In this document: positions 1-64,000 of the stretch, piece after piece
Position numbering within the stretch: position 1 is the stretch's first letter
Layout of the letters: every line of letters begins with the position of its first letter
Virus record (IMG/VR): IMGVR_UViG_3300020156_000021
Coordinates: 1 to 64,000 of that record
DNA length: 64,000 nt
Source: a virus
Direction: 5' to 3' (one strand)
The notes under the pieces: generated by a model
Told to the model about the DNA's origin: nothing
Seen by the model: only the letters and a program-made list of their open reading frames with translations
Database searches by the model: none
Position numbers and translations under genes: made by a program

Positions 1-612
1 ATAAAGAACAAAGAACTAAATTTATTAAGATATGGTGTTGAAAATCAATATCAAAGAAAAGAAATTATTAGAAAAATTGAAAATATAAATTTAGAAAAAT
101 ACGGTACTAAATATCCAATGCAAAATCAAAATATAAAAGAAAAGGCAATGCAAAATATGTCTTTTAATAATGGTATTGAATGTTCTCGTCAGCAAAAATA
201 TTTGTATAAATTATTTGGTGGTGAGCTAAATTATGTTGATAAATCTACAAAAGGATATGCAATAGATATTGCTTTCCCTGAATTAAAAATTGCTTTAGAA
301 TATTCAGGTAGTGGTCACGATTTACAAGTTAAGTATAAAAATTTAAGTCAAAAAGATTTTGATAATAAAGAAATTATAAGATACCAAATTCTTAAACGTA
401 ATGGTTGGAAACAAATATTTATTAATTCTAAACAAGATTATTTACCGATGGATAATATATTGCTAGATGAATTTAATAAGGCATTAGACTGGTTTAAAAT
501 TAACGAAAATGGACATTGGCATTATAATATAAATATTGGAGATAAAAGTAATGATATAAATTATGGTAAATGCAGAAAGATTACAGAAAAAGATTTAAGA
601 GAAGTTAGTTAA
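1..612 (+). CDS. Homing-endonuclease-like protein with Vsr/DUF559-type PD-(D/E)XK nuclease C-terminus; 5' end lies outside the window
   Basis: Frame 1 is open from nt 1 (IKNKELNLLRYGVENQYQRKEI...) into tracked ORF 118..612. C-terminus IDIAFPELKIALEYSGSGHDLQV...RNGWKQIFI fits the D-x-AF..E-x-(D/S)G..H..GW..I pattern of Vsr-like nucleases. It is a clear paralog of 13969..14916, which shares the KYG(T/V)xxPM repeats. Confidence 0.6.
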   Translation: MKNKELNLLRYGVENQYQRKEIIRKIENINLEKYGTKYPMQNQNIKEKAMQNMSFNNGIECSRQQKYLYKLFGGELNYVDKSTKGYAIDIAFPELKIALEYSGSGHDLQVKYKNLSQKDFDNKEIIRYQILKRNGWKQIFINSKQDYLPMDNILLDEFNKALDWFKINENGHWHYNINIGDKSNDINYGKCRKITEKDLREVS

Positions 613-638
613 TATTTTTTAAATAGATTTAAAGGAGA

Positions 639-1739
639 GTGGATATTATTCCTAGACCTAAGAAATCTGTGGTTAATACGCCACAGTCTAAAAAAGAAGA
701 CAATAAGTTTAAATGTGTATGTTGCGGTGAATTAAAAAATAAAGAAAAGGATTTTTATTTATCAAATTCATATATATTAAAAAGCAATAATCAAAGAATG
801 GTAATATGCCGACAATGTTGTGTTGAATTTTATGAATATTTAGTGAGAAAACATGAAGATTGTAAAATCGCTTTGTATTATGCCTGTAGAGTTTTAGATT
901 TGTATTTTGATGCAAGTTTATATTCAAGCGTAGAAATGCAAGCTAAAAATGGTGGCAATAATATATTTTCTATATATATGCAAAAAGTTAATTCATTACA
1001 CCAATATGCAAGCAAAACTTTTAATGACTCTACATTGTTAGATGTGGTTATAAGTAATAATATTCCAGATCAAAATAATATAAAGTTAACTGAAGAAGAT
1101 AAACAAAATGAAAACGATGTAATTAGAATAGTTGGATATGACCCTTTTGAAAATGAAAATCCTGTCGATAAAAAATATTTATACAATACTTTAATTGATT
1201 ATCTAGATCAGGAGACGGTAGATGATTCCTTTAAATTACCAATAGTAATAGAAATTGTTAAAAGTTTTAACCAAATAGACAAATTAAATCAAGCATTAAC
1301 TATTATTACTTCTGATATTAACAATGTTGCTAATCAAGTTGGAGGAGTAAAATCATTATTCGAAGCTAAAGAAAAAATTTATCGTTCTATTCTTGCTATG
1401 GCTAAAGACAATGGTATATCAGTTAATCACAATAATAATAAGTCAAAAGGTGGCAATACACTGAATGGTATGGTTAAAAAATTGAATGAAATAGGATTAT
1501 CATCTGCTGAAGTTAATCTATTTAATTTAGAGACTTGTGAAGCTATGAAACAAATAGCTGATTTTAGTAATAAGAGCATTTTAGAACAATTAATGTTTGA
1601 TGAAAATGATTATACTGATATGATTTCACAACAAAGAGATTTAATTAAAAAACTTGATAGTGAACTTATGAAAATAAAAGAAGAAAATAGACTTTTAATT
1701 ATTGCTAATACAATGCTTAAAGATACCAAAGGAGGCTGA
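639..1739 (+). CDS. Putative terminase small subunit (assigned by position)
   Basis: Abuts the large terminase gene. GTG start lies after AAAGGAGAG. Has an N-terminal CxxC...CxxC zinc ribbon (CVCCGE...CRQCC) and a C-terminal coiled coil. No family motif recognised. Confidence 0.45.
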   Translation: MDIIPRPKKSVVNTPQSKKEDNKFKCVCCGELKNKEKDFYLSNSYILKSNNQRMVICRQCCVEFYEYLVRKHEDCKIALYYACRVLDLYFDASLYSSVEMQAKNGGNNIFSIYMQKVNSLHQYASKTFNDSTLLDVVISNNIPDQNNIKLTEEDKQNENDVIRIVGYDPFENENPVDKKYLYNTLIDYLDQETVDDSFKLPIVIEIVKSFNQIDKLNQALTIITSDINNVANQVGGVKSLFEAKEKIYRSILAMAKDNGISVNHNNNKSKGGNTLNGMVKKLNEIGLSSAEVNLFNLETCEAMKQIADFSNKSILEQLMFDENDYTDMISQQRDLIKKLDSELMKIKEENRLLIIANTMLKDTKGG

Positions 1740-1743
1740 TTTT

Positions 1744-3606
1744 GTGGATTATTTTATAAGAAATTCAGAAGTTCAGCTTTCTCAAAAAAAACTTGAAGCA
1801 TATTTGAAATTATCGGAAATTATACAATGGGGGTTAAGTGCCCCTGTTAAGTTTTGTGAAAGGTTTATGGGAATTGAATTTCTAGATGCACAAAAATATG
1901 CGTTTATGAATTCTTGGCTTAAACCATATAATTTATGGTGCATGACTCGTAATGGTGGAAAATCAACACTTTCTGCCCCTTTTATTATGGCAAAAGGTAT
2001 TTTAATTAATGGTCATAATACATATATTTTGAGTAATTCTTCGTCACAAAGCCAAGATACCTTTTTAAAAATAGAAAAAATTGCAAAGAAGGAAATTGCG
2101 AGTTTTTCAGGGTTAACTGATTTTTTTATTGGGGAATTAGTTAAATCTCATGCGAATACAGATGGTTTTACTCATTCTCAATCAGGTTTTAACTATAAAT
2201 TATTTAACGGATCTTCAGTCACTAGTTTAAGTGGAGAGATAGTCAATAATAAGGGAAAGCGGTCAAGTTTGAATGTGTATGATGAAAGTGGATGGATTGA
2301 AGAGGAATATGTAGTATCTACAATTCCATTTTTGTTACAGAATTCAACATTTAGACTTGGTGGAAATATGGATGTAACAACATTTCCACAACAAATACCT
2401 AATCAAAGGTTATTTATTTCTTCAGCTTCTAGTACTGATAGTTATTATTATTCTTTGTACAAAGATTATGCAAAGAGAATGTTTATGGGAGATAAAAATT
2501 ATTTTATATGTGACTTAAATTGCGAAATCATGATTAATGCTACATATAATGGAAAAGTATATCCTGTACCTTTGCTAAATAGAGATGATATAGATTCCGA
2601 AATGCGAAAAAATAAAGAAAAAGCAATGAGAGAATTTTATAATAAATTCTCTATTGATGGTGGCGATAAGCAAATATTTAAAAGAGCAATGATTGTTAAA
2701 AATTCATTTGTTCGATTGCCCGTGTTAAGGAATGAACCACATGGTAAACGAAAATTTATAATAGCCTATGATCCAGCGCATCAATATGACAATTCTGTGT
2801 GTCTTATTGGTGAAATCATTAATGATGAAAAAGTTGGAGAAAGACTAGAAGTTTGCAATGGAGTAAGTTTTGTTGATATAGGTAAAAAGAAAAAGACCCC
2901 AATGAGAACACCAGAACAGATTCAATTATTAAAGCAAATGATATTGAATTATAACGGTGAAGGAAATCCTGATTATGAGAATATTGAATGTATTTTGATT
3001 GATGCGGGAGCTGGAGGACATGGTACTACTATAGCAGATTATCTTATGGAAGATTGGACTGATGAAAAAGGAAATAAACATAAAGGATTTATTGATAAAG
3101 AAGAATGTAAAGAACACGTATCTAAATTTCCAAATGCAGTGGATAAATTGAAATTAATGTCTCCTCAAAAGTATAAAAAGGAAATGTTTGATGCTTTATT
3201 TGAAATGATGGAATTAGATTTAGTTTCATTTACAAATGAATATGATTTAAAAGGTTTTTTAAATTTGCCTGTATTAACAGGTAAATTAATTGATGTTGAA
3301 GATGAAAATGGTAATATCGGCAAAGAAAATGAAATGGCTTTTAAGAAGATAAACTTGGATTTTGAAGAGGAATTGGCTTTGAAAAATATTGATATAGCAA
3401 AGGAAGAATTAATATATACATATAAATATACTAGTACTAATGATAATTATAGATATGATTTATCTACAGAAAAGATTAATGAATTACATGATGATAGGTC
3501 TTATTGTTTAGCATTATTAGGTTGGTATTTAAAACAATTAAGAAGAAAACATATTACAGGTAAAAAAGATAGTAAAATAAACTGGCTCGAATATTGTTTA
3601 TACTAA
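1744..3606 (+). CDS. terL: Terminase large subunit
   Basis: Walker A-like MTRNGGKST and Walker B-like LNVYDESGW, 620-aa size, position before the portal gene. GTG at 1744 sits 8 nt after GGAGG (1731-1735) and avoids overlap with the upstream stop at 1737-1739. The tracked ORF begins at ATG 1702. Confidence 0.9.
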   Translation: MDYFIRNSEVQLSQKKLEAYLKLSEIIQWGLSAPVKFCERFMGIEFLDAQKYAFMNSWLKPYNLWCMTRNGGKSTLSAPFIMAKGILINGHNTYILSNSSSQSQDTFLKIEKIAKKEIASFSGLTDFFIGELVKSHANTDGFTHSQSGFNYKLFNGSSVTSLSGEIVNNKGKRSSLNVYDESGWIEEEYVVSTIPFLLQNSTFRLGGNMDVTTFPQQIPNQRLFISSASSTDSYYYSLYKDYAKRMFMGDKNYFICDLNCEIMINATYNGKVYPVPLLNRDDIDSEMRKNKEKAMREFYNKFSIDGGDKQIFKRAMIVKNSFVRLPVLRNEPHGKRKFIIAYDPAHQYDNSVCLIGEIINDEKVGERLEVCNGVSFVDIGKKKKTPMRTPEQIQLLKQMILNYNGEGNPDYENIECILIDAGAGGHGTTIADYLMEDWTDEKGNKHKGFIDKEECKEHVSKFPNAVDKLKLMSPQKYKKEMFDALFEMMELDLVSFTNEYDLKGFLNLPVLTGKLIDVEDENGNIGKENEMAFKKINLDFEEELALKNIDIAKEELIYTYKYTSTNDNYRYDLSTEKINELHDDRSYCLALLGWYLKQLRRKHITGKKDSKINWLEYCLY

Positions 3607-3645
3607 TTTATATTATTAAAATAACTAAAAGGAGGTGACAGTCTC

Positions 3646-5178
3646 GTGTCAGAAACTCAAAAACGGAAGCCTGGAAGACCCCCTAAAAACAACTCTGAAT
3701 TTATTGATAAAGTTAATATACCAGAATCAAAACCAAATGAATCTACTACTAATAATCAACAACAAGGTAAACACTATTTTGCTTCTTCACAAATATATGC
3801 TGAGAGCATGAATTATAAACCTATGCAAAGAGCATATACTAAAGAACAAATAGAGACAGCATTACGTAACCCAAATACTAATTATCAAATATTACAACAG
3901 ATGTCTAATTATTTATATTCTATTAGTTCTGCATATCAAAATGAAATTGATTATTTGGCTAACATAATGACATTTAATTATACGCTTGCTCCTTTTGAGT
4001 TAACAGATAGTAAAGTTACAATGTTTAATAGATTAATGGCAGCAGCAAAAAAAGCAAAACAAAGCCAGGTTAAAAGTGTTTTCCCTAAAATGCTTGAGCG
4101 TACTCTTGTACAGGGCGAAACTTATTGGTACACATTAACCGATAATGATAATACCATATATATCGAAATTCCTTCTAGATTTTGTGAGGTATATGAAATA
4201 GATTCTAATAATTTATTTAGGTATAAGATTAGATTGGATTTACTAAATAAAGATGTAGTAAAAAGCTTACCTAATGAAATTAAAGAAGCTTACGATGCTT
4301 TTTTAGAAAATAAAAAATCTAAAAAAAACCAAATTAAGGATAAGAATGACGCTTTAGACGCTTTAAAATTTAAAGTATCGGAAAAAGGTTTTGCTTTATT
4401 GGCTCATGGTATGCTTACAGTTCATGATTATCCTTATTTTGCAAATTCTTTTACTGATTTGTTACAATTGGAAGAAGATAAAGAATATTTAAATTCTGAT
4501 ATTAAAGATTCTTCAGTTAAAATGGTACATAATAAAATACCAACAAATAAGGATAGTGGCGAACCTTTAATGCCGGAACCAGTAATTAGACAGTATCATG
4601 AAAGTGATAAAAAACATGTGCCTAAAAATGTCAGTGTTTCTACCACTCCTTTTGAAAAAGAAGCAATAAATTTTGATACTTCAAATAAAACACAAATTAA
4701 TCTTGTTGAACAATCTAAAAAGAATGTTCAAGATGATAGTGGTATTTCAAGTTTGATATTTAATAATGAAAAATCATCATCAAATGCTTTAAAGGATTCT
4801 ATTCAGGCAGATGCTAATCGTATGTATCCATTTTTGAAGTTTTTTAATGCGATATTATCATATCAATTAAAATCATTAAAGTTTTTTGCTGAATTTTTAC
4901 AGACTCATAAACTTAATAAAAAAGAGGATATAGAAAATAGTAGAACTAATTTACAGTCTGGAGGTAATAGATTTGATTTTATTGTTTCTACAGGTAAAGA
5001 AATTTACGATTTCTTTCAAACTGCTAAATTAGAAAAAATAATTGAAATAGACGATTATTTACCTATTATGATACCAGGAAGTCAACAATCTGGTATTGAA
5101 GATAAAAAAAACGGTAGACCAACCGGTGAAAAAGGCAATATAAGTGATAATGGTGAACAGTCTCAGGAGTATAAATAA
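3646..5178 (+). CDS. Putative portal protein
   Basis: 510-aa ORF directly after terL. GTG start follows AAAGGAGG. Called from size and gene order typical of portal genes; no explicit motif recognised. Confidence 0.65.
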   Translation: MSETQKRKPGRPPKNNSEFIDKVNIPESKPNESTTNNQQQGKHYFASSQIYAESMNYKPMQRAYTKEQIETALRNPNTNYQILQQMSNYLYSISSAYQNEIDYLANIMTFNYTLAPFELTDSKVTMFNRLMAAAKKAKQSQVKSVFPKMLERTLVQGETYWYTLTDNDNTIYIEIPSRFCEVYEIDSNNLFRYKIRLDLLNKDVVKSLPNEIKEAYDAFLENKKSKKNQIKDKNDALDALKFKVSEKGFALLAHGMLTVHDYPYFANSFTDLLQLEEDKEYLNSDIKDSSVKMVHNKIPTNKDSGEPLMPEPVIRQYHESDKKHVPKNVSVSTTPFEKEAINFDTSNKTQINLVEQSKKNVQDDSGISSLIFNNEKSSSNALKDSIQADANRMYPFLKFFNAILSYQLKSLKFFAEFLQTHKLNKKEDIENSRTNLQSGGNRFDFIVSTGKEIYDFFQTAKLEKIIEIDDYLPIMIPGSQQSGIEDKKNGRPTGEKGNISDNGEQSQEYK

Positions 5179-5210
5179 TGTTAAATTATATATAAAAGGA
5201 GGTGAATTGT

Positions 5211-6803
5211 TTGGATGATACTAAACCTAATTTAAATATACCAATACAGTTTCAAAAACTTGCAGAATATGAAGTAAATGATACTCGTTTTCAGAAGGTT
5301 AAAATATGGTTGATGCATTTAAACGAAAACTACAACGGAAGCTTTTTCGATAAATCAATTGTTGAAAAAGCATTACCATCTTTAGCCAACACTCCTATTT
5401 TGATTTATGTAGAAAAGAATTCTGAAGGAGAAAAAGATGCTTCGGATCATAGAAGTGTATTAGTAAAAGAAGACGGTCAGTATAAGATAAAATACATAGG
5501 TCAGGCTTGTGGCACTATTCCTGAGTCAAATAATGCTAAATTCGAAATGAGAGTATGTGATGATGGAATAGAGAGAGAATTTGTTACTGTTGAAGGTTTA
5601 CTGTGGACAAAATTTGATGATCCTATTGATATTATGAATAGAGATAAGGTTAAAGCAGAATCAATGGAGTTAGATGAAAATTATTCTGGGCAATTTGAAT
5701 CTGATAATCTATTTCATTTTACAGAATTCAAGTTCTATGGTGCGTGTATATTGGGGAAAAATGTATATCCAGCAATGCAAAATGCTTCAATTGAAATTGA
5801 TTTTTCGTATGAAGTTTTTCATAAGGAAATTCAAGAAAAAATGGAGCAATTCAAACAATTTTCTATGACTCAATCCTCTACTTCAGAGGTTGATAATATA
5901 AGCTCAAATAAGGAAGAAGGAGGTAAAAGTCTAGTGGATGAAAAATTAGAACTATTAAAAAAATATAGTCTTACTCTTGAAGGTATTTCGTTTAAGATAG
6001 ATGAATTATCTTTGGAAGAAATTGAAAGTAAGATTAAAGAGCATTTTTCTATGTTACAATCTCAAAAGTGTGAAGAGTTAGCAAATGCTTTAAGAGTAGA
6101 AAAATACAAAGACAGATGGGGTGATGAATATTCAAGATATTCATATGTAGATTGCAAAGATAATATGGTTTTTGCTTATGATAGGCAAGAAAATTGGAAT
6201 CTTTATGGATTTACATATTCTATGAATGGGGATAAAGTTATAATAGATTTTGTTTCAAAAATAAGAAAGAAATTTGATATTGTAGATTTTGTTGAAGGTG
6301 AATCTATAATATTCAATTTACTTCCTCAAGAAGCTGTGGAATATGCCCTTAACGATAGAGAGAAAGAAATATCTCAGAAACCCAATGCAGATTTTGATGC
6401 ACTTAAAATTAAAGTATCTGAATATGAATCAACTATTGAAATTCTTAATACTGAAATTGGTACTCTTAAAACTTCAAATGAAGAATTATCTAACTATAAA
6501 GATAAAAAGGAATTAGACATTCACACCGAAAAAATTAATGAAGTATTTTCTGATTTTGAAGAAAATCTTAAAGACAATGAAAAATATGCATTACTTAAAT
6601 CTGAAGTAGAAAAAGATATTATGAAATATAATATTGAAAATCTAAAAAAAGATTTACTTGCTATATTGGGAGAACTGAATTTCAACAAAACAACTAAGAA
6701 AGTAAAAGAAAAAATTGTAGCTCCTGTCATTAATATTGATGGGAACGATGTAAGAAAGTCTAGGTATGGTAAATATGAAAAATTTATTGAGGAAAGTAAA
6801 TAA
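5211..6803 (+). CDS. Putative prohead protease / scaffolding protein
   Basis: Lies between the portal and capsid genes. The C-terminal half is an acidic coiled coil (scaffold-like). TTG at 5211 is 8 nt after GGAGG, whereas the tracked GTG 5202 overlaps the RBS itself. Confidence 0.45.
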   Translation: MDDTKPNLNIPIQFQKLAEYEVNDTRFQKVKIWLMHLNENYNGSFFDKSIVEKALPSLANTPILIYVEKNSEGEKDASDHRSVLVKEDGQYKIKYIGQACGTIPESNNAKFEMRVCDDGIEREFVTVEGLLWTKFDDPIDIMNRDKVKAESMELDENYSGQFESDNLFHFTEFKFYGACILGKNVYPAMQNASIEIDFSYEVFHKEIQEKMEQFKQFSMTQSSTSEVDNISSNKEEGGKSLVDEKLELLKKYSLTLEGISFKIDELSLEEIESKIKEHFSMLQSQKCEELANALRVEKYKDRWGDEYSRYSYVDCKDNMVFAYDRQENWNLYGFTYSMNGDKVIIDFVSKIRKKFDIVDFVEGESIIFNLLPQEAVEYALNDREKEISQKPNADFDALKIKVSEYESTIEILNTEIGTLKTSNEELSNYKDKKELDIHTEKINEVFSDFEENLKDNEKYALLKSEVEKDIMKYNIENLKKDLLAILGELNFNKTTKKVKEKIVAPVINIDGNDVRKSRYGKYEKFIEESK

Positions 6804-6833
6804 TAATAAAATAATTAAGGAGGAAATTTGAAT

Positions 6834-7304
6834 ATGGCTAATATAGTTTTAAACAAAGTATCAGCAACTTGCCCTATATATGATATTAAGTGTGCTGCTG
6901 AACTCAATCAGGGAAATTTGGTTACAATTGGTGTTCAAGATATGACTACTAATCTTGGTGTTTATACTGTTGCTGCTCCTGCTGCAATTACAGATTTGAA
7001 TATGGCTATTGTAGCTTGCGTTCCGCTGAGTTATGAAGCTGAAAAGACAGAAGGAGATTTTTCACTTGCAATTGGTGCTATTGGTAGAGCTTATGTTCCT
7101 TATATTGGTTTTACTGTAACTATTGAAGATGCTCAAATCACTGGCGCTACAGTTCTTAATCAGTATGTAATTCCTGCTGCTGGTGCAGTTAAAATGGCTG
7201 CAGCTGCTGCATTGGGTGGAACTGAAGCAGTTGCGTTCCAAGTGAAAGAAAAAACTACTCTTAATGGTGTAGCTGCAACTAAAATAGTTTGTATAAAAGC
7301 GTAA
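6834..7304 (+). CDS. Small Ala/Gly/Thr-rich head protein (decoration- or cement-like by position)
   Basis: Immediately precedes the major capsid gene, as lambda D precedes E. ATG 6834 is 10 nt after AAGGAGG; the tracked TTG is at 6828. Confidence 0.4.
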   Translation: MANIVLNKVSATCPIYDIKCAAELNQGNLVTIGVQDMTTNLGVYTVAAPAAITDLNMAIVACVPLSYEAEKTEGDFSLAIGAIGRAYVPYIGFTVTIEDAQITGATVLNQYVIPAAGAVKMAAAAALGGTEAVAFQVKEKTTLNGVAATKIVCIKA

Positions 7305-7336
7305 AATAAATAATATTAAAGGAGGATAATTGATTT

Positions 7337-8335
7337 ATGAACACTATAGTTTTATCTGATATTCAAAAATTGTCTCTTGATGCTTACAATGGAAAAGCTA
7401 TTGATAATTATAGCGTAGACGGAATGAATAAAGCCATACGTGCTGCAATTGTTGAAGCATGTGGTGGAGAATGGAATTTTTATAGATTCCAAAAAAATAA
7501 ATGGGATGTTTATGCAATAGTTGCTGAAACTATGCCTGTAGCTCTCAAAACTAGTCTTGATGGTGCTTTTGGTGATATGGCAGAAATTCGTGACGGAGCA
7601 TTGGGTGATAAAAATTACTGGACAGTTGCAAATAATGATTTGTTCAAAGTTTATACTGTTGCAAGAGGTAATTATGATGTTGAAAGACAGACAATAGTTA
7701 GTAACTCGTTCACTATTGCTACTCAGAAAAAGTTGATTAAGGTCTTTACAGAAATCGATCTTTTTATCAGCGGTAAAATAGACTGGACAGAAGTTATAGC
7801 TAGAGTTACCAAGTCTTTTGGTGCTTATGTTGGAGAATTAATATACAATACAATGTATAATTCTTACGCTGCTATAGGTACTCCTTATAAGCATACTGGA
7901 GCTTTCGCTGCTGAAACTATGCTTGAAATAATTTCCCAGGTATTGTCTGCTACTGGTGCAACTAAGGCTCAGATATTTGGTACTCAGATAGCTTTGGCTA
8001 ATATTTCTGACGGTGCTGGATATTCTGATGCTGAAAAGAGAAGGTTTAATGAGTTTGGTTTCTATGATATGTTTAGGGGTAATCCTATGTATATGTTCCC
8101 ACAGGCATATAAAGCTGGAACTACCACTAAGGCAGTTAACGATGCTTCAGTTATAATTCTTCCTGATAATGGTGAAAAAATAGTTAAAGTAATGTTTGAA
8201 GGTGAGCCTGAAGTTAGGGATAATGATGGTTCAACTAGAAATGATGGACAGCCTGAATTCCTTTTTGGAAGAATGGTTGGTGCTGCTGCTTTAACAGTTG
8301 AAGATGGACAGTATGGTTTCTATAAATTTGCTTAA
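7337..8335 (+). CDS. Major capsid protein
   Basis: 332 aa, in the expected position after the protease/scaffold and decoration-like genes. Followed by a strong rho-independent terminator, typical of highly expressed capsid genes. Confidence 0.7.
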   Translation: MNTIVLSDIQKLSLDAYNGKAIDNYSVDGMNKAIRAAIVEACGGEWNFYRFQKNKWDVYAIVAETMPVALKTSLDGAFGDMAEIRDGALGDKNYWTVANNDLFKVYTVARGNYDVERQTIVSNSFTIATQKKLIKVFTEIDLFISGKIDWTEVIARVTKSFGAYVGELIYNTMYNSYAAIGTPYKHTGAFAAETMLEIISQVLSATGATKAQIFGTQIALANISDGAGYSDAEKRRFNEFGFYDMFRGNPMYMFPQAYKAGTTTKAVNDASVIILPDNGEKIVKVMFEGEPEVRDNDGSTRNDGQPEFLFGRMVGAAALTVEDGQYGFYKFA

Positions 8336-8348
8336 TTGAAGTAATATA

Positions 8349-8380
8349 AGAGTGAGGGAAGTAATTCCCTCCTCTCTTTA
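8349..8380 (+). terminator. Rho-independent terminator after the capsid gene
   Basis: AGAG-t-GAGGGAA gtaa TTCCCTC-CTCT stem followed by CTTTAT. Confidence 0.7.
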
Positions 8381-8417
8381 TATGTAATAAAGTAATAAAA
8401 AAGAGAGGATTATTTTT

Positions 8418-8921
8418 ATGGCAATAAAAAGTAGAAAAAAAATACCTAATGATTTGGTTATTGAATTAACTTCTAATCTGAATGGTGGTATGACTTTTTC
8501 TGATAAAAAGGGTAAAACTCATACATATATATCTTTTAGAGGTATAGATGATAATGATAATTGTAGTTATGAAGATATAAAATCTTTGCAAAAACAGAGT
8601 CCTAAAATGCTTGAAAAGGCGTATATGGTAATTACTGATGTAAATTCATTTGATGATAAAGATTTTAAAGTTGATGATTTACTTTATAATTTAAATCTTG
8701 ACGAATTGTATAATGGTGGTATAGACCCTAGAGATATCGGTAAGTTTTTAACTTCCACAAAATATGATACTTTTGTTAACAAAGTAAGTAAAAGCAAAGA
8801 TGACTTAATAGAAGTTATTCTTGAACGTGCAGTTTATATGTATAAGCAAGGTCAGTTTAATGATGCTACTAAAATGAATTATTTACAATCTTTGTATCCA
8901 AGCTTGAAATTGTTTAAATAA
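8418..8921 (+). CDS. Hypothetical structural-module protein
   Basis: 167-aa ORF with AGAGAGGA RBS region, co-directional within the head/neck module. Confidence 0.6.
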   Translation: MAIKSRKKIPNDLVIELTSNLNGGMTFSDKKGKTHTYISFRGIDDNDNCSYEDIKSLQKQSPKMLEKAYMVITDVNSFDDKDFKVDDLLYNLNLDELYNGGIDPRDIGKFLTSTKYDTFVNKVSKSKDDLIEVILERAVYMYKQGQFNDATKMNYLQSLYPSLKLFK

Positions 8922-8927
8922 AGAAAG

Positions 8928-9365
8928 GTGAAAATAATGAGTACACCTTATTCAGATATATTCTATAAGTACGGTGTACTTGTAGATGATAGTGAATTAT
9001 TAAGCAGATTAACAGATGAAGAATATACAGAATTACTAGAATTATTTTTAAGTAAAGCAAAAAGTGTTTATTTTAAGTCTTGTAAAAAAGATTTAAGTGA
9101 TGTTGATGATACAAAGAAACAATTTAATGAAACAATAGACGAACAGGAACAATGGATAATCTGTGAAGCAATGAAATATATTTGGGTTGAAAAACAATTA
9201 TATAAAGAAGAAAAGTTGAGAGATAAAATGACTCCAAAAGATTATGACAATTCAAGTCCTGCTAATCTTATTGATAAATTAACAAAACTTAAAATTGAAA
9301 CTAAAAAATCTCTTGATGCTATGATTATTTCGTACAGTTTTGATGGGTTCGAAGGGTTCAATTAA
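8928..9365 (+). CDS. Hypothetical head-tail connector region protein
   Basis: 145-aa acidic ORF, tightly packed after 8418..8921. Function suggested by position only. Confidence 0.5.
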   Translation: MKIMSTPYSDIFYKYGVLVDDSELLSRLTDEEYTELLELFLSKAKSVYFKSCKKDLSDVDDTKKQFNETIDEQEQWIICEAMKYIWVEKQLYKEEKLRDKMTPKDYDNSSPANLIDKLTKLKIETKKSLDAMIISYSFDGFEGFN

Positions 9366-9409
9366 ATAAAATAATATAAACAAAAATAATTTGAAAGGAG
9401 TGTTTAGGC

Positions 9410-10621
9410 ATGGCATTAAACACAGAATACACACAATTTTTTAAAAAATGGTTTGCGGATGCTGCTCCTGTAGCTGGAGTTAAAGCAAATGGTACTCTTA
9501 CTATTTCAGGGGTGGTCAGTGATACTCAAACCTGTACGATTGGCTCAAATGTTTACGAATTTGATATTAACAATTCTATTACAGCAGGAAGAATTAAGGT
9601 TGATGTTGCTAATTTAAGAAATCAAGCAACTGGAACTTTAACTTTCTCAGGCGTAGTTGCTGATGCAGAAACCGTAACTATTGGTACAAGAGTTTACGAA
9701 TTTGATTTTAATGATTCTATTACTGAAGGTAATGTAAAAGTAGATATATCTGCTGGTGGAACTGCCGCAACAGGTACTTTAACTTTTTCTGGTGCTACTT
9801 CTGATGGTGAAACTGTCGTAATTGGTAATAGAACATACGAGTTTGATACTGATAATAATGTTTCCGCAGTTGACCATGTAAGAGTAGATATTTCTGGTGG
9901 AGCAACTGCTGCTGCTTCGGTCACCGCACTTGTTGCAGCTATTACTGGAGATCAAGATGTTGCTGCTGTAATAGCCGTTGATGGTGAGGGTGATACTGTA
10001 GTTGTAACTTCCAGGGTTAAAGGTACTACTGGAAATAATATAGATTCAACTACAACATGTGCAAATGCAGCATGGGGTGCTGCAAAATTAGCTAATGCTA
10101 CTGATTGTGCTGCCACAACTGCAATTACTGCTCTTGTTTCTGCTATTACAGGAGATGAAGATGCAGTTGTAACATCTGTTGATGGTGAAGGTGATACAGT
10201 GGTTGTAACTTCAATTGCAAAAGGTACTGCCGGAAATGCTTACGATTCAACTGAAACATGTGCAAATGCAGCATGGGGTGCAGCGAAACTTTCAGGTGGG
10301 TTAGATACGGTAACTGCTGCTAATGCAGTAACCGCTTTAGTTAATGCTATTAATACTAATGACTCTGATGTAACTGCAACTGATGGAGCTGGAGATACGG
10401 TTGTTGTTAAGTATAATTGGGTAGGCACTACTGGAAATAGTATTGCAACAACAGAAACAATGACAAATGGAGCATGGGGTCATGATCATTTAGAGAATGG
10501 TGTTTATGCTACTCCTGTGAATTGCCCTGCATTTATAATTATAGAAGGAGTTTGGTATATAGCTGACGCTCCTGTGACTAAGTATACAGAAGGTGGTTGG
10601 AAATCTGCAACACCAGCATAA
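9410..10621 (+). CDS. Repeat-containing Ala/Thr/Gly-rich structural protein (head fibre or decoration candidate)
   Basis: Three copies of a 47-aa-period repeat (GTLT(I/F)SG..SD.(E/Q)T..IG.(R/N).YEFD....S......(K/R)VD(I/V)). These are followed by three copies of a ~67-aa repeat (TALV.AITGD.D....VDGEGDTVVVTS..KGT.GN..DST.TCANAAWGAAKL). Confidence 0.7.
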   Translation: MALNTEYTQFFKKWFADAAPVAGVKANGTLTISGVVSDTQTCTIGSNVYEFDINNSITAGRIKVDVANLRNQATGTLTFSGVVADAETVTIGTRVYEFDFNDSITEGNVKVDISAGGTAATGTLTFSGATSDGETVVIGNRTYEFDTDNNVSAVDHVRVDISGGATAAASVTALVAAITGDQDVAAVIAVDGEGDTVVVTSRVKGTTGNNIDSTTTCANAAWGAAKLANATDCAATTAITALVSAITGDEDAVVTSVDGEGDTVVVTSIAKGTAGNAYDSTETCANAAWGAAKLSGGLDTVTAANAVTALVNAINTNDSDVTATDGAGDTVVVKYNWVGTTGNSIATTETMTNGAWGHDHLENGVYATPVNCPAFIIIEGVWYIADAPVTKYTEGGWKSATPA

Positions 10622-10663
10622 TTTAAGTACTAAAATAAACAAGGAAGGAGAATCTTAAAATAA

Positions 10664-11839
10664 ATGGGTACTTATGATCTATTTCGTAAAATATCTCAAT
10701 CTAATTTAACATCAAAAGAAAGAGAAGTTAACCAAATAAAATATGATATTCTTGCTGATTTTGAAGATTCTCCTTCTTTTAATACCGTATTAATCAAAGG
10801 TGTATCACAAGACGTTCAAATAGTAGATGAAAATGCAATTAATAAGCAACCAAATAAAAAATGTATACTATCAAAACCAAATGAAACATTTTCGATTGGA
10901 GATATGGTTACGTGGAATAATAATAAGTGGCTTATTATCAATATTGATGAAGATAAAACTATATACACTACAGGTATCATAGAAAAGTGTTCCTCCTCCC
11001 TAACTCTTAACAAAAACCACATTTTATCACAAGTACCATATATAACCCTAACTCAATCAGTATTAACCAATATGGGCGTTGAACAAACCAAATACCTATC
11101 AGTGCAAAGTGATGAGGTAATCATAATTGTTGCTAATAACGTCACTAATAGATTGATAGACGAAAATGATATATATCAGTTAGGTATCAAATCATATCAA
11201 GTATTGAGTATACAAGATATATATCAACCAGGACTTTTGTATATCAAATTAAAAGTATCGGAAGCACAGCAAGTAGTTCCTACTTATGCTATATCAATCT
11301 TAAATGGTTCAGAAATAAGTATTGATACTACACAAACCCTACAGTTGAATTGTGAAATTAAAGAGAACAATATTATACTCTCCCCTACTCCTACTGTTTC
11401 GTACAGTAGTTCGAATACAGAAATTGCTACGATATCAGACACAGGTTTAGTAAATCCTGTGACTACGGGAAGTGTTGTGTTTACTGCAACATATGGAAGT
11501 GTATCAGATACTATCACGGTTAATATAAGTGATGTAGTTGTGGATAATATTACTTATACGTTAGTAGGTAGTATTCAACCTGACACCGAAATTAAGCAAA
11601 CCTCAACTAAGGTCTTTATCGCACAAAAATATATTAATGGGATAGCAAGTGTTGCTACTTATGATTTTACAATTAGTGCCGGAACAACACCAAGTACCGC
11701 TTATACATTTACGGTTATTAATGATACTAATTGTTCAATTAAGTGTAATAGCTATAGATATTCAATTGTTTTACGTGCAACAGATAGGGTAAGTGGCGAA
11801 TATATTGAAAAGACAATTACGTTGAGAAGTAATTTGTAG
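10664..11839 (+). CDS. Structural protein with bacterial Ig-like (Big_2) domain
   Basis: Central segment ISILNGSEISIDTTQTLQLNCEI...SSSNTEIATISDTGLVNPVTTGSVVFTATYGSVSDTITVNI matches the Big_2 pattern. Confidence 0.65.
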   Translation: MGTYDLFRKISQSNLTSKEREVNQIKYDILADFEDSPSFNTVLIKGVSQDVQIVDENAINKQPNKKCILSKPNETFSIGDMVTWNNNKWLIINIDEDKTIYTTGIIEKCSSSLTLNKNHILSQVPYITLTQSVLTNMGVEQTKYLSVQSDEVIIIVANNVTNRLIDENDIYQLGIKSYQVLSIQDIYQPGLLYIKLKVSEAQQVVPTYAISILNGSEISIDTTQTLQLNCEIKENNIILSPTPTVSYSSSNTEIATISDTGLVNPVTTGSVVFTATYGSVSDTITVNISDVVVDNITYTLVGSIQPDTEIKQTSTKVFIAQKYINGIASVATYDFTISAGTTPSTAYTFTVINDTNCSIKCNSYRYSIVLRATDRVSGEYIEKTITLRSNL

Positions 11840-11851
11840 GGAGGTTGGTAG

Positions 11852-12349
11852 ATGGAAACTAGTTTCAAGTTTAAACATATAGAAAACAACCTCATTAAAT
11901 TGTTAATGTTGTTTATTGGTAATCAAAATATTTGTAAATATATATATTATCTTAACGACGATCCTTTAAATAATGCTGATGTTTCAATAGATTTGATTAA
12001 TAATGGTAATATTATTGTTGCTCCCTATAATGAAAAAATAATAATGGAAGAAAAAGTAATTGTTTTTCTAAATCCATTATTAGGTTCGTTAGATAACTAT
12101 CCATTAAGTACAATAACGTATGAAATGGATATAGTAACTCCTATTGATAAATGGATTTTATCAGGATTAGGTCAATTTCGAACATTCCGTATAGCCGATG
12201 AATTTTCACAATTAATTGACCAACAAAAAGTCGCAGGAATAAAAGATGTAACTATTACTAAGTTTAAAATATTTAAAGTAAATGATTCTTTTTCAGGCTT
12301 ATCATTATTAATTGATGTTAATTCATCGTCTATGAAAGGGTTGAGATAA
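11852..12349 (+). CDS. Hypothetical neck/tail-module protein
   Basis: 165-aa ORF with GGGAGG RBS, 12 nt after the previous stop. Confidence 0.55.
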   Translation: METSFKFKHIENNLIKLLMLFIGNQNICKYIYYLNDDPLNNADVSIDLINNGNIIVAPYNEKIIMEEKVIVFLNPLLGSLDNYPLSTITYEMDIVTPIDKWILSGLGQFRTFRIADEFSQLIDQQKVAGIKDVTITKFKIFKVNDSFSGLSLLIDVNSSSMKGLR

Positions 12350-12351
12350 AT

Positions 12352-13071
12352 ATGTCTGATTTAAAATATATATTTGCTCAACCTGAATATATTGAGGGTA
12401 TAGGTGAAATATATCCAATCAAATTAAAAGATTACGATGAATTTTCAAAAGTATCACAACCTTTATATATATCAAAAAATCATTTTGAAACAACTGAATA
12501 TCCTTTATTAGCATTAATATTTATGGGTGTTCAATATCTTGGTATAAATATAGAGCAATTAAAAGAAAATTTTATTACCTTATTTTCTTTGGTTACACAT
12601 AAAGAAGTAAAATTTATCTCTGAAGAAAAATATGAAGGATTTTTAGTTGATAAATCAAAATTTATATCAAGTCATAATTATGATAAACTACGTGAAGTAA
12701 TTATGAAACAAAATTTAATGTTTGAACAAAAAGTGTTTAAAAATAAACTTGTTCAAGATTGGGCTAATAAAGTTATTGAAGCAAAATCAAAAAATAGTAC
12801 AAAAATTTCTATGGAGGATATTATTACTACTGTATCAGTATATAAAGGAATATCTTATGAACAAATATTAGAATATACAATTTATCAAATATATGCTGAT
12901 TTTTATCGTATCAGGAAAATAAAGCAATATGATACTGATACTTTATTTGCAACTGTAAGTAGTGAAAAAATGTCTATTGTTGATTTTGCGGAAGATATTA
13001 ATATTTTCAAAAGTCCGTATGACGATTTATTTGTAAGTTCAGAAAAATTAAATAAATTTAAACAATTATAA
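12352..13071 (+). CDS. Hypothetical neck/tail-module protein
   Basis: 239-aa ORF starting 2 nt after the previous stop, consistent with translational coupling. Confidence 0.55.
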   Translation: MSDLKYIFAQPEYIEGIGEIYPIKLKDYDEFSKVSQPLYISKNHFETTEYPLLALIFMGVQYLGINIEQLKENFITLFSLVTHKEVKFISEEKYEGFLVDKSKFISSHNYDKLREVIMKQNLMFEQKVFKNKLVQDWANKVIEAKSKNSTKISMEDIITTVSVYKGISYEQILEYTIYQIYADFYRIRKIKQYDTDTLFATVSSEKMSIVDFAEDINIFKSPYDDLFVSSEKLNKFKQL

Positions 13072-13094
13072 AATAAATAAGGAGGAATTATACT

Positions 13095-13856
13095 ATGAGC
13101 CTCATAGCCGATATTTTTGACATAATTTTACAAACGGATACTGGTGATTTGATAGCAAGTACTACTCTTCAAAGCGCAGATTTGAAAATTGCCGTTGATT
13201 CTAAAGAAGTTCGTGGTGGTCGTGGAGATGCTTTGTTAGCAATTCTACACAGTAAAAGAGATGTTGATTTGTCAGTATCAGAAATTACATTTAAGTGGGA
13301 TTGGATTGCTAATCAATTAGGTGTAACAGCTTCAACTGGAGCCACTACTGCCTGGGCTACGTCGAAAATATATACTTGTGTAGATTTAGATGGTGAAGCC
13401 GCAGGAACAGCAATTGGATTTACGCTTGATAATACACCGCTTGCTTCTAGTAGTGGTCTAAAAATATTTAATGCAACTACTGGTGTTGAAGTTGCTCTCA
13501 CAAGTGGATATACTATCTCGACCGCAGATGTAACAATTGTTGGTGGGGTTGTTGGAGCAAAATATGAAGTTAGAGGATATAAATATACTACTGGTGCAAC
13601 TGCTAGTTCTTTGGATATTAACAATACTTCTTTTGCAGATGGTTGTGTTTGTATTTTGGAAACGCTGGAGATTTCTGAAGATGAAACACCTTTGGCAAGA
13701 ATTCAAATTCAGTTAGATGAATGTTTGCCTAGTGGTAATTTTAGTATTTCAACTAAGAAAGAAAAAGATGCTAATGTATCTAATTTTGATTTTAGAGCAA
13801 TTAAACCTGCTAATAGCAATAGTATTGGTAGAATGATTAGAATACCAATATCATAA
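13095..13856 (+). CDS. Putative major tail (tube) protein
   Basis: 253-aa Thr/Ala/Gly-rich beta-type protein with AAGGAGG RBS. It is the last gene of the uninterrupted structural block. Assigned by position and composition only. Confidence 0.4.
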   Translation: MSLIADIFDIILQTDTGDLIASTTLQSADLKIAVDSKEVRGGRGDALLAILHSKRDVDLSVSEITFKWDWIANQLGVTASTGATTAWATSKIYTCVDLDGEAAGTAIGFTLDNTPLASSSGLKIFNATTGVEVALTSGYTISTADVTIVGGVVGAKYEVRGYKYTTGATASSLDINNTSFADGCVCILETLEISEDETPLARIQIQLDECLPSGNFSISTKKEKDANVSNFDFRAIKPANSNSIGRMIRIPIS

Positions 13857-13968
13857 TAAAATTATTTAATAGGGGTAAACGGGAGTAATTAACCTGTGAA
13901 TGAGTGCCTTACCACTCTCCCCTTTTTTATTTTTGTAAGGTTACATTGGTAAAGGAGATGTATAAAAT

Positions 13969-14916
13969 ATGATACTAACTAAAGAAATTAAAATATTATG
14001 TAAAAATCATAAAAAATATTATATTCAAAAAGGATATAATTGGGTTTATAATGCAGAAATTATTGTAAAAGTTGAAGATTTACCTGATTCTAGTCACGAG
14101 TTATTAGATGTTTTGTGTGATTATTGTAATAGAAATATTATGACAAAACCCAAATATGCTTATTCACAACAAAATAAGAATTCAATTATTCAAAAAGATT
14201 GTTGTGAAGAGTGTTGGCATTTAAAATTAGCAGATAGTATGGATATAATTTATGGTAAAAATAATGCTTCTAATATAGTAGAATTCATAGAAAAACGTGA
14301 AAATACTTTTATTAATAAATTTGGTGTAGACAATCCAATGAAAAAACAAGAAATAGTATTAAAAGGTAAGCAAACTAATATAAAAAAATATGGCGTTGAT
14401 CATAAAATGAAAGTGGATGGGGAATATGAAAAACGAATAACTAAAATAAGAGAGACTATGTTTGCAAATGATACTGGAATAAAATCAACTCAACAAATAT
14501 ATTTACATGATTTATTTGGTGGAATATTAAATTATCCTGTAGGTAAATATTTATTAGATATAGCATTTACAGAAAATAAAATTTTTTGTGAGTATGATGG
14601 TTCAGGCCATGATTTACAGGTACATCTTGGTAATATAACTGAAAATGAAAGACTAAACAAAGATTTAAAAAGATATTATTTTTTAAAAAATCGAGGTTGG
14701 AAATTTATTAGAATAGTTTCGAATAAAGATAAATTACCTAATAAAAAAATATTAAATTATTTGTTTAACTTAGGAGTTTATCATTTAAATAATGAAAGAA
14801 CATATTTTGAAATAAATATTGATAACAACTATATAAAATATAATAATCAAATAATTTATATTGACCTTGGCAAACTTCGTAAAATAACTAAAAAAGATAT
14901 ACAACAAGCTATCTAA
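13969..14916 (+). CDS. Free-standing homing-endonuclease-like protein (Cys-rich N-terminus, KYGVxxxM repeats, Vsr/DUF559-type nuclease C-terminus)
   Basis: LLDIAFTENKIFCEYDGSGHDLQV...NRGWKFIRIV aligns with 1..612. FGVDNPMKKQEI...KKYGVDHKMK repeats and an N-terminal CxxC..CxxC. Flanked by structured GC-richer spacers. Confidence 0.65.
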   Translation: MILTKEIKILCKNHKKYYIQKGYNWVYNAEIIVKVEDLPDSSHELLDVLCDYCNRNIMTKPKYAYSQQNKNSIIQKDCCEECWHLKLADSMDIIYGKNNASNIVEFIEKRENTFINKFGVDNPMKKQEIVLKGKQTNIKKYGVDHKMKVDGEYEKRITKIRETMFANDTGIKSTQQIYLHDLFGGILNYPVGKYLLDIAFTENKIFCEYDGSGHDLQVHLGNITENERLNKDLKRYYFLKNRGWKFIRIVSNKDKLPNKKILNYLFNLGVYHLNNERTYFEINIDNNYIKYNNQIIYIDLGKLRKITKKDIQQAI

Positions 14917-15056
14917 GGGTAATAGGCTTAGTGGCTAAAACAACCACTCCCCTATCCCCTTCTTATTTCATTTCAAATTTATTTCTATTTTTATTTCAAA
15001 AGACAAATCTTAAAAATTTAACATGAATACACAGTTTCATAACAATAATTTCAAAG

Positions 15057-15635
15057 GTGGTGAACACCATATTTCAAATACTAAAACTTACATCTCCTAT
15101 ACCCCCTAGCGTAAATCATTATCTCGCTTATCGTGCAATAATTCAACACGGAAAGCCAATGGCAATGAGTTACAAAACTTCTGAAGCATTAAAGTATCAA
15201 AAAGAATTCATTAAATATATTAAAGAACAAGCACTACTTCAAAACTGGGTTAAGTCAGATAATAAATTCCAACATTATTACATGGATTGCTACTTTTTCT
15301 TTCCTCGTACAGATATGGATGCAAACAATTATTTTAAATGTCTAGCAGATGCTATTACAGATTCAGAAGTTGTATGGATAGATGATGTACAGTTATGTGA
15401 AAGAGTTCAGGGAATTAATTATGATTCTAAAAATCCAAGAATAGAAATTCAGGTTAAACCAGTTAACTACATAGGTATATTTGAAAATATATCTCAATTA
15501 GAACAGTTTGAGACTAATTGCATCGAATGTGCTAAATACAATCGAAATTGTAGTTTACTAACAAAAGCCAAAGAAGGAAGAGTTCAAGAGGATATTCAAG
15601 AATTTAAATGTAGTAAATTTAAAATATTAAAATAA
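15057..15635 (+). CDS. rusA: RusA-family Holliday junction resolvase with Cys-rich C-terminal extension
   Basis: PPSVNHYLAYRA...SYKTSEALKYQKEF and DMDANNYFKCLADAITDSEVVWIDDVQLCE match the RusA acidic catalytic motifs (D.DN..K...D......DD). Extra C-terminus carries CIECAKYNRNC...C. Confidence 0.75.
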   Translation: MVNTIFQILKLTSPIPPSVNHYLAYRAIIQHGKPMAMSYKTSEALKYQKEFIKYIKEQALLQNWVKSDNKFQHYYMDCYFFFPRTDMDANNYFKCLADAITDSEVVWIDDVQLCERVQGINYDSKNPRIEIQVKPVNYIGIFENISQLEQFETNCIECAKYNRNCSLLTKAKEGRVQEDIQEFKCSKFKILK

Positions 15636-15660
15636 TATAATTATGGAGGATTAATAATTT

Positions 15661-16224
15661 ATGAAATTTAGTGAAATAAAGAAAAATATTGAATCTGGAA
15701 ATATGTTTGCTGATTGTGGTCTAGAAATAAAACCATATATATCAATTCTACTTAAAGATGCTTTTATTAAAGGTTCTGATACAGAAAATATAAAAATAGA
15801 CGGTATAATAAAAAATTGTATTGAAGATAGAGATGGAATTAAATATATAAATTATATGCAACTTGAAATGTCTAAATTTATTATGATTTTAACTTTATAT
15901 ACAAATATCGAAGATGATTCAGACGATATATATGATACTTATGATTATTTAGTATCTCAAAACATATGGGAATATATAATTAATCAAATTCCTGAACAAG
16001 AAATAGAATATCTTGAAATGCTAATTAATAGGTGTGTACATCAGGAGATTGAAATAGGTAATAGTCTAGGAAATATACTTAACCGCAATTTAAATAAACT
16101 CATCTCAAAAATTCCTACAGAAAAAGAAATGTCAAAAATCCTAAACAAACTCCCAAAAGTGTTAGATAGTATATCACCTGAAAATAAAGAAATTTTCAAA
16201 AACTTAGTAAACATAAATAAATAG
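15661..16224 (+). CDS. Hypothetical acidic protein
   Basis: 187-aa ORF with GGAGG RBS, followed by a weak hairpin with a T-run near 16247-16285. Confidence 0.6.
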   Translation: MKFSEIKKNIESGNMFADCGLEIKPYISILLKDAFIKGSDTENIKIDGIIKNCIEDRDGIKYINYMQLEMSKFIMILTLYTNIEDDSDDIYDTYDYLVSQNIWEYIINQIPEQEIEYLEMLINRCVHQEIEIGNSLGNILNRNLNKLISKIPTEKEMSKILNKLPKVLDSISPENKEIFKNLVNINK

Positions 16225-16330
16225 TACATCAAATTATCGTTTCATTAAAATTTAGGGTAGGTTTTCTTCTACCTTTCTATTTTTGTTCTATAACAATTAA
16301 ACGTAATATTGTTAATTAAACGGAGGTGGT

Positions 16331-16510
16331 ATGCCGATGCCAATAGATAAATATGCAAGGGGAATGGCGAATAAAGCTAACATCACCTTGGATGTTATTA
16401 CAAATAATGGGCAGATAAAAGGTTTTATTGTTTTAACTCAAGCTGAATATGATGCACTTGTTGCGGCTAATTCTGTTGACCTCGAAATTGTGTATTTAAT
16501 AAGTGGGTGA
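16331..16510 (+). CDS. 59-aa stand-alone fibre N-terminal module
   Basis: Below the ORF-track cutoff; translated by hand as MPMPIDKYARGMANKANITLDVITNNGQIKGFIVLTQAEYDALVAANSVDLEIVYLISG. CGGAGGTGG RBS. IDKxARGxAxKxN is shared with the tailspike N-terminus at 17726. LTQAEYDAL...YLI is a common phage-fibre N-terminal motif. Confidence 0.5.
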   Translation: MPMPIDKYARGMANKANITLDVITNNGQIKGFIVLTQAEYDALVAANSVDLEIVYLISG

Positions 16511-16514
16511 TAAT

Positions 16515-17303
16515 ATGAAATTTGGGAGTGTAGATATATCGAAAATTTACTTTGGTGAAAATGCAATTAATAAAACTATGTTAAATAATATTAATATATT
16601 AAATACAAAAGCGTTAGTTGCTGACGGATTATTCTTTCATATGTCGGGAGCAAAAGCAACAGGTACTTCTCCAGGTACAAATTCTCCTCAAGTAACTGTT
16701 TGGCAAGAATTGATAGGAAATAGAGATGCTTCACTCGTAGGATTTGCATATAATAGTACTTCAGGATGGCAAGGAACTGGCACACCAGAAGACCCTTATG
16801 CACTTAAAGTTAATGGTTCGATGATGTATGGTGATTACACTTTGCCTAAAATAACAGGTGTATTAACTTTAGAAACTTGGGTATATCTTACTAGACCTTC
16901 AGATTTTCAAGGCATTATTAGTTTAGTCGACTACGGTTATCCCTATTTGTGTTTTACTGGTGGAAAATTTATGTTTTACGGGCATACTTCTGCCTATAGA
17001 TATAGTGCTTTAGTACTTACTCAATCCGACATGAATAAATGGTATCATGTTGTCTGTGAAGTAGTTGATCCAGCAAATGTGTCCACATGGAATATTTACG
17101 TAAACGGTGTATTATCAAACGGCTCAATATCTTCAGGAACATCAAATTATGCAGGAACAGGAACTAGGGGTTGGATAGGTTGCAGTCCGAATAATTACTA
17201 TTTATACGGAGCAATTTCGATGATAAGTATGTATAATAGAGCGTTAACAGCAGTTGAAGTACTAAATAATTATAATTGTGGTGCAAATGCCTGTGCAGTT
17301 TAA
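16515..17303 (+). CDS. LamG / concanavalin-A-like lectin-domain fibre protein
   Basis: LTLETWVYL...WYHVVCEV...WNIYVNGVL...ISMISMYNRALTAVEVLNNYN follows the LamG_3 jelly-roll pattern. The tracked ORF starts at GTG 16503; ATG 16515 is more likely. Confidence 0.7.
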   Translation: MKFGSVDISKIYFGENAINKTMLNNINILNTKALVADGLFFHMSGAKATGTSPGTNSPQVTVWQELIGNRDASLVGFAYNSTSGWQGTGTPEDPYALKVNGSMMYGDYTLPKITGVLTLETWVYLTRPSDFQGIISLVDYGYPYLCFTGGKFMFYGHTSAYRYSALVLTQSDMNKWYHVVCEVVDPANVSTWNIYVNGVLSNGSISSGTSNYAGTGTRGWIGCSPNNYYLYGAISMISMYNRALTAVEVLNNYNCGANACAV

Positions 17304-17390
17304 TATTTTGTTTTTAATTCATTGCAATGCGCATTTTAACAATTTAGAATCAAAAAATTTAAGAATTTATAAAGAAGGAGGAATATAATT

Positions 17391-17726
17391 ATGTCTGTAC
17401 GGTCAAATTGGATTTTTCATAATACAGAGACACAAGTAAGCAATGGTTCAGAATATAAAATTTCTAATGTAGGTTCAGAAACAACATTGGCTTTATCAAT
17501 CGCTGGCACATCAACTATATATGAAATTGCTTTTGAAGTTAAAGGTTTAGTAGGAGACTATGAAGCAATTGAAGGTTTTGATATAAAAAATTCAACTTTA
17601 AAATCTTCTGCAATTCAAACTGACGGTAAGCATTGGAGTTTTGACTTAACAGGATGGGACTCTTTTCGTGTAAGAATAGTTTCTTTAAACGGTAATCTTA
17701 CTATACAAGGTAAGGTGGTTGAATAA
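17391..17726 (+). CDS. Hypothetical beta-rich protein between the fibre and tailspike genes
   Basis: 111-aa ORF with AGGAGG RBS. Its stop overlaps the start of the tailspike gene (ATAATG). Confidence 0.6.
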   Translation: MSVRSNWIFHNTETQVSNGSEYKISNVGSETTLALSIAGTSTIYEIAFEVKGLVGDYEAIEGFDIKNSTLKSSAIQTDGKHWSFDLTGWDSFRVRIVSLNGNLTIQGKVVE

Positions 17727-19507
17727 TGTCTATAGATAAAATTGCGAGAGGTTTAGCTAAAAAATCAAATGATCGGTTATCTATTTCATTTATCAATGTT
17801 AAATATCCACCTACAGGACTTGTAGGTGCTAAAGGTGATGGTCAAACTGATGATTGGGCTGCAATTCAAGCTATTATTGATTGGTGTTTTGAGAATAATG
17901 TAATGACAATATTTTTCCCTAATGGTACATACAATATATCTAAACCATTATTGTTAAAGACAAAATACGAATCTTCTCCTATTCCCTTTTGGTCAGGCAA
18001 AGCTATTAAACTAATTGGTTATGATATGGCAACTACCAAAATAGTAAAGACTACAACAGGGAATACATTATCTGGTGTACATGCAGAAGTTAACGGTATA
18101 GATGCTACAATAATATTATTTAACGGACTAAATAGTACTGACACTATAGGGGGTTCAGGAACTGGTACAATAATTGAAAACTTATATATAATAAATCAAT
18201 CTACTTCAAATACATCAATGACTATAACCGGAGCAGCATGTCAAAGAATGAAATTATCAAATTTAAACATATTCGGGTATTCCGGTATAGTTTTTGATAA
18301 TTGCTATGGCAATATTTTTGAACATATAGTAATAAAGTGTACTGAAAAAGCTCTTTGGCTTGATAATATTACAGCAAGCGGAACATCAAATACTCTTATA
18401 AATATTTATGCAATTAATTGTCATAATCCGTATAGGATTTGTGCTGCATATACAGGTTTGGATACAGTGTATGCTGATAATTGTACAGGAACTATATTTG
18501 ATACTGTAGGTTCTGGACTAGTAATGCTTAATTGTGGAACGGAATCACCTAAAGCACAGTATATTGTTAAATCTACTGCTCCATATACTATTAATATACA
18601 ATCTTTATCAATATGGAGACAGATTGGTGACGCTGCAAATAGTTTGAATATAGATGATTGCGCAGTATTTTATGGAAGTGGTAAATTTAAAATTGGTGTA
18701 TTATCTATTCTTGAAGATTCACAAATTATTGGTAATAGTTATTTGTATTCTGCTGAATCCATTAATGACTATGGAGCAATTGATATTGGTCAAATAAATT
18801 ACCGAAAAAATTATGAGGGTGAAGATAATCCAAAACTTCTTTACACAAAGCAAGCTTCTAATAGTTATATAAGTGGGAAAATTTCTGTTACTGGTGCAAA
18901 TATTAATATTCGTAGAAATAAATATATGCCTTATTTAGGTTCAAGAGGTCTTTCGGATTCTCTTGATGTTCCGTTTATTGATAAGGCAATTTATTTGGAT
19001 AATGTAACAAAATTTATTGATTCAGAAGGAATTAGTCATAATGATGATAACAAATATAATGTTGGAGATGTTTTATTAATTAACAATCCTTCTAACATGA
19101 ACATATTAGGGTATGTTGTTTCAGCCAATAATGGTACTTATGTATCTGATTGCGATTTTAAAGAAATACCAATAGCTCTGCGTGGTTCAACATCACAAAG
19201 ACCTTCTACAAATCTTTATAATGGGTTACAATATTGGGATACAACACTAGAAAAACCTATTTGGCTTAAATATATAAGCGGAGGATATTGGACTAATAAC
19301 GTGTGGGCTTCAGCATACAACTATAATGTTGGGAATTTAATTGTATCTTCAGGCAAGGTATATAAATGTACAACAGCAGGTACAAGTGGTGGTGTGATAC
19401 CAACTTTTAATACAACGACTAATGAAACAACTGTTGATAATATTGTTGTTTGGACATGTGCAGGAGATATTGCAACGTGGGTAGATGCCGTAGGAAATGT
19501 TGTTTAG
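17726..19507 (+). CDS. Tailspike / depolymerase (pectate-lyase-superfamily beta-helix) with CBM5/12-like C-terminus
   Basis: GAKGDGQTDDWAAIQAIIDW...IFFPNGTYNISKPL is the Pectate_lyase_3 N-terminal signature. C-terminal W..AYNYNVGNLIVSSGKVYKCTTAG resembles chitin-binding-type modules. Confidence 0.8.
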   Translation: MSIDKIARGLAKKSNDRLSISFINVKYPPTGLVGAKGDGQTDDWAAIQAIIDWCFENNVMTIFFPNGTYNISKPLLLKTKYESSPIPFWSGKAIKLIGYDMATTKIVKTTTGNTLSGVHAEVNGIDATIILFNGLNSTDTIGGSGTGTIIENLYIINQSTSNTSMTITGAACQRMKLSNLNIFGYSGIVFDNCYGNIFEHIVIKCTEKALWLDNITASGTSNTLINIYAINCHNPYRICAAYTGLDTVYADNCTGTIFDTVGSGLVMLNCGTESPKAQYIVKSTAPYTINIQSLSIWRQIGDAANSLNIDDCAVFYGSGKFKIGVLSILEDSQIIGNSYLYSAESINDYGAIDIGQINYRKNYEGEDNPKLLYTKQASNSYISGKISVTGANINIRRNKYMPYLGSRGLSDSLDVPFIDKAIYLDNVTKFIDSEGISHNDDNKYNVGDVLLINNPSNMNILGYVVSANNGTYVSDCDFKEIPIALRGSTSQRPSTNLYNGLQYWDTTLEKPIWLKYISGGYWTNNVWASAYNYNVGNLIVSSGKVYKCTTAGTSGGVIPTFNTTTNETTVDNIVVWTCAGDIATWVDAVGNVV

Positions 19508-19527
19508 GGATACTAAGTGTATCCCTA
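19505..19527. terminator. Bidirectional terminator hairpin shared by the convergent tailspike and acyltransferase genes
   Basis: Perfect 9-bp stem TAGGGATAC taagt GTATCCCTA. Both stop codons lie inside the stem arms. Confidence 0.7.
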
Positions 19528-20535
19528 AAATCCTAGAACATTAGATGATATTTTGTTTCCGATAGTTTTTCGACATAATGCTATTATTATAAATGAAAGA
19601 AAACTAACAATACAGAACATAATAAAAGTAAAGATAATTTGACTATTTATATATTTTGAAACATTTAATGTGTTGAATAGCATTATAAATATACTATGAA
19701 TAAAAAAGATTCCGAATGAGTAATCTCCTATTTTACTTAAAATATTATGAGAAGATATAGTAAAGGAATTTTTTAAACTTAGTGTAAGCAATATTAAAGC
19801 AAATGATGTTATGATTGAAGTTATTTTGAGTTGAGAAATCGCTAAATCAAATAATTTAAGATTATTGTATATTAATATTCCTTCAACGATAGAAAAACTA
19901 ATTGAGATAACGTAAATAGGAATAATGAGTTTTAGTTTTGATTTGAAAAAATCATATGATATATTCAAATTTCGAATTAGTAAACCAAAATAATAGAATA
20001 GTATCCAAGATGTAAATGGGAAAAATGTATATGGGAAAACTTGTTTAGTGAAAAACGTATATATATAAGTGCATATTATAGTAATTGGTGTGATTGAGAA
20101 TATAAATATTTTAATTACTTTATTATTAATCGTTTTTACCATAATTGGTGTCAAAATAATTAGTTGTGATAAAACAATTATAAAATATAATTGCATTGAA
20201 GTACCACCAGTGAATAATTTTTTAATTATATTATCTGGATTATATTGAGGAAATATTACTGCATGTGTTATTGACCATATTAGATAAGGAGGAATTATTC
20301 TTAATAACCTAGTATAAATAAATTTTAATGGGTTTTGAGTTTCTTCTAATTTTACAAAGTATCCTGATAAAAATAAAAATAGAGGTACAGCAAAATTAAT
20401 CAATTGGCGTATAATAATTTGCGTAATGTCATTACTATAGTTTCCGTTAAATTTTATATTGAATGAATGTATTAATACAACAGATAATATAGCTATACCT
20501 CGTAATAATTGAAAATAATTATCTTTGTTTTTCAT
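19525..20535 (-). CDS. Acyltransferase-3 family integral membrane O-acyltransferase (OatA/Oac-like)
   Basis: N-terminal LLRGIAILSVVLIHS motif and about 10 predicted TM helices over 336 aa. Own extended -10 promoter (TG-n-TATAAT on the minus strand at 20564-20571). Confidence 0.8.
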   Translation of the reverse strand: MKNKDNYFQLLRGIAILSVVLIHSFNIKFNGNYSNDITQIIIRQLINFAVPLFLFLSGYFVKLEETQNPLKFIYTRLLRIIPPYLIWSITHAVIFPQYNPDNIIKKLFTGGTSMQLYFIIVLSQLIILTPIMVKTINNKVIKIFIFSITPITIICTYIYTFFTKQVFPYTFFPFTSWILFYYFGLLIRNLNISYDFFKSKLKLIIPIYVISISFSIVEGILIYNNLKLFDLAISQLKITSIITSFALILLTLSLKNSFTISSHNILSKIGDYSFGIFFIHSIFIMLFNTLNVSKYINSQIIFTFIMFCIVSFLSFIIIALCRKTIGNKISSNVLGF

Positions 20536-20782
20536 TATTTCAACCCCCTTTATATGTGATTATATTATACAATATTTCCCAATATATTAATAAGTTTGTT
20601 TTTAAATGAAATGCTGAATTACTTCAAATTTTTGAAATTAGGGTAAGTATGGTTTTGGGTGTGAAAATACGTTGGAACTCTACTTACTTTAATCTTGGAG
20701 TGTTGTTGTGGGGTTATCCCAAACTTCCAAAATATATAGTTAAAAAATAATATAAATAGGTTTACCCTTGCCTATTTGAAAT

Positions 20783-21307
20783 GTGGTGGTAAAAATGGCA
20801 AATTATCAAATAACTAAATTATCAGAAATAGATTTAATATTAGGGGAAATTATATCGGAAGAAATAATGAAATTTGCTAAAGAAGTTAAGAAAGCATTAA
20901 AAGCAGAACTTAAAGCTAAATTTTATGGCAGACCTGGATATGCTCAAGATAACTCTGGTACAGATTGGTACACTAGAACCTGGGAATTGGTTGATTGTAT
21001 CAGCGTACGTCCGTTAAAGAAAAACGGTAATGAATTTATCACAGAAGTTTTTTATGATACTGACAAAATGAATACATATCCAACAGATGGACACGAATGG
21101 TCTAAACATGAAAGTATTACAACTGGAACAGATGTTCGTTTAATGATTCCATTTTGGATCGAATTTGGACAGGATTCTCCTTTATATTCTTGGGGTGAAT
21201 TTAATATTGTTGGTGATTTAACTGAACGTCTTATAGATGATAGAGCCTTATTACAACATTTCATGAGTGCTTTAACTAAGAAAGGATTCAAATGTATCGC
21301 AAGCTAA
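20783..21307 (+). CDS. Hypothetical protein (possible tail-completion / HK97 gp10-like)
   Basis: 174-aa ORF; ATG 20795 (MANYQITK) is an alternative start. IPFWIEFG weakly resembles the gp10-family (V/I)EFG motif. Followed by two terminators. Confidence 0.45.
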   Translation: MVVKMANYQITKLSEIDLILGEIISEEIMKFAKEVKKALKAELKAKFYGRPGYAQDNSGTDWYTRTWELVDCISVRPLKKNGNEFITEVFYDTDKMNTYPTDGHEWSKHESITTGTDVRLMIPFWIEFGQDSPLYSWGEFNIVGDLTERLIDDRALLQHFMSALTKKGFKCIAS

Positions 21308-21310
21308 TAT

Positions 21311-21335
21311 GAGTGGGGTCTTCCCCACTCTTTTT
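21311..21335 (+). terminator. Rho-independent terminator
   Basis: GAGTGGGG tctt CCCCACTC followed by TTTTT. Confidence 0.85.
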
Positions 21336-21355
21336 GATTTTGATTGTAGATAGTG

Positions 21356-21382
21356 GACATCTCAAAAGAGGTGTCTATTTTT
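21356..21382 (+). terminator. Second tandem terminator
   Basis: GACATCTC aaaa GAGGTGTC (one G-U pair) followed by TATTTTT. Confidence 0.6.
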
Positions 21383-21499
21383 GTGTGATCAAATGGATTG
21401 CATACAGCAGGATAGGTCTGTACAGCCGATAAACACAAGTCCTAGTGCTTCCTGCTTATTTGTTTTTAGGACGTATTATACGAGAGGACGGTATATAAT

Positions 21500-22693
21500 A
21501 TGAAAGAAAATTGGTCAGATGATGAATTATTAAATATTTTAAAGGATTATTATATTAAAAATAATAAAATCCCTAAACAACAAGAAATAAAACCTATGAA
21601 TGGATTACCATCATTTAGTGTATATTATAAAAGGTTTGGAAATTTGAAAAATATATTAAATGAATTAAATATTAGTACAGATGATGATAAATTCAATAGA
21701 AAACATTATACAGATCAAGAATTACTAAATTTATTAAATGAAGAAACAGTAAATCATTTAGAAAATAATATATATTTAATAAGTGAAAGAGAATTTGATT
21801 TACATGAACAATTACCTCATAGTAGTATATATCAAAGACGATTTGGTGGTATAAAAAATGCCTATAATCTTATTGGTTATAATTTTGATCAATTTAATAA
21901 TCAAGCATTGGAACACAATATGATTATTAAATTTAAATTATTAGCTAAAGAATTAGGCCACACTCCTAATAGTAGAGAAATAGACAAATATAGTAAATTG
22001 AATAAATGTTATGCTACTAAAACTTATGCTGAACATTTTGGTAGTATATATAAATTACAGGTTTTGTGCGCTATGATACCCACAAAAATGGGTATTAATA
22101 GAACTCCCGAAGAAATGCTATTAGATTTGAAAAAGCTAGGTCAATATATAAATGATATTCCTACGGCAGATGATATAGATGCATGTGAATTTACATGTTG
22201 TAGTTTACAATATTTAAAAATCTTTGGTGGTATGGAAAATTCTTTATTATTGGCAGGGTTTCCAAAAGACAAAATTAAAAAGAAATGGATATTAACTAAA
22301 GGAAAAACAAAGTGTTTATCGAAATATGAATATAGAATTGCAACTATTTTAGAAGAAAATTCATTTCAATTTGATAAAGATACTTATTACAAAGATGTAA
22401 TATATAATTTTAATAAAAAATATAAATTTGATTTTATTGTTTATTATAAAAATAAAATAAATTACATTGAAATCTTTGGGATACAAGATAATGAAACTTA
22501 CTATACAAAAGCAAAAGAAAAAATTAGTATATGCAAAGAAAATAATATTCCTTTAATATGCCTTTACCCTAAAGATTTTTGGTCTATAAGTAATTTAAAT
22601 TTATTACAGTTATTAATTAATAAAATAAATTCTAATATGTATTATGAGTTTAGTGATGATTATTTTAAAAAGGAAGTGGTTATTAATGGCTAA
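21500..22693 (+). CDS. HEAR (homing-endonuclease-associated repeat) protein with C-terminal PD-(D/E)XK-like nuclease module
   Basis: Repeated W/Y..(D/E)ELL..L......(K/R)IP........LPS...Y.(K/R)RFG....A units (e.g. WSDDELLNILKDYY...LPSFSVYYKRFGNLKN). C-terminus SKYEYRIA...KFDFIV...YIEIFG. Paralog of 28068..29423. Confidence 0.65.
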   Translation: MKENWSDDELLNILKDYYIKNNKIPKQQEIKPMNGLPSFSVYYKRFGNLKNILNELNISTDDDKFNRKHYTDQELLNLLNEETVNHLENNIYLISEREFDLHEQLPHSSIYQRRFGGIKNAYNLIGYNFDQFNNQALEHNMIIKFKLLAKELGHTPNSREIDKYSKLNKCYATKTYAEHFGSIYKLQVLCAMIPTKMGINRTPEEMLLDLKKLGQYINDIPTADDIDACEFTCCSLQYLKIFGGMENSLLLAGFPKDKIKKKWILTKGKTKCLSKYEYRIATILEENSFQFDKDTYYKDVIYNFNKKYKFDFIVYYKNKINYIEIFGIQDNETYYTKAKEKISICKENNIPLICLYPKDFWSISNLNLLQLLINKINSNMYYEFSDDYFKKEVVING

Positions 22694-23711
22694 AATAACT
22701 AAAATTAAGTATTTTACCGAAGAGCGCAAAGCAAAAATTAATCCTGAAAATCAAGCTAAATATAATAAATATCTCAAATCAAATATTATAAAAAACAAAG
22801 ATGTTGAATTTTCAACTTTTGCCACATATTCTTCCAACTTTATGCAATTTCTAGTTTATCTTTCTGAAGAATGGGATAATATTGATTTATATTCTGAAGA
22901 GTTCTTTAAAAATGCTGTTGATATAATGGAAGGGTTTATTAGTTTCTGTGTTGACGTTTTACAGAATAATAAAAAAGCAGTCAATAACAAATTAGCTGCT
23001 GTTTCAACATTTTATCTTTGGTCAATGAAACGTGGATTAATAGATAGACATCCTTTTGATAAGAAACTTGATAGAATGAAAAATGCTAATGATGAGCATA
23101 TTATTAATTCATATTTTTTAACTGATGAACAAATAGAAAAAGTACGTGAAGGTCTAAAGGATGAAAAGAAATTCGATGTTGTTGATAAACTTTTATTTGA
23201 GATTATGTTAGATAGTGCAAATAGAATAGGTGCTATTGATAGACTTAAAATAAGTAACTTAGACATGGATAATTGTGTTTTTACTGACATAAGAGAAAAA
23301 CGTGGATATCACGTTGAGGTATCCATATCAGAGGAAACCCTTCAACATATTCAAGAGTGGTTTGAAATGAGAAAAGATTTAGATAATCTTCAAGTAGATG
23401 CTATATTTATTAGTCGTTATGGGCATGAGTTCCGTAAAATGGCTAGGGGAACACTACAGAGAAGAATTCAAAAAATCGGAACGATACTTGGTCTAGAAGA
23501 TTTTCACAGCCATTGTGTGAGAAAAACAAGTTTGAATGGAATTTATGAAAAGACAGGCGATCTTTCTTTAGCAGCTGAAATGGGTAATCACAAAAGTACT
23601 GAAACTACTCGTGCCAGCTATATAAAGCCTGTTTCAAAGGCACAGGTACGTGAAAAAATTAAAGATATGATTAATAAAAGACAACTTCTTGAGCAAATAA
23701 AATCAGAATAA
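22686..23711 (+). CDS. Tyrosine recombinase / phage-integrase-family protein
   Basis: Catalytic signature DSANRIGAI (R), HSHCVRKT (HxxR), GNHKS (H) and RASYIKP (Y). ATG 22686 (MAKITKIKYF) overlaps the HEAR gene stop at 22691-22693. The tracked ORF begins at 22644. Confidence 0.85.
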   Translation: MAKITKIKYFTEERKAKINPENQAKYNKYLKSNIIKNKDVEFSTFATYSSNFMQFLVYLSEEWDNIDLYSEEFFKNAVDIMEGFISFCVDVLQNNKKAVNNKLAAVSTFYLWSMKRGLIDRHPFDKKLDRMKNANDEHIINSYFLTDEQIEKVREGLKDEKKFDVVDKLLFEIMLDSANRIGAIDRLKISNLDMDNCVFTDIREKRGYHVEVSISEETLQHIQEWFEMRKDLDNLQVDAIFISRYGHEFRKMARGTLQRRIQKIGTILGLEDFHSHCVRKTSLNGIYEKTGDLSLAAEMGNHKSTETTRASYIKPVSKAQVREKIKDMINKRQLLEQIKSE

Positions 23712-23732
23712 AATCTCTATTTTGTTTCACAT

Positions 23733-23752
23733 ATAGGGTCTTCCCTATTTAT
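23733..23752 (+). terminator. Short terminator-like hairpin after the recombinase gene
   Basis: ATAGGG tctt CCCTAT followed by TTAT. Confidence 0.5.
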
Positions 23753-23781
23753 AAAATAAAAAATACAAGGAGGAAATTGAA

Positions 23782-24051
23782 ATGAATTGTGATGGATTGA
23801 AAACTAATTATCATAGTATCCCTTCTCATGAACTGGATACTACAACTGCTGAAAGAGGTATATTCTTTTTACTAAAGAATAACTTCGTAAAAATCAGTGC
23901 CTACTATGAAATTGAAGCACAAAAATTAATTAAAGCATTAAAAGCTTTGGGAATTCAACATAATATTAAATTTGTTGAAGCATTGAATCAGAATTGTCAA
24001 GCAACTTATGAATTTTCTTTGAAGAATTTTAAGGATGACAGGGAGAGTTAA
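23782..24051 (+). CDS. Hypothetical protein
   Basis: 89-aa ORF with AAGGAGG RBS. Confidence 0.55.
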   Translation: MNCDGLKTNYHSIPSHELDTTTAERGIFFLLKNNFVKISAYYEIEAQKLIKALKALGIQHNIKFVEALNQNCQATYEFSLKNFKDDRES

Positions 24052-24059
24052 CATCTCCC
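24041..24059. terminator. Shared hairpin between convergent genes
   Basis: GGGAGA gttaaca TCTCCC followed by CATTTT. Lies between the stops at 24049-24051 (+) and 24064-24066 (-). Confidence 0.5.
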
Positions 24060-24063
24060 CATT

Positions 24064-24720
24064 TTAATATTGATATCTTATTGTAAATTTCGGGTCAGTA
24101 ACTTGATATTCAAAACTAACCATATTTCTGCCTGTAGTACCTACTGGCTGTACAAGTTCATTAATTTTTTGACCATTTACTGCAATACCTTCAGTTACAG
24201 CAGGATCAATATTAGCTCCAATAGGCATAATTACAGTCATTTGTACTTTGCTCCCTCCAGGCATTCCAAGCCCGTCAAATGGCAATACAACTTTGAAATC
24301 AAAAGCGTTAGTGCCTTTAATTGGAAATAACTTATAATCATAAGCAAGATGGTAAAGATTTTGTGAACCAGAAACAGGAGTAAATGCTTTCTTGATCATA
24401 ATGGCACGAAGCATTAACTTACTGGCATCATTAATAACCTCTTGTAAGTTACCTGCTTCTGCTTGTTGGATTATATCCTGTGTCCCTTCCATTACTTTTT
24501 GGGCAGACATAGGATACATTTCAAGATTTGTTGCTTTAAAAATCTCAAGTACAGGTTCACTCACGCTAGTTCCACTTGGTAAAAACCATTGTTGTTCTGG
24601 TGTAAGTGGTACATCAGTTTGAAGAAGTATCTCAACATGTACCATATCAAATTGATTTCCATTAAAGCGAGAAGTATTGTGTAACATAGCTGTCAAATCT
24701 TGAAGCCTAATATTAGCCAT
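24064..24720 (-). CDS. Hypothetical 218-aa protein, GC-richer orphan (no family recognised)
   Basis: Long ORF with GGAGG RBS (minus strand), its own TTGACA-N17-TACAAT promoter and a terminator. Codon composition is visibly GC-richer than the neighbours. No signal peptide or TM segment. Confidence 0.7.
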   Translation of the reverse strand: MANIRLQDLTAMLHNTSRFNGNQFDMVHVEILLQTDVPLTPEQQWFLPSGTSVSEPVLEIFKATNLEMYPMSAQKVMEGTQDIIQQAEAGNLQEVINDASKLMLRAIMIKKAFTPVSGSQNLYHLAYDYKLFPIKGTNAFDFKVVLPFDGLGMPGGSKVQMTVIMPIGANIDPAVTEGIAVNGQKINELVQPVGTTGRNMVSFEYQVTDPKFTIRYQY

Positions 24721-24760
24721 TAGCTCGACCTCCTATTTAATAGATTTATTTTACAGCTAA

Positions 24761-24789
24761 ATTGTACGCTTGTATATTATTAATGTCAA
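24761..24789 (-). promoter_or_regulatory. Sigma-A-type promoter for 24064..24720
   Basis: Minus strand reads TTGACA (24789-24784), 17-nt spacer, TACAAT (24766-24761). Confidence 0.6.
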
Positions 24790-24812
24790 TAAATATAATT
24801 TTTATAGTTATA

Positions 24813-24841
24813 TTGACAATATTTTTAAGTTGGTATACAAT
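24813..24841 (+). promoter_or_regulatory. Sigma-A-type promoter, divergent from the previous one
   Basis: TTGACA (24813-24818), 17 nt, TACAAT (24836-24841). Its -35 and spacer ATTGACA(A)TATTTTTAAG nearly match the promoter at 40301. Confidence 0.6.
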
Positions 24842-24881
24842 GAGTTAGGCACTTTATACATAAATTTGTGTGAGGTGCTTT

Positions 24882-25055
24882 ATGTGTTTATATCAAGATA
24901 AACAAAAACTAATATCCATGTGTATTAACCTAATCAATTATTCCAATAAACTTTATGCTGAAAGTAAAATAACCCTAGTTCAGTACAAAGATTTAACTAA
25001 ATTAAAGCTACAATTCCTACAAAACTGTAATATACATATAGATATTCTAATATAA
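24882..25055 (+). CDS. Possible 57-aa protein
   Basis: First ORF downstream of the 24813 promoter. ATG 24882 follows GAGG; the tracked start is GTG 24870. No recognisable domain. Confidence 0.35.
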   Translation: MCLYQDKQKLISMCINLINYSNKLYAESKITLVQYKDLTKLKLQFLQNCNIHIDILI

Positions 25056-25150
25056 TTATATTGAGATTGTATATACGTTTATCCTCTATCCCCTATCCTA
25101 TTCCCATACATACAGATTTAGGTTATAATAGTTGTACGGAGGTATGGTAA

Positions 25151-25510
25151 ATGGATAAGAATAATAAATTCCCAAGTAAGAAACCATTATCAAAATCTAA
25201 TAAAGAAAATACATTAATAATACGTATGGATTCTGATTTAAAACAAGCTATAGCAGAAATAGCTTTAAAACATAACACTACTGTATCTGAATATGTTAGA
25301 CAATTAATTATTAGAGAAATTAAGTCTGACACAATGATGTATATAAACTCTGTAAAATCTAAAACTCGTTATACAGTTACAGAAGAAATTTTGGAAAGTG
25401 TAATTAGAGAAAGTATTAATGACTTCGCTGATAAATTAGAAGAACATGGATTACTAAAAAAACAAGAAAATAAAAGCATTCTTGAGAATATTAAAGATAA
25501 CAAAGAATAA
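25151..25510 (+). CDS. Ribbon-helix-helix (CopG/Arc/MetJ-like) DNA-binding protein
   Basis: TLIIRMDSDLKQAIAEIALKHNTTVSEYVRQLIIREI fits the beta-strand/helix/helix RHH pattern. GGAGG lies 8 nt upstream of the ATG. Confidence 0.65.
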   Translation: MDKNNKFPSKKPLSKSNKENTLIIRMDSDLKQAIAEIALKHNTTVSEYVRQLIIREIKSDTMMYINSVKSKTRYTVTEEILESVIRESINDFADKLEEHGLLKKQENKSILENIKDNKE

Positions 25511-25516
25511 TGGGCT

Positions 25517-25575
25517 TATATACATTGTTTATACGTTTTATATACATTGTATATATATTCTTCTTGTCATATAAT
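25517..25575 (+). promoter_or_regulatory. Two 12-bp direct repeats (TATATACATTGT) overlapping a TTGTAT-N17-TATAAT promoter
   Basis: Repeat copies at 25517-25528 and 25539-25550, 22 bp apart. -35 at 25547-25552 and -10 at 25570-25575. Related half-motifs ATTGTATATA and TATACGTTT recur at 25066-25080, upstream of the RHH gene. Confidence 0.5.
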
Positions 25576-25624
25576 AATGATGTAAGGTAAAACTTACCAT
25601 TATTTATGTAAAGGGGTCAATCAT

Positions 25625-25936
25625 ATGTCATCTATCTATTATCGTATCGTAGACCAAGACAATCATTTCGTAGATTATTATACCTTCCAACAAGTACCTC
25701 AAGGTCGTGGGAAACCGTCAAAATGGTTTTATTCATCTGTAACTGGTTATACCTCTGGTGCTACACTCTACCCTGATACTACAGGAAGTATTCGTGAATT
25801 ATTAGATCATTTGATACATATGAACGAAAAATTGAAGCAAGATAAGCAGTTTAAAATTGTAGCTGTGGATAAAGATGAGTTGAGATTTGACGGTAGGGTC
25901 ATAACTGATGAAATTAAGGTAGGTGAAGTGAAATGA
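25625..25936 (+). CDS. Hypothetical protein
   Basis: 103-aa ORF after the AAAGGGG RBS region. Overlaps the next gene by 4 nt (ATGA). Confidence 0.55.
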   Translation: MSSIYYRIVDQDNHFVDYYTFQQVPQGRGKPSKWFYSSVTGYTSGATLYPDTTGSIRELLDHLIHMNEKLKQDKQFKIVAVDKDELRFDGRVITDEIKVGEVK

Positions 25937-26181
25937 TTATAGAAACCTACTCTGATGATATGGTTGAAAAATACAAAGGTAAAAAGTGTTTAGTAATAGC
26001 GGATTATCGAAGCGTGAATTATAATGATGATTGTGAAACTGAAATAAATAAAGTTGCTGATAGATATGGGATGGATTTATACCCTGTTTGTGGAGAGATG
26101 AATGTGATAATTATAAGATGTTTAAATAAATATTACGGTGATTATGACGTTTGGTTGGTTGAAGATGGTCTAACTAATTAA
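25933..26181 (+). CDS. Hypothetical acidic protein
   Basis: 82-aa ORF, apparently translationally coupled to 25625..25936. Confidence 0.55.
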   Translation: MIIETYSDDMVEKYKGKKCLVIADYRSVNYNDDCETEINKVADRYGMDLYPVCGEMNVIIIRCLNKYYGDYDVWLVEDGLTN

Positions 26182-26244
26182 CCATTACAACCCCAACCAT
26201 CCCCAACCCTCCTCAACCCTTCCCTCCAAAATCCTTCCCATTTC
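26169..26244 (+). repeat. 76-nt G-free, C-rich tract with degenerate tandem decamers
   Basis: No G between 26169 and 26244. The core 26181-26240 is 32/60 C. It contains CCCCAACCAT, CCCCAACCCT and CCTCAACCCT in tandem (26191-26220). Confidence 0.9.
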
Positions 26245-26293
26245 GCCAAAAGGTGGTATAATATGAGTAGTATTTTGTGTGGAGGTTGATGGG

Positions 26294-26944
26294 ATGAGTG
26301 AGAATACGAATGTAAGTACTGAATTGTGTGAAAAATCTTCTGAACTAGATGAAAAGATTGTACCATACCATACGTTGGAATTGCTTAATGAAATGCAAAA
26401 GAGAAGTATTATGAATACATTTATTTATGCTATTAATGGTATGCGTAGTATTTCAAATGGTAAAATATTGAGGCTTATTAAAAATTTATATATTGTTTGC
26501 AGATTGCATTATCTTTCAATAGAGAATAAAAAGAAATGTAATTTACATCCTCAAAAATTTCACCCTATGCAGCCTAAATATGGCGAAATATATAATGCTA
26601 TAATAACAGAAAATGTAGGCAGTGAATTAAGCAATAATCATTTGGTTATTATTATTTCTAATGAAAAAACCAATTTGTTTGCAGAAAAGGTTAATGCTGT
26701 TCCAATTGAAGGAGATGGCAATGCTGTACCTAAATATCTAGTAAAATTAGAAAATTCAGATTTAGAATATGGAAAATTAGATAAAAGTCCCTCACGAATA
26801 ATCATTCCAGAAATAATTACGATTGATAAAGCTCGTTTGGGTTTAAAAGTTGGTCAAATTAAAAACGAAAAGATTATTGAAATTCAGCGAAAAATATTGG
26901 AACAATTTTCTATAAATATTAGACAATTAGTTGTTGACAAATAG
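26294..26944 (+). CDS. MazF/PemK-fold toxin-like protein with ~95-aa N-terminal extension of unknown function
   Basis: PKYGEIYNAIITENVGSELSNNHLVIIISNEKTN...VNAVPIEG...SRIIIPEIITIDKARL matches the PemK pattern (GdIy..d....GsE..g.RP.vvvS.....n....v.v.PiT...S.v....i.tidk.RL). ATG 26294 is 8 nt after GGAGG. Extended -10 TGgTATAAT at 26254-26262. Confidence 0.65.
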   Translation: MSENTNVSTELCEKSSELDEKIVPYHTLELLNEMQKRSIMNTFIYAINGMRSISNGKILRLIKNLYIVCRLHYLSIENKKKCNLHPQKFHPMQPKYGEIYNAIITENVGSELSNNHLVIIISNEKTNLFAEKVNAVPIEGDGNAVPKYLVKLENSDLEYGKLDKSPSRIIIPEIITIDKARLGLKVGQIKNEKIIEIQRKILEQFSINIRQLVVDK

Positions 26945-27023
26945 AATGTGTGATGGTATTATAGTATTGTAATAATGTTATCAAGTCTATTTTTTATAGA
27001 CATGGCTTTTATAGCTTTTCAAG

Positions 27024-27052
27024 AAAGACCTCCCCAACCCGGAGGTCTTTTT
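27024..27052 (+). terminator. Rho-independent terminator
   Basis: Perfect 10-bp stem AAAGACCTCC ccaaccc GGAGGTCTTT running into a T-run. Confidence 0.85.
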
Positions 27053-27070
27053 CATATCTAAAATCTTCTA

Positions 27071-27100
27071 TTGAATACCCAAGCCCATCTAGCATATAAT
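27071..27100 (+). promoter_or_regulatory. Sigma-A-type promoter for 27143..27427
   Basis: TTGAAT (27071-27076), 18-nt spacer, TATAAT (27095-27100). Confidence 0.55.
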
Positions 27101-27142
27101 AATAGAACAGACGTTCGATATTGATATGGAGATGAATTTTAT

Positions 27143-27427
27143 ATGCCATTCGGGTTTGAGGTACGACAATCAGAGCAAGACAAATTTGATATTTGTGATC
27201 CAGGTGAACCTATAGAGGTGATAGCTATATCATATAAGAACGGTATGGTTAAGCCTTTGTCTATTGTGGTTGATGATGTGGAATATAAGGTTGAGAGGGT
27301 TTTGGATTATGTGAATTGTCGGGAATTGAAACAGAGGATGATTGGATTCAGGTATAGGTGTTTGGTTGGTGGGAGAGTTGTGGTGTTGGTGTATGATGGG
27401 GAGAGATGGTGGTTAGTGGGGAAATAG
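27143..27427 (+). CDS. Hypothetical 94-aa protein, GC-richer
   Basis: ORF downstream of its own promoter with a G/T-rich coding strand. Its 3' end overlaps the convergent gene by 15 nt. Confidence 0.55.
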   Translation: MPFGFEVRQSEQDKFDICDPGEPIEVIAISYKNGMVKPLSIVVDDVEYKVERVLDYVNCRELKQRMIGFRYRCLVGGRVVVLVYDGERWWLVGK

Positions 27428-27793
27428 GGTGTTCGATAGCTTTTTTAATTCAGATATCCCTTCGTATTCCGGGTGGGTATCAAAAGTTAGATTGATAGCA
27501 TTTACCAAAAGTTTGAATTTTTTTTGTAGTGATAGTTTAGGTCTTCTGTTGATTTTATTGTTAACATACTTACCAGACCATTCTTCCGCAAAGGATTCAG
27601 TTTTTTCCAGTGTTTTGAAAGTCTTTTTCTTTTTAAGCGAGTTATAAACTATTTTCTTATCTTTCGTAACTTCCAACCAAAAAAAATATTTTTTGTCATT
27701 GAAATAGATGGTGAAAGTATGGCCTCGTTTTAGAGCCGTATGGACATAATCAGGTATCCAGGTTGGACTAATGTTGCGTTTTCTAAATTTCAT
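27413..27793 (-). CDS. Hypothetical basic 126-aa protein
   Basis: GTGAGG RBS on the minus strand. Own promoter TTGACA-N17-TACACT (minus strand, 27862-27834). Confidence 0.55.
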   Translation of the reverse strand: MKFRKRNISPTWIPDYVHTALKRGHTFTIYFNDKKYFFWLEVTKDKKIVYNSLKKKKTFKTLEKTESFAEEWSGKYVNNKINRRPKLSLQKKFKLLVNAINLTFDTHPEYEGISELKKLSNTLFPH

Positions 27794-27833
27794 TTTTTAC
27801 CTCACAAATGAATAGTTGTTATTAATTAGTATT

Positions 27834-27862
27834 AGTGTAAATTATATGGAGAAGTTTGTCAA
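27834..27862 (-). promoter_or_regulatory. Sigma-A-type promoter for 27413..27793
   Basis: Minus strand reads TTGACA (27862-27857), 17 nt, TACACT (27839-27834). Confidence 0.5.
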
Positions 27863-27984
27863 ATAAAAATTGGTTAAATATTGATAAATAATTGAATCTG
27901 TAGAGATATGGGTTCTTTTTATTATAGATTTTTAGTAGAGGTTATCAGCGCAGATAATTAGGGGAGTTCCCTACTCTATTATTG

Positions 27985-28020
27985 ATGAGCCGTTTCTCCT
28001 ATGGACGGCTCATTTTATTT
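27985..28020 (+). terminator. Rho-independent terminator-like hairpin
   Basis: ATGAGCCGT ttctcctatgg ACGGCTCAT followed by TTTATTTTT. Confidence 0.7.
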
Positions 28021-28067
28021 TTACATAGGTATTATTAAAATAATTTATTCCATAGGAGGTTTAATGT

Positions 28068-29423
28068 ATGAGTGAAAAGGAAAAGTTAAAACTTATTTTA
28101 ATTAATTATGCTAAAGAGTTGGGTATATCTCCAAAACAAAGAGATATTAATAGTAATAAAACAATTCCTAGTACAACTGTATTTTATAGAGTTTTTGGCA
28201 CTTTGTCATGGTCTAAAATTTTAGCTGAATGTGATTTGGATGTAAATTTGTATCATTATTATGATAAACAAGAAGCATTAAATAAATTAAAAGAGTTTTA
28301 TAATCAACTAGATAGAATACCTACAAGAGAAGATTTTAAGACTTATAATTTTAAACCACATCAAGGATGGTATGCTGAAACTTTTGGAAGTTATGAAGAA
28401 GCTTGTAAATTAGTAGAATTAAGTAAAAAACCTTCTTTAAAATCACTTAATAAAATAAATATATCTATTTGTGAGTTAAGAAAATTAGCTAACGAGTTAA
28501 ATAGATGTCCTACAGTGAAGGAATATGATAATATTATACATAAAGGTTTAAAAAGAAGGGCTTTAGAAAATAGTTTAGGTATAAAGTATAATGATATTTG
28601 CCGAAAATATGTTCTTGATTATATAGTACAAAATATTCATGGTGATATTACTAAAGAGGATATAATAAATGAAATTAAAAGAATTCATAATATAATAGGT
28701 AGACCACCAATGTTTAAAGAATTAAAAAAATATAATTGTTGTTTTAGTTATAATGCTTTTAATAGAGTTTTTAATGGATTATCTTATAATCAAATTATTG
28801 AAAGTTTAGGATGGATACCAACAGGTTCAACAACTTTAGCAAGAACTGAGGAATCTATGTTAACTGATTTTTATAACTTGTATAAACAACTACAGAGAAT
28901 TCCCACAGATGATGATTTAAATGAAAATGGTAAGACAGCGACAGCTACTACATATAAAAAATATTTTAGGTCAGTAAAAAATATTTGTCAATTATTAGAT
29001 ATTGATTATAATTTATATATTAACAATAGTGGTTTTGGTAAGGTAATGTATGACATGAATGGTGAATTATGTAGATCAACAATGGAAAGAGATATTACCA
29101 ATTATTTTATTGTTAATAATATATTTTATATAAAGGAATTTTCGTATTCAAACTTAATCGAAAATGATACTAGGAGGTTTGATTGGAAAATACTGGTTGA
29201 TGGAAAGTGCTACTTTATTGAATATTTTGGCATGTATGATATTAATAAGAATAATAAAATAATTAATAAATATGCTAATAAAACTAAAAAGAAAATAAAA
29301 TCACTTTATAAAAATGGGTATTATGATCAATGCATTTTTTTATTTCCTAATATGATTAAAAATAAGTCATTTGATGAAGTGTTTAAAAAATATTTCAGAA
29401 TAAAAGAGTGCGTAAATTTATAA
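28068..29423 (+). CDS. HEAR-repeat protein with C-terminal nuclease-like module (paralog of 21500..22693)
   Basis: At least five repeats of the type L..Y...(L/G)...P...D........PS...(F/Y).(R/K).FG. C-terminus STMERDI...RFDWKIL...YFIEYFG parallels the other HEAR gene. Confidence 0.65.
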   Translation: MSEKEKLKLILINYAKELGISPKQRDINSNKTIPSTTVFYRVFGTLSWSKILAECDLDVNLYHYYDKQEALNKLKEFYNQLDRIPTREDFKTYNFKPHQGWYAETFGSYEEACKLVELSKKPSLKSLNKINISICELRKLANELNRCPTVKEYDNIIHKGLKRRALENSLGIKYNDICRKYVLDYIVQNIHGDITKEDIINEIKRIHNIIGRPPMFKELKKYNCCFSYNAFNRVFNGLSYNQIIESLGWIPTGSTTLARTEESMLTDFYNLYKQLQRIPTDDDLNENGKTATATTYKKYFRSVKNICQLLDIDYNLYINNSGFGKVMYDMNGELCRSTMERDITNYFIVNNIFYIKEFSYSNLIENDTRRFDWKILVDGKCYFIEYFGMYDINKNNKIINKYANKTKKKIKSLYKNGYYDQCIFLFPNMIKNKSFDEVFKKYFRIKECVNL

Positions 29424-29433
29424 TACGCACTCT
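29405..29433. terminator. Hairpin spanning the overlapping stops of two convergent genes
   Basis: Perfect 10-bp stem AGAGTGCGTA aatttataa TACGCACTCT. Both stop codons (29421-29423 on + and 29418-29420 on -) lie in the loop. Confidence 0.65.
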
Positions 29434-29951
29434 CCCCTATTTTCTATCTTTAATTTATTAAATAGACTAATAAAATTTCCTAAAGGTTGCCCATTATAAT
29501 AATTTTTAAATAGGCAATCAATTTGTACATCATTTTGTTCATATGATAGTAGAATGTAACTATTATTAATTTCAGTCTTCTTTTTTAAACCAAAAGCTAA
29601 AATACCTAATGCAAAGAGTCGAGTTAAAGTGACATCTTTTTGTATCTCTGATTCAGACTTTATTTCATAACGTGTAATTTGATTAATTGAAATTTTATTA
29701 ATAATTTCATTTCTATTTTTATAGAAATATAAGTTATTATCTTTTCTTATTTCTATAAAGATTTTTTCATTGGCTTTAAAGTAGGGGTATCCACCCAAAT
29801 GTATTAGCCCAAATATTTCAATCATTCCGTCTTGAATGAATTGATTATTAATATCTTTCATCTGTTTATTTGCATTTGATCTTCCGTAAGTGGCACATAT
29901 AACAATATAGATAATTATCATTAAAATTATACCAATAAATATATATTCCAT
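29418..29951 (-). CDS. Membrane protein (N-terminal TM plus a second hydrophobic segment), unknown function
   Basis: MEYIFIGIILMIIIYIVICATY N-terminal TM and LFALGILAFGL. GGTGGTG RBS and its own TTGAAT-N17-TATAAT promoter. Confidence 0.65.
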   Translation of the reverse strand: MEYIFIGIILMIIIYIVICATYGRSNANKQMKDINNQFIQDGMIEIFGLIHLGGYPYFKANEKIFIEIRKDNNLYFYKNRNEIINKISINQITRYEIKSESEIQKDVTLTRLFALGILAFGLKKKTEINNSYILLSYEQNDVQIDCLFKNYYNGQPLGNFISLFNKLKIENRGECVL

Positions 29952-29970
29952 ATTAACACCACCTTAATAT

Positions 29971-29999
29971 ATTATAACCAAATATTTGAAATTATTCAA
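29971..29999 (-). promoter_or_regulatory. Sigma-A-type promoter for 29418..29951
   Basis: Minus strand reads TTGAAT (29999-29994), 17 nt, TATAAT (29976-29971). Confidence 0.55.
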
Positions 30000-30033
30000 G
30001 AGAAGCATTATTAGTTTTGCTTCTCTTTTTTTT
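29998..30033 (+). terminator. Plus-strand rho-independent terminator immediately upstream of the tape measure gene
   Basis: Perfect 10-bp stem AAGAGAAGCA ttattagttt TGCTTCTCTT running into an 8-T run. It lies inside the tracked N-terminal extension of the 29986 ORF. Confidence 0.65.
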
Positions 30034-30057
30034 ATATTCTTGAGAGGAGGAATATCA

Positions 30058-33000
30058 TTGGATAAAATCGGCGTTTTATTAAAAACTATTTTATCTCAGC
30101 CAACAGATGCAGAAATAAATGCATTTGTCAAAAAAGTTCAAACACAATTAGGTAAAGTTCCTTTGGGTAGCAATGGTGGATTTCTTCCTAAACAAGAAGA
30201 GATTGATATTTATATTAAAAAATTACAGAATTCGCTTCAACGGATGCAATTTAAAACACCTAAAGTCTTTGATAATGAGGGTGTTAAAAAAGAAATTGAA
30301 ATCTTAAATAAAGAGTTTGAAAAGTTAAGAAATAATGCTACTTCCATTAAACAAGTTGGATTACAATTTGATAATTTAAAAACCAAAGTTTCAGAAGTTT
30401 CAAGCCATTTAAAGAATACTACGAAAGATGGTTATAATTTTGCACAAATGCTTGAACTTGCAGGTAAGAAAATTGCAATTTGGGGTATTAGCACTCAGAT
30501 GGTTTACGGAACGTGGAGACAAATTAAGGAAGGTATTCAATATATTACAGACCTTGATAATGCCCTTAATGAAATTCGTATAGTTACAAACAAAAATCAA
30601 GAAGAAGTAAATAAATTAGCTTTAGCCTACAATAATTTATCTAAAATAATGAAAGTAAGTACAAAAGACGTTACTTCAGAAGCAGCAAATCTATTTAGGC
30701 AAGGTTTAAATGAATCACAAGTAGAAGAAAGAATGAAAGCTATAATTAAATACGCTAAGATTTCAAGTATTTCGCTTGCAGATAGTGATAAAATAATAAC
30801 TGCTACAGCAAATGCTACTGGTGAAAGCGTTCAAAAAATTATTGATATATTTGCACTGTTAGGGGACACAACTGCTTCGGGTGCGGATGAAATAGGCGAA
30901 TCACTTCAGCGAGTAGCAAGTGCAGCCGAAAATAGTGGATTAAGTCTGGAAAAAAGTGCAAGTTGGCTGGCAACAATTTCCAGTATTACCAGAGAAAGTT
31001 CGTCAACTATTGGTCGAAGTTTAAATAGTTTAATTAGCCGATATGAACAAATAAAATCTACTGGATTTAATTCTGAGGACGCAACAAAGTTAAATGATGT
31101 AGTTCAAGCACTTTCTAAGATTGGTATAACAGCAACGGATACAGCAGGTCAATTGATGCCAATAGCTGATGTAGTAGATACTTTAGGTGCTAAATGGGAT
31201 ACTCTAACAAAAAATGAGAAATCATATATAGCTACAACATTAGGTGGAACATACCAACGTAACAGATTAATTACTTTATTGGATAATTATTCTACATCAA
31301 TTACCAATTATGAAACTGCTTTAAATTCAGCCGGAGTCGCAGACCAGAAATTCGCAATCTATCAAGATAGTGTGGCAGCCAAGCTAGATGCTGTAAAGGC
31401 ATCTTGGGAGGGTTTTTGGCAATCATCACTGAATTCCAATTTAATAAAAGCTACTTTAGATTCTTTATCTGGTTTAATTAATACATTTGGTAATCTTGAA
31501 ACGGTAGTAACTTCGCTTATAACAGTATTTGCTTTGTGGAAAGGCACTGCTGTAACAAAATGGATTGGTGGTCTTAAGTTAGGGCTACAAGATTTACGAG
31601 TTACTATAATTGCTAATCGTGGTGCAGTAATCGGAATGACGGAAGCCGAAATAGCTGCTGCAACAGCTACGAAAGGTTTAACATTATCATGGAATGCTTT
31701 AAAAATAGCTTTCTTGTCAAATCCTATTGGTATGATAACTACAGTTATATTAACTGCTGTTACTGCAATTGATATATTTAACGCTAAACAAGAGGAAATC
31801 AAACAACGAGCAGCAGAAACGGCTTCTAAATTGGAACAAGAAGTATCGTCATTACAAAATTTAAAAACGCAATATGTTGATATTATTAAATCTGGTGATT
31901 TAACTACTGAATCAAAAAATAAATTAAAATCTATTCAAGACCAATTAGTAAAGACATATGGACTTGAAGCAGATGCAATTGATTTAGTAAACGGTAAATA
32001 TAAAGATCAAATAGACGTTATTAATGAAGTAATAGCTAAAAAAGCTAAGGATTATCTCACAAGTCAACAGTCTGTATATCAAGAAGCAGTTAAAGAAATG
32101 AATCAATCGTCAAAGTATAATTTTGGTGTTGGTTCAACATTTATGTCTATTGGTAGAATGACTGATAGAAGTACGATTAATGATGCTGTAAAAGATGCTA
32201 TTGGAAAAAGTTATTCTAGTGCTATTAATTCAGAATCATTAACTTTAGAACAATATAAAAATGTATTACAAAAAGTTATAGATAAACAAAGAGAGTATTA
32301 TGAGACTAAGAAAAAGGGATATATTGGTGATAGTTTACTTGCTGAATTAACCGATGAGTTTAATAGAGTAGATGGGTTAATAAAAGAGAATCAATCTATT
32401 ATAGACAAATACTTAGAACAAAAAAATATCGAAGATTTTTATAATACTTTTAAGGCTAACATTTCAAAAGTCAATGACTTAATGTCTCAATCTGCTAAGA
32501 ATCCTAATAATACAGGATTAACTAAGCAGGTAGAAGATTTATATAATAGTATGATGCAATTGGCTAATTCTAAAGGTAGATTGGCTGATTTTGAGCCATT
32601 TATCAATGATTTGTTTAATAAGACTTCTGATTCTTTAGAAGATACTTCTCAACAAACAGAAGATTTGGCTGCCTCTTTAGAAAAGCTTAACTCCACCATA
32701 TCCGATCAAACCAAAGAACTCTCTACTCTATCTTCAGCCTATTCTACCCTTCACGAAGGTGAATCACTCTCGGCAGACGATATGCTTTCATTAATTACAA
32801 ATTACAAGGATATCGCCACATACATAGCTAATACTAGTGACCTAACTCTCAAAAATGGTGATATAGTTAAGCAAGTCTTTGAAGTAAAGAAGCAAGCAAT
32901 TGTTGATGAATTAGCTCTTGAGAAAGAAAAATACTTAACACTAACAAAATTACAACAAGAGTTTTATGGTTCTAAAACAAACGGCTTAACAGATCAGTGG

Positions 33001-35145
33001 CTTCAAAAGGCTGGACTTGATAGTAATGCTATTATTAGTGAACTTGATGCAAAAATAGCAGCTATCAAAAAGGTTACAATAGAAACTTTTAGTGGTAGTA
33101 AAAAGGGTTCAACTAAAGAGCCTCAACTTTCAGATATTCTCAAAGAAGAGCAGAAATACTTAAATAATATAACCGAACAAGAAACAAAGCAGAAATCTAT
33201 TCAAGAAGATCAGTACCAATTACAACTTAAAAATCTAGATGCTCAAGAAAAGGAACAGCACAATCTCCTTGCTTATTATGAATCTAATCGTAAATTGGCA
33301 AAATCTAAAGGTCTAGAAAATGAACTTAATGAAAAGATTTTAAAAACACAATCTGATATTGTAGACCTTGAATCTCAACGTAAGAAAATAGCTTCTGAAA
33401 TGGTTAAACAAATTCAAGAGATGTATGATACTATTGCTGAAGCTCGTGTTTCTCTTGAAGATGATGTTCAACAAGCTCTTAAAGACAAATATGATCAACA
33501 AATTGATGATTATAAAGAAATGGTTGAGGAAGAAAAGAAGCTTATTGAAGATAGATATCAAACGGAGATTGATAGTAAAAAACGTCTTAAAGAATTAAAT
33601 CAACGTAATTTTGATGAATCAAAATTTATTGATGACCAAAAAGCTAGGTATGAAGAATTAGCAAAACTTCAACAAAGATATAATAAAGTTTCTCTTGATA
33701 CATCTAAAGAGGGACAGAAAGAAAAATTTGAGCTTGACCGCGAAATAGCCGATTTAACTAAGGAAATTCATGATAAAGATTTGGAACGCAATCTTGAAAT
33801 TCAAAGTGATAATTACGATGATCAGATTACTTTATTAGAGCAAAAAAAAGAAGAGGAAACTGATGCGTTAGAGAAGTCTCTTGATAAACAAAATGCTGTG
33901 TGGATTGCTAAACAGAATGAATTACTTAAACTTAGTTATCAAAAATATTGGGAAGCTAAACAAGGATTACTTAATATTAGTCAAGAAGTTACAGATATAA
34001 TGCGTGGTTCTCAAGATAGTATAATTAGCTTCTTGATGAATAATTCCATAAAGTTTAAAGAAGCTGCATATGCTCAAGGTCAAGCAATGGTTAATGGTTG
34101 GAAAGAAAAACTTGCATTGTTAGAAAGTGAACAGCATGTTGAACAGAATTTACTTATTAATTATTTAACTGTTCTTAAAGATAAATATGCTGAGATGGGG
34201 AATAAACAAGGTGTTGCTTTTGTTGATTCATTAATATCTCAAATTAGATCGGGAAAAGTTCAAATTAATAATGAATTAGTAGATTTGGTAAGTAATCTTG
34301 ATAAAATGATGCGAGTCATAGACTTAAAAATGAAATGGGCTGTTGCTAAAACACAAACAGAAAAGGATGCTTTAGCGCAACAAGCAAATATAATTCGTTC
34401 ATCTCTACCTCCTAATTTAGCGGCATTGGTTAGTGGAGATATTGATTTAAGTCAAGCGTTAGCGAATATTCAAAATAGTATTGCTAATGGATTAACAAGT
34501 GGATTTACTAATACACCACCAAATAACCAACAACAGTCTGGAACGAATACTAATACGAATACAAATAATAATTCATCAAGTTCATCTCAACCTTCCACTC
34601 CTACGGTCACAAGAGCAAGTTTACAAGCACAAATTGATTCACTTGAATCGCAAAAAGCTTCTTTATTAGCATCGTTATATGATTCAAGCGGTAGATTAAA
34701 AAGTGATGCTGAAAATGCTTCAGTATTAAGTCAAATAGGGCCAGTATCCAGGCAAATAGAAGCTTTAAGAAGTCAATTAAATTCGACTCCTTATGCAACG
34801 GGTGGCATTAATGATTTTACTGGCACTGCTTTTCTTCATGGTAAGCCTAGTGCAGTTGAGACTATATTTAATGCTGAACAGGGTAAAAAACTATATGATT
34901 TTGTACGTAATTTACCTAACAGTGCTATGAATTTAATGAACAATATTAGACCAATTATTCCTAATTATTCTATAGCTGGTGCATCTTCTGGCACATCGCA
35001 AGAATTTAAAATAAATGTAAACCTAAATGGTTTTTCTATTGCTAATGATATGGATATAACAAAAGTAACTCAACGTGTCGGCACTGAAATTAAAAAAGAA
35101 ATGCAAATTATAGGTCGTGGAAACGTAATTGTACCTAAGAGGTAG
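30058..35145 (+). CDS. Tail tape measure protein
   Basis: About 1695 aa. TP901-type core (ALNEIRIVTNKNQEEVNKLALAYNNLSKIMKVSTKDVTSEAANLFRQGL), a central hydrophobic segment and long coiled coils. TTG 30058 lies after GAGAGGAGG; the tracked start 29986 precedes a terminator. Confidence 0.9.
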   Translation: MDKIGVLLKTILSQPTDAEINAFVKKVQTQLGKVPLGSNGGFLPKQEEIDIYIKKLQNSLQRMQFKTPKVFDNEGVKKEIEILNKEFEKLRNNATSIKQVGLQFDNLKTKVSEVSSHLKNTTKDGYNFAQMLELAGKKIAIWGISTQMVYGTWRQIKEGIQYITDLDNALNEIRIVTNKNQEEVNKLALAYNNLSKIMKVSTKDVTSEAANLFRQGLNESQVEERMKAIIKYAKISSISLADSDKIITATANATGESVQKIIDIFALLGDTTASGADEIGESLQRVASAAENSGLSLEKSASWLATISSITRESSSTIGRSLNSLISRYEQIKSTGFNSEDATKLNDVVQALSKIGITATDTAGQLMPIADVVDTLGAKWDTLTKNEKSYIATTLGGTYQRNRLITLLDNYSTSITNYETALNSAGVADQKFAIYQDSVAAKLDAVKASWEGFWQSSLNSNLIKATLDSLSGLINTFGNLETVVTSLITVFALWKGTAVTKWIGGLKLGLQDLRVTIIANRGAVIGMTEAEIAAATATKGLTLSWNALKIAFLSNPIGMITTVILTAVTAIDIFNAKQEEIKQRAAETASKLEQEVSSLQNLKTQYVDIIKSGDLTTESKNKLKSIQDQLVKTYGLEADAIDLVNGKYKDQIDVINEVIAKKAKDYLTSQQSVYQEAVKEMNQSSKYNFGVGSTFMSIGRMTDRSTINDAVKDAIGKSYSSAINSESLTLEQYKNVLQKVIDKQREYYETKKKGYIGDSLLAELTDEFNRVDGLIKENQSIIDKYLEQKNIEDFYNTFKANISKVNDLMSQSAKNPNNTGLTKQVEDLYNSMMQLANSKGRLADFEPFINDLFNKTSDSLEDTSQQTEDLAASLEKLNSTISDQTKELSTLSSAYSTLHEGESLSADDMLSLITNYKDIATYIANTSDLTLKNGDIVKQVFEVKKQAIVDELALEKEKYLTLTKLQQEFYGSKTNGLTDQWLQKAGLDSNAIISELDAKIAAIKKVTIETFSGSKKGSTKEPQLSDILKEEQKYLNNITEQETKQKSIQEDQYQLQLKNLDAQEKEQHNLLAYYESNRKLAKSKGLENELNEKILKTQSDIVDLESQRKKIASEMVKQIQEMYDTIAEARVSLEDDVQQALKDKYDQQIDDYKEMVEEEKKLIEDRYQTEIDSKKRLKELNQRNFDESKFIDDQKARYEELAKLQQRYNKVSLDTSKEGQKEKFELDREIADLTKEIHDKDLERNLEIQSDNYDDQITLLEQKKEEETDALEKSLDKQNAVWIAKQNELLKLSYQKYWEAKQGLLNISQEVTDIMRGSQDSIISFLMNNSIKFKEAAYAQGQAMVNGWKEKLALLESEQHVEQNLLINYLTVLKDKYAEMGNKQGVAFVDSLISQIRSGKVQINNELVDLVSNLDKMMRVIDLKMKWAVAKTQTEKDALAQQANIIRSSLPPNLAALVSGDIDLSQALANIQNSIANGLTSGFTNTPPNNQQQSGTNTNTNTNNNSSSSSQPSTPTVTRASLQAQIDSLESQKASLLASLYDSSGRLKSDAENASVLSQIGPVSRQIEALRSQLNSTPYATGGINDFTGTAFLHGKPSAVETIFNAEQGKKLYDFVRNLPNSAMNLMNNIRPIIPNYSIAGASSGTSQEFKINVNLNGFSIANDMDITKVTQRVGTEIKKEMQIIGRGNVIVPKR

Positions 35146-35176
35146 TTCAATAGGGCTACCTCTCCCCTATTTTTTT
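35138..35176 (+). terminator. Terminator-like structure between the tape measure and Tal-like genes
   Basis: AGAGGTAG ... CTACCTCT stem followed by CCCCTATTTTTTT. An alternative ATAGGG (35150-35155) / CCCTAT (35165-35170) pairing interleaves with it. Confidence 0.55.
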
Positions 35177-35192
35177 GAGAGGTGAGAATAAA

Positions 35193-38100
35193 TTGAAAAT
35201 TGAACTATATGATACCAATTTTAATAAATTAGTAATATTGAAATCTAAAAAAATGTCTAATATAGATGGTGAAATATATAATATAATTTTAACTGAAGAT
35301 AGCAAAGGCATACCAGAATTGACTTTTATTCTTCCATTATATATAACTGTAAATGGTGAAGAAATAGAAAATCATAGATGGACATATGTTAAAAATGAAA
35401 GATATGTATTTTATATAGATGATGAAAACAAACAATTTTGGTTTAGAATAAAAAGTACAGAAGATATACATGATATCAACGGTACACTTTTTTCTAATAT
35501 TCAGTGTAAACATACTGCCTTTGATTTAACTAAACGCGGATATGATAAATCTGTTGATATGGTTGATAATGCAACCAATATTTTAACTCAAATATTATCA
35601 GGTTCGGGATGGACTGTTGGTACTGTTGATGCTGTATATGATACTAAAACTCGTAGTTTTAAGAATGAAGATCAGACTAATACAATTGATATGTTGCAAA
35701 AGGTTTCTGAATTGTTTTCTGATACTAATGGTAATAGTGCATATCTTAGGTTTAATATGAGTTTAACTAATGGGATATTAACAAAAACAGTAGATATGGT
35801 TGAGTGTATAGGAAATGCTTCAGGTCAAGTACAATTCAGATATAAAAAGAATTTGAAAAATATTAAACGTTCTTGCATATCGGACGATCTCCTAACTCGG
35901 ATGTACTGCTATGGAGGTAGTACAGAAACTACTGGAACTATAGATATAAATGATGTCAATCCTATAAAAGAACCATTTATACAAAACTTTCAATATTTTA
36001 TTGATAGTGGTGAACTAGATGCTTCAAAACAAGCAAAAATTACTCAATATAACAATGATATTACTATAGTTAATACTAATATAAATAATACGTTAACCAA
36101 TTTAAATTCATTTAAAGCTAGCGTTTTATCAGTGCAATCAGAATTAGATACTAAACAACTATTAATCCAAGGCTATAATCAACAAATAACAGGACTAACT
36201 AATCAAAGAAATTATTATCAAGCAACAGATGCAGAATATACAACATTAACTAATCAAATAAATAAACTTACTAATCTAGTTTCGTATCTTACAAATGGTT
36301 ATAGCTATAATGCTGCTGGAACAGTTAGTATCACTACTAATTCTAATGAAATAGTTGGTACTGGTACTTCATTTTCAATTGGTAATCCAGGTATTAGTAA
36401 TTATGATAAAGTAACAATTTCTGGTCAAACAAGAATAGCGAGATTTATTCTAGGTGATACTCAATTACAAACTAGTGAAGTATTTACTACTACTGCATCT
36501 GGACAAACAATGGGAGTAGAAATTGTAGGAATAACAAGCTTACAAAGCACACTAGAAACTAATTATACAAATATTTATTCTTATTTAAATTCATTATATG
36601 GGAATGTGTCTTCAAATGCTACAGGAACAGTTTCTATTACAAGTGGTTCAAATATAGTTACTGGTGTTGGTACGCAGTTTATAACAGCAGGATATAAACA
36701 ATATGACAAGATAACTATTAATGATGCAATAAAGTATATCGTTTCAGTTGACAGTGAAACCAGAATAAAAGTATCAAGTAATTATTCATCTTCTCTGTCT
36801 GGACAGACAGCAACTATTAATAAAATAAATGACAATCCTAATACATGTCCTGGTGGATATTATAAAAACAAAAGGGATATAGAAAATCAATTTAAAATAG
36901 ATTTAGATGGCTATATTTTTGAAGGACGTTATCAAGATACAGCATATATAAATTCTCAGGATTTGTATGATGACTCTGTTGCTTTGCTTAGAAAAAATGC
37001 ATACCCTCAAATAACTTTTGAAATGTCTGTTCTTGATTTATCATCTCTTACAGGATATGAATTAGAAAAAATACATCTTGGAGACAGAATATATGCCTAT
37101 GATGAATTATTAGGCGTAAATTTACCATTAAAAATAACTAAAACTGTAAAAAATCTTGAAGATGATAGAAAAACTCAAATAGAAATTAGCAACTATACGA
37201 CAGTATTTCAGGATTTATTTAGGCAATTAATTAAAAGTAGTGATACTATAAAGATAAATGAACAAAACCTAAGAAGGTCTGGAATAGCTATTAACCCTGA
37301 TGGTACTGTAAATAATTTTTCATTGCAAAATACTTTAAATAATAATCCTATAACTGTATTTAATGGAATAAACAATGGAGTTACTTTAGAGGAAAATGGT
37401 ATTGTTATGAGAAGTAGTCAAAACCCAAATAATCTAACTAGGATTGATGGTGGAGATATACTTTTCTCTAATGATAATGGTTCTACATGGAATACTCTTT
37501 ATAGTTCTAATGGAACGTTTGGATTTAATTTAGAAAATCTTTTAGGTGGAAATTTGGATGTTTCTAATATCAATATTATCAGTGGAGAAACTAAGTTCTT
37601 TTGGAATAAAATTGGTTTATATGCTCAAGCTTCTGAATCTCCAAATTTAAATTTTGTTCTTTTTAATAAAGATGGATTAGTTGGATATAAAAATGGAATT
37701 CAAACCTTTCAATTGAGTAGTGATGGCAGTTTGACACTAACTGGTACAGTTAGTTTACCTAATGCCGGGATGACTGATGTTGGAAATTTGTCAACTAGTA
37801 CAAGGTTTTGGGCTGGTGATTCATATGCTAATCGTGATATTGCTCCGTTTAGAGTTGATCAAAATGGTAATTTGTATGCCAAAACAGGTAATTTTCAGGG
37901 AACTGTTGGTACTACGGCAGATAGATACATATATGTTAGAAATAAGCACTCATATTACAAGACAACATTTGGCACTGCGAATAGTAATTTAGTATGGATC
38001 GCTAAAGCAGAAGGGGTTTATGGTAATTATACTCAAATTGAATATATATCTACTGGTTCATTATCAGTTTCAAGGAGTGGTTCTGGTACTTCTGGTGATC

Positions 38101-38918
38101 CATATAAAATTACAGTCAATATTAATAATGGAGTTACTACTGCTTTAAATGTAAAAACTGCTATTGAAGCTGATACAAATTGTAATGCAACTGTTTTTGT
38201 TGTGTACGCTAGTGGTAATGATGGAAGTGGAGTCGTAAGTACTTTATCAACTAGTAGTTTTAATGGTTATCAACTAGGTAGTGATACAATAGGAGATGGG
38301 ACAGAAAACAATCCTTATAAAACAATAACTAAAGCATTATCAACTGTTCCACAAATAATAAATCATTATATTATAATTAAAGTTTGTTATGAATCAACAA
38401 GTACCAATCCTAATTTTATTACAACCGAAGAGATAATAATACAAAATTTTACTGGGTCGGGAACAGTATCATTAGGAGGCACTAATAATAATTTTGCTTT
38501 CATACCTTGGGTTGATATTTTGAATAATAATTGTTCAGTAGGGGTCGGAAATTTTTCAGCTTATTCGGCAAAAGAACACAATGATGGCGGCTTAACAACT
38601 GCAAGTTTTTATGCAGTAAATAATATGAAAGTTAGTTTGACTTCTATTAAGATGATACATTATATTAGAACAGGTATCCATCGTACAGCTTTTTATATAA
38701 ATAATGGTTATGCAATGATAGCTTATAATAAAATATCAGAGGTTAGAGTGGCAATTCAAGCTGTATATGGAGCAACAATTACAAGTTGGGATAATATTGG
38801 TAATGCTGATGAATGGGGACTTATTGCATTTTATACAGCTACTATTGGTAAAATGAATACACAACCTACAGGAACAATTGCTAATGAAAGTGCTGCCTAT
38901 GGTGGTGAAATTAGATAA
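35193..38918 (+). CDS. Tal-like tail-tip protein (prophage tail endopeptidase-type N-terminus, coiled coil, internal repeats, beta-helix-like C-terminus)
   Basis: N-terminus KIELYDTNFNKLVILKS...PELTFILPL...NHRWTYVKNERYVFY resembles the phage minor structural protein N-terminal region (Tal). TTG 35193 lies after GAGAGGTGAG; the tracked TTG 35175 sits in the terminator T-run. Confidence 0.7.
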   Translation: MKIELYDTNFNKLVILKSKKMSNIDGEIYNIILTEDSKGIPELTFILPLYITVNGEEIENHRWTYVKNERYVFYIDDENKQFWFRIKSTEDIHDINGTLFSNIQCKHTAFDLTKRGYDKSVDMVDNATNILTQILSGSGWTVGTVDAVYDTKTRSFKNEDQTNTIDMLQKVSELFSDTNGNSAYLRFNMSLTNGILTKTVDMVECIGNASGQVQFRYKKNLKNIKRSCISDDLLTRMYCYGGSTETTGTIDINDVNPIKEPFIQNFQYFIDSGELDASKQAKITQYNNDITIVNTNINNTLTNLNSFKASVLSVQSELDTKQLLIQGYNQQITGLTNQRNYYQATDAEYTTLTNQINKLTNLVSYLTNGYSYNAAGTVSITTNSNEIVGTGTSFSIGNPGISNYDKVTISGQTRIARFILGDTQLQTSEVFTTTASGQTMGVEIVGITSLQSTLETNYTNIYSYLNSLYGNVSSNATGTVSITSGSNIVTGVGTQFITAGYKQYDKITINDAIKYIVSVDSETRIKVSSNYSSSLSGQTATINKINDNPNTCPGGYYKNKRDIENQFKIDLDGYIFEGRYQDTAYINSQDLYDDSVALLRKNAYPQITFEMSVLDLSSLTGYELEKIHLGDRIYAYDELLGVNLPLKITKTVKNLEDDRKTQIEISNYTTVFQDLFRQLIKSSDTIKINEQNLRRSGIAINPDGTVNNFSLQNTLNNNPITVFNGINNGVTLEENGIVMRSSQNPNNLTRIDGGDILFSNDNGSTWNTLYSSNGTFGFNLENLLGGNLDVSNINIISGETKFFWNKIGLYAQASESPNLNFVLFNKDGLVGYKNGIQTFQLSSDGSLTLTGTVSLPNAGMTDVGNLSTSTRFWAGDSYANRDIAPFRVDQNGNLYAKTGNFQGTVGTTADRYIYVRNKHSYYKTTFGTANSNLVWIAKAEGVYGNYTQIEYISTGSLSVSRSGSGTSGDPYKITVNINNGVTTALNVKTAIEADTNCNATVFVVYASGNDGSGVVSTLSTSSFNGYQLGSDTIGDGTENNPYKTITKALSTVPQIINHYIIIKVCYESTSTNPNFITTEEIIIQNFTGSGTVSLGGTNNNFAFIPWVDILNNNCSVGVGNFSAYSAKEHNDGGLTTASFYAVNNMKVSLTSIKMIHYIRTGIHRTAFYINNGYAMIAYNKISEVRVAIQAVYGATITSWDNIGNADEWGLIAFYTATIGKMNTQPTGTIANESAAYGGEIR

Positions 38919-38945
38919 TAGTAATATAATAATTTTCTTACTCAA

Positions 38946-38989
38946 AACTATTGACATTATTCTTACGTTGAGATATAATGTCAATAGTT
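38946..38989 (+). promoter_or_regulatory. Consensus promoter embedded in a perfect 15-bp inverted repeat
   Basis: AACTATTGACATTAT (38946-38960) and ATAATGTCAATAGTT (38975-38989). TTGACA at 38951-38956, 17-nt spacer, TATAAT at 38974-38979. Confidence 0.65.
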
Positions 38990-39002
38990 GGGAGGTTTGT
39001 TT

Positions 39003-39890
39003 ATGAAGAAGTTTATTACTTTTGTTTTAGTATTTACATTTATTTTAATTATGCCCATATATTCTTATTATGAGTTATATAAACTATATAAAGTTGCTGA
39101 TATCATTAATGTCAACAACAAAAAGATAAATATAGATAAACCAATTTTGCAATATAATAAGGATATTTATGTTCCACTTGATATTATGATTAATACTTAT
39201 AATGTAAGTACAAGAATTGATAATCATACTTTAGCTATAAAAAGTATAACAAATACTGAATATTTAAAAACTTTATTAAAAGATATTCAATATTCAGTAT
39301 ATATACAGATTGTTGATGATAATGGAGTACTAAAATCAAATGCTTCAGGAATTATCGTTAGTAAAAATATTTTGTTAACTTGTTATCATGTAATAGATGA
39401 AGTTGTTAATTGTGCAAATATAAAAATTATTGCTGAAAATAATATTTTAAAAGACAACAATAAGTATTTAAAAATGAAAGATAATTATAAACCTGAGTAT
39501 GATAAATATAGTTTTGATGTATCTGAAATATTATATAGTAATAAAGATAGAGATATTGCTGTGCTAGAAATACCTGAAACTACTATTACTCCAGTAAAAC
39601 TTGGTGATTCAGATAAATTATCTTTATTGGATGATATAGTTACAGTTAGTTCCCCATTAGGATTTTTTAATACTGTAACGAAAGGTGCTATATCAGGCTT
39701 TAGAGAGTATAAAGGACAAAAATATATTCAGACTGACGCTTCTACAAAAGATGGTAGTTCAGGAGGTGCAATAATAAATACCAAAGGTGAATTAATTGGT
39801 ATTATAGAATGTACTCTCGATCAAACAAATGATATTAATTTGTCTATACCGATAAATGAAGTTAAAGAAATTTTAAGTAACTATATTTAG
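39003..39890 (+). CDS. Secreted/membrane-anchored trypsin-like (S1/HtrA-type) serine protease with Cu-amine-oxidase-N1-like stalk domain
   Basis: N-terminal hydrophobic signal (KKFITFVLVFTFILIMPIY). INIDKPILQYNKDIYVPLDIMINTYNV resembles the copper amine oxidase N-terminal-like domain. Triad contexts are LLTCYHVI, DIAVLEI and GSSGGAIIN. ATG 39003 lies after GGGAGG. Confidence 0.8.
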   Translation: MKKFITFVLVFTFILIMPIYSYYELYKLYKVADIINVNNKKINIDKPILQYNKDIYVPLDIMINTYNVSTRIDNHTLAIKSITNTEYLKTLLKDIQYSVYIQIVDDNGVLKSNASGIIVSKNILLTCYHVIDEVVNCANIKIIAENNILKDNNKYLKMKDNYKPEYDKYSFDVSEILYSNKDRDIAVLEIPETTITPVKLGDSDKLSLLDDIVTVSSPLGFFNTVTKGAISGFREYKGQKYIQTDASTKDGSSGGAIINTKGELIGIIECTLDQTNDINLSIPINEVKEILSNYI

Positions 39891-39940
39891 GCTTCTCATT
39901 AAATATGTCTTTTTTATAGTTAATATTATTAAAATAAATG

Positions 39941-39969
39941 TTGACACTTATTTGCATTTATGCTATTAT
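39941..39969 (+). promoter_or_regulatory. Sigma-A-type promoter for the XRE gene
   Basis: TTGACA (39941-39946), 17 nt ending in TGc, TATTAT (39964-39969). Confidence 0.65.
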
Positions 39970-40036
39970 AAAAACATACTACCCCCTTCCCTATTCCTTA
40001 TTATACATATATAATTATGATAGGGAGTGTGGCTAA

Positions 40037-40264
40037 ATGCAAATTAAGATAATAAATAATATAGATAAAAAAATTAACGAGTACCAAGATAGAACTGGTG
40101 CAACGAAAAAATGGATAGCTGGAAAACTTGACATGAGTAGTGCTAGACTTAATCAAATTGTCCATGCAGATAATTTAACTATAGATGTTGTTGTTAAATT
40201 TGCAGTATTTTTAGATTGTTCGCTTGATGATTTGTTTAAGTATGAAATTATTTATGACAATTAG
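40037..40264 (+). CDS. XRE/Cro-C1-type helix-turn-helix regulator
   Basis: TGATKKWIAGKLDMSSARLNQIVHADNLTIDVVVKFAVFLDCSLDDLF is a classic HTH_3 layout. 75 aa. Confidence 0.75.
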   Translation: MQIKIINNIDKKINEYQDRTGATKKWIAGKLDMSSARLNQIVHADNLTIDVVVKFAVFLDCSLDDLFKYEIIYDN

Positions 40265-40300
40265 ACTTAAGATTACTATTAAATATTTTTAATATATCTA

Positions 40301-40329
40301 TTGACATATTTTTAAGATTTCTCTATAAT
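40301..40329 (+). promoter_or_regulatory. Perfect-consensus sigma-A promoter
   Basis: TTGACA (40301-40306), 17 nt, TATAAT (40324-40329). Followed by the inverted repeat TAGGA taaattt TCCTA (40337-40353). Confidence 0.65.
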
Positions 40330-40381
40330 TGATTTGTAGGATAAATTTTCCTATAAATAATATTGTAAAGGGGTCTTATTT

Positions 40382-40870
40382 ATGATTAAGTCAAAAGTTA
40401 GTCTATTAAACGAGTTCACAGGTCACAAGGTAGAACTTTCAATGGTTGATCCACTATTTTGCTTCATGTATCAGCGTTTTCAATGGACAGTCGATGATGA
40501 TTACTTAATTCTGCAAGATGAAACTGAAGAAGAAGCAATAGTTTACATACCTTTAGATGAGATAACAGAAATTAAAAATATCAATGATAAAGATATGTAT
40601 TCAGATGTGGTTGATATTAAAACAAGTACCTATACCCTATCTGTTTGTTGTATGGAAGCAAGACCAGTGATACCTATATGTGATAGGTGTAAGAAACCAT
40701 TAGAGAATGAACAGGTTTGGTTTATAAATCAAACAGGCGAATATGGTAGCAGGTTTGATAGTGAAACAATAAATAAAAGACTATGTGATGATTGTTTGGA
40801 TGAAGTCTTTGGGATTGAAGATAATATAAATGATATCTCTTTTCAGGAAAATATTTCTTATCTATGTTGA
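40382..40870 (+). CDS. Hypothetical protein with C-terminal CxxC...CxxC zinc-ribbon
   Basis: 162-aa ORF with AAAGGGG RBS and CDRCKKP...CDDCLDE. Confidence 0.6.
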   Translation: MIKSKVSLLNEFTGHKVELSMVDPLFCFMYQRFQWTVDDDYLILQDETEEEAIVYIPLDEITEIKNINDKDMYSDVVDIKTSTYTLSVCCMEARPVIPICDRCKKPLENEQVWFINQTGEYGSRFDSETINKRLCDDCLDEVFGIEDNINDISFQENISYLC

Positions 40871-40895
40871 CATTATTATTTTAATATTATATAAT
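40867..40895 (+). promoter_or_regulatory. Perfect-consensus sigma-A promoter overlapping the preceding stop codon
   Basis: TTGACA (40867-40872, containing TGA 40868-40870), 17 nt, TATAAT (40890-40895). Confidence 0.65.
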
Positions 40896-41028
40896 GAGCA
40901 TATATATAATTATGTGCTTATTTATATTAATATTAAGTGAAGTGAAAACATGGATGCTAGGGATAGTCCTCTACCCTATTTAGGTTAGGGTATTATGGAA
41001 AATTTAAAGTGAATGAAAGGAGAGTATA

Positions 41029-41829
41029 ATGGAAAATCAATTAATGGTTTTTGGTAACGAGGAATTTGGAAAAATTAGAATTATTATAAAAAATGAAGAA
41101 CCTTGGTTTGTAGCAAAAGATGTTTCGCAAATATTAGGATATGAAAAATTAGATTCAATGTATAAACGTATTGATAAGGATGATATTTGCAAAATAGACC
41201 CTCAAAGTGAAGAATATCAAGGCTTACGCCAAAACGGAGAAACCCTTGAGTCTAATAAAAACATCAGAATTTTAGCGGCAATAAATGAGAGTGGATTATA
41301 CGAAGCGATATTTGGAAGTATTTTGCCTCAAGCTAAAAAATTTAAAAAATGGGTGACTTCAGAAGTTTTACCTTCCATTCGTAAACATGGTACATATATG
41401 ACTTCCGATGTAATAGAAAAAACTTTGTCTAATCCAGATTTTATAATTAAACTTGCAACTGAGTTAAAGGATGAGAGACAAAAACGTATTGATGCAGAGA
41501 AGCAATTAGAAGAGCAGAAGCCTAAAATTGATATGTTTAATGAATTTCTAAATGTAAATCAAGGGATAGATATGGACGAAGCAGCAAATGTTCTTAAAGA
41601 ACCAGATTTAGGTAGAAACAAACTTTACAATTGGCTAAAAAATCAAAAAATTTTAATGAAAGGTGTTAGAAATAATATTCCGTATTCACAGTTTTCTAAG
41701 CATTTTGAAGTAATTGAAGTTGTAAATCAAGGTGGAACATTTTCAAAGTGTTTGGTTAAACCATCAGGAATATCATTTATAAGAAAAAGGTTAAACAAAG
41801 AAAAAAGACTTGCTTCAACAAGTCAATAA
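41029..41829 (+). CDS. Phage antirepressor (BRO-N domain plus KilAC/ANT C-terminal domain)
   Basis: FGNEEFGKIRIIIKNEEPWFVAKDVSQILGY is the Bro-N signature. C-terminus MDEAANVLK...GRNKLYNWLKNQKIL fits KilA-C/ANT. Confidence 0.85.
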   Translation: MENQLMVFGNEEFGKIRIIIKNEEPWFVAKDVSQILGYEKLDSMYKRIDKDDICKIDPQSEEYQGLRQNGETLESNKNIRILAAINESGLYEAIFGSILPQAKKFKKWVTSEVLPSIRKHGTYMTSDVIEKTLSNPDFIIKLATELKDERQKRIDAEKQLEEQKPKIDMFNEFLNVNQGIDMDEAANVLKEPDLGRNKLYNWLKNQKILMKGVRNNIPYSQFSKHFEVIEVVNQGGTFSKCLVKPSGISFIRKRLNKEKRLASTSQ

Positions 41830-41967
41830 ATAATTAGGTGACTTAAGTATAACATAAACATAACAAAAATTCAATAATGTAATTAATTAAGACCTCTAAT
41901 ATGGGGTCTTTTTATATGTAAAAATTTGAATATAAATATTAACAAAATTTCACTTTTATCACATGGG

Positions 41968-41997
41968 GAGTCCAGAAAAATTAATCTGGACTCTTTT
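41968..41997 (+). terminator. Rho-independent terminator
   Basis: GAGTCCAGA aaaattaa TCTGGACTC followed by TTTT. A weaker hairpin lies at 41889-41913. Confidence 0.75.
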
Positions 41998-42024
41998 ATT
42001 ATACTCAAAAAGGTGGTGAATTAG

Positions 42025-42930
42025 TTGGCACGTTCATTTGGAGATTTAGAAAGTTTTACATTAGGTGGTGTAAATTTTGCAACAACTCATAATGTTTATA
42101 TTGGTCAAACAGATAACGGTCTTCGCAATGAAATATTAGTACCTGAAAACGAAATTTATCAAGAAGACGTTTTTGGAAAACATGGTGGATATTATTTTGG
42201 ACAGAGATATCAATCTAGAAAATTTTCCATACAGTGTTTTGCTTGTGAGGTTACCGATAATGAACGTAGAAATATACAAAGAGCGTTATCTTATAGAACA
42301 AGTAAACAATTAATATTAAGTCGGTTTCCTTATCGCTATATAAATGCTTTTATTGATGGACAAATTAATTATGATTTCATTTGGTTAAAAAACAGTGATG
42401 GTTTGGATATATATAATATGTTTTTCACAATACCTTTTTATTGTACTGATCCTTTTTATTACAGTGATTTTACTTCGTTAAATTTACCGGGTTACGTGGA
42501 GGATCATCCCTCATATCCTTCATTATATTTTGAAAGTGGAATGAGATGGATGGAAGACATACCTTCATCTTCAATTAGTTTATCCTCAACACCTTTAAGT
42601 AGTACCGCTATTTCAATACAACAGTATCAGGGTGGAAATTATTATAGTCAAAGTGAGTTTAAGGTAGTTGCGTCAACAGAATGTAGTAATATTAAAATAA
42701 AAAACACTACAACCAATCAAGAATTTACAATATCTCATTTAAACGCTTCAGAAATAATTAGAGTTAATGGCTTTAGAGGTGCTATTTATAGTGATGATTA
42801 TACTGCTTTAAAAACAAGTCAGTTTTCTGGTGAATTTATCGAAATAGATAGAGATATAAATATAATAGAAGTAACTGGCACTGGAACATTAGCATCAATG
42901 GAAATTTTTTATAGGTACACCTACATTTAA
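42025..42930 (+). CDS. Distal tail protein (Dit / Sipho_tail-like)
   Basis: FTLGGVNFATTHNVYI...LVPENEIYQEDVFGKHGGYYFGQRYQSRKFSIQCFA...RRNIQRAL follows the siphovirus Dit N-terminal pattern. TTG start after GGTGGTG. Confidence 0.65.
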   Translation: MARSFGDLESFTLGGVNFATTHNVYIGQTDNGLRNEILVPENEIYQEDVFGKHGGYYFGQRYQSRKFSIQCFACEVTDNERRNIQRALSYRTSKQLILSRFPYRYINAFIDGQINYDFIWLKNSDGLDIYNMFFTIPFYCTDPFYYSDFTSLNLPGYVEDHPSYPSLYFESGMRWMEDIPSSSISLSSTPLSSTAISIQQYQGGNYYSQSEFKVVASTECSNIKIKNTTTNQEFTISHLNASEIIRVNGFRGAIYSDDYTALKTSQFSGEFIEIDRDINIIEVTGTGTLASMEIFYRYTYI

Positions 42931-42952
42931 AAATAAAGGAAGTGATAATAGA

Positions 42953-45346
42953 ATGGCAACAATTGAAACAATTACATCGCCAGCTAGTAGAGTTCCAATC
43001 AATAATAATTTTAATGCAATTAATACACAATTAATTAATCATGTTGCAGGTACAGCAGATAATCATAATGCTAGTAAAGTTAATAATGATTCAAATGTAA
43101 TAGGTACAAAAGTATCTGATGCTTTAAATACATTATCATCTGTTGTTGAATCTATAGAAGCTGCGGATAGCAATGCTCAAATTGGAGTATATAGTTTGAA
43201 TGCTGCTGGTACAGCTAATGTAATTACAGCAACATACACAGGATTAACTTATTATGGTGGTCTAAAAATAAATATGAAAGTATTAGCTACTAATACATCA
43301 TCTACTACTATAAATCTTAATTCTTTGGGTGCTAAAACTGTTAAAATAATTAATTCTGTTGGCACTAAAGTAGATTTAGCTGGTGGAGAATTAACTATAG
43401 GTAGTATTGTTAATTTGGAATATGATGGAACAGACTTTATTTTACTTAATAAAGAAGTATCTGACTTCTCTACCCCCACAACCACCACAGCATCGGTAAT
43501 ATCGCTTCCAAACGTAGGGGTCGTTAAATCGACATTTAACGAACTAACGCTAAAGGGTAATACCGAAACAAATGAAATTACAAATGGCAACCTTGCAGTC
43601 GGAACTACTGGATGGGATGGTGTTAATGCTACAATATCAGCCAGTAACAATATATTATCAGTAATTGGGAATGGTGGTTCAGACTCCCCATATGTTGCAC
43701 AATATTCATCAATACCGTGTTATTCATTACTTAACCATATTATATATGTACGAGCTAAATCAAAAGTTACAAACACGGCCTGTACTGTTTTACAAATACA
43801 TGCAGGAGGAACAACTGGTGGAGGTGGGGCTTTTAAAGAACAATTTACCCCAACACAGAACCAGATATATAATCTCAGTGGTGTATTTACTGTCTCTCCA
43901 TCATTTACGGGTAATCTTCTATTTTTGTTTGTTCATAGATACGCCGATGCCGCAACCGCTAACGGCAAAGTAATGGAAGTCCAAGAAGTTATGGCAATAG
44001 ACCTCACCGCTCGTTTTGGTGCAGGTAATGAACCCTCGCTTGCTGACTGTGACAAACGCTATGCCAACTGGTTTGACGGCACACAGCACACCGGCCCCGT
44101 AAAGGTAACGGCAACAGGGAAGAATATGTTTGATAAGAGTAAAGCACAGATTGGAATGGTAAATTCGGGCACTGGTGTAGTAAATACTGGCGTTACAACC
44201 ATGTACTACAGTGATTATATTCCAATAAAACCATCAGCGGCTTATTATATTTCCAATTTTGGTACAATATTAAATATAACCTCGGTAGCTGGCGTGTCAT
44301 TTTACGATTTCAACAAATTGTATATTAGTGGTGAGGATTCAACAAATAATAATAAAGCATTTACGGCACCATCTAATGCCTTTTATGTCAGGTTCAATAT
44401 GCTTACTGATAATCTTGATACAGCTCAACTCGAACTCGGTTCCACAGCTACCCCCTACGAACCCTACACCGCAACCGAATCCTTTGTCTCCTGGCCTCAA
44501 GGGACGGGGAAGTCACTCCCGAATGGTGTATGTGATGAGATTGATTTGGTTAAGGGAGTGAGTAGGCAAAGGGTAAGTGATGAGGTTGTTTTTGATGGTT
44601 CAAAAGCACTCATGATAAATACTAGCGGAGCAAATGTTGATTTAGTGCAATCTGATTTAATATCTGCTGTTTATCCCAATATGAAAATTGGGCAAGAAAC
44701 CGTTGTAAGCGGTCAAATAGGGTTTATTAATAAATCTATACCTGAAATAGCGGCAAATAATGGAGCATGGGATAATGCAAGTTATGCGGGTTGCTATTTC
44801 CTTGACGCTTACAGAATAAACTTTATTGTTGCCAAGGGTACTTTCGTTGATTTGGCTGCTGCTCAAACTTATTATAATAACAACCCTGTTTCGTTAAATT
44901 ACTGTTTAGCGCAGGAAATTGTAACAAAAATCAGTCCTTCAGTTTTGTTATCTCATCCAAACGGTAGTATTATTATAGAAAATATTATTAAAGATGAATC
45001 AGTTTATGCTAGCGGTATTACAAACAGTTCAGGGTATGCTATTAAATCACTTCAAAAGGTACAGAAAGTTGTGATACTTGCAGATAACTCAATAGAATAT
45101 TCAAATATTGATATTTCAACTTGTACTATAGCAAGTGGAGGAGGTAGTTTTACCTCTACGGCATTAGCTGATGGTGACATAGTATATTGGGAAGCAAATT
45201 ATGATAGTTCTTTGTCAACACTTCCGTCAATAGTTGAAAGCCATGCAATTAATTTAATAGCAGGTCAAGAGAGTAATAGTAAAGCCATTGGAGAGTTGGG
45301 AAATAGTTTGAGCGAGCTTTGGATGTTTGTCATAGGAGGAATTTAA
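42953..45346 (+). CDS. Receptor-binding / tail fibre protein, mosaic
   Basis: 797 aa. Modules end in motifs common in Firmicutes phage RBPs (MAIDLTARFGAGNEPSLADCD; AQLELGSTATPYEPY). The central part is strikingly GC-rich relative to its flanks. Confidence 0.7.
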   Translation: MATIETITSPASRVPINNNFNAINTQLINHVAGTADNHNASKVNNDSNVIGTKVSDALNTLSSVVESIEAADSNAQIGVYSLNAAGTANVITATYTGLTYYGGLKINMKVLATNTSSTTINLNSLGAKTVKIINSVGTKVDLAGGELTIGSIVNLEYDGTDFILLNKEVSDFSTPTTTTASVISLPNVGVVKSTFNELTLKGNTETNEITNGNLAVGTTGWDGVNATISASNNILSVIGNGGSDSPYVAQYSSIPCYSLLNHIIYVRAKSKVTNTACTVLQIHAGGTTGGGGAFKEQFTPTQNQIYNLSGVFTVSPSFTGNLLFLFVHRYADAATANGKVMEVQEVMAIDLTARFGAGNEPSLADCDKRYANWFDGTQHTGPVKVTATGKNMFDKSKAQIGMVNSGTGVVNTGVTTMYYSDYIPIKPSAAYYISNFGTILNITSVAGVSFYDFNKLYISGEDSTNNNKAFTAPSNAFYVRFNMLTDNLDTAQLELGSTATPYEPYTATESFVSWPQGTGKSLPNGVCDEIDLVKGVSRQRVSDEVVFDGSKALMINTSGANVDLVQSDLISAVYPNMKIGQETVVSGQIGFINKSIPEIAANNGAWDNASYAGCYFLDAYRINFIVAKGTFVDLAAAQTYYNNNPVSLNYCLAQEIVTKISPSVLLSHPNGSIIIENIIKDESVYASGITNSSGYAIKSLQKVQKVVILADNSIEYSNIDISTCTIASGGGSFTSTALADGDIVYWEANYDSSLSTLPSIVESHAINLIAGQESNSKAIGELGNSLSELWMFVIGGI

Positions 45347-45347
45347 T

Positions 45348-45896
45348 ATGAACCATATAGTTTTACGTGGATATAAAGAACTCCTAAAAATAGGTAAAAT
45401 TAACAATAATACAGTTTACAATCATGTGGTTGAAGGTAGAATCACGACAGAAGATTATAAACTTATTACTGAAATGGATTGTCCTGAACTTCCTATTGAA
45501 AATATAAGAAAAAAAGTAATTAAAGAAATGTCTGAAATGTGTGAATACAAAATTATTAATGAATTCTATTCTGACTGTCTTGGCGAAATGCTACACTTTG
45601 GCTGTAAAAAAGATGAAGATCAGCAATGGATAATGGGAAAGTTTTTTAAAGCTCAACTAATTAAACAGTCAAATCCTGAACTCGCTGATGTACAATTAGA
45701 AACTTTAGCATGGAAGAATCAAGATGCTTTAGCCTGTTTCCCCTTTTCCCCTAATCAGATGATTACTCTTGGAAGCGATATGGAAACTCATTTAACTGAA
45801 AAGAAAAATAAGTTTTATGATTTGAGAATGTGGGCATTGGATGAAGCAAGAACTGTAGAAGAACTTCAGACATGGACTTGGGATATGGTGATATAA
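45348..45896 (+). CDS. XkdX-like N-terminal motif protein (tail-fibre accessory)
   Basis: YKELLKIGKINNNTVYNHVVEGRITTEDYKLIT matches the XkdX family motif (..V..G.IT.E.YK.IT). Starts 1 nt after the fibre gene stop. Confidence 0.5.
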   Translation: MNHIVLRGYKELLKIGKINNNTVYNHVVEGRITTEDYKLITEMDCPELPIENIRKKVIKEMSEMCEYKIINEFYSDCLGEMLHFGCKKDEDQQWIMGKFFKAQLIKQSNPELADVQLETLAWKNQDALACFPFSPNQMITLGSDMETHLTEKKNKFYDLRMWALDEARTVEELQTWTWDMVI

Positions 45897-46394
45897 ATGA
45901 ATCTAATAGATTTATTAAAAAATAAGAAGGGAAAATTAATACTTCCCTTCCTTATTTTTTGTAAAAAGGAATTCTTTATTTTTCTAGTAATAGGTATGGT
46001 GTATTTTTCTCTTGAAGGATTATATCGTGGGTGGACTCATGGGTTAATGATTATCATCGGCGGTTTATGTGGAATGATTCTCGACCTTTTAACAGAATAC
46101 AAATGGTTTTATCAGTTGAAAATGTATCAAAATTGTTTCATTGGACTTTTTATCATTTGGGTTATTGAATTTCTAAGTGGATATATATTAAGAAGTCTAG
46201 GAATAGTTATATGGTACTATACGGGTTTTGGCAATATATTGGGGTTAATATCTATTCCTTTTGGATTATTGGTATTCTTACCTCTTATTCCTTTTTGTAT
46301 TTGGTTAGGAGATTATATAAGATACAAATTTTTTGGAGAAAGAGAAATATATCCTATTTGGGAAAATTATTTAGAATTATTTCAATGTAAGTAA
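45897..46394 (+). CDS. Multi-pass membrane protein (resembles the putative ABC-transporter type IV / CmpB-like family)
   Basis: 4-5 TM segments. EFLSGYILRSLGIVIWYYTGFGNILGLISIPFG resembles the conserved core of that family. Low certainty. Confidence 0.45.
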   Translation: MNLIDLLKNKKGKLILPFLIFCKKEFFIFLVIGMVYFSLEGLYRGWTHGLMIIIGGLCGMILDLLTEYKWFYQLKMYQNCFIGLFIIWVIEFLSGYILRSLGIVIWYYTGFGNILGLISIPFGLLVFLPLIPFCIWLGDYIRYKFFGEREIYPIWENYLELFQCK

Positions 46395-46428
46395 ACATAT
46401 TAAAATAATTTAATATTCATATTTTCTT

Positions 46429-46473
46429 CCATGTGTAATATAATAATATTAATATAAATAATATTACACATGG
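46429..46473. repeat. Perfect 13-bp inverted repeat with 19-nt A/T spacer at the 5' end of the XerC-like gene
   Basis: CCATGTGTAATAT (46429-46441) and ATATTACACATGG (46461-46473). The right arm overlaps the RBS (catGGAGAG) of 46481..47464. Confidence 0.8.
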
Positions 46474-46480
46474 AGAGATT

Positions 46481-47464
46481 ATGGAAAACCCAATAAAACT
46501 AAATATATTAGCAAAAGCTAAAACTTTTCTTTCAGAAGCACAAATGAATCAATTACATATTATACTCGATGAAGAATTTACAGATAAACCAAAAGAAATA
46601 ACCGATTTAGTTGTAGTAACAAACATACATAATTATATCAAATTATTTCTAGTTGCTAAAAAGGTTCAAGGTTTAGCTGATAGCTCATTAAGAGCCTATT
46701 ATCTTGAACTTAATTGTTTTGCTAGGTTTATTTATAAAAATGTTGAGAATATAGAAGCAAATGATATTCGTAAATATATTGCTAGTGCTATGCAGAGAAA
46801 TCTTAAAGATACTTCAATTGCAAATCAAGTTGCCGTATTAAGGTCGTTTTTCACTTGGTTACAAAATGAAGGATGTTTAATTAAAAATCCAATGCAAAAT
46901 ATTAGTAAAATAAAAGTTGGTAAACATTTGAGAAGTCCATTATCTCAAAAGGAAGTAGAGATAATAAGAGAATCTTGCACAACACTAAGAGAAAAAGCAA
47001 TATTTGAGGTTTTTTATGCTACAGGAATTCGTGTGAGTGAGCTAATAAAGATCAATCAATCTGATATTAATTGGCAAACATTAAGCCTCAAGGTATGTGG
47101 TAAAGGAGATAAAGATAGAATTGTTTATCTGAATCATAAAACCGAAGTGATATTACAGAAATATTTACATAGTAGAGATGATAATAATTGTGCGTTGTTT
47201 GTTTCAGATAGAAAACCTCATAATAGGTTAGGTAAAAGAGCAATAGAAAAAATTGTTTCTAAAATTGGTTGTCAGTCTGAAATAGATAAAAGAGTATTCT
47301 GCCACCTCGTGCGTCACACAAATGCATCTCACCTCATTAATAGCGGAATGAGGATTGAAGAAATAAGTAAACTTTTAGGTCATGAAAGGATTTCCACAAC
47401 TCAGCTATATACTCAATTAAACGATGAAACTATAAGACAATCTTATAGACAACACATATCATAA
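46481..47464 (+). CDS. XerC/XerD-like tyrosine recombinase
   Basis: SAM-like N-domain (SLRAYYLELNCFARFI...IRKYI). Catalytic ATGIRVSEL (R), GKGDKDR (K), HLVRHT (HxxR), LGHERISTTQLYT (H, Y). Confidence 0.85.
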   Translation: MENPIKLNILAKAKTFLSEAQMNQLHIILDEEFTDKPKEITDLVVVTNIHNYIKLFLVAKKVQGLADSSLRAYYLELNCFARFIYKNVENIEANDIRKYIASAMQRNLKDTSIANQVAVLRSFFTWLQNEGCLIKNPMQNISKIKVGKHLRSPLSQKEVEIIRESCTTLREKAIFEVFYATGIRVSELIKINQSDINWQTLSLKVCGKGDKDRIVYLNHKTEVILQKYLHSRDDNNCALFVSDRKPHNRLGKRAIEKIVSKIGCQSEIDKRVFCHLVRHTNASHLINSGMRIEEISKLLGHERISTTQLYTQLNDETIRQSYRQHIS

Positions 47465-47537
47465 AATTAGTATTTGGTATAAACTTCTATAAGTTTGTAC
47501 AAGTTAATATTAGTACACACATCTTAATTTTCTTTTG

Positions 47538-47565
47538 AGAACGGTTTATTTACCGTTCTTTTTTT
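47538..47565 (+). terminator. Rho-independent terminator
   Basis: AGAACGGT ttattt ACCGTTCT followed by TTTTTTT. Confidence 0.85.
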
Positions 47566-47577
47566 ATAGACGTAAAA

Positions 47578-47619
47578 GGAGAGAAGGTATCCCTCCCCAG
47601 AGAACTCTACCCTCTCTCC
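47578..47619 (+). other. 12-bp stem-loop without a U-tract, upstream of the lysis cassette
   Basis: GGAGAGAAGGTA (47578-47589) pairs with TACCCTCTCTCC (47608-47619) with one mismatch. 18-nt C-rich loop. Confidence 0.6.
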
Positions 47620-47709
47620 TACTCCCCTAAAAATCCGATGAAGCATAATAAGTATAACATATTTTAGGGAGTGATGCAAACAACAAAATAAAATTTGGAG
47701 GACAATATT

Positions 47710-48105
47710 ATGAATGTTGAAGAAACAGTTTTTAAACATGAGGGAGAAATTGCTACGTTAAAATCTGATGTATCTACATTAAAAACTCAAGTTGAGGATT
47801 TAACAAGTGTAAGAGATGCAGTAATAAAATTAACAACAATTGAAGAAAAACAAGATAAACGTAATGAAAAAATTGATGAAATGTTTAATAGGCAAATAGA
47901 AGTTAATGCAGAAGTAAGCGGAACTTTAAAAGGAATAGATAAAAATTTAAATTATTTAAATACAAAAGTTGATACTCTTGAAGGAAAAGTAGAAAGTTCA
48001 AATAATAGAGTGGAAATTACAAAAGGTAAACTTTTACTGTATGGAACGATAATTACAGGAGTTAGTTTAGTTGCTTCTACAGTTTTACCATCATTATTTA
48101 AATAA
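47710..48105 (+). CDS. XhlA-like coiled-coil protein with C-terminal TM anchor (lysis accessory)
   Basis: Coiled coil followed by LLLYGTIITGVSLVASTVLPSLF. Sits directly upstream of the holin and endolysin genes, as in the PBSX xhlA-xhlB-xlyA arrangement. ATG 47710 lies after TGGAGG. Confidence 0.55.
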   Translation: MNVEETVFKHEGEIATLKSDVSTLKTQVEDLTSVRDAVIKLTTIEEKQDKRNEKIDEMFNRQIEVNAEVSGTLKGIDKNLNYLNTKVDTLEGKVESSNNRVEITKGKLLLYGTIITGVSLVASTVLPSLFK

Positions 48106-48117
48106 GAAGGTGATTTA

Positions 48118-48423
48118 ATGAAATTATTTCAGGGTTTTAAACTATTAGAATTCTCAAAGAAAATAGCCGTTGTGGTTATTCTAATAGACATTCTAAGTTT
48201 CATTTTTACTAATATTGCTTACATGGTTTGGAATAAAGACATCACTTTCATTTTGGAATATGCTCATACTCAAATGCTTATTATAATTTCTGCATATATA
48301 CTAAAGAGTGGTGCTGAAAACCTAATGAAAATAAACATAAGCGATATGTTTAGAATGGGTAAGAAAAGTACTACTGAAGAAACAACTATAAATAATCAAA
48401 CTAATTCTCAATCTCCCGTATAA
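48118..48423 (+). CDS. Putative holin
   Basis: 101 aa with hydrophobic helices (KIAVVVILIDILSFIFTNIAYMVW, MLIIISAYIL) and a polar C-terminal tail. Immediately precedes the endolysin. Confidence 0.55.
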   Translation: MKLFQGFKLLEFSKKIAVVVILIDILSFIFTNIAYMVWNKDITFILEYAHTQMLIIISAYILKSGAENLMKINISDMFRMGKKSTTEETTINNQTNSQSPV

Positions 48424-48436
48424 AGAGGTGAAATAA

Positions 48437-49186
48437 ATGGTTGCAGCTTCACAAGTAATTGATTGGTGTAAAAAGCAAGTTGGTACAGGTTATGTATATG
48501 GTTTACTTGATACTACTTGTACTATTGACTTACTTAAAGCAAAAGAAAAACAATATGGTAATCTAATGGGAAACGGTTATTATCAATTGAATGGTGACTA
48601 TACGAAAGGTAAATGTGCTAAATGGCTTAATAAATTAGTTTATGATTGCTCTGGTTTAATTAAATCAGCAAGAAAACATTTAGAAGGTATTTACAAAGAT
48701 GTCTCAGCACAAGGTACTTATGATCAATGTACTAAACGTGGAACAATAAAATCTATGCCTTTAGTACCTGGATGTACTCTTTATATGTATTCACCTAGTA
48801 AAAAACGTATGGGTCATGTCGGAATATACATAGGAAATGGAAAAGTGATAGAAGCAAGAGGAGTTGACTATGGAACAGTTATAACAGAACTATCTAAAAG
48901 AGCATGGCAATATTGGGGTTTGCTTGATTGGATGGAATATGATTTACCTACTGAAAAAGGAACTTCGAATATAGACACAGATGCTAAAGCTGATTCAGGA
49001 GATGCTACTACGCCTAAAACAGATGATATTTCTCGTGATGCTATTGATATTACAATTGATAATGCTATTTTAGATAAAGCTATTACATCTTCAGAATATT
49101 GGGAAAACGTATTGCGTGGGAAAGTACAGTGTAATCCTGAATGGTTAAAGATTTTATTAGATAATTATCATAAATTAGTAAAATAA
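48437..49186 (+). CDS. Endolysin, NlpC/P60 (C40) peptidase domain
   Basis: YDCSGLIKSA (catalytic Cys context) and GHVGIYIGNGKVIEA (His context). A C-terminal ~90-aa extra domain. Confidence 0.8.
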   Translation: MVAASQVIDWCKKQVGTGYVYGLLDTTCTIDLLKAKEKQYGNLMGNGYYQLNGDYTKGKCAKWLNKLVYDCSGLIKSARKHLEGIYKDVSAQGTYDQCTKRGTIKSMPLVPGCTLYMYSPSKKRMGHVGIYIGNGKVIEARGVDYGTVITELSKRAWQYWGLLDWMEYDLPTEKGTSNIDTDAKADSGDATTPKTDDISRDAIDITIDNAILDKAITSSEYWENVLRGKVQCNPEWLKILLDNYHKLVK

Positions 49187-49208
49187 ATAATATTAAGGAG
49201 GTATTATT

Positions 49209-49586
49209 ATGGATATTCTATTAGGTGCTGGATATTGGATTCTTATATCAATTATCGTACTTGGTGTAGCAATTCTAGGAATATATCTTAAAAAGAAATT
49301 TAATATAAAAGACGAAGAAATCGACTTAGGTAAAAAACTCATTGGATTACTTGTTTATATAGCTAAGAACAGTAAAATAAAATATTCTGGCAATATTGAT
49401 ATTGTAGCAAAATATGTTATTGATGCTATAGATTTTGTAGATGAATATGAAGATGCTGGAACCATTGAGGGCAAGAAAGATTTGGTATCTGAAAAAGCAT
49501 TAGCTATTTGTAGAGAGAATGGAATTAAAGTTGACCCAGAACTTGTGAATTTAGTGGATGATATCGTAGACTATTTCATACAGTAA
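49209..49586 (+). CDS. Small membrane-anchored protein after the endolysin
   Basis: N-terminal TM (LLGAGYWILISIIVLGVAILGIYL), AAGGAGG RBS. Confidence 0.55.
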   Translation: MDILLGAGYWILISIIVLGVAILGIYLKKKFNIKDEEIDLGKKLIGLLVYIAKNSKIKYSGNIDIVAKYVIDAIDFVDEYEDAGTIEGKKDLVSEKALAICRENGIKVDPELVNLVDDIVDYFIQ

Positions 49587-49720
49587 ATATTTTACAGTTA
49601 ATAAATCAACGATTTTATCATGTCTTGTAAGACTACAGCCGCAAGGGTTTAAGGGGACGAAAAATCCCCTCTAGCCTTACTGTTGACTCTGTTTAGCAGA
49701 AATTTTTATAATTAAATTTT

Positions 49721-49776
49721 ATAGGTAGTATTTACGCAACTGAAAGAGTTGTTTTGGTTGCGTTTATACTACCTAT
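49721..49776. repeat. Long imperfect inverted repeat next to the recombinase stop codon
   Basis: ATAGGTAGTATTTACGCAAC (49721-49740) against GTTGCGTTTATACTACCTAT (49757-49776); 18 of 20 positions are complementary. Confidence 0.7.
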
Positions 49777-49778
49777 AT

Positions 49779-51407
49779 TCATATATCAAACACCATTGCC
49801 CTTGGAATTACTTGTATTTTGTTTTTATAAAAAATTATTTGTTTAAAAGCATCCGCAATAGAAGCTTTCTTTTCGTCAAAATTCATATTATCAAATCTAT
49901 CTCTAATGTCAAGTAAACTTTTTATTTCTTTTTTCATACTAGTTTCTTGTTTTTCAGAATTATTTACCAAGTCTATTAATTTATTAAGTTTTTGTTCTAA
50001 AAGTTTAATATTATTTTCATTATTTTTCATACCATTAAAAAATGTCTTCATTTTAAAATCTTTATCCTCATCTTCACTCAATACTAATTTATCAAGTTCA
50101 TTTTGATATTTAGCAGTTCGCAAATTACATTGGTCTTTTTCTTTATTTAGATTCTGTATTTCTTGTTTCATTCTTGTGATATTTTCTTCTAAACAAATGT
50201 TTACATTTTTATTTAATAATTCAAAATCTATATTACAAAGAAAATCTTTTAAAGTATCTTCTACATATTTATCATATTTTATTCCAGAGAAATGTAATGA
50301 TCCATCATGATCTTTCCGGTTATTTCTTCCATTGCTACAAGTATATCTCAATGTTTGCATTTTTGTTGTTTGACCATCGGACTTTCGAATATATGTTTTT
50401 ATAGAATAATCAGTTTTTAATTTACTTCCACAATGACAATATGCTATTCCTGAACATAATAACTTACCTTTAGTTGATGTTTTAATTTCAAATCCTTTTT
50501 GTATTTTTCTTATACTCATTAAATTATTAGCTTTAACAAAAGTATCTTCATCTATTATTATTAAATCTTCTCTTACTGGTTTAGTTTTCCATTCAGATTT
50601 AGGATTAATAATAGTTTTATTTTGAGTACTTGTATGACAATTATATCTTTGTTGGCCTATATAAATAGAATTTCTAATTATTCTATTTATTGAATTATTT
50701 CTAAAAGGACATTCTTTAGCAATTCTTTCTTTATTTTCATTAATACTATAAGATGGTCTATTCTTATATCCATGTGAATTTAAATAAGTTGCTATCCTTC
50801 CAGAACCATAATTTTTATTAATGCATAAATTAAAAATTAATTTTACAATTTCTGCTTCAGAAGAACAAATCCTTATATTATATTTTACTTTTCCATTAGG
50901 TTTAATTTCTCCTGTTTGATAAACTTCATAACCATATGGAGGTATTCCCCCTGTGTATTCTCCTTCATTATTTAGTGATTTAATTTTATTCTTAACTCTT
51001 ATACTTGTTTTAACTGATTCATAATTAGCAACCCAAGAATTGAAATAATTTATTAACTTAGATTCCATAGTATTTGCTTGAATCAATTGACCATCATTTG
51101 CAGTATAAACTTGAATTCCAAGTTCATATAATTTTTGAATAATGAAAGGTGTTTCATCTTCCCTACGTCCCAAACGGTCGAACATGTAAATTACCAAGAC
51201 ATCAAATTCTTTATTTTCAGCCCTAGTTAATATTTCAAGTAACCCAACTCTTTGATTTAAAGATAATTTATAACCACTTATATCTTCTTCTTCTATTTCA
51301 AGATATATATCGAATTCTTTCTCTTTATCAAATTTTCTACATGTTTCTTGTTGGACTTTTAAATCTTGCATATCTGTACTACACCTATATAAATTTATTG
51401 CTCTCAT
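49779..51407 (-). CDS. int: Large serine recombinase (integrase)
   Basis: N-terminal resolvase motif YRCSTDMQ (catalytic Ser), recombinase domain, Cys-rich zinc ribbon (CSGIAYCHCGSKL...YTCSNG) and a C-terminal coiled coil. 542 aa. Confidence 0.9.
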   Translation of the reverse strand: MRAINLYRCSTDMQDLKVQQETCRKFDKEKEFDIYLEIEEEDISGYKLSLNQRVGLLEILTRAENKEFDVLVIYMFDRLGRREDETPFIIQKLYELGIQVYTANDGQLIQANTMESKLINYFNSWVANYESVKTSIRVKNKIKSLNNEGEYTGGIPPYGYEVYQTGEIKPNGKVKYNIRICSSEAEIVKLIFNLCINKNYGSGRIATYLNSHGYKNRPSYSINENKERIAKECPFRNNSINRIIRNSIYIGQQRYNCHTSTQNKTIINPKSEWKTKPVREDLIIIDEDTFVKANNLMSIRKIQKGFEIKTSTKGKLLCSGIAYCHCGSKLKTDYSIKTYIRKSDGQTTKMQTLRYTCSNGRNNRKDHDGSLHFSGIKYDKYVEDTLKDFLCNIDFELLNKNVNICLEENITRMKQEIQNLNKEKDQCNLRTAKYQNELDKLVLSEDEDKDFKMKTFFNGMKNNENNIKLLEQKLNKLIDLVNNSEKQETSMKKEIKSLLDIRDRFDNMNFDEKKASIADAFKQIIFYKNKIQVIPRAMVFDI

Positions 51408-51474
51408 AAGTATATATACTCCTTTACGTTAGTAGTTTAGTTTCTCCACCATAATAAATATTATAACATAAAAA

Positions 51475-51495
51475 ATAGAAGTGCGAGACTTCTAT
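51475..51495. terminator. Bidirectional terminator hairpin upstream of int
   Basis: ATAGAAGT gcgag ACTTCTAT, flanked by A-run and T-run on both sides. Confidence 0.55.
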
Positions 51496-51668
51496 TAATT
51501 TTTTAATAATTTAATTATAAATTCATTATGTAATTGTTCCTTTGTTTTGTCACATTTATTTTTATCAAATATTATTTGTGTTTTGAATCCTTTATCATCA
51601 ACATGTTCTAATATATTATCAATCTTTTCATATGTACGTAATCCAAATTTTACGTATTGCTTATTCAC
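51495..51668 (-). CDS. Possible 57-aa protein (below the ORF-track cutoff)
   Basis: Hand translation VNKQYVKFGLRTYEKIDNILEHVDDKGFKTQIIFDKNKCDKTKEQLHNEFIIKLLKN. GTG start after AGTGAGG. Confidence 0.35.
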   Translation of the reverse strand: MNKQYVKFGLRTYEKIDNILEHVDDKGFKTQIIFDKNKCDKTKEQLHNEFIIKLLKN

Positions 51669-51766
51669 AAATACCTCACTTTCCCATATATTGTTTCCTA
51701 GTTAAATATATGCTCTATGTATTGTATTATAACTTTTGTGTTTTGATGATATTTTCTTAATTTTTA

Positions 51767-52021
51767 TCATCTGAAATCGAACGCTTTAGCAAAAGCATCA
51801 AGGTCATCAATAATAAATAAGTCACTACTCCAATTCCCAGGCCAAACAGCATATAATGTTGTAATTTTCTTTAATGCTCGTTTATAAGATTCAAAAACTT
51901 CTTGTTTGTCAGATTTATTTTTATGGTGAATGCGATTTGTATTACCTTTCTTATCTACTTCAAAATAGCAAACTGTACTCATAGTATATGGGAAACAATC
52001 GGATTTTTTTGCGCTTCTCAT
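51767..52021 (-). CDS. Hypothetical early-region protein
   Basis: 84-aa ORF in the co-directional, tightly packed leftward array. Confidence 0.55.
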   Translation of the reverse strand: MRSAKKSDCFPYTMSTVCYFEVDKKGNTNRIHHKNKSDKQEVFESYKRALKKITTLYAVWPGNWSSDLFIIDDLDAFAKAFDFR

Positions 52022-52074
52022 TTTATTGTCCTCCTAATTTTTTATTTTAATATTGTTACAAAATTGTCTTTATA

Positions 52075-52479
52075 TTAAACATTCTTTGGTTTTTTGATTT
52101 CAATATCTATATAACCATCGTCATTCTTTTTTACAATTTGCCATGAATTGTATTGCTGATCTTTATAATTCCAAGGTACATAAAAACTAAAACTTTTATT
52201 GTTTTCATATTCTATAGTTATAGAAGTAATGTCTCCACCCGTATGTATTCTTTCATTAAAAGGTTTGCTAAAGTCGTAAGATGGTATTATCTCATTTGTG
52301 TTTTTTAAGCTAAGTTTAAAATAATAAGCTCTAAGATATTTAGAACAATCTCCATAATCTCCTTGAATAAAATATCTCGTTTTAAATCCATCAACAAGCA
52401 TTTTATCAATACATTTTGCTGGTATCGTATAATGTTCACAATTTTCTAGGGTAACCCCAATACTTTTGAATTTTCTCAT
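52075..52479 (-). CDS. Hypothetical early-region protein
   Basis: 134-aa ORF with GGAGAC-type RBS region, in the leftward array. Confidence 0.6.
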   Translation of the reverse strand: MRKFKSIGVTLENCEHYTIPAKCIDKMLVDGFKTRYFIQGDYGDCSKYLRAYYFKLSLKNTNEIIPSYDFSKPFNERIHTGGDITSITIEYENNKSFSFYVPWNYKDQQYNSWQIVKKNDDGYIDIEIKKPKNV

Positions 52480-52509
52480 TATTAAGTCTCCTTTATATTT
52501 ATATTAATA

Positions 52510-53244
52510 TTATTCTTCATCCATCATGTCATTTATCGTTTTCATATCTTCATCACTGATATCACGAAAAACTTGTTCATAATTAGTTTCTTTTGTATCT
52601 TCATACCCATAAAATTTACAATAACCATCAACAAAAACTTTAAAGTTAAAATATAATTCCTCTATACTATCTGCTGAAGAATTTATAATAGGTGGTTGAT
52701 TACAGAAGAAGCCATATTGGAATTCTTTAGAATACCCATTGTCATCCATAAACTTAGTAAATGCATCTAGCAGTTTTTTAAAATATTTACATTCTCCACG
52801 TTTTTGATTTTCATCTCTAAACGAATAAGCCGTTTCTATTCCGAGGTAATATAGTTTAGTATCTCTATTATAAGTAATATCAATATCGTTCACTGTATAT
52901 AAACATGAATCTTTACCAGTTAAATCATCCCAGGATTTAACACCCCATATGAATTTATAATAACCATCATCATATTCATTTTCTTCTTTAAAATCTGGAT
53001 ATTTCTTTTGTAACTTTTTAATGTGAATATTATGAAAATAGTTCTTCACTTTACCGAATATATCATATTTAATTTTGAATATTAATTTTTTACCGAATAT
53101 AAATGTAATAAATTTACTAATAGGATATCTAATAAATTTATACCACAGATTACTAACAGAAGGACAATCTTTTTCGCAATGATTATAACAATAGTCAAAA
53201 TCATTGCGGTGTTTGCAAAATACATAATTAAATTTTTGATTCAT
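52510..53244 (-). CDS. Hypothetical early-region protein (Cys-rich N-terminus)
   Basis: 244-aa ORF; N-terminal CKHRNDFDYCYNHCEKDC. Confidence 0.6.
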   Translation of the reverse strand: MNQKFNYVFCKHRNDFDYCYNHCEKDCPSVSNLWYKFIRYPISKFITFIFGKKLIFKIKYDIFGKVKNYFHNIHIKKLQKKYPDFKEENEYDDGYYKFIWGVKSWDDLTGKDSCLYTVNDIDITYNRDTKLYYLGIETAYSFRDENQKRGECKYFKKLLDAFTKFMDDNGYSKEFQYGFFCNQPPIINSSADSIEELYFNFKVFVDGYCKFYGYEDTKETNYEQVFRDISDEDMKTINDMMDEE

Positions 53245-53264
53245 TATTATTCTCCTTTATTTTA

Positions 53265-53468
53265 TTATTTTATATAATCCTTATACTTTTCTTTTAAATC
53301 AATGTTTTTTATATTCTCCAAAGTATTAATTGCCTTTTGAATATCAATATCTTCTTGTTTTAACTCTTCCTTAAATTCATCCCAGGTCTTTTTAGGCAAC
53401 TTACCTTCTCGAATAAGTTTCATTTGTATTAAAGATTTTTTAAGTGATTGTAAAATATTTCTTTTCAT
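53265..53468 (-). CDS. Hypothetical small protein
   Basis: ATG 53468 (MKRNILQSL...) follows GGAGG. The tracked GTG 53531 has no RBS. Confidence 0.5.
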   Translation of the reverse strand: MKRNILQSLKKSLIQMKLIREGKLPKKTWDEFKEELKQEDIDIQKAINTLENIKNIDLKEKYKDYIK

Positions 53469-53547
53469 TTTTCCTCCAATATTGTTATGAAAGTGATTAT
53501 TCATCATCATTTTTAATATTCTACTGCCCACTTCAGTAGATATTGAT

Positions 53548-54042
53548 TTATACCCTAAATGGTCTATTTAGTTTTAATTCTCTTAATTCTATACCTTTAA
53601 CATCTATTAATTCATCATAAAGTGCCCTTCCCAAACTAGTTGTATCAATATAGATTGTTGCAATTTCATCTTTTCCAATCATATTTACTATGAAGGAGGC
53701 ATAATCTTTCATTGAGAAATTGTCATAATGTAAAATGGTCATATTATTTTCATGATAAATAACAATTTTAAGTGGTTTTGTTCTTTCTGCTACAAGAACA
53801 TCAATATACATTATTTTATTAGGACTAGGTTTTTCTTTTATGTATAAATGTCTTTGTGCTTCATCTATCATATGTAATAATGTTTCTCTGGTTCTTGTAG
53901 TATTACTTCCAATTTCAACTTCATCGTATTCTTCTTGAAGTTTTAATAATGTTTTTACCTGAAATTCCATATTATAAGGAATCTCATATTTTTCTTTCCA
54001 TGCATTAAACTCTCTCTGAACTCTCTCGCTCAATTCTTTCAT
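53548..54042 (-). CDS. Hypothetical early-region protein
   Basis: 164-aa ORF in the leftward array. Confidence 0.6.
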   Translation of the reverse strand: MKELSERVQREFNAWKEKYEIPYNMEFQVKTLLKLQEEYDEVEIGSNTTRTRETLLHMIDEAQRHLYIKEKPSPNKIMYIDVLVAERTKPLKIVIYHENNMTILHYDNFSMKDYASFIVNMIGKDEIATIYIDTTSLGRALYDELIDVKGIELRELKLNRPFRV

Positions 54043-54134
54043 ATTTTTATTCTCCTTATATTTTTTATTTATATTGAACCTTGGTGGGTAAGGTTAATAT
54101 CATTTTAATATACAAACCTAACTATTAGTTATTT

Positions 54135-54509
54135 TTAGATTATAATTTTACCTTCTTGAATTTCTAGTAATAAACATAAGTCATTACCTGATAGTTCTTC
54201 ACTCATATATTTATCAGCACTAATTCTATTCTTAAAAGTTACATAATTTTTTATCTTAGGCTGAATATATAAAATTGACTCATCTTTATTAATAAATTCA
54301 AATGTTTTATCATGTAGATTGCCATTTCTGCCAAGTTGTAAAAACATTCTAATCAATATAACTTGAATATCTTTATCCATATGTTTTTCAAGTTGATGAA
54401 TATCTCGTATAAATTTATCTTTACTCCATTCTGATATTATAGTTTGAATTTTTGTTTCTAAACTTTCTGAAAATGTTTCTACAGTATTATTTTCTTCGTT
54501 AAGGCTCAT
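54135..54509 (-). CDS. Hypothetical early-region protein
   Basis: ATG 54509 (MSLNEENN...) is 6 nt after GGAGG. The tracked start is 54539. Confidence 0.55.
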   Translation of the reverse strand: MSLNEENNTVETFSESLETKIQTIISEWSKDKFIRDIHQLEKHMDKDIQVILIRMFLQLGRNGNLHDKTFEFINKDESILYIQPKIKNYVTFKNRISADKYMSEELSGNDLCLLLEIQEGKIII

Positions 54510-54578
54510 ATGAGTCCTCCTTCTGATGTTGGTCATCACCCTAAATTTATAATTAGGTTTGTATAAACTTTTTATTAT

Positions 54579-54872
54579 TTAGTACACAGTAATTTTAGGT
54601 TCACAATGTTTTAATAAATACTCTATTGCCTTTGTATATAATTGATGAAACTCTTCGCATTCATCATCTCTGAAAACGCTTTCTAATAAAGTCATTCCTT
54701 TCCCTATATGTTCTTCAGAATAACCTTCCTCCCTAAAATGGTCATAACATTCAATATAGTTATTACCGTATTTATGAAATTTGTCTGTAGGAAAATTTTC
54801 AATACTTAATCCGTTTTTTCCAAATACATATAGTTTAGTTATCATATTTTCACAACTTATTTTTACTTCCAT
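54579..54872 (-). CDS. Hypothetical early-region protein
   Basis: 97-aa ORF with GGAGAA RBS region. Confidence 0.55.
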   Translation of the reverse strand: MEVKISCENMITKLYVFGKNGLSIENFPTDKFHKYGNNYIECYDHFREEGYSEEHIGKGMTLLESVFRDDECEEFHQLYTKAIEYLLKHCEPKITVY

Positions 54873-54939
54873 ATTTATTCTCCTTCTAGTTATTTAAGGG
54901 AACTACCCCTATTTATTTCGTTATAAAACCGTATTATTG

Positions 54940-55227
54940 TTAAGATTTATTTAATATGTATTGAATGAATTCTTCTATTGTCATTTTACTGTTGATTTGT
55001 TCCCAATCATTTAACTTACTAGCAAGGAATTTAATATACCATCCATAGTAATTCATGTTTTCATTATCAACAAAAACATAATTTAGATTTTGCTGACTTT
55101 GGATATCTTTGGTTAGTGTAGCATAACTGATACCTACCTCTTTTAGTGTTCCTGATTTTTTACCATCTATTGAATCGTACAATTCTTCACCTTCTTTCTT
55201 AATATTGACAGAAAAGATAACTTTCAT
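54940..55227 (-). CDS. Hypothetical early-region protein
   Basis: 95-aa ORF. Its start abuts the stop of an upstream 40-aa membrane mini-ORF (55228..55350). Confidence 0.55.
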   Translation of the reverse strand: MKVIFSVNIKKEGEELYDSIDGKKSGTLKEVGISYATLTKDIQSQQNLNYVFVDNENMNYYGWYIKFLASKLNDWEQINSKMTIEEFIQYILNKS

Positions 55228-55350
55228 CTACATCTTACTTATCCAATCAACAAATTTACAAATCAATGCCCAAAGTAGAACAAATGGTAACATTAGTAGT
55301 AATATAATAAAGTCAAGAATATTAATATTTTTATTCAAGTTTAGATACAT
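55228..55350 (-). CDS. Possible 40-aa membrane mini-protein
   Basis: Hand translation MYLNLNKNINILDFIILLLMLPFVLLWALICKFVDWISKM. Overlaps another 37-aa hydrophobic mini-ORF (55331..55444, MFWLGFIIGIFAGCFAGVLIMSLMAAVKRGDYVSKLE, AAGAGGTG RBS). Confidence 0.3.
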   Translation of the reverse strand: MYLNLNKNINILDFIILLLMLPFVLLWALICKFVDWISKM

Positions 55351-55472
55351 AATCCCCTCTCTTGACAGCAGCCATAAGACTCATAATCAACACTCCTGCA
55401 AAACATCCGGCAAATATTCCTATTATAAAACCTAACCAAAACATATTTACACCTCTTTAATTTATTTTGCTA

Positions 55473-55922
55473 TTATTTAAAACTTTGACTAAACATATTA
55501 CTCAATAATTCCATAATTTCTTCAATACTTTCGCAAGTTTCAGTTATACAACTCATAATATGAGGGCTCCAATGAAATGGCTCTCCATCAAGCCTAAAAG
55601 CAATTACAGGCTTCTTCATCCATTTATAGACTGTAAGTTCATATTGTGTTCCAGGTGAAAAATCAAGATAATCCATCTGCACTATCATGATATTAGATTT
55701 ATCAAGATAGAAATCATTTTGCTTAACTGCCATTGCTCCTGAATATGTATGATTCTTTTCTTTTAAAAAAGTTGTTGCTGGATTAAAAGTAAGTATTCCA
55801 TTATCTAAAGCAAATTTATCAAGTTTATCTCTCCATTGAGTTGCTTTATCAAAAAGGTTATTTTTAAAGGGGTAAGTTAACGCTCCGGCTTCATATATGT
55901 ATAATTGATTAGTCATTTGCAC
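55473..55922 (-). CDS. Nucleoside 2-deoxyribosyltransferase-like fold protein
   Basis: LYIYEAGALTY N-terminus and DYLDFSPGTQYELTVYKWMKKPVIAF resemble the NDT/Rcl pattern (YlAGp...; d.GT..E.G.A...gKPv). Overlaps the kinase gene by 14 nt. Confidence 0.45.
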   Translation of the reverse strand: MQMTNQLYIYEAGALTYPFKNNLFDKATQWRDKLDKFALDNGILTFNPATTFLKEKNHTYSGAMAVKQNDFYLDKSNIMIVQMDYLDFSPGTQYELTVYKWMKKPVIAFRLDGEPFHWSPHIMSCITETCESIEEIMELLSNMFSQSFK

Positions 55923-56445
55923 TCTCCTTATAAATTATATCTACAATCTTATCTATCACCTTATTTATATTATTATTTTCCACAACATAATCACATTTCT
56001 CTTTTACACCTAGAAAAGCTATTTTATCATGCTCAATTCTTTCATTTACCTTTTCTTTAGAGTCTCCCCTATGTAACATTCTCTTTCTTCTTTCATCTTC
56101 AGAAGCATCTACATAAATTGAAATTATGTATTTAAAACCTTTGTACTTTTCTAATAGTTCTGAATACCCTCTATAGTCTACTACATATAAATCATTAGCT
56201 TCTACTTGTTGCCATGTTGCACCGTATTCAAAACCATTAAACAGAGTATAAGCCACAAGATCATTTCTTAACATATTAAAAGCTACATCATTAATAAACA
56301 CATGGCCTTTCTCATTCTCATATCTAGGTTGTCTGGTTGTATATGATTGAATTGATGTATAACCAAATCTTTTTTCTAACTCATCAACTATTGTTGACTT
56401 ACCTGAACCTGACTCCCCTATAAAACATATTAGTAAGTTATTCAT
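55909..56445 (-). CDS. Guanylate-kinase-like (d)NMP kinase
   Basis: P-loop GESGSGKST and TTRQPRYENEKGHVFINDVAF (the TTR.pR..E..G..Y.F motif), followed by YGATW. Confidence 0.75.
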   Translation of the reverse strand: MNNLLICFIGESGSGKSTIVDELEKRFGYTSIQSYTTRQPRYENEKGHVFINDVAFNMLRNDLVAYTLFNGFEYGATWQQVEANDLYVVDYRGYSELLEKYKGFKYIISIYVDASEDERRKRMLHRGDSKEKVNERIEHDKIAFLGVKEKCDYVVENNNINKVIDKIVDIIYKESAND

Positions 56446-56456
56446 TTATCTATGTA

Positions 56457-57104
56457 TTAACCCCTTTCCACTGTAATCAATTCACTATAAGGTAACTGCT
56501 CAATTATTTTGCAAAAATCTCTAAATTCTCTTTGTTTGTGATTTTTTCTAGCGTGATAAATATTTCTAAGGTTTTCAAAATTACCTGTCCATGTTGATAG
56601 GAAGTTATAACTATCAGGTAAATCAAAAATAATTTCTCTCCATATTTTCTTTGCAGTTAGAATGTCTGTTTCTTTTATTTTTTGATATTCTGAAATGCGT
56701 CTATTCAAATCGTCTAATATATGTTGTCTAAAAGAAGTTAAATTTATGTTTCCTTCTTCATCATCCCAACTAAAATCTTCAGGTGTAAGTAATCTAGTTC
56801 CTAATTTATGCATTCTACTGGTGCTATTTTTAACTGTAGCAATCTTATACGTATCTGCATCCCACCACCATGTCATAGGTGCAGTAATATCCATAGAAAC
56901 AAAAATTTGTCTAACAAACTTTGAATGATCTGAACCTGCTTTTATGAGGCGAACAGCTAATTTCATATCTTCTGCCCCAACTACAAATTCATTAGTTTCT
57001 TTCCATATGAAACTATCAGACTTATCCCAACTTTCAAGAGGGTTACGCATACCCCTAATTGCATTTTCAATATTATATACGGATATATTTTCAACTTTAA
57101 TCAA
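56457..57104 (-). CDS. ThyX-fold (Thy1 family) protein with a degenerate RHR signature
   Basis: Aligned from memory to Thermotoga ThyX. [43 protein letters not shown] parallels [75 protein letters not shown] parallels [34 protein letters not shown]. TTG start after AAGGAG. Confidence 0.55.
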   Translation of the reverse strand: [215 protein letters not shown]

Positions 57105-57297
57105 TTATGTATCTCCTTATATTATTTATTTTATTAATTAACTTTCTCAATACTTTGTTCTGCTTGCCAAAACCACTTATAATCCTGATAAGGACACAAA
57201 TTTTCAAACAATATCAATGTATCACCTTTTTCAAGATACCTCTTACATTGATTTGCTTTTGGACAATTACTATACTCGCAATAAACTTTAGCGATAT

Positions 57298-57504
57298 CTA
57301 TTCACCCTTTCTCTTTACGTCAACAAATACACCTTGACGAAAATTACTATATTCGGTACAAATACCAATATTTATATCTTCCTTATATGCTTTCTTGCAT
57401 AACGATTCTAATTCTTCAATACTGAAATCTTTTAAAGGATATGTATTAGTGCATTCTTTTTCACAAGTTAAGGCTTCAGTGATAATATCGTTTACATTTA
57501 TCAT
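57298..57504 (-). CDS. Hypothetical small protein
   Basis: 68-aa ORF with GGAGG RBS. Confidence 0.5.
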   Translation of the reverse strand: MINVNDIITEALTCEKECTNTYPLKDFSIEELESLCKKAYKEDINIGICTEYSNFRQGVFVDVKRKGE

Positions 57505-57548
57505 ATTTGACCTCCTTCCAGTTATTTACTGTACTTAAAATCTTAGTT

Positions 57549-57716
57549 TTATTCAAACCATTTATTTTTCAATCCGATTATTATTAGTGAAACAACTATT
57601 GTCCATCCAATTACTAATCCAATGTAAACACTTTCCCAATTACCAAATATGAAATATAAACAACTAAAAAATCCTACTGTTGGTAGTAAATGTTTAAACA
57701 AAAATTCTTTTGCCAT
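57549..57716 (-). CDS. Possible 55-aa two-TM mini-protein
   Basis: Hand translation MAKEFLFKHLLPTVGFFSCLYFIFGNWESVYIGLVIGWTIVVSLIIIGLKNKWFE. The AGGAGAG RBS is somewhat distant. Confidence 0.35.
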   Translation of the reverse strand: MAKEFLFKHLLPTVGFFSCLYFIFGNWESVYIGLVIGWTIVVSLIIIGLKNKWFE

Positions 57717-57766
57717 TATTGACCAACTCTCCTTTTATTTTATTAATATTATAATAAGCAAGTATT

Positions 57767-57970
57767 TCATACAAATATTTGAACTGCTCCACAGTTAGGA
57801 CATTCAAGAAATAAAGAAGTATCTGCGTCATCTGAATTTTGATATACAGAGCAGTTTTTACAAAAAACATATCCACATTCACATTTCATAATATACCAAG
57901 ATGGTTTATTACAAGTCGGACATTTAGTACACTTGTCTGCGTCTATTTCACAATTAGATATATTCTTCAT
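57767..57970 (-). CDS. Zinc-ribbon mini-protein
   Basis: CTKCPTC...CECG...CKNC...CPNC; 67 aa. Confidence 0.55.
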   Translation of the reverse strand: MKNISNCEIDADKCTKCPTCNKPSWYIMKCECGYVFCKNCSVYQNSDDADTSLFLECPNCGAVQIFV

Positions 57971-58012
57971 AGACTTTCTCCTTTTATATTTATATAAAAC
58001 TTAAATTTCATT

Positions 58013-58174
58013 TTAACTTCTAATATCTCTATAAATGTTTTCACATTTAGGACACGCTAACATTTTTATACCTTCCCATTCAAAACTTATTGATTCTTCA
58101 CCTTCTTGTAACTCAGAATAGCCGCAGCCTTCACATTCAAATTTATTGTTTTCATCAATTGAGCAATAAGACAT
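58013..58174 (-). CDS. Possible 53-aa zinc-ribbon mini-protein
   Basis: Hand translation MSYCSIDENNKFECEGCGYSELQEGEESISFEWEGIKMLACPKCENIYRDIRS. GGAAGGGAG RBS lies 7 nt upstream. Confidence 0.45.
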   Translation of the reverse strand: MSYCSIDENNKFECEGCGYSELQEGEESISFEWEGIKMLACPKCENIYRDIRS

Positions 58175-58334
58175 AAAATATCTCCCTTCCATATGAAACT
58201 AATTATTTATAAAAACTTATTTTATTATTTTATATAGTAAACCTAGAACAAAGCCTATGAACATTCCTATACCCACACATCCTGCAGTATAATCCCATAA
58301 TATAAAGTTATGCAATGGACACTTCTTATTTTTG

Positions 58335-59006
58335 TCACTCATAAATTTCATTAAATAAAACCTCCGAATACCCCAACTTCACAATCAAATTAGTCAAATC
58401 AACTTTTAAACTTCCTATGCCAGCATCAAATATATTTTTATTATTATTTATTGATTCTTTAACTTTGTCATGTGCATCGTCAAGTAACAATTTAACTTCT
58501 TCCGGCTTATACTGTGTTGCTAAGAAAGTCTTATTACTTACTATCTTCGAACTATTGTCTAACTCTATGTATTGTACAATAATATCTTTTACAGGGAGAT
58601 TCAAAACAACTTTATCATCAATAAACTGATCCATTGTAATCTTACCTAGGTCTATCCCTATACCGAAATTATATTTAAGTTCTAGGGTAATATCCTTATT
58701 GGAATACCAATTGTTTTCACGAACACATTCAGAATATATGTATGTTCCTTCATAAACAATCAGCTTACCCACTTGCTCCAAACGATTAAGTATAATTTCA
58801 GGTTTTTGAAGCTTTAGTAATTCAAGTTTTCTTATTTTATCATTTTGTTCCTTTTGTTTATATTTATCTAGCTCTGTTTGTAGCTCTGATAATCTGGTAT
58901 CTTGTGTACTGTCAACTGTATTAGTCTTATGGTTATTCTGATAAGATATGTATAAACCTACAGCAAACATCATTAGTAAAAATGCTATGACCAATTTTCT
59001 TTTCAA
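58335..59006 (-). CDS. Membrane-anchored protein, DUF4230-like
   Basis: N-terminal TM (LVIAFLLMMFAVGLYISY). NFGIGIDLGKITMDQFIDDKVVLNLPVKDIIVQYIELD resembles the DUF4230 core (GiDL..i...i.lP.p.i...id). Confidence 0.5.
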   Translation of the reverse strand: MKRKLVIAFLLMMFAVGLYISYQNNHKTNTVDSTQDTRLSELQTELDKYKQKEQNDKIRKLELLKLQKPEIILNRLEQVGKLIVYEGTYIYSECVRENNWYSNKDITLELKYNFGIGIDLGKITMDQFIDDKVVLNLPVKDIIVQYIELDNSSKIVSNKTFLATQYKPEEVKLLLDDAHDKVKESINNNKNIFDAGIGSLKVDLTNLIVKLGYSEVLFNEIYE

Positions 59007-59100
59007 ACTCTAATCTCCTTTCTCTGTTCCCTATCTTTATTATATAATATTAATATAATTGTTGTCAAGCATTTTTTATTTTATGATTATATAAAATTAT

Positions 59101-59129
59101 TTGCATTCTTCTTTTTACTGATATATAAT
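59101..59129 (+). promoter_or_regulatory. Sigma-A-type promoter for the plus-strand mini-gene
   Basis: TTGCAT (59101-59106), 17 nt, TATAAT (59124-59129). Confidence 0.6.
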
Positions 59130-59160
59130 CAAGCCAAATAATTACAATGGAGATTATAAT

Positions 59161-59406
59161 ATGAAATACAAGATTACAAAAATCATAACAGCATTACTAA
59201 TTTCCGTTCTATTGTTGACACAAACCATTACGGTAATTAACGCAGCTACTACAACAAAAACAGTTTATGTTTACGTCACAAAGACAGGTAATAAATATCA
59301 TGTTTCTACATGCAGATATCTTAGTAAAAGTAAAATTAAAATTACTTTGTCTGATGCTAAAAAACGTAAATATACGTCTTGTAGTGTCTGTAAACCACCT
59401 AAGTAG
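59161..59406 (+). CDS. Secreted 81-aa protein with KYH..C...C..C Cys/His motif
   Basis: Signal peptide KIITALLISVLLLTQTITVINA, then TGNKYHVSTCRYLSKSKIKITLSDAKKRKYTSCSVCKPP. This is the only plus-strand gene in the leftward early region. Confidence 0.6.
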   Translation: MKYKITKIITALLISVLLLTQTITVINAATTTKTVYVYVTKTGNKYHVSTCRYLSKSKIKITLSDAKKRKYTSCSVCKPPK

Positions 59407-59414
59407 TTTGATAT

Positions 59415-60284
59415 TTAAAATTGCCTTACACAAGTTGCCGGAGTTCTATTAAGATAATTATATTCGAGTTGTTTATAAGATTGTTTATTTATTATGTTTG
59501 AAAAGTTCTGATATTCAATTTGCTTATCATTTCCTTCTTTGATGAATACATTACTTAAAATGTAATTATTACATTTTATACATCGACCTATTGAATATAA
59601 TGAATTTTTAATTACTAACCCTTTATAATCTGGTTTTATAAATCTTCCACATTTGGGACATCTTACTCTTAATTTAGATTTTTTTAATTGTATTTGTCTT
59701 ATATCAGTGCGTTTTGTAACATATCTATTCTCTACTAATTCATTGATTCTTGGAATAAAATCATTGAAATATTTTAAAAATATTTTTGCTGTATAAAACG
59801 AATCATTTAATGCTCTGTGAAATGGATCATCTATTTGAATATTATGTTTTGCTACTGTATCTTTCAAACTTGGATTTTTTTCTAAGTTGAATAATTTCAT
59901 ATATGCATCTTGAATATTAAACCAAGGTTTAAACCAGTTATAACTAATATTATAATATTTGCAATTATTTTGTATTTCCCTTATATCATCATATCCCCAA
60001 CAGCAAAATATATGCTCTTCATTTTCATTAACCCATGTTCTGAAATACTTCAATACACTTACAAATGTGACTGTATATTTTAAATCTTCATTAGTTATTT
60101 GTGTAATTTTGCCTACATGTTTATTTAAACTTAAATAAATGTGCGGTTTAATAAACATTTTAAAAGCACCAACATTTTGAAGCTTATCATTTAATTTAAC
60201 TGCCCCAATTTCGATGATTTCTTGTACGTTCAATCTCGAATAAGCTGGTTTATTAAATTCAGTATCTAGTATAATATAATTCAT
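59415..60284 (-). CDS. DnaQ-like DEDDh 3'-5' exonuclease with C-terminal zinc ribbon
   Basis: Exo I ILDTEFN, EIIEIGAV, Exo III HRALNDSFYTAKIF. C-terminal CPKCGRF...CIKCNNY. Confidence 0.8.
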   Translation of the reverse strand: MNYIILDTEFNKPAYSRLNVQEIIEIGAVKLNDKLQNVGAFKMFIKPHIYLSLNKHVGKITQITNEDLKYTVTFVSVLKYFRTWVNENEEHIFCCWGYDDIREIQNNCKYYNISYNWFKPWFNIQDAYMKLFNLEKNPSLKDTVAKHNIQIDDPFHRALNDSFYTAKIFLKYFNDFIPRINELVENRYVTKRTDIRQIQLKKSKLRVRCPKCGRFIKPDYKGLVIKNSLYSIGRCIKCNNYILSNVFIKEGNDKQIEYQNFSNIINKQSYKQLEYNYLNRTPATCVRQF

Positions 60285-60380
60285 AATTATTCCTTTCTCA
60301 AGAAATGATATTTAAATATTATACTAGTATATACTAATACTAAATTTTTATACACTAATTATTTATACCAAAACTCCATT

Positions 60381-60650
60381 TTATAATAACATATTATTGT
60401 CTTTCAATTTTTGCATTGTTTCATTATATTCTTTTACAAGTTGTTGTCTACGTTTTTCATATTCCTCTGGATCAGTAATAAAATAATCTTCACAATCAAG
60501 TTCATTATCCCATTCTTTTCTTGCTTCTTTTAATGCTTTATCAATTTTTTTTTGAGTAATATTAAATAATTTACTTAAATCTTTACCAGTTATATAAAGG
60601 CTTTTAAGTACAGGGTCTTTCATTATTTTTTCATATAATTCAGTATTCAT
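60381..60650 (-). CDS. Hypothetical small protein
   Basis: ATG 60650 (MNTELYEK...) follows AAAGGAG. The tracked start is 60668. Confidence 0.55.
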   Translation of the reverse strand: MNTELYEKIMKDPVLKSLYITGKDLSKLFNITQKKIDKALKEARKEWDNELDCEDYFITDPEEYEKRRQQLVKEYNETMQKLKDNNMLL

Positions 60651-60708
60651 ATTTTCTCCTTTTAACAAAACTCCGAATCTAACAAAATTACAGTTCTATA
60701 AAATCTTT

Positions 60709-60738
60709 TTGCATAATTACTTAAATTTATGCTATAAT
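60709..60738 (+). promoter_or_regulatory. Plus-strand promoter inside the leftward gene array
   Basis: TTGCAT (60709-60714), 18-nt spacer ending in TGc, TATAAT (60733-60738). Confidence 0.5.
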
Positions 60739-60744
60739 TAATAA

Positions 60745-60835
60745 TGCGACAGGTATTAGTCACCTCCTGTAGATATTATTCAGGAGAAATAGGAGTCAAG
60801 TATGAGTCCATTCATATTTGACTCCTATTGTTTTG
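60745..60835 (+). ncRNA. Candidate ~90-nt plus-strand small RNA
   Basis: Bounded by the promoter above and a 17-bp stem (60788-60804 / 60813-60829, one G-U pair) followed by GTTTTG. Also contains an ACAGG...CCTGT hairpin. Confidence 0.3.
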
Positions 60836-60845
60836 ATGAAAACGG

Positions 60846-61025
60846 TTATTCTAATTCAATTTCTATATCAAACATAAATTGTTTTACTAATTCTATTCCG
60901 GCAAGTTTTTGCTCATATCTTAGTCTTTCTTTATCGTTAGTTGTTTCATCCATTTGTTTATGATAATAATTATCTGCATTAGTTAATTTAATATTTAATT
61001 TTTCCCATGCTTTTTTATAATCCAT
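60846..61025 (-). CDS. 59-aa hypothetical protein (below the ORF-track cutoff)
   Basis: Hand translation MDYKKAWEKLNIKLTNADNYYHKQMDETTNDKERLRYEQKLAGIELVKQFMFDIEIELE. GGAGAG RBS is 6 nt upstream. Confidence 0.5.
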   Translation of the reverse strand: MDYKKAWEKLNIKLTNADNYYHKQMDETTNDKERLRYEQKLAGIELVKQFMFDIEIELE

Positions 61026-61111
61026 ATAATTCTCTCCAATATTGTGTTAGAGTTGTTGTTTGGTAAAAACTTACTCTTGTCGCATCTTCCAAATTATGTT
61101 ATACTTTAAAT

Positions 61112-61186
61112 GTCTCTCTTTGTGAGATGGAGATAAGCGATTAAAGGCGATAGAAAGGGTAAGGCGTAAGTCTTATCTCTTTCTAT
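61112..61186 (+). ncRNA. Second candidate plus-strand small RNA
   Basis: TTGTCG-N17-(TG)-TATACT (61077-61105). GAGATAAG (61130-61137) / CTTATCTC (61172-61179) stem with a GC-richer 34-nt loop, followed by TTTCTATTT. Confidence 0.25.
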
Positions 61187-61510
61187 TTAATCCATCTTTT
61201 GACCACAATGTTTACATACTTTTAATTCTTCGGCACACTTATCACAAAGAATATCAACACATGTATTACCAAAAGTCATTTCAGTATTACAATTAGCACA
61301 TATCACTGTAGTTATTGCTGAACCACCTATTCTACTTGTTTCAACGTAATAACATGACTTGCAAAGATGTTCTTCCTTGATTCTTTTCTTTTTATCTGGA
61401 TCAGAGTAGTATTTAATTAATTTTGCAGTAATGCTATCTATATATCCCTTATTTCTTGCCTTTGCATTCAATTTGATACATTCATCAAATTTCATTTTTC
61501 TGTGTTCCAT
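61187..61510 (-). CDS. Cys-rich zinc-binding protein
   Basis: 107 aa; CKSCYY...CANC...CDKC...CKHCG. Confidence 0.6.
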   Translation of the reverse strand: MEHRKMKFDECIKLNAKARNKGYIDSITAKLIKYYSDPDKKKRIKEEHLCKSCYYVETSRIGGSAITTVICANCNTEMTFGNTCVDILCDKCAEELKVCKHCGQKMD

Positions 61511-61546
61511 ATAACCTCCTTGACTTGATACAAATCCATTATTCCA

Positions 61547-61816
61547 TTATCTTTTATCAGCATTTAACCAATCAATTGTATTTTGTAAAGCATCTTCATA
61601 ATCGTAACTATAAGTTCCATTTGGCGATACATAGTGTGTCATATAACAATCTTGCCATTCACCATCTATACCCTCATCACCTTCATTAACTTCTATAATT
61701 TTTATTAAAAGTTCAGCCAATTCTTTGACTGGTAATTGTCTTATATATTGATGATTTTTTATTTTAATCAACTCCATTCTGTATAGAATCACATTTTTAT
61801 AAAAAACTTTTTCCAA
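61547..61816 (-). CDS. Hypothetical small acidic protein
   Basis: 89-aa ORF; overlaps the upstream gene end. Confidence 0.5.
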   Translation of the reverse strand: MEKVFYKNVILYRMELIKIKNHQYIRQLPVKELAELLIKIIEVNEGDEGIDGEWQDCYMTHYVSPNGTYSYDYEDALQNTIDWLNADKR

Positions 61817-62217
61817 GGTAATTTATTTACCCATTCTAGTAAATCTTTCATAGTCTCAATTATTTCAAAATATCTATCAATTAAATGAGTTTTATAATAT
61901 TTTCTTATAGTAAATTGTTCATTTCCATATTCATTAGGCTCTAGCAAGAAATCTTGAGGTATTTTTATTTGTGTGACATCTTTAAAATCATTTATAGATT
62001 TAAATACAATATAACAATTATCATGAAGTAATTCACTTCCTTCAAATTTACTTTCATTATAATGTCCACTACAACAATACTGAGTTTTATATCCCTTTTT
62101 ATTTAGTAATGAAATAATTGGAGCTATTAATTCATCAACTTCAAATATAGGGGCTTCAATTCTAATATCGTTTGTATGAAAAAATATATCAAAATTCTTC
62201 TTATCTATATATGTCAT
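61789..62217 (-). CDS. CCSGH-motif protein, paralog A
   Basis: ELIAPIISLLNKKGYKTQYCCSGH...LLEWVNKLP aligns with 62320..62805. Confidence 0.6.
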   Translation of the reverse strand: MTYIDKKNFDIFFHTNDIRIEAPIFEVDELIAPIISLLNKKGYKTQYCCSGHYNESKFEGSELLHDNCYIVFKSINDFKDVTQIKIPQDFLLEPNEYGNEQFTIRKYYKTHLIDRYFEIIETMKDLLEWVNKLPWKKFFIKM

Positions 62218-62319
62218 AAATCTCCTTCATATAATCAGTATAAAAGCTGGATTTTGTCACGATTTTATATCTATATGCAGTATTACTATAAACAACAAAT
62301 ACTATATATAGTATATCTT

Positions 62320-62805
62320 TTATTTTAATTCAGGTAAACTATTTGCCCAATCCAAAATATCTACTGACCCTTGTAATAAATCTTTGTATATTTCCGATTC
62401 GGATTTATCTAGCTTACTCCATACTTGAACATTATTTAAATAATCGCCTGAAAAATAAGAATTGAAATCTCTCCTTATCGTTATATTTGTTTTATTTATA
62501 TTTTGTTTAGATAAATAATCATTATCATCTAAATAAAATCCTTTAGGTAAACTAGGTAAATTAATAACATTATCGTCAAAAGAAATATAACTATTTATAT
62601 ATTCATCAATCATATGACCACTACAACAATATTTAGTTTTATATCCTTTCTGGTTAAGAATTCGAATAGGTAATACAAATAATTCATCTATTTCTACAAC
62701 ATCTCCAAAACATTTTACTTTAGGACAATATGTAATTTTATTTTTCTTAATATATAAAGGTTTATAAATTTCAAAGCATTTCATACACATAAACACTTCT
62801 GGCAT
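62320..62805 (-). CDS. CCSGH-motif protein, paralog B, with N-terminal zinc ribbon
   Basis: CMKC...CPKVKC, then ELFVLPIRILNQKGYKTKYCCSGH...ILDWANSLP. Confidence 0.6.
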   Translation of the reverse strand: MPEVFMCMKCFEIYKPLYIKKNKITYCPKVKCFGDVVEIDELFVLPIRILNQKGYKTKYCCSGHMIDEYINSYISFDDNVINLPSLPKGFYLDDNDYLSKQNINKTNITIRRDFNSYFSGDYLNNVQVWSKLDKSESEIYKDLLQGSVDILDWANSLPELK

Positions 62806-62838
62806 AAGTTCATTTCCTTTCGTTATAGAATCGCTCTT

Positions 62839-63051
62839 TTATTCTAAGCTTTTAACCATTTCTACAGTGACATTTTTATATTTTATTAAATCTAAAGACG
62901 GCTTTAATACTTCATCTACTATTGTTTCAGGCAACATATTATTTATTTTTGAGACATAATATCTAGCCATACATATATTAAATTCATTTTCACTACAGTC
63001 TTTTCTTTTTAGTCCTAAATCACAATTTGAACATACTGTTTTTATACTCAT
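62839..63051 (-). CDS. Small Cys-containing protein
   Basis: 70-aa ORF with GGAGAT RBS region. Confidence 0.5.
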   Translation of the reverse strand: MSIKTVCSNCDLGLKRKDCSENEFNICMARYYVSKINNMLPETIVDEVLKPSLDLIKYKNVTVEMVKSLE

Positions 63052-63099
63052 GTAAACAAATCTCCTTTCACTATGAATTTTCTATTTTGTTTTAAACAA

Positions 63100-63264
63100 T
63101 TAATCTTTAATTTGTTCTCCTAATAAATAACAGACATATAAAATAAGTAATGTTAATCCTATAATATAGGAATATGGCATAGTTATATAAATAACACCTA
63201 TTACAGATAAAACTCCAATTATACAGATCAATCCTAATATAGTGCTTTTAATAATATTTTTCAT
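63100..63264 (-). CDS. Possible 54-aa two-TM mini-protein
   Basis: Hand translation MKNIIKSTILGLICIIGVLSVIGVIYITMPYSYIIGLTLLILYVCYLLGEQIKD. Confidence 0.35.
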   Translation of the reverse strand: MKNIIKSTILGLICIIGVLSVIGVIYITMPYSYIIGLTLLILYVCYLLGEQIKD

Positions 63265-63314
63265 TTTCACACTTCCTAACTTTTATTAATGTTGAATAAA
63301 TTGAATCTTTTGAC

Positions 63315-63518
63315 TTAATTTGCTTTATCTGCATTCTTCCATACACATTTTTTATCTGTAATTTGTCTATTTCTTATTTTGACATTATTATGAGGACAAT
63401 CACAATGTCCAGACCAGTTATCAATCATGGTAAGCCATTTACACTCATAACATTTCTTTTGTCTTAATTCATATGTATTCCAGGTATATTCTACAATCAT
63501 ATAAACCTCACTTTTCAT
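63315..63518 (-). CDS. Small Cys/His-rich protein
   Basis: 67 aa; CYECKW...HCDCPH...C. Confidence 0.5.
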   Translation of the reverse strand: MKSEVYMIVEYTWNTYELRQKKCYECKWLTMIDNWSGHCDCPHNNVKIRNRQITDKKCVWKNADKAN

Positions 63519-63535
63519 AAATCGAATAATCTATG

Positions 63536-63772
63536 TTAATCTTTACAATAATAAAACTCACATGCTTTAAATAATTTATCTTTCGGTTTTATAGTTTTTC
63601 TATTAACCTTAACTTCAATACCACAATAGATTATTCCAGCAATTATTCCATCAATATGTTCATTAATTTTATCGTGATAATAATCTCCTTTAGCAATAAT
63701 TATCTTTTTTTCTTCATCATATAAAGCTTTTTCTTCTTCATAAGTATCATTAATAAGTATAGTTAAATTCAT
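63536..63772 (-). CDS. Hypothetical small protein
   Basis: 78-aa ORF with AAGAGGA RBS. Confidence 0.55.
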   Translation of the reverse strand: MNLTILINDTYEEEKALYDEEKKIIIAKGDYYHDKINEHIDGIIAGIIYCGIEVKVNRKTIKPKDKLFKACEFYYCKD

Positions 63773-63802
63773 ATACGTCCTCTTTTTGATGAAATACGAC
63801 TT

Positions 63803-64000
63803 TCATCTCATTATATTTCTCGTATTATAAGTCACTTGTACAGCTTCAACATAACATAGGTGATTTTCATCCATCTTGTCTTTATAATCTAATGCTTCTC
63901 CATAAGTATCAAATAAAAGTGCTTCAGAAATATCTTCTGTATATTCATCATTACAAACTAAATACATCTTTTCTTCTGAATTATAAATTGCATACTTTAT
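63803..64000 (-). CDS. Hypothetical protein, possibly continuing beyond the window end
   Basis: The minus-strand frame is open from 64000 to the TGA at 63803-63805 (IKYAIYNSEEKMYLVCNDEYTEDISEALLFDTYGEALDYKDKMDENHLCYVEAVQVTYNTRNIMR). Confidence 0.45.
   Translation of the reverse strand: MKYAIYNSEEKMYLVCNDEYTEDISEALLFDTYGEALDYKDKMDENHLCYVEAVQVTYNTRNIMR

Follow-up and report, generated by a model that had tools for sequence, protein, structure and literature searches.

Between 21.3 and 30.0 kb of a 64-kb window, the stretch of DNA analysed here from the 173-kb genome of an SPβ-like siphovirus, the tail genes are interrupted by a block of nuclease, recombinase and small accessory genes. This raises the question of whether the block is a mobile island that has invaded the phage or a variable part of the phage's own gene order. 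The first-pass annotation had described a single nested element of 8.7 kb, bracketed by two paralogous HEAR nuclease genes. The open reading frames were found where it had placed them, and the block does split the tail genes. It is not the sole interruption, however, since a second cluster at 38.9-42 kb, with three perfect 12/12 promoters, also breaks them. We conclude that the block is a hotspot for morons and homing endonuclease genes, not a self-contained mobile island. It is ordinary in kind, being the usual tail-gene gap of SPβ-type phages, and is probably a composite of a backbone recombinase, a hypervariable accessory slot and two homing endonuclease gene insertions.

Three backbone genes delimit and anchor the block.

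20795..21307, plus strand: YomN-like backbone gene, 170 aa
22686..23711, plus strand: tyrosine recombinase gene, 341 aa (PF00589 at 1.6e-22)
30058..35145, plus strand: tape measure protein (TMP) gene, right backbone edge (PF10145 in the public gene call; phrog_4211 at 1.5e-80)

The true left backbone edge lies at 20795..21307, because no conserved gene lies between the YomN-like gene and the recombinase. Its homologs, 23-33% identical, are located directly 5' of the integrase gene in L027, L028, L037, L042 and L045, and those of L042 and L045 carry PF27376 (YomN). The public gene call starts the TMP gene at the same TTG codon, 30058, as the first-pass annotation.

The relatives examined were SPR, Geobacillus E3, Sundance, LC76P1, KKP_3916 and about 15 metagenomic contigs. 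In every one of them, YomO/YomN-like genes are followed by a tyrosine recombinase gene and then by the TMP gene, and six contigs keep the recombinase in place with no cargo at all. The recombinase thus belongs to the fixed backbone of the phage, at the position of SPβ yomM, and is not, as had been proposed, the island's own gene. It starts inside HEAR#1, with an overlap of 8 nt as first described, and retains the catalytic residues R180, H276xxR279, H302 and Y312. In NCBIfam it is matched best by generic Xer-type models, with scores far below their cut-offs. The protein is 82-85% identical to those of L004, L005 and L045, phages in which the tube or TMP shows about 30% identity or gives a short C-terminal match only; L042 has the closest TMP (53%), yet its integrase is unrelated to that of the window. 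Since the phylogeny of the recombinase disagrees with that of the backbone, the gene has been exchanged horizontally, and "backbone" thus denotes its conserved position rather than vertical descent. DNA similarity to other phages does not extend beyond the recombinase ORF. The recombinase, the positional equivalent of SPβ yomM, would serve a late, phage-intrinsic DNA transaction and not cargo mobility; the phage encodes a separate SprA-like large serine integrase at 49779-51407.

Both junctions of the recombinase region hold a HEAR gene, the first preceded by structured non-coding RNA.

21311..21330, plus strand: intrinsic-terminator-like hairpin 3' of the YomN-like gene (-15.9 kcal/mol, z -4.8)
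21340..21506, plus strand: conserved structured non-coding leader RNA of about 160 nt, with a terminator-like hairpin, a three-stem domain and an RBS
21500..22693, plus strand: HEAR#1, a probable free-standing homing endonuclease gene (PF18780 at 4e-22; phrog_22655)
28068..29423, plus strand: HEAR#2, a probable free-standing homing endonuclease gene in the slot 5' of the TMP gene (PF18780 at 2.9e-32, five repeats; phrog_22655)

The RBS of the leader RNA abuts the HEAR#1 start codon. The leader is 76% identical to its counterpart in L018, while the flanking proteins are just 24-55% identical, and it shows compensatory changes in hairpin 1 and stem A. Searches with nhmmer and a covariance model found it only in L018, L019, L050 and L051, and it has no match in Rfam.

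HEAR#1, located between the YomN-like gene and the recombinase gene, encodes HEAR repeats and a C-terminal PD-(D/E)xK-like domain. In relatives that lack it, the YomN-like gene lies about 40 nt from the integrase gene, and the DNA homology of the integrase gene with other phages ends, on the HEAR#1 side, at the integrase RBS. HEAR#2 has 53 homologs, including one 53% identical between integrase and TMP in L050 and one 33% identical in E3. Its C-terminal domain is predicted by AF2 to be ordered alpha-beta-beta-beta-alpha-beta, with invariant E340, D372, E385 and K409, and its top Foldseek matches are PD-(D/E)xK nucleases, none of them significant. This secondary structure, the invariant acidic residues and the non-significant matches together point to a probable nuclease fold. 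The two claimed paralogs share PF18780 repeats and phrog_22655 but are only 24% identical, and no DNA-level similarity was found between their genes.

HEAR or HNH genes directly adjoin the integrase gene in L010, L013, L019 and L050, and recur at the YomN/recombinase and recombinase/TMP junctions of other phages. The HEAR#1 site is occupied by a different HEAR gene that is intact in L019, carries an 894-nt deletion in L018 and is reduced in L051 to a remnant followed by a different 751-nt segment; the flanks of this site are 96-99.9% identical among the three. Judged from these sequence comparisons, the HEAR genes probably behave as free-standing homing endonuclease genes. HEAR#1 with its leader RNA and HEAR#2 would then be two unrelated insertions, one at each junction of the recombinase region.

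The slot between recombinase and TMP holds from 0 to 13 genes among the relatives. It is empty in L018, L020, L025, L027, L028 and L034, where the TMP gene starts 35-105 nt past the integrase gene. One slot gene is present in Sundance, LC76P1, KKP_3916 and L050, three to four in SPR, L011 and L042, seven to eight in L045 and L015, and thirteen in E3. In the window, the slot spans 23.7-30.0 kb and holds 11 genes in 6.3 kb. Besides HEAR#2, it contains the following features.

23782..24051, plus strand: 89-aa protein, first of a conserved convergent pair, 70-75% identical to 91-aa same-slot genes of L042/L045
24064..24720, minus strand: 218-aa protein of a conserved uncharacterised family (51 homologs, 38-90% identity; no Pfam match)
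25151..25510, plus strand: RHH/Arc-like small DNA-binding protein, 119 aa
25625..26181, plus strand: two overlapping small ORFs, 103 aa and 82 aa
26294..26944, plus strand: long PemK/MazF-family protein, 216 aa (PF02452 at 2e-12)
27022..27052, plus strand: terminator-like hairpin 3' of the MazF-like gene (-16.8 kcal/mol, z -4.85)
27143..27427, plus strand: 94-aa protein of a small family (46 representative homologs at E<=1e-3, mostly 75-100 aa)
27413..27793, minus strand: basic 126-aa protein (ORF; sub-threshold matches only)
29418..29951, minus strand: 177-aa predicted membrane protein directly 5' of the TMP gene (ORF, hydrophobic N-terminus)
29998..30033, plus strand: hairpin and U8, 25 nt 5' of the TMP start (-13.2 kcal/mol, z -2.9 for hairpin 29998-30027)

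The 218-aa and 94-aa genes had been taken for GC-richer orphans, a description contradicted by their homologs and by their GC content of 0.32-0.35, which is inside the range of other parts of the window (up to 0.39). The AF2 model of the 218-aa protein has a pLDDT of 92 and no convincing fold match. Its gene resides in the same slot in L042 and L045, where the pair with the 89-aa gene recurs; the 89-aa protein also has weak similarity to the E3 GP25 region. The proposed RHH regulator is borne out by weak profile matches to DUF6290, NikA-like proteins, Arc-like repressor and RelB, and the slots of E3, L042 and L045 contain RHH genes as well. The PemK/MazF domain of the 216-aa protein comprises residues 101-209, and a PDB search matches the protein to S. 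aureus MazF at 2e-6. The MazF fold is thus as first described, but the supposedly novel N-terminus is common to a family of 93 homologs of 180-220 aa, covering about 85% of the query. The 103-aa and 82-aa proteins have no significant match in Pfam, PHROGs, NCBIfam or PADLOC, and no family match was found for the 177-aa protein.

Alignment with related phages reveals presence/absence polymorphism of the slot genes, but no relative was found near enough in DNA to fix the exact points of cargo insertion. The idea of an accessory or moron island holds in that the block contains accessory, apparently independently promoted genes absent from related phages; it fails in that they do not form one unit with its own recombinase.

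We consider it unlikely that the slot cargo constitutes one coordinated anti-phage defence system, such as an RHH-regulated, MazF-type abortive-infection module with a membrane protein and a nuclease. PemK/MazF-domain and RHH proteins are both present, the E3 slot again holds PemK/MazF and Arc-like genes, and yomJ, in the same SPβ interval, confers resistance to SPβ when expressed ectopically, although it is not conserved (bioRxiv 10.1101/2021.11.22.469490). However, PADLOC finds no defence system in the block, contrary to the suggested defence island, and the genes lie in separate apparent transcription units on both strands, with two other genes between the RHH and MazF-like genes. The parts also occur apart elsewhere: a long MazF homolog is found by itself on a plasmid-like contig, next to a ParM-like partition gene, and a homolog of the 218-aa gene resides in a bacterial chromosome. 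The same gene set was found at no other locus examined.

It is highly improbable that the region is an integron-like platform, whose conserved recombinase would use site-specific recombination to capture gene cassettes and shuffle them into the slot beside it. A tyrosine recombinase gene does always adjoin the cassette-like array of 0 to 13 genes, and the 89-aa/218-aa cassette is located beside the integrase gene here and beside the TMP gene in L042. Against this, the cassette borders have no detected attC-like repeat or common sequence, the recombinase is kept where the slot is empty, its NCBIfam matches are those generic Xer-type models, and homing endonucleases with ordinary illegitimate or homologous recombination suffice to explain the turnover. 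Least probable, and already largely refuted, is that the block of about 8.7 kb is a single integrative element nested in the phage, or a satellite parasitising it: a catalytically complete recombinase, clearly exchanged between distant phages, and the break in the tail genes, with mixed strand orientation, speak for it, but neither repeats, direct or inverted, nor att-like sites were detected at the flanks of the block, the recombinase persists in cargo-free relatives, the supposed HEAR boundaries share no DNA identity and vary, like the cargo, independently of the recombinase, and DNA similarity to other phages stops at the recombinase ORF.

The composite of backbone recombinase, slot and insertions is also marked by regulatory signals, all of which are called as consensus matches. 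Sigma-70-like 11/12 matches number five in 19-31 kb and 0 in the head and tail region at 1-19 kb. Three of them, at 24813(+), 24789(-) and 26934(+), occupy intergenic DNA 5' of genes: the 218-aa gene has a strong consensus match (TTGACA-17-TACAAT at 24789-24761, minus strand), and the 94-aa gene has TTGACA-17-TATTAT with TG at 26934 (plus strand). Promoter-like sites also occur at 27862-27834 for the 126-aa gene and at 29999-29971 (TTGAAT-17-TATAAT) for the 177-aa gene. The claim of many units, each with its own promoter and terminator, is supported by these matches and by verified hairpins, but promoter-like sites in total are about as numerous as expected by chance (90 versus 85.9 +/- 9 in shuffled sequence). 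Terminator-like sites number 9, compared with 3.0 +/- 1.8 in shuffles, and such hairpins also lie 3' of the capsid gene, the tube gene and others.

The hairpin at 21311..21330 has an 8-bp stem, including 6 GC pairs, and a U-run follows it. A second hairpin at 21352-21379 (-15.5 kcal/mol, z -3.8) also precedes a U-run. The two proposed tandem terminators are therefore stable, but the second is the first hairpin of the leader RNA. The terminator reported before the TMP gene is likewise a stable hairpin with U8. That these sites shut off the late operon is doubtful, because the same contig encodes a YonO-like RNA polymerase, for which SPβ provides a precedent. Late tail-gene expression would probably continue across the block by YonO-type read-through, and the host-type terminators would mainly insulate morons from read-through by the host polymerase.

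Free-standing homing endonuclease genes, such as the seg and mob genes of T4, are known from large lytic phages. Like them, the HEAR genes are intergenic insertions adjoining conserved genes and are patchy among close relatives; a given site can be occupied by several nuclease families, gene conversion and mosaicism are associated with it locally, and structured leaders or terminators lie 5'. Unlike seg and mob products, they have predicted HEAR and PD-(D/E)xK-like domains instead of GIY-YIG or HNH, and their homing role is putative. Morons are an established concept in lambdoid and other temperate phages. Such morons are also single genes or small units with a sigma-70-type promoter and a terminator, within late operons and absent from relatives, whereas the putative morons here are concentrated in one conserved hotspot adjoining a recombinase gene. 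The 216-aa protein shares the PemK/MazF fold with type II MazEF/PemIK modules, from which it differs in its N-terminal extension of about 100 aa and in lacking an adjacent overlapping antitoxin gene.

One of the closest counterparts is the SPβ/SPR yomM-yomI interval (yomL, yomK, yomJ). Its order is alike, running from tube, XepA-like, pectin-lyase-like and YomO/YomN genes through an integrase-family gene and a few accessory genes, including one on the reverse strand, to TMP. Within it lies an immunity gene that is not conserved, yomJ or "d protein", and integration is performed by a separate large serine recombinase, SprA in SPβ (bioRxiv 10.1101/2021.11.22.469490). SPR spr_51 is equated with yomJ on the basis of gene order and of its label in the record, "immunity protein". 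The slot in the window is larger (11 genes versus 3), its content is unrelated, and homing endonuclease genes are present. The window recombinase belongs to another subfamily, with the canonical Arg-II where the SPβ/E3 type has Lys, and pairwise comparison detects no similarity between the two types.

Geobacillus virus E3 has nearly the same architecture in GP28-GP42, with an integrase, a slot of about 6.8 kb and TMP. Encoded in its slot are an Arc-like repressor, a HEAR-nuclease homolog (33% identical to HEAR#2), a PemK-superfamily protein of 212 aa, a MazF-like protein and an immunity protein. When the two loci are compared pairwise, homology can be detected for the HEAR protein alone; BLASTP finds no similarity between the long PemK proteins of the two phages, and the E3 integrase is of the SPβ type. 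In both SPR and E3, the "immunity protein" gene adjoins TMP.

We propose that the slot is a site where independently promoted and terminated genes, or morons, gather and turn over. By analogy with SPβ yomJ, these genes are most likely expressed by the host RNA polymerase from the prophage, and they would serve superinfection immunity or exclusion, or toxin-type functions.

The window lies within a 172,923-bp metagenomic contig (ENA ERZ27257314 k141_474783) and has a G+C content of ~28%. Its head and tail genes are of the SPβ type (YonG_N, YonD_N, YonB, YomX, YomW, YomV, and YomU_Tube), and the set also includes XepA, YOMG_N plus Prophage_tail, and a PhageMin_Tail tape-measure protein (TMP). 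The portal protein shares 24-29% identity with its counterparts from large siphoviruses of Firmicutes, for example phiCD211, Tsamsa, and Sundance. The features to which the analysis refers are the following.

13969-14916: DUF7487 gene (phrog 'homing endonuclease'), directly 3' of the tube gene
20795-21307: gene of a 170-aa YomN-like protein
21340-21506, plus strand: leader RNA element
21500-22693: first HEAR gene
22686-23711: tyrosine recombinase gene
23782-24051, plus strand: 89-aa gene
24064-24720, minus strand: 218-aa gene
26294-26944, plus strand: MazF-like gene
27143-27427, plus strand: 94-aa gene
28068-29423: second HEAR gene
29418-29951, minus strand: membrane protein gene
30058: TTG start codon of the TMP gene
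46481-47464, plus strand: Xer-like tyrosine recombinase gene, between the tail and lysis genes
49779-51407, minus strand: large serine recombinase gene

The first-pass annotation described the block at 21.3-30.0 kb as a nested ~8.7-kb accessory island splitting the tail operon. The observation is largely real. All listed ORFs are present, the gene at 22686-23711 encodes a tyrosine recombinase (PF00589, 1.6e-22) and overlaps the first HEAR gene by eight nucleotides, and the three named hairpins are stable and followed by U-runs. As first framed, the block would represent a new kind of phage-parasitising element. The evidence points instead to a familiar pattern, a conserved hotspot where morons and homing endonucleases accumulate. 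Most likely, the block combines three components, namely a conserved recombinase gene, a hotspot for morons, and two independent insertions of probable homing endonuclease genes, one of which is accompanied by a conserved leader RNA.

The recombinase had been assigned to the island itself, but it occupies the same position in six contigs with nothing between it and the TMP gene, and in all isolates examined. The catalytic residues R180, H276, R279, H302, and Y312 are in place and, according to the alignment, are kept in homologs of the window type. A tblastn search identified homologs in large SPβ-like phages, where the annotated gene order is in every case tube, two proteins of ~140-180 aa, integrase, a small, varying number of genes, and TMP. 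The homologs from phages LC76P1 (Lysinibacillus) and Sundance (Brevibacillus) are 52% and 27% identical to the recombinase of the window, respectively. Three related loci that were reached via cargo proteins (L042, L045, and L050) encode Pfam YomO and YomN immediately 5' of the integrase, and the 170-aa protein of the window is homologous to the YomN proteins preceding those integrases. The shared gene order and the YomN homology thus identify the recombinase as a positional constant of the phage group, and gene order makes it the putative equivalent of SPβ yomM. The YomM proteins of the SPβ/E3 type (SPR spr_54 and E3 GP28) differ from it in the alignment by a lysine in place of the second catalytic arginine (HLFK versus HCVR), which suggests that their catalysis may be atypical. 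For yomM, no relevant publication came up in literature searches, comparison of the recombinase with NCBIfam gave only generic Xer-type matches below threshold, and scans for related loci recovered none with the YomN-like protein in viral sequences and none with the integrase in genomes.

The identities of the recombinases conflict with those of the structural genes. In L004 and L005, the recombinase is 82-85% identical to that of the window, while the tube protein or TMP is ~30% identical; the DNA identity of ~79% is limited to the recombinase ORF and starts at its ribosome-binding site (RBS). L045 has a recombinase with 83% and RusA with 78% identity, and its TMP match comprises only 117 C-terminal residues (43%). 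L018 is a closer structural relative (RusA 60%, TMP 35-72%), yet its recombinase is only 55% identical, and L042, which has the closest TMP (53%), contains an integrase without detectable similarity to that of the window. Because of these discordant identities, the 'backbone' at this place is best described as a conserved slot holding interchangeable recombinase alleles, and the recombinase gene itself is exchanged horizontally. We speculate that gene conversion driven by the endonucleases of neighboring homing genes could be the source of the allele exchange.

The window contains three recombinase genes in all, and no tRNA genes as possible integration targets. The large serine recombinase resembles SprA of SPβ, and both the coding strand and the GC skew flip at its position. 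The Xer-like tyrosine recombinase includes an N-terminal SAM-like domain (PF00589, 1.7e-34).

The variable part of the region is the interval from the recombinase to the TMP gene (hereafter slot), with the first HEAR gene as a separate insertion on the left. A metagenome scan with the integrase alignment yielded 33 loci. The slots of relatives hold 0-13 genes of largely non-homologous content, as expected of an accessory hotspot, whose genes are absent from the same position in related phages.

Table. Content of the slot between recombinase and TMP genes in related phages and contigs.
LC76P1: one gene
Sundance: one gene
Alicyclobacillus KKP_3916: one gene
Bacillus phage SPR (genus Spbetavirus): three genes behind an integrase-family protein, of which one is in reverse orientation and one is annotated as 'immunity protein'
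Geobacillus virus E3: 13 genes behind a site-specific integrase
L025, L027, L028, L034: empty; an ORF of 2,460-2,753 aa begins 35-80 nt past the integrase
L018, L020: TMP begins ~100 nt past the integrase
L011: four small genes
L015, L016: eight genes in 6.3 kb
L026: ~9.5 kb

The long ORFs that follow the integrase in L025, L027, L028, and L034 match the TMP of the window. The slot of E3 contains an Arc-like repressor, a HEAR homolog, a 212-aa PemK-superfamily protein, a MazF-like protein, and an immunity protein. The corresponding interval of SPβ contains yomJ ('d protein'), a non-conserved gene of the SPβ-like phages that confers resistance to SPβ when expressed from a plasmid (bioRxiv 10.1101/2021.11.22.469490). 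By analogy, yomJ would be the best functional precedent for the slot. In close relatives, the TMP gene is broken up into two or three ORFs with gaps of ~300 nt (L018 4124-10724, L020 1143-7323, and E3 GP42/GP43 at L007 16290-23931), and that of the window is intact. The gaps could be introns, endonuclease scars, or frameshifts.

Both proteins flanking the block contain HEAR repeats, as had been proposed (PF18780, 4e-22 for the first and 2.9e-32 for the second, above the gathering score), and both match phrog_22655. The two genes can hardly be called paralogs, as they share 24% protein identity and no DNA similarity. HEAR repeats are a DNA-binding module typical of homing endonucleases. The second HEAR protein has 53 homologs, all with PF18780 as the sole domain, and its C-terminal 120 residues include invariant S337, E340, D372, E385, G388, and K409. 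The AF2 model folds the C-terminus into an alpha-beta-beta-beta-alpha-beta core (local pLDDT 85-94). Searches with the C-terminus against Pfam and PDB sequences gave no matches. Foldseek found nothing significant for the full-length model (best E 0.075); the top of this non-significant list consists nearly entirely of PD-(D/E)xK enzymes (Bax1, AddAB, Can2, McrC, R2 endonuclease, Hjc, RecU, and BamHI). The C-terminal domain is thus a probable nuclease, as judged from the model.

At the genomic level, the HEAR genes behave like homing endonuclease genes of the free-standing kind. The integrase start is overlapped by a HEAR gene in L013, and in L010 such a gene directly follows the integrase. L050 has an HNH-type gene upstream of the integrase, and between integrase and TMP a HEAR gene with 53% identity to the second one of the window. 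Presence/absence polymorphism is seen at the homologous site of three other contigs, rather than in the phage of the window itself: the HEAR gene (341 aa) is intact in L019, a deletion of 894 nt has left only its C-terminal remnant in L018, and in L051 the remnant is followed by a different 751-nt segment, within flanks that are 96-99.9% identical. Further homing-endonuclease-like genes of the window are the DUF7487 gene at 13969-14916 and an ORF running off the window start (1-612), which has a nuclease motif similar to that of the former, DIAFPELKIALEYSGSGH, and is publicly called as DUF7487 (weak).

The segment 21340-21506, which separates the YomN-like gene from the first HEAR gene, is 76% identical to its counterpart in L018, and the flanking proteins are far more diverged. 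By nhmmer, covariance-model, and pattern searches, copies besides that of the window were identified only in L018 (2647-2808), L019 (368-529), L050 (4146-4312), and L051 (~2480-2655). Every copy is positioned between the YomN-like gene and the integrase, and ends at the start codon of the endonuclease gene wherever that gene is intact. The endonucleases themselves differ: between the proteins of the window and L019, the identity is 30% and confined to the nuclease domain, and the L050 protein is of the HNH type. The leader is composed of a terminator-like hairpin, a three-stem domain, and an RBS. Hairpin 1 contains five pairs with double compensatory changes, single-sequence folds agree on the three-stem domain, and stem A covaries (AGCAGGA/UCCUGCU versus ACGUGA/UCACGU). 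The second 'terminator' of the first-pass annotation is indeed a stable hairpin, but it is hairpin 1 of this leader. The loop AAGUCCUA, itself invariant, is complementary to the RBS as well as to a downstream UAGGAC that is likewise invariant, which suggests that the leader controls translation of the endonuclease. Rfam returned a single sub-threshold Phe_leader match in 19-31 kb and no family that fits the leader; the leader pattern had no matches in genome contigs, and the covariance model revealed no extra copies among 42 loci.

A different reading of the composite is that the recombinase in the yomM position actively builds the adjacent slot, as an integron-like cassette platform in the tail operon, with the homing endonucleases and the leader RNA as accessory parts of the exchange machinery. 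If true, the tail-operon recombinase would be a cassette-building platform within SPβ-like phages. The adjacency of the recombinase and the cassette-like turnover of the slot are what speak for it. In integrons, imperfect inverted repeats of the attC type mark each cassette boundary and an attI site adjoins the integrase, whereas the intergenic regions of the slot share no repeat family, and we consider the platform very improbable. A phage satellite or single integrative element is contradicted by the retention of the recombinase where cargo is absent, by direct repeats across 20-31 kb that are AT-rich and at chance level, with no attL/attR pair or target-site duplication, and by the lack of recurrence of the whole block, parts of which recur elsewhere as single genes or as the pair of 89-aa and 218-aa genes only. 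Paired 11-bp inverted repeats of the Xer/Cre type are absent from the window, where the search found only terminators and chance AT-rich matches, and no phage record matched the 20-31 kb segment in a megablast search.

The block is not the only interruption of the tail genes, as a second accessory cluster at 38900-42000 splits them between the YomG-like and Dit-like genes. Hairpins follow other late genes too. The second cluster contains three perfect 12/12 TTGACA-17-TATAAT promoters (38951, 40301, and 40867), behind which are genes of a trypsin-like peptidase, a 162-aa protein, and a Bro-N/KilAC antirepressor-like protein. About 450 nt of the antirepressor-like gene are 76-77% identical to L004 DNA immediately 5' of the integrase. 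Upstream of the block, the 6.6 kb from the tube gene to the YomN-like gene (13969-20535) hold endonuclease, RusA, Laminin_G-like, XepA-like, pectate-lyase-like, and reverse-strand acyltransferase genes. XepA-like and enzyme genes are found at this position in SPR as well, and this segment is therefore also largely SPβ-typical.

The cargo of the slot includes several gene families with wider distribution. The genes of the 89-aa and 218-aa proteins are arranged convergently, and the slots of L042 and L045 contain the same pair (65-75% identity). The 218-aa protein was regarded as an orphan, but has 51 homologs at 38-90% identity, and is also encoded in Desulfitobacterium hafniense chromosomes (L043 and L044 9001-9648) beside an M78 peptidase gene and IS elements/transposases. 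The family has no Pfam match and is better conserved than the phage structural proteins. Its AF2 model has a pLDDT of 92 and pTM of 0.85, and Foldseek searches of PDB and BFVD yielded no convincing structural neighbor, just beta-sandwich matches with low TM and one unnamed viral homolog of 131 aa. A predicted TTGACA-17-TACAAT promoter and the reverse orientation of the gene suggest its expression by the host polymerase. The 94-aa gene, the other supposed orphan, has 46 representative homologs.

The MazF assignment holds (PF02452, 2e-12; Staphylococcus aureus MazF, PDB 4mzm, 2e-6), and the N-terminus that had been considered novel is common to a family of 93 proteins of 180-220 aa. Toxin-antitoxin systems of the MazEF type have the cognate antitoxin gene immediately adjacent and co-transcribed. 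No antitoxin gene adjoins the MazF-like gene of the window: the nearest ribbon-helix-helix (RHH) gene, whose assignment is consistent with its matches although these are weak, ends 784 nt upstream with two genes between. A MazF homolog on the plasmid-like contig L046 also stands alone, with no small gene adjoining. In agreement with the first-pass annotation, PADLOC detected no named defence system, although it gave one spurious Cas3d match (E 0.0026); apart from this, PADLOC and NCBIfam searches with all cargo proteins produced only generic Xer-type and RelB-like matches below threshold. Searches with the other small cargo proteins and the membrane protein gave no informative matches. Pairwise BLASTP of window proteins against the neighbors in Sundance, LC76P1, SPR, and E3 was of too low sensitivity to be informative.

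Promoters and terminators were predicted from consensus matches and hairpins. Terminator-like sites are more numerous than in shuffled sequences (9 versus 3.0 ± 1.8). In total, promoter-like sites are not enriched, with 90 against 86 by shuffling, but 19-31 kb contains five 11/12 matches as against none for 1-19 kb, and three of them are intergenic, just upstream of genes. The SPβ polymerase YonO transcribes 37 late genes as one operon starting upstream of yonK, and is devoid of the flap domain, which takes part in hairpin-dependent termination (PMC5467207). The contig of the window encodes, ~7.4 kb upstream of the YonG-like gene (L048 1-2556), a 901-aa protein that is a candidate for a late-transcribing single-chain RNA polymerase of the YonO type. 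It has no Pfam match and aligns to SPR spr_85, which occupies the yonO position two genes upstream of an HBsu-like gene (E 5e-10), with CDTDSD opposite FDNDGD of the DxDxD motif. The 797-aa ORF at 42953-45346 was rejected as such a polymerase, as it follows the Dit-like gene and the real candidate is upstream of the window. We hypothesize that the host RNA polymerase is the main target of the 21.3-kb and 30.0-kb hairpins, in which case they would not shut off late expression, as had been assumed.

A very wide range of phages retains, within the tail module, a tyrosine recombinase with an intact set of catalytic residues, which is swapped horizontally and is a probable target of homing endonucleases. 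The structured leader RNA, which precedes different endonuclease genes, and the 218-aa family, whose confidently predicted fold looks novel, are both uncharacterised and well conserved. SPβ-like phages are an active model system, and the interval from the yomM-type recombinase to the TMP gene offers a predictable site in which to search them for cargo of the superinfection-immunity or defence type.
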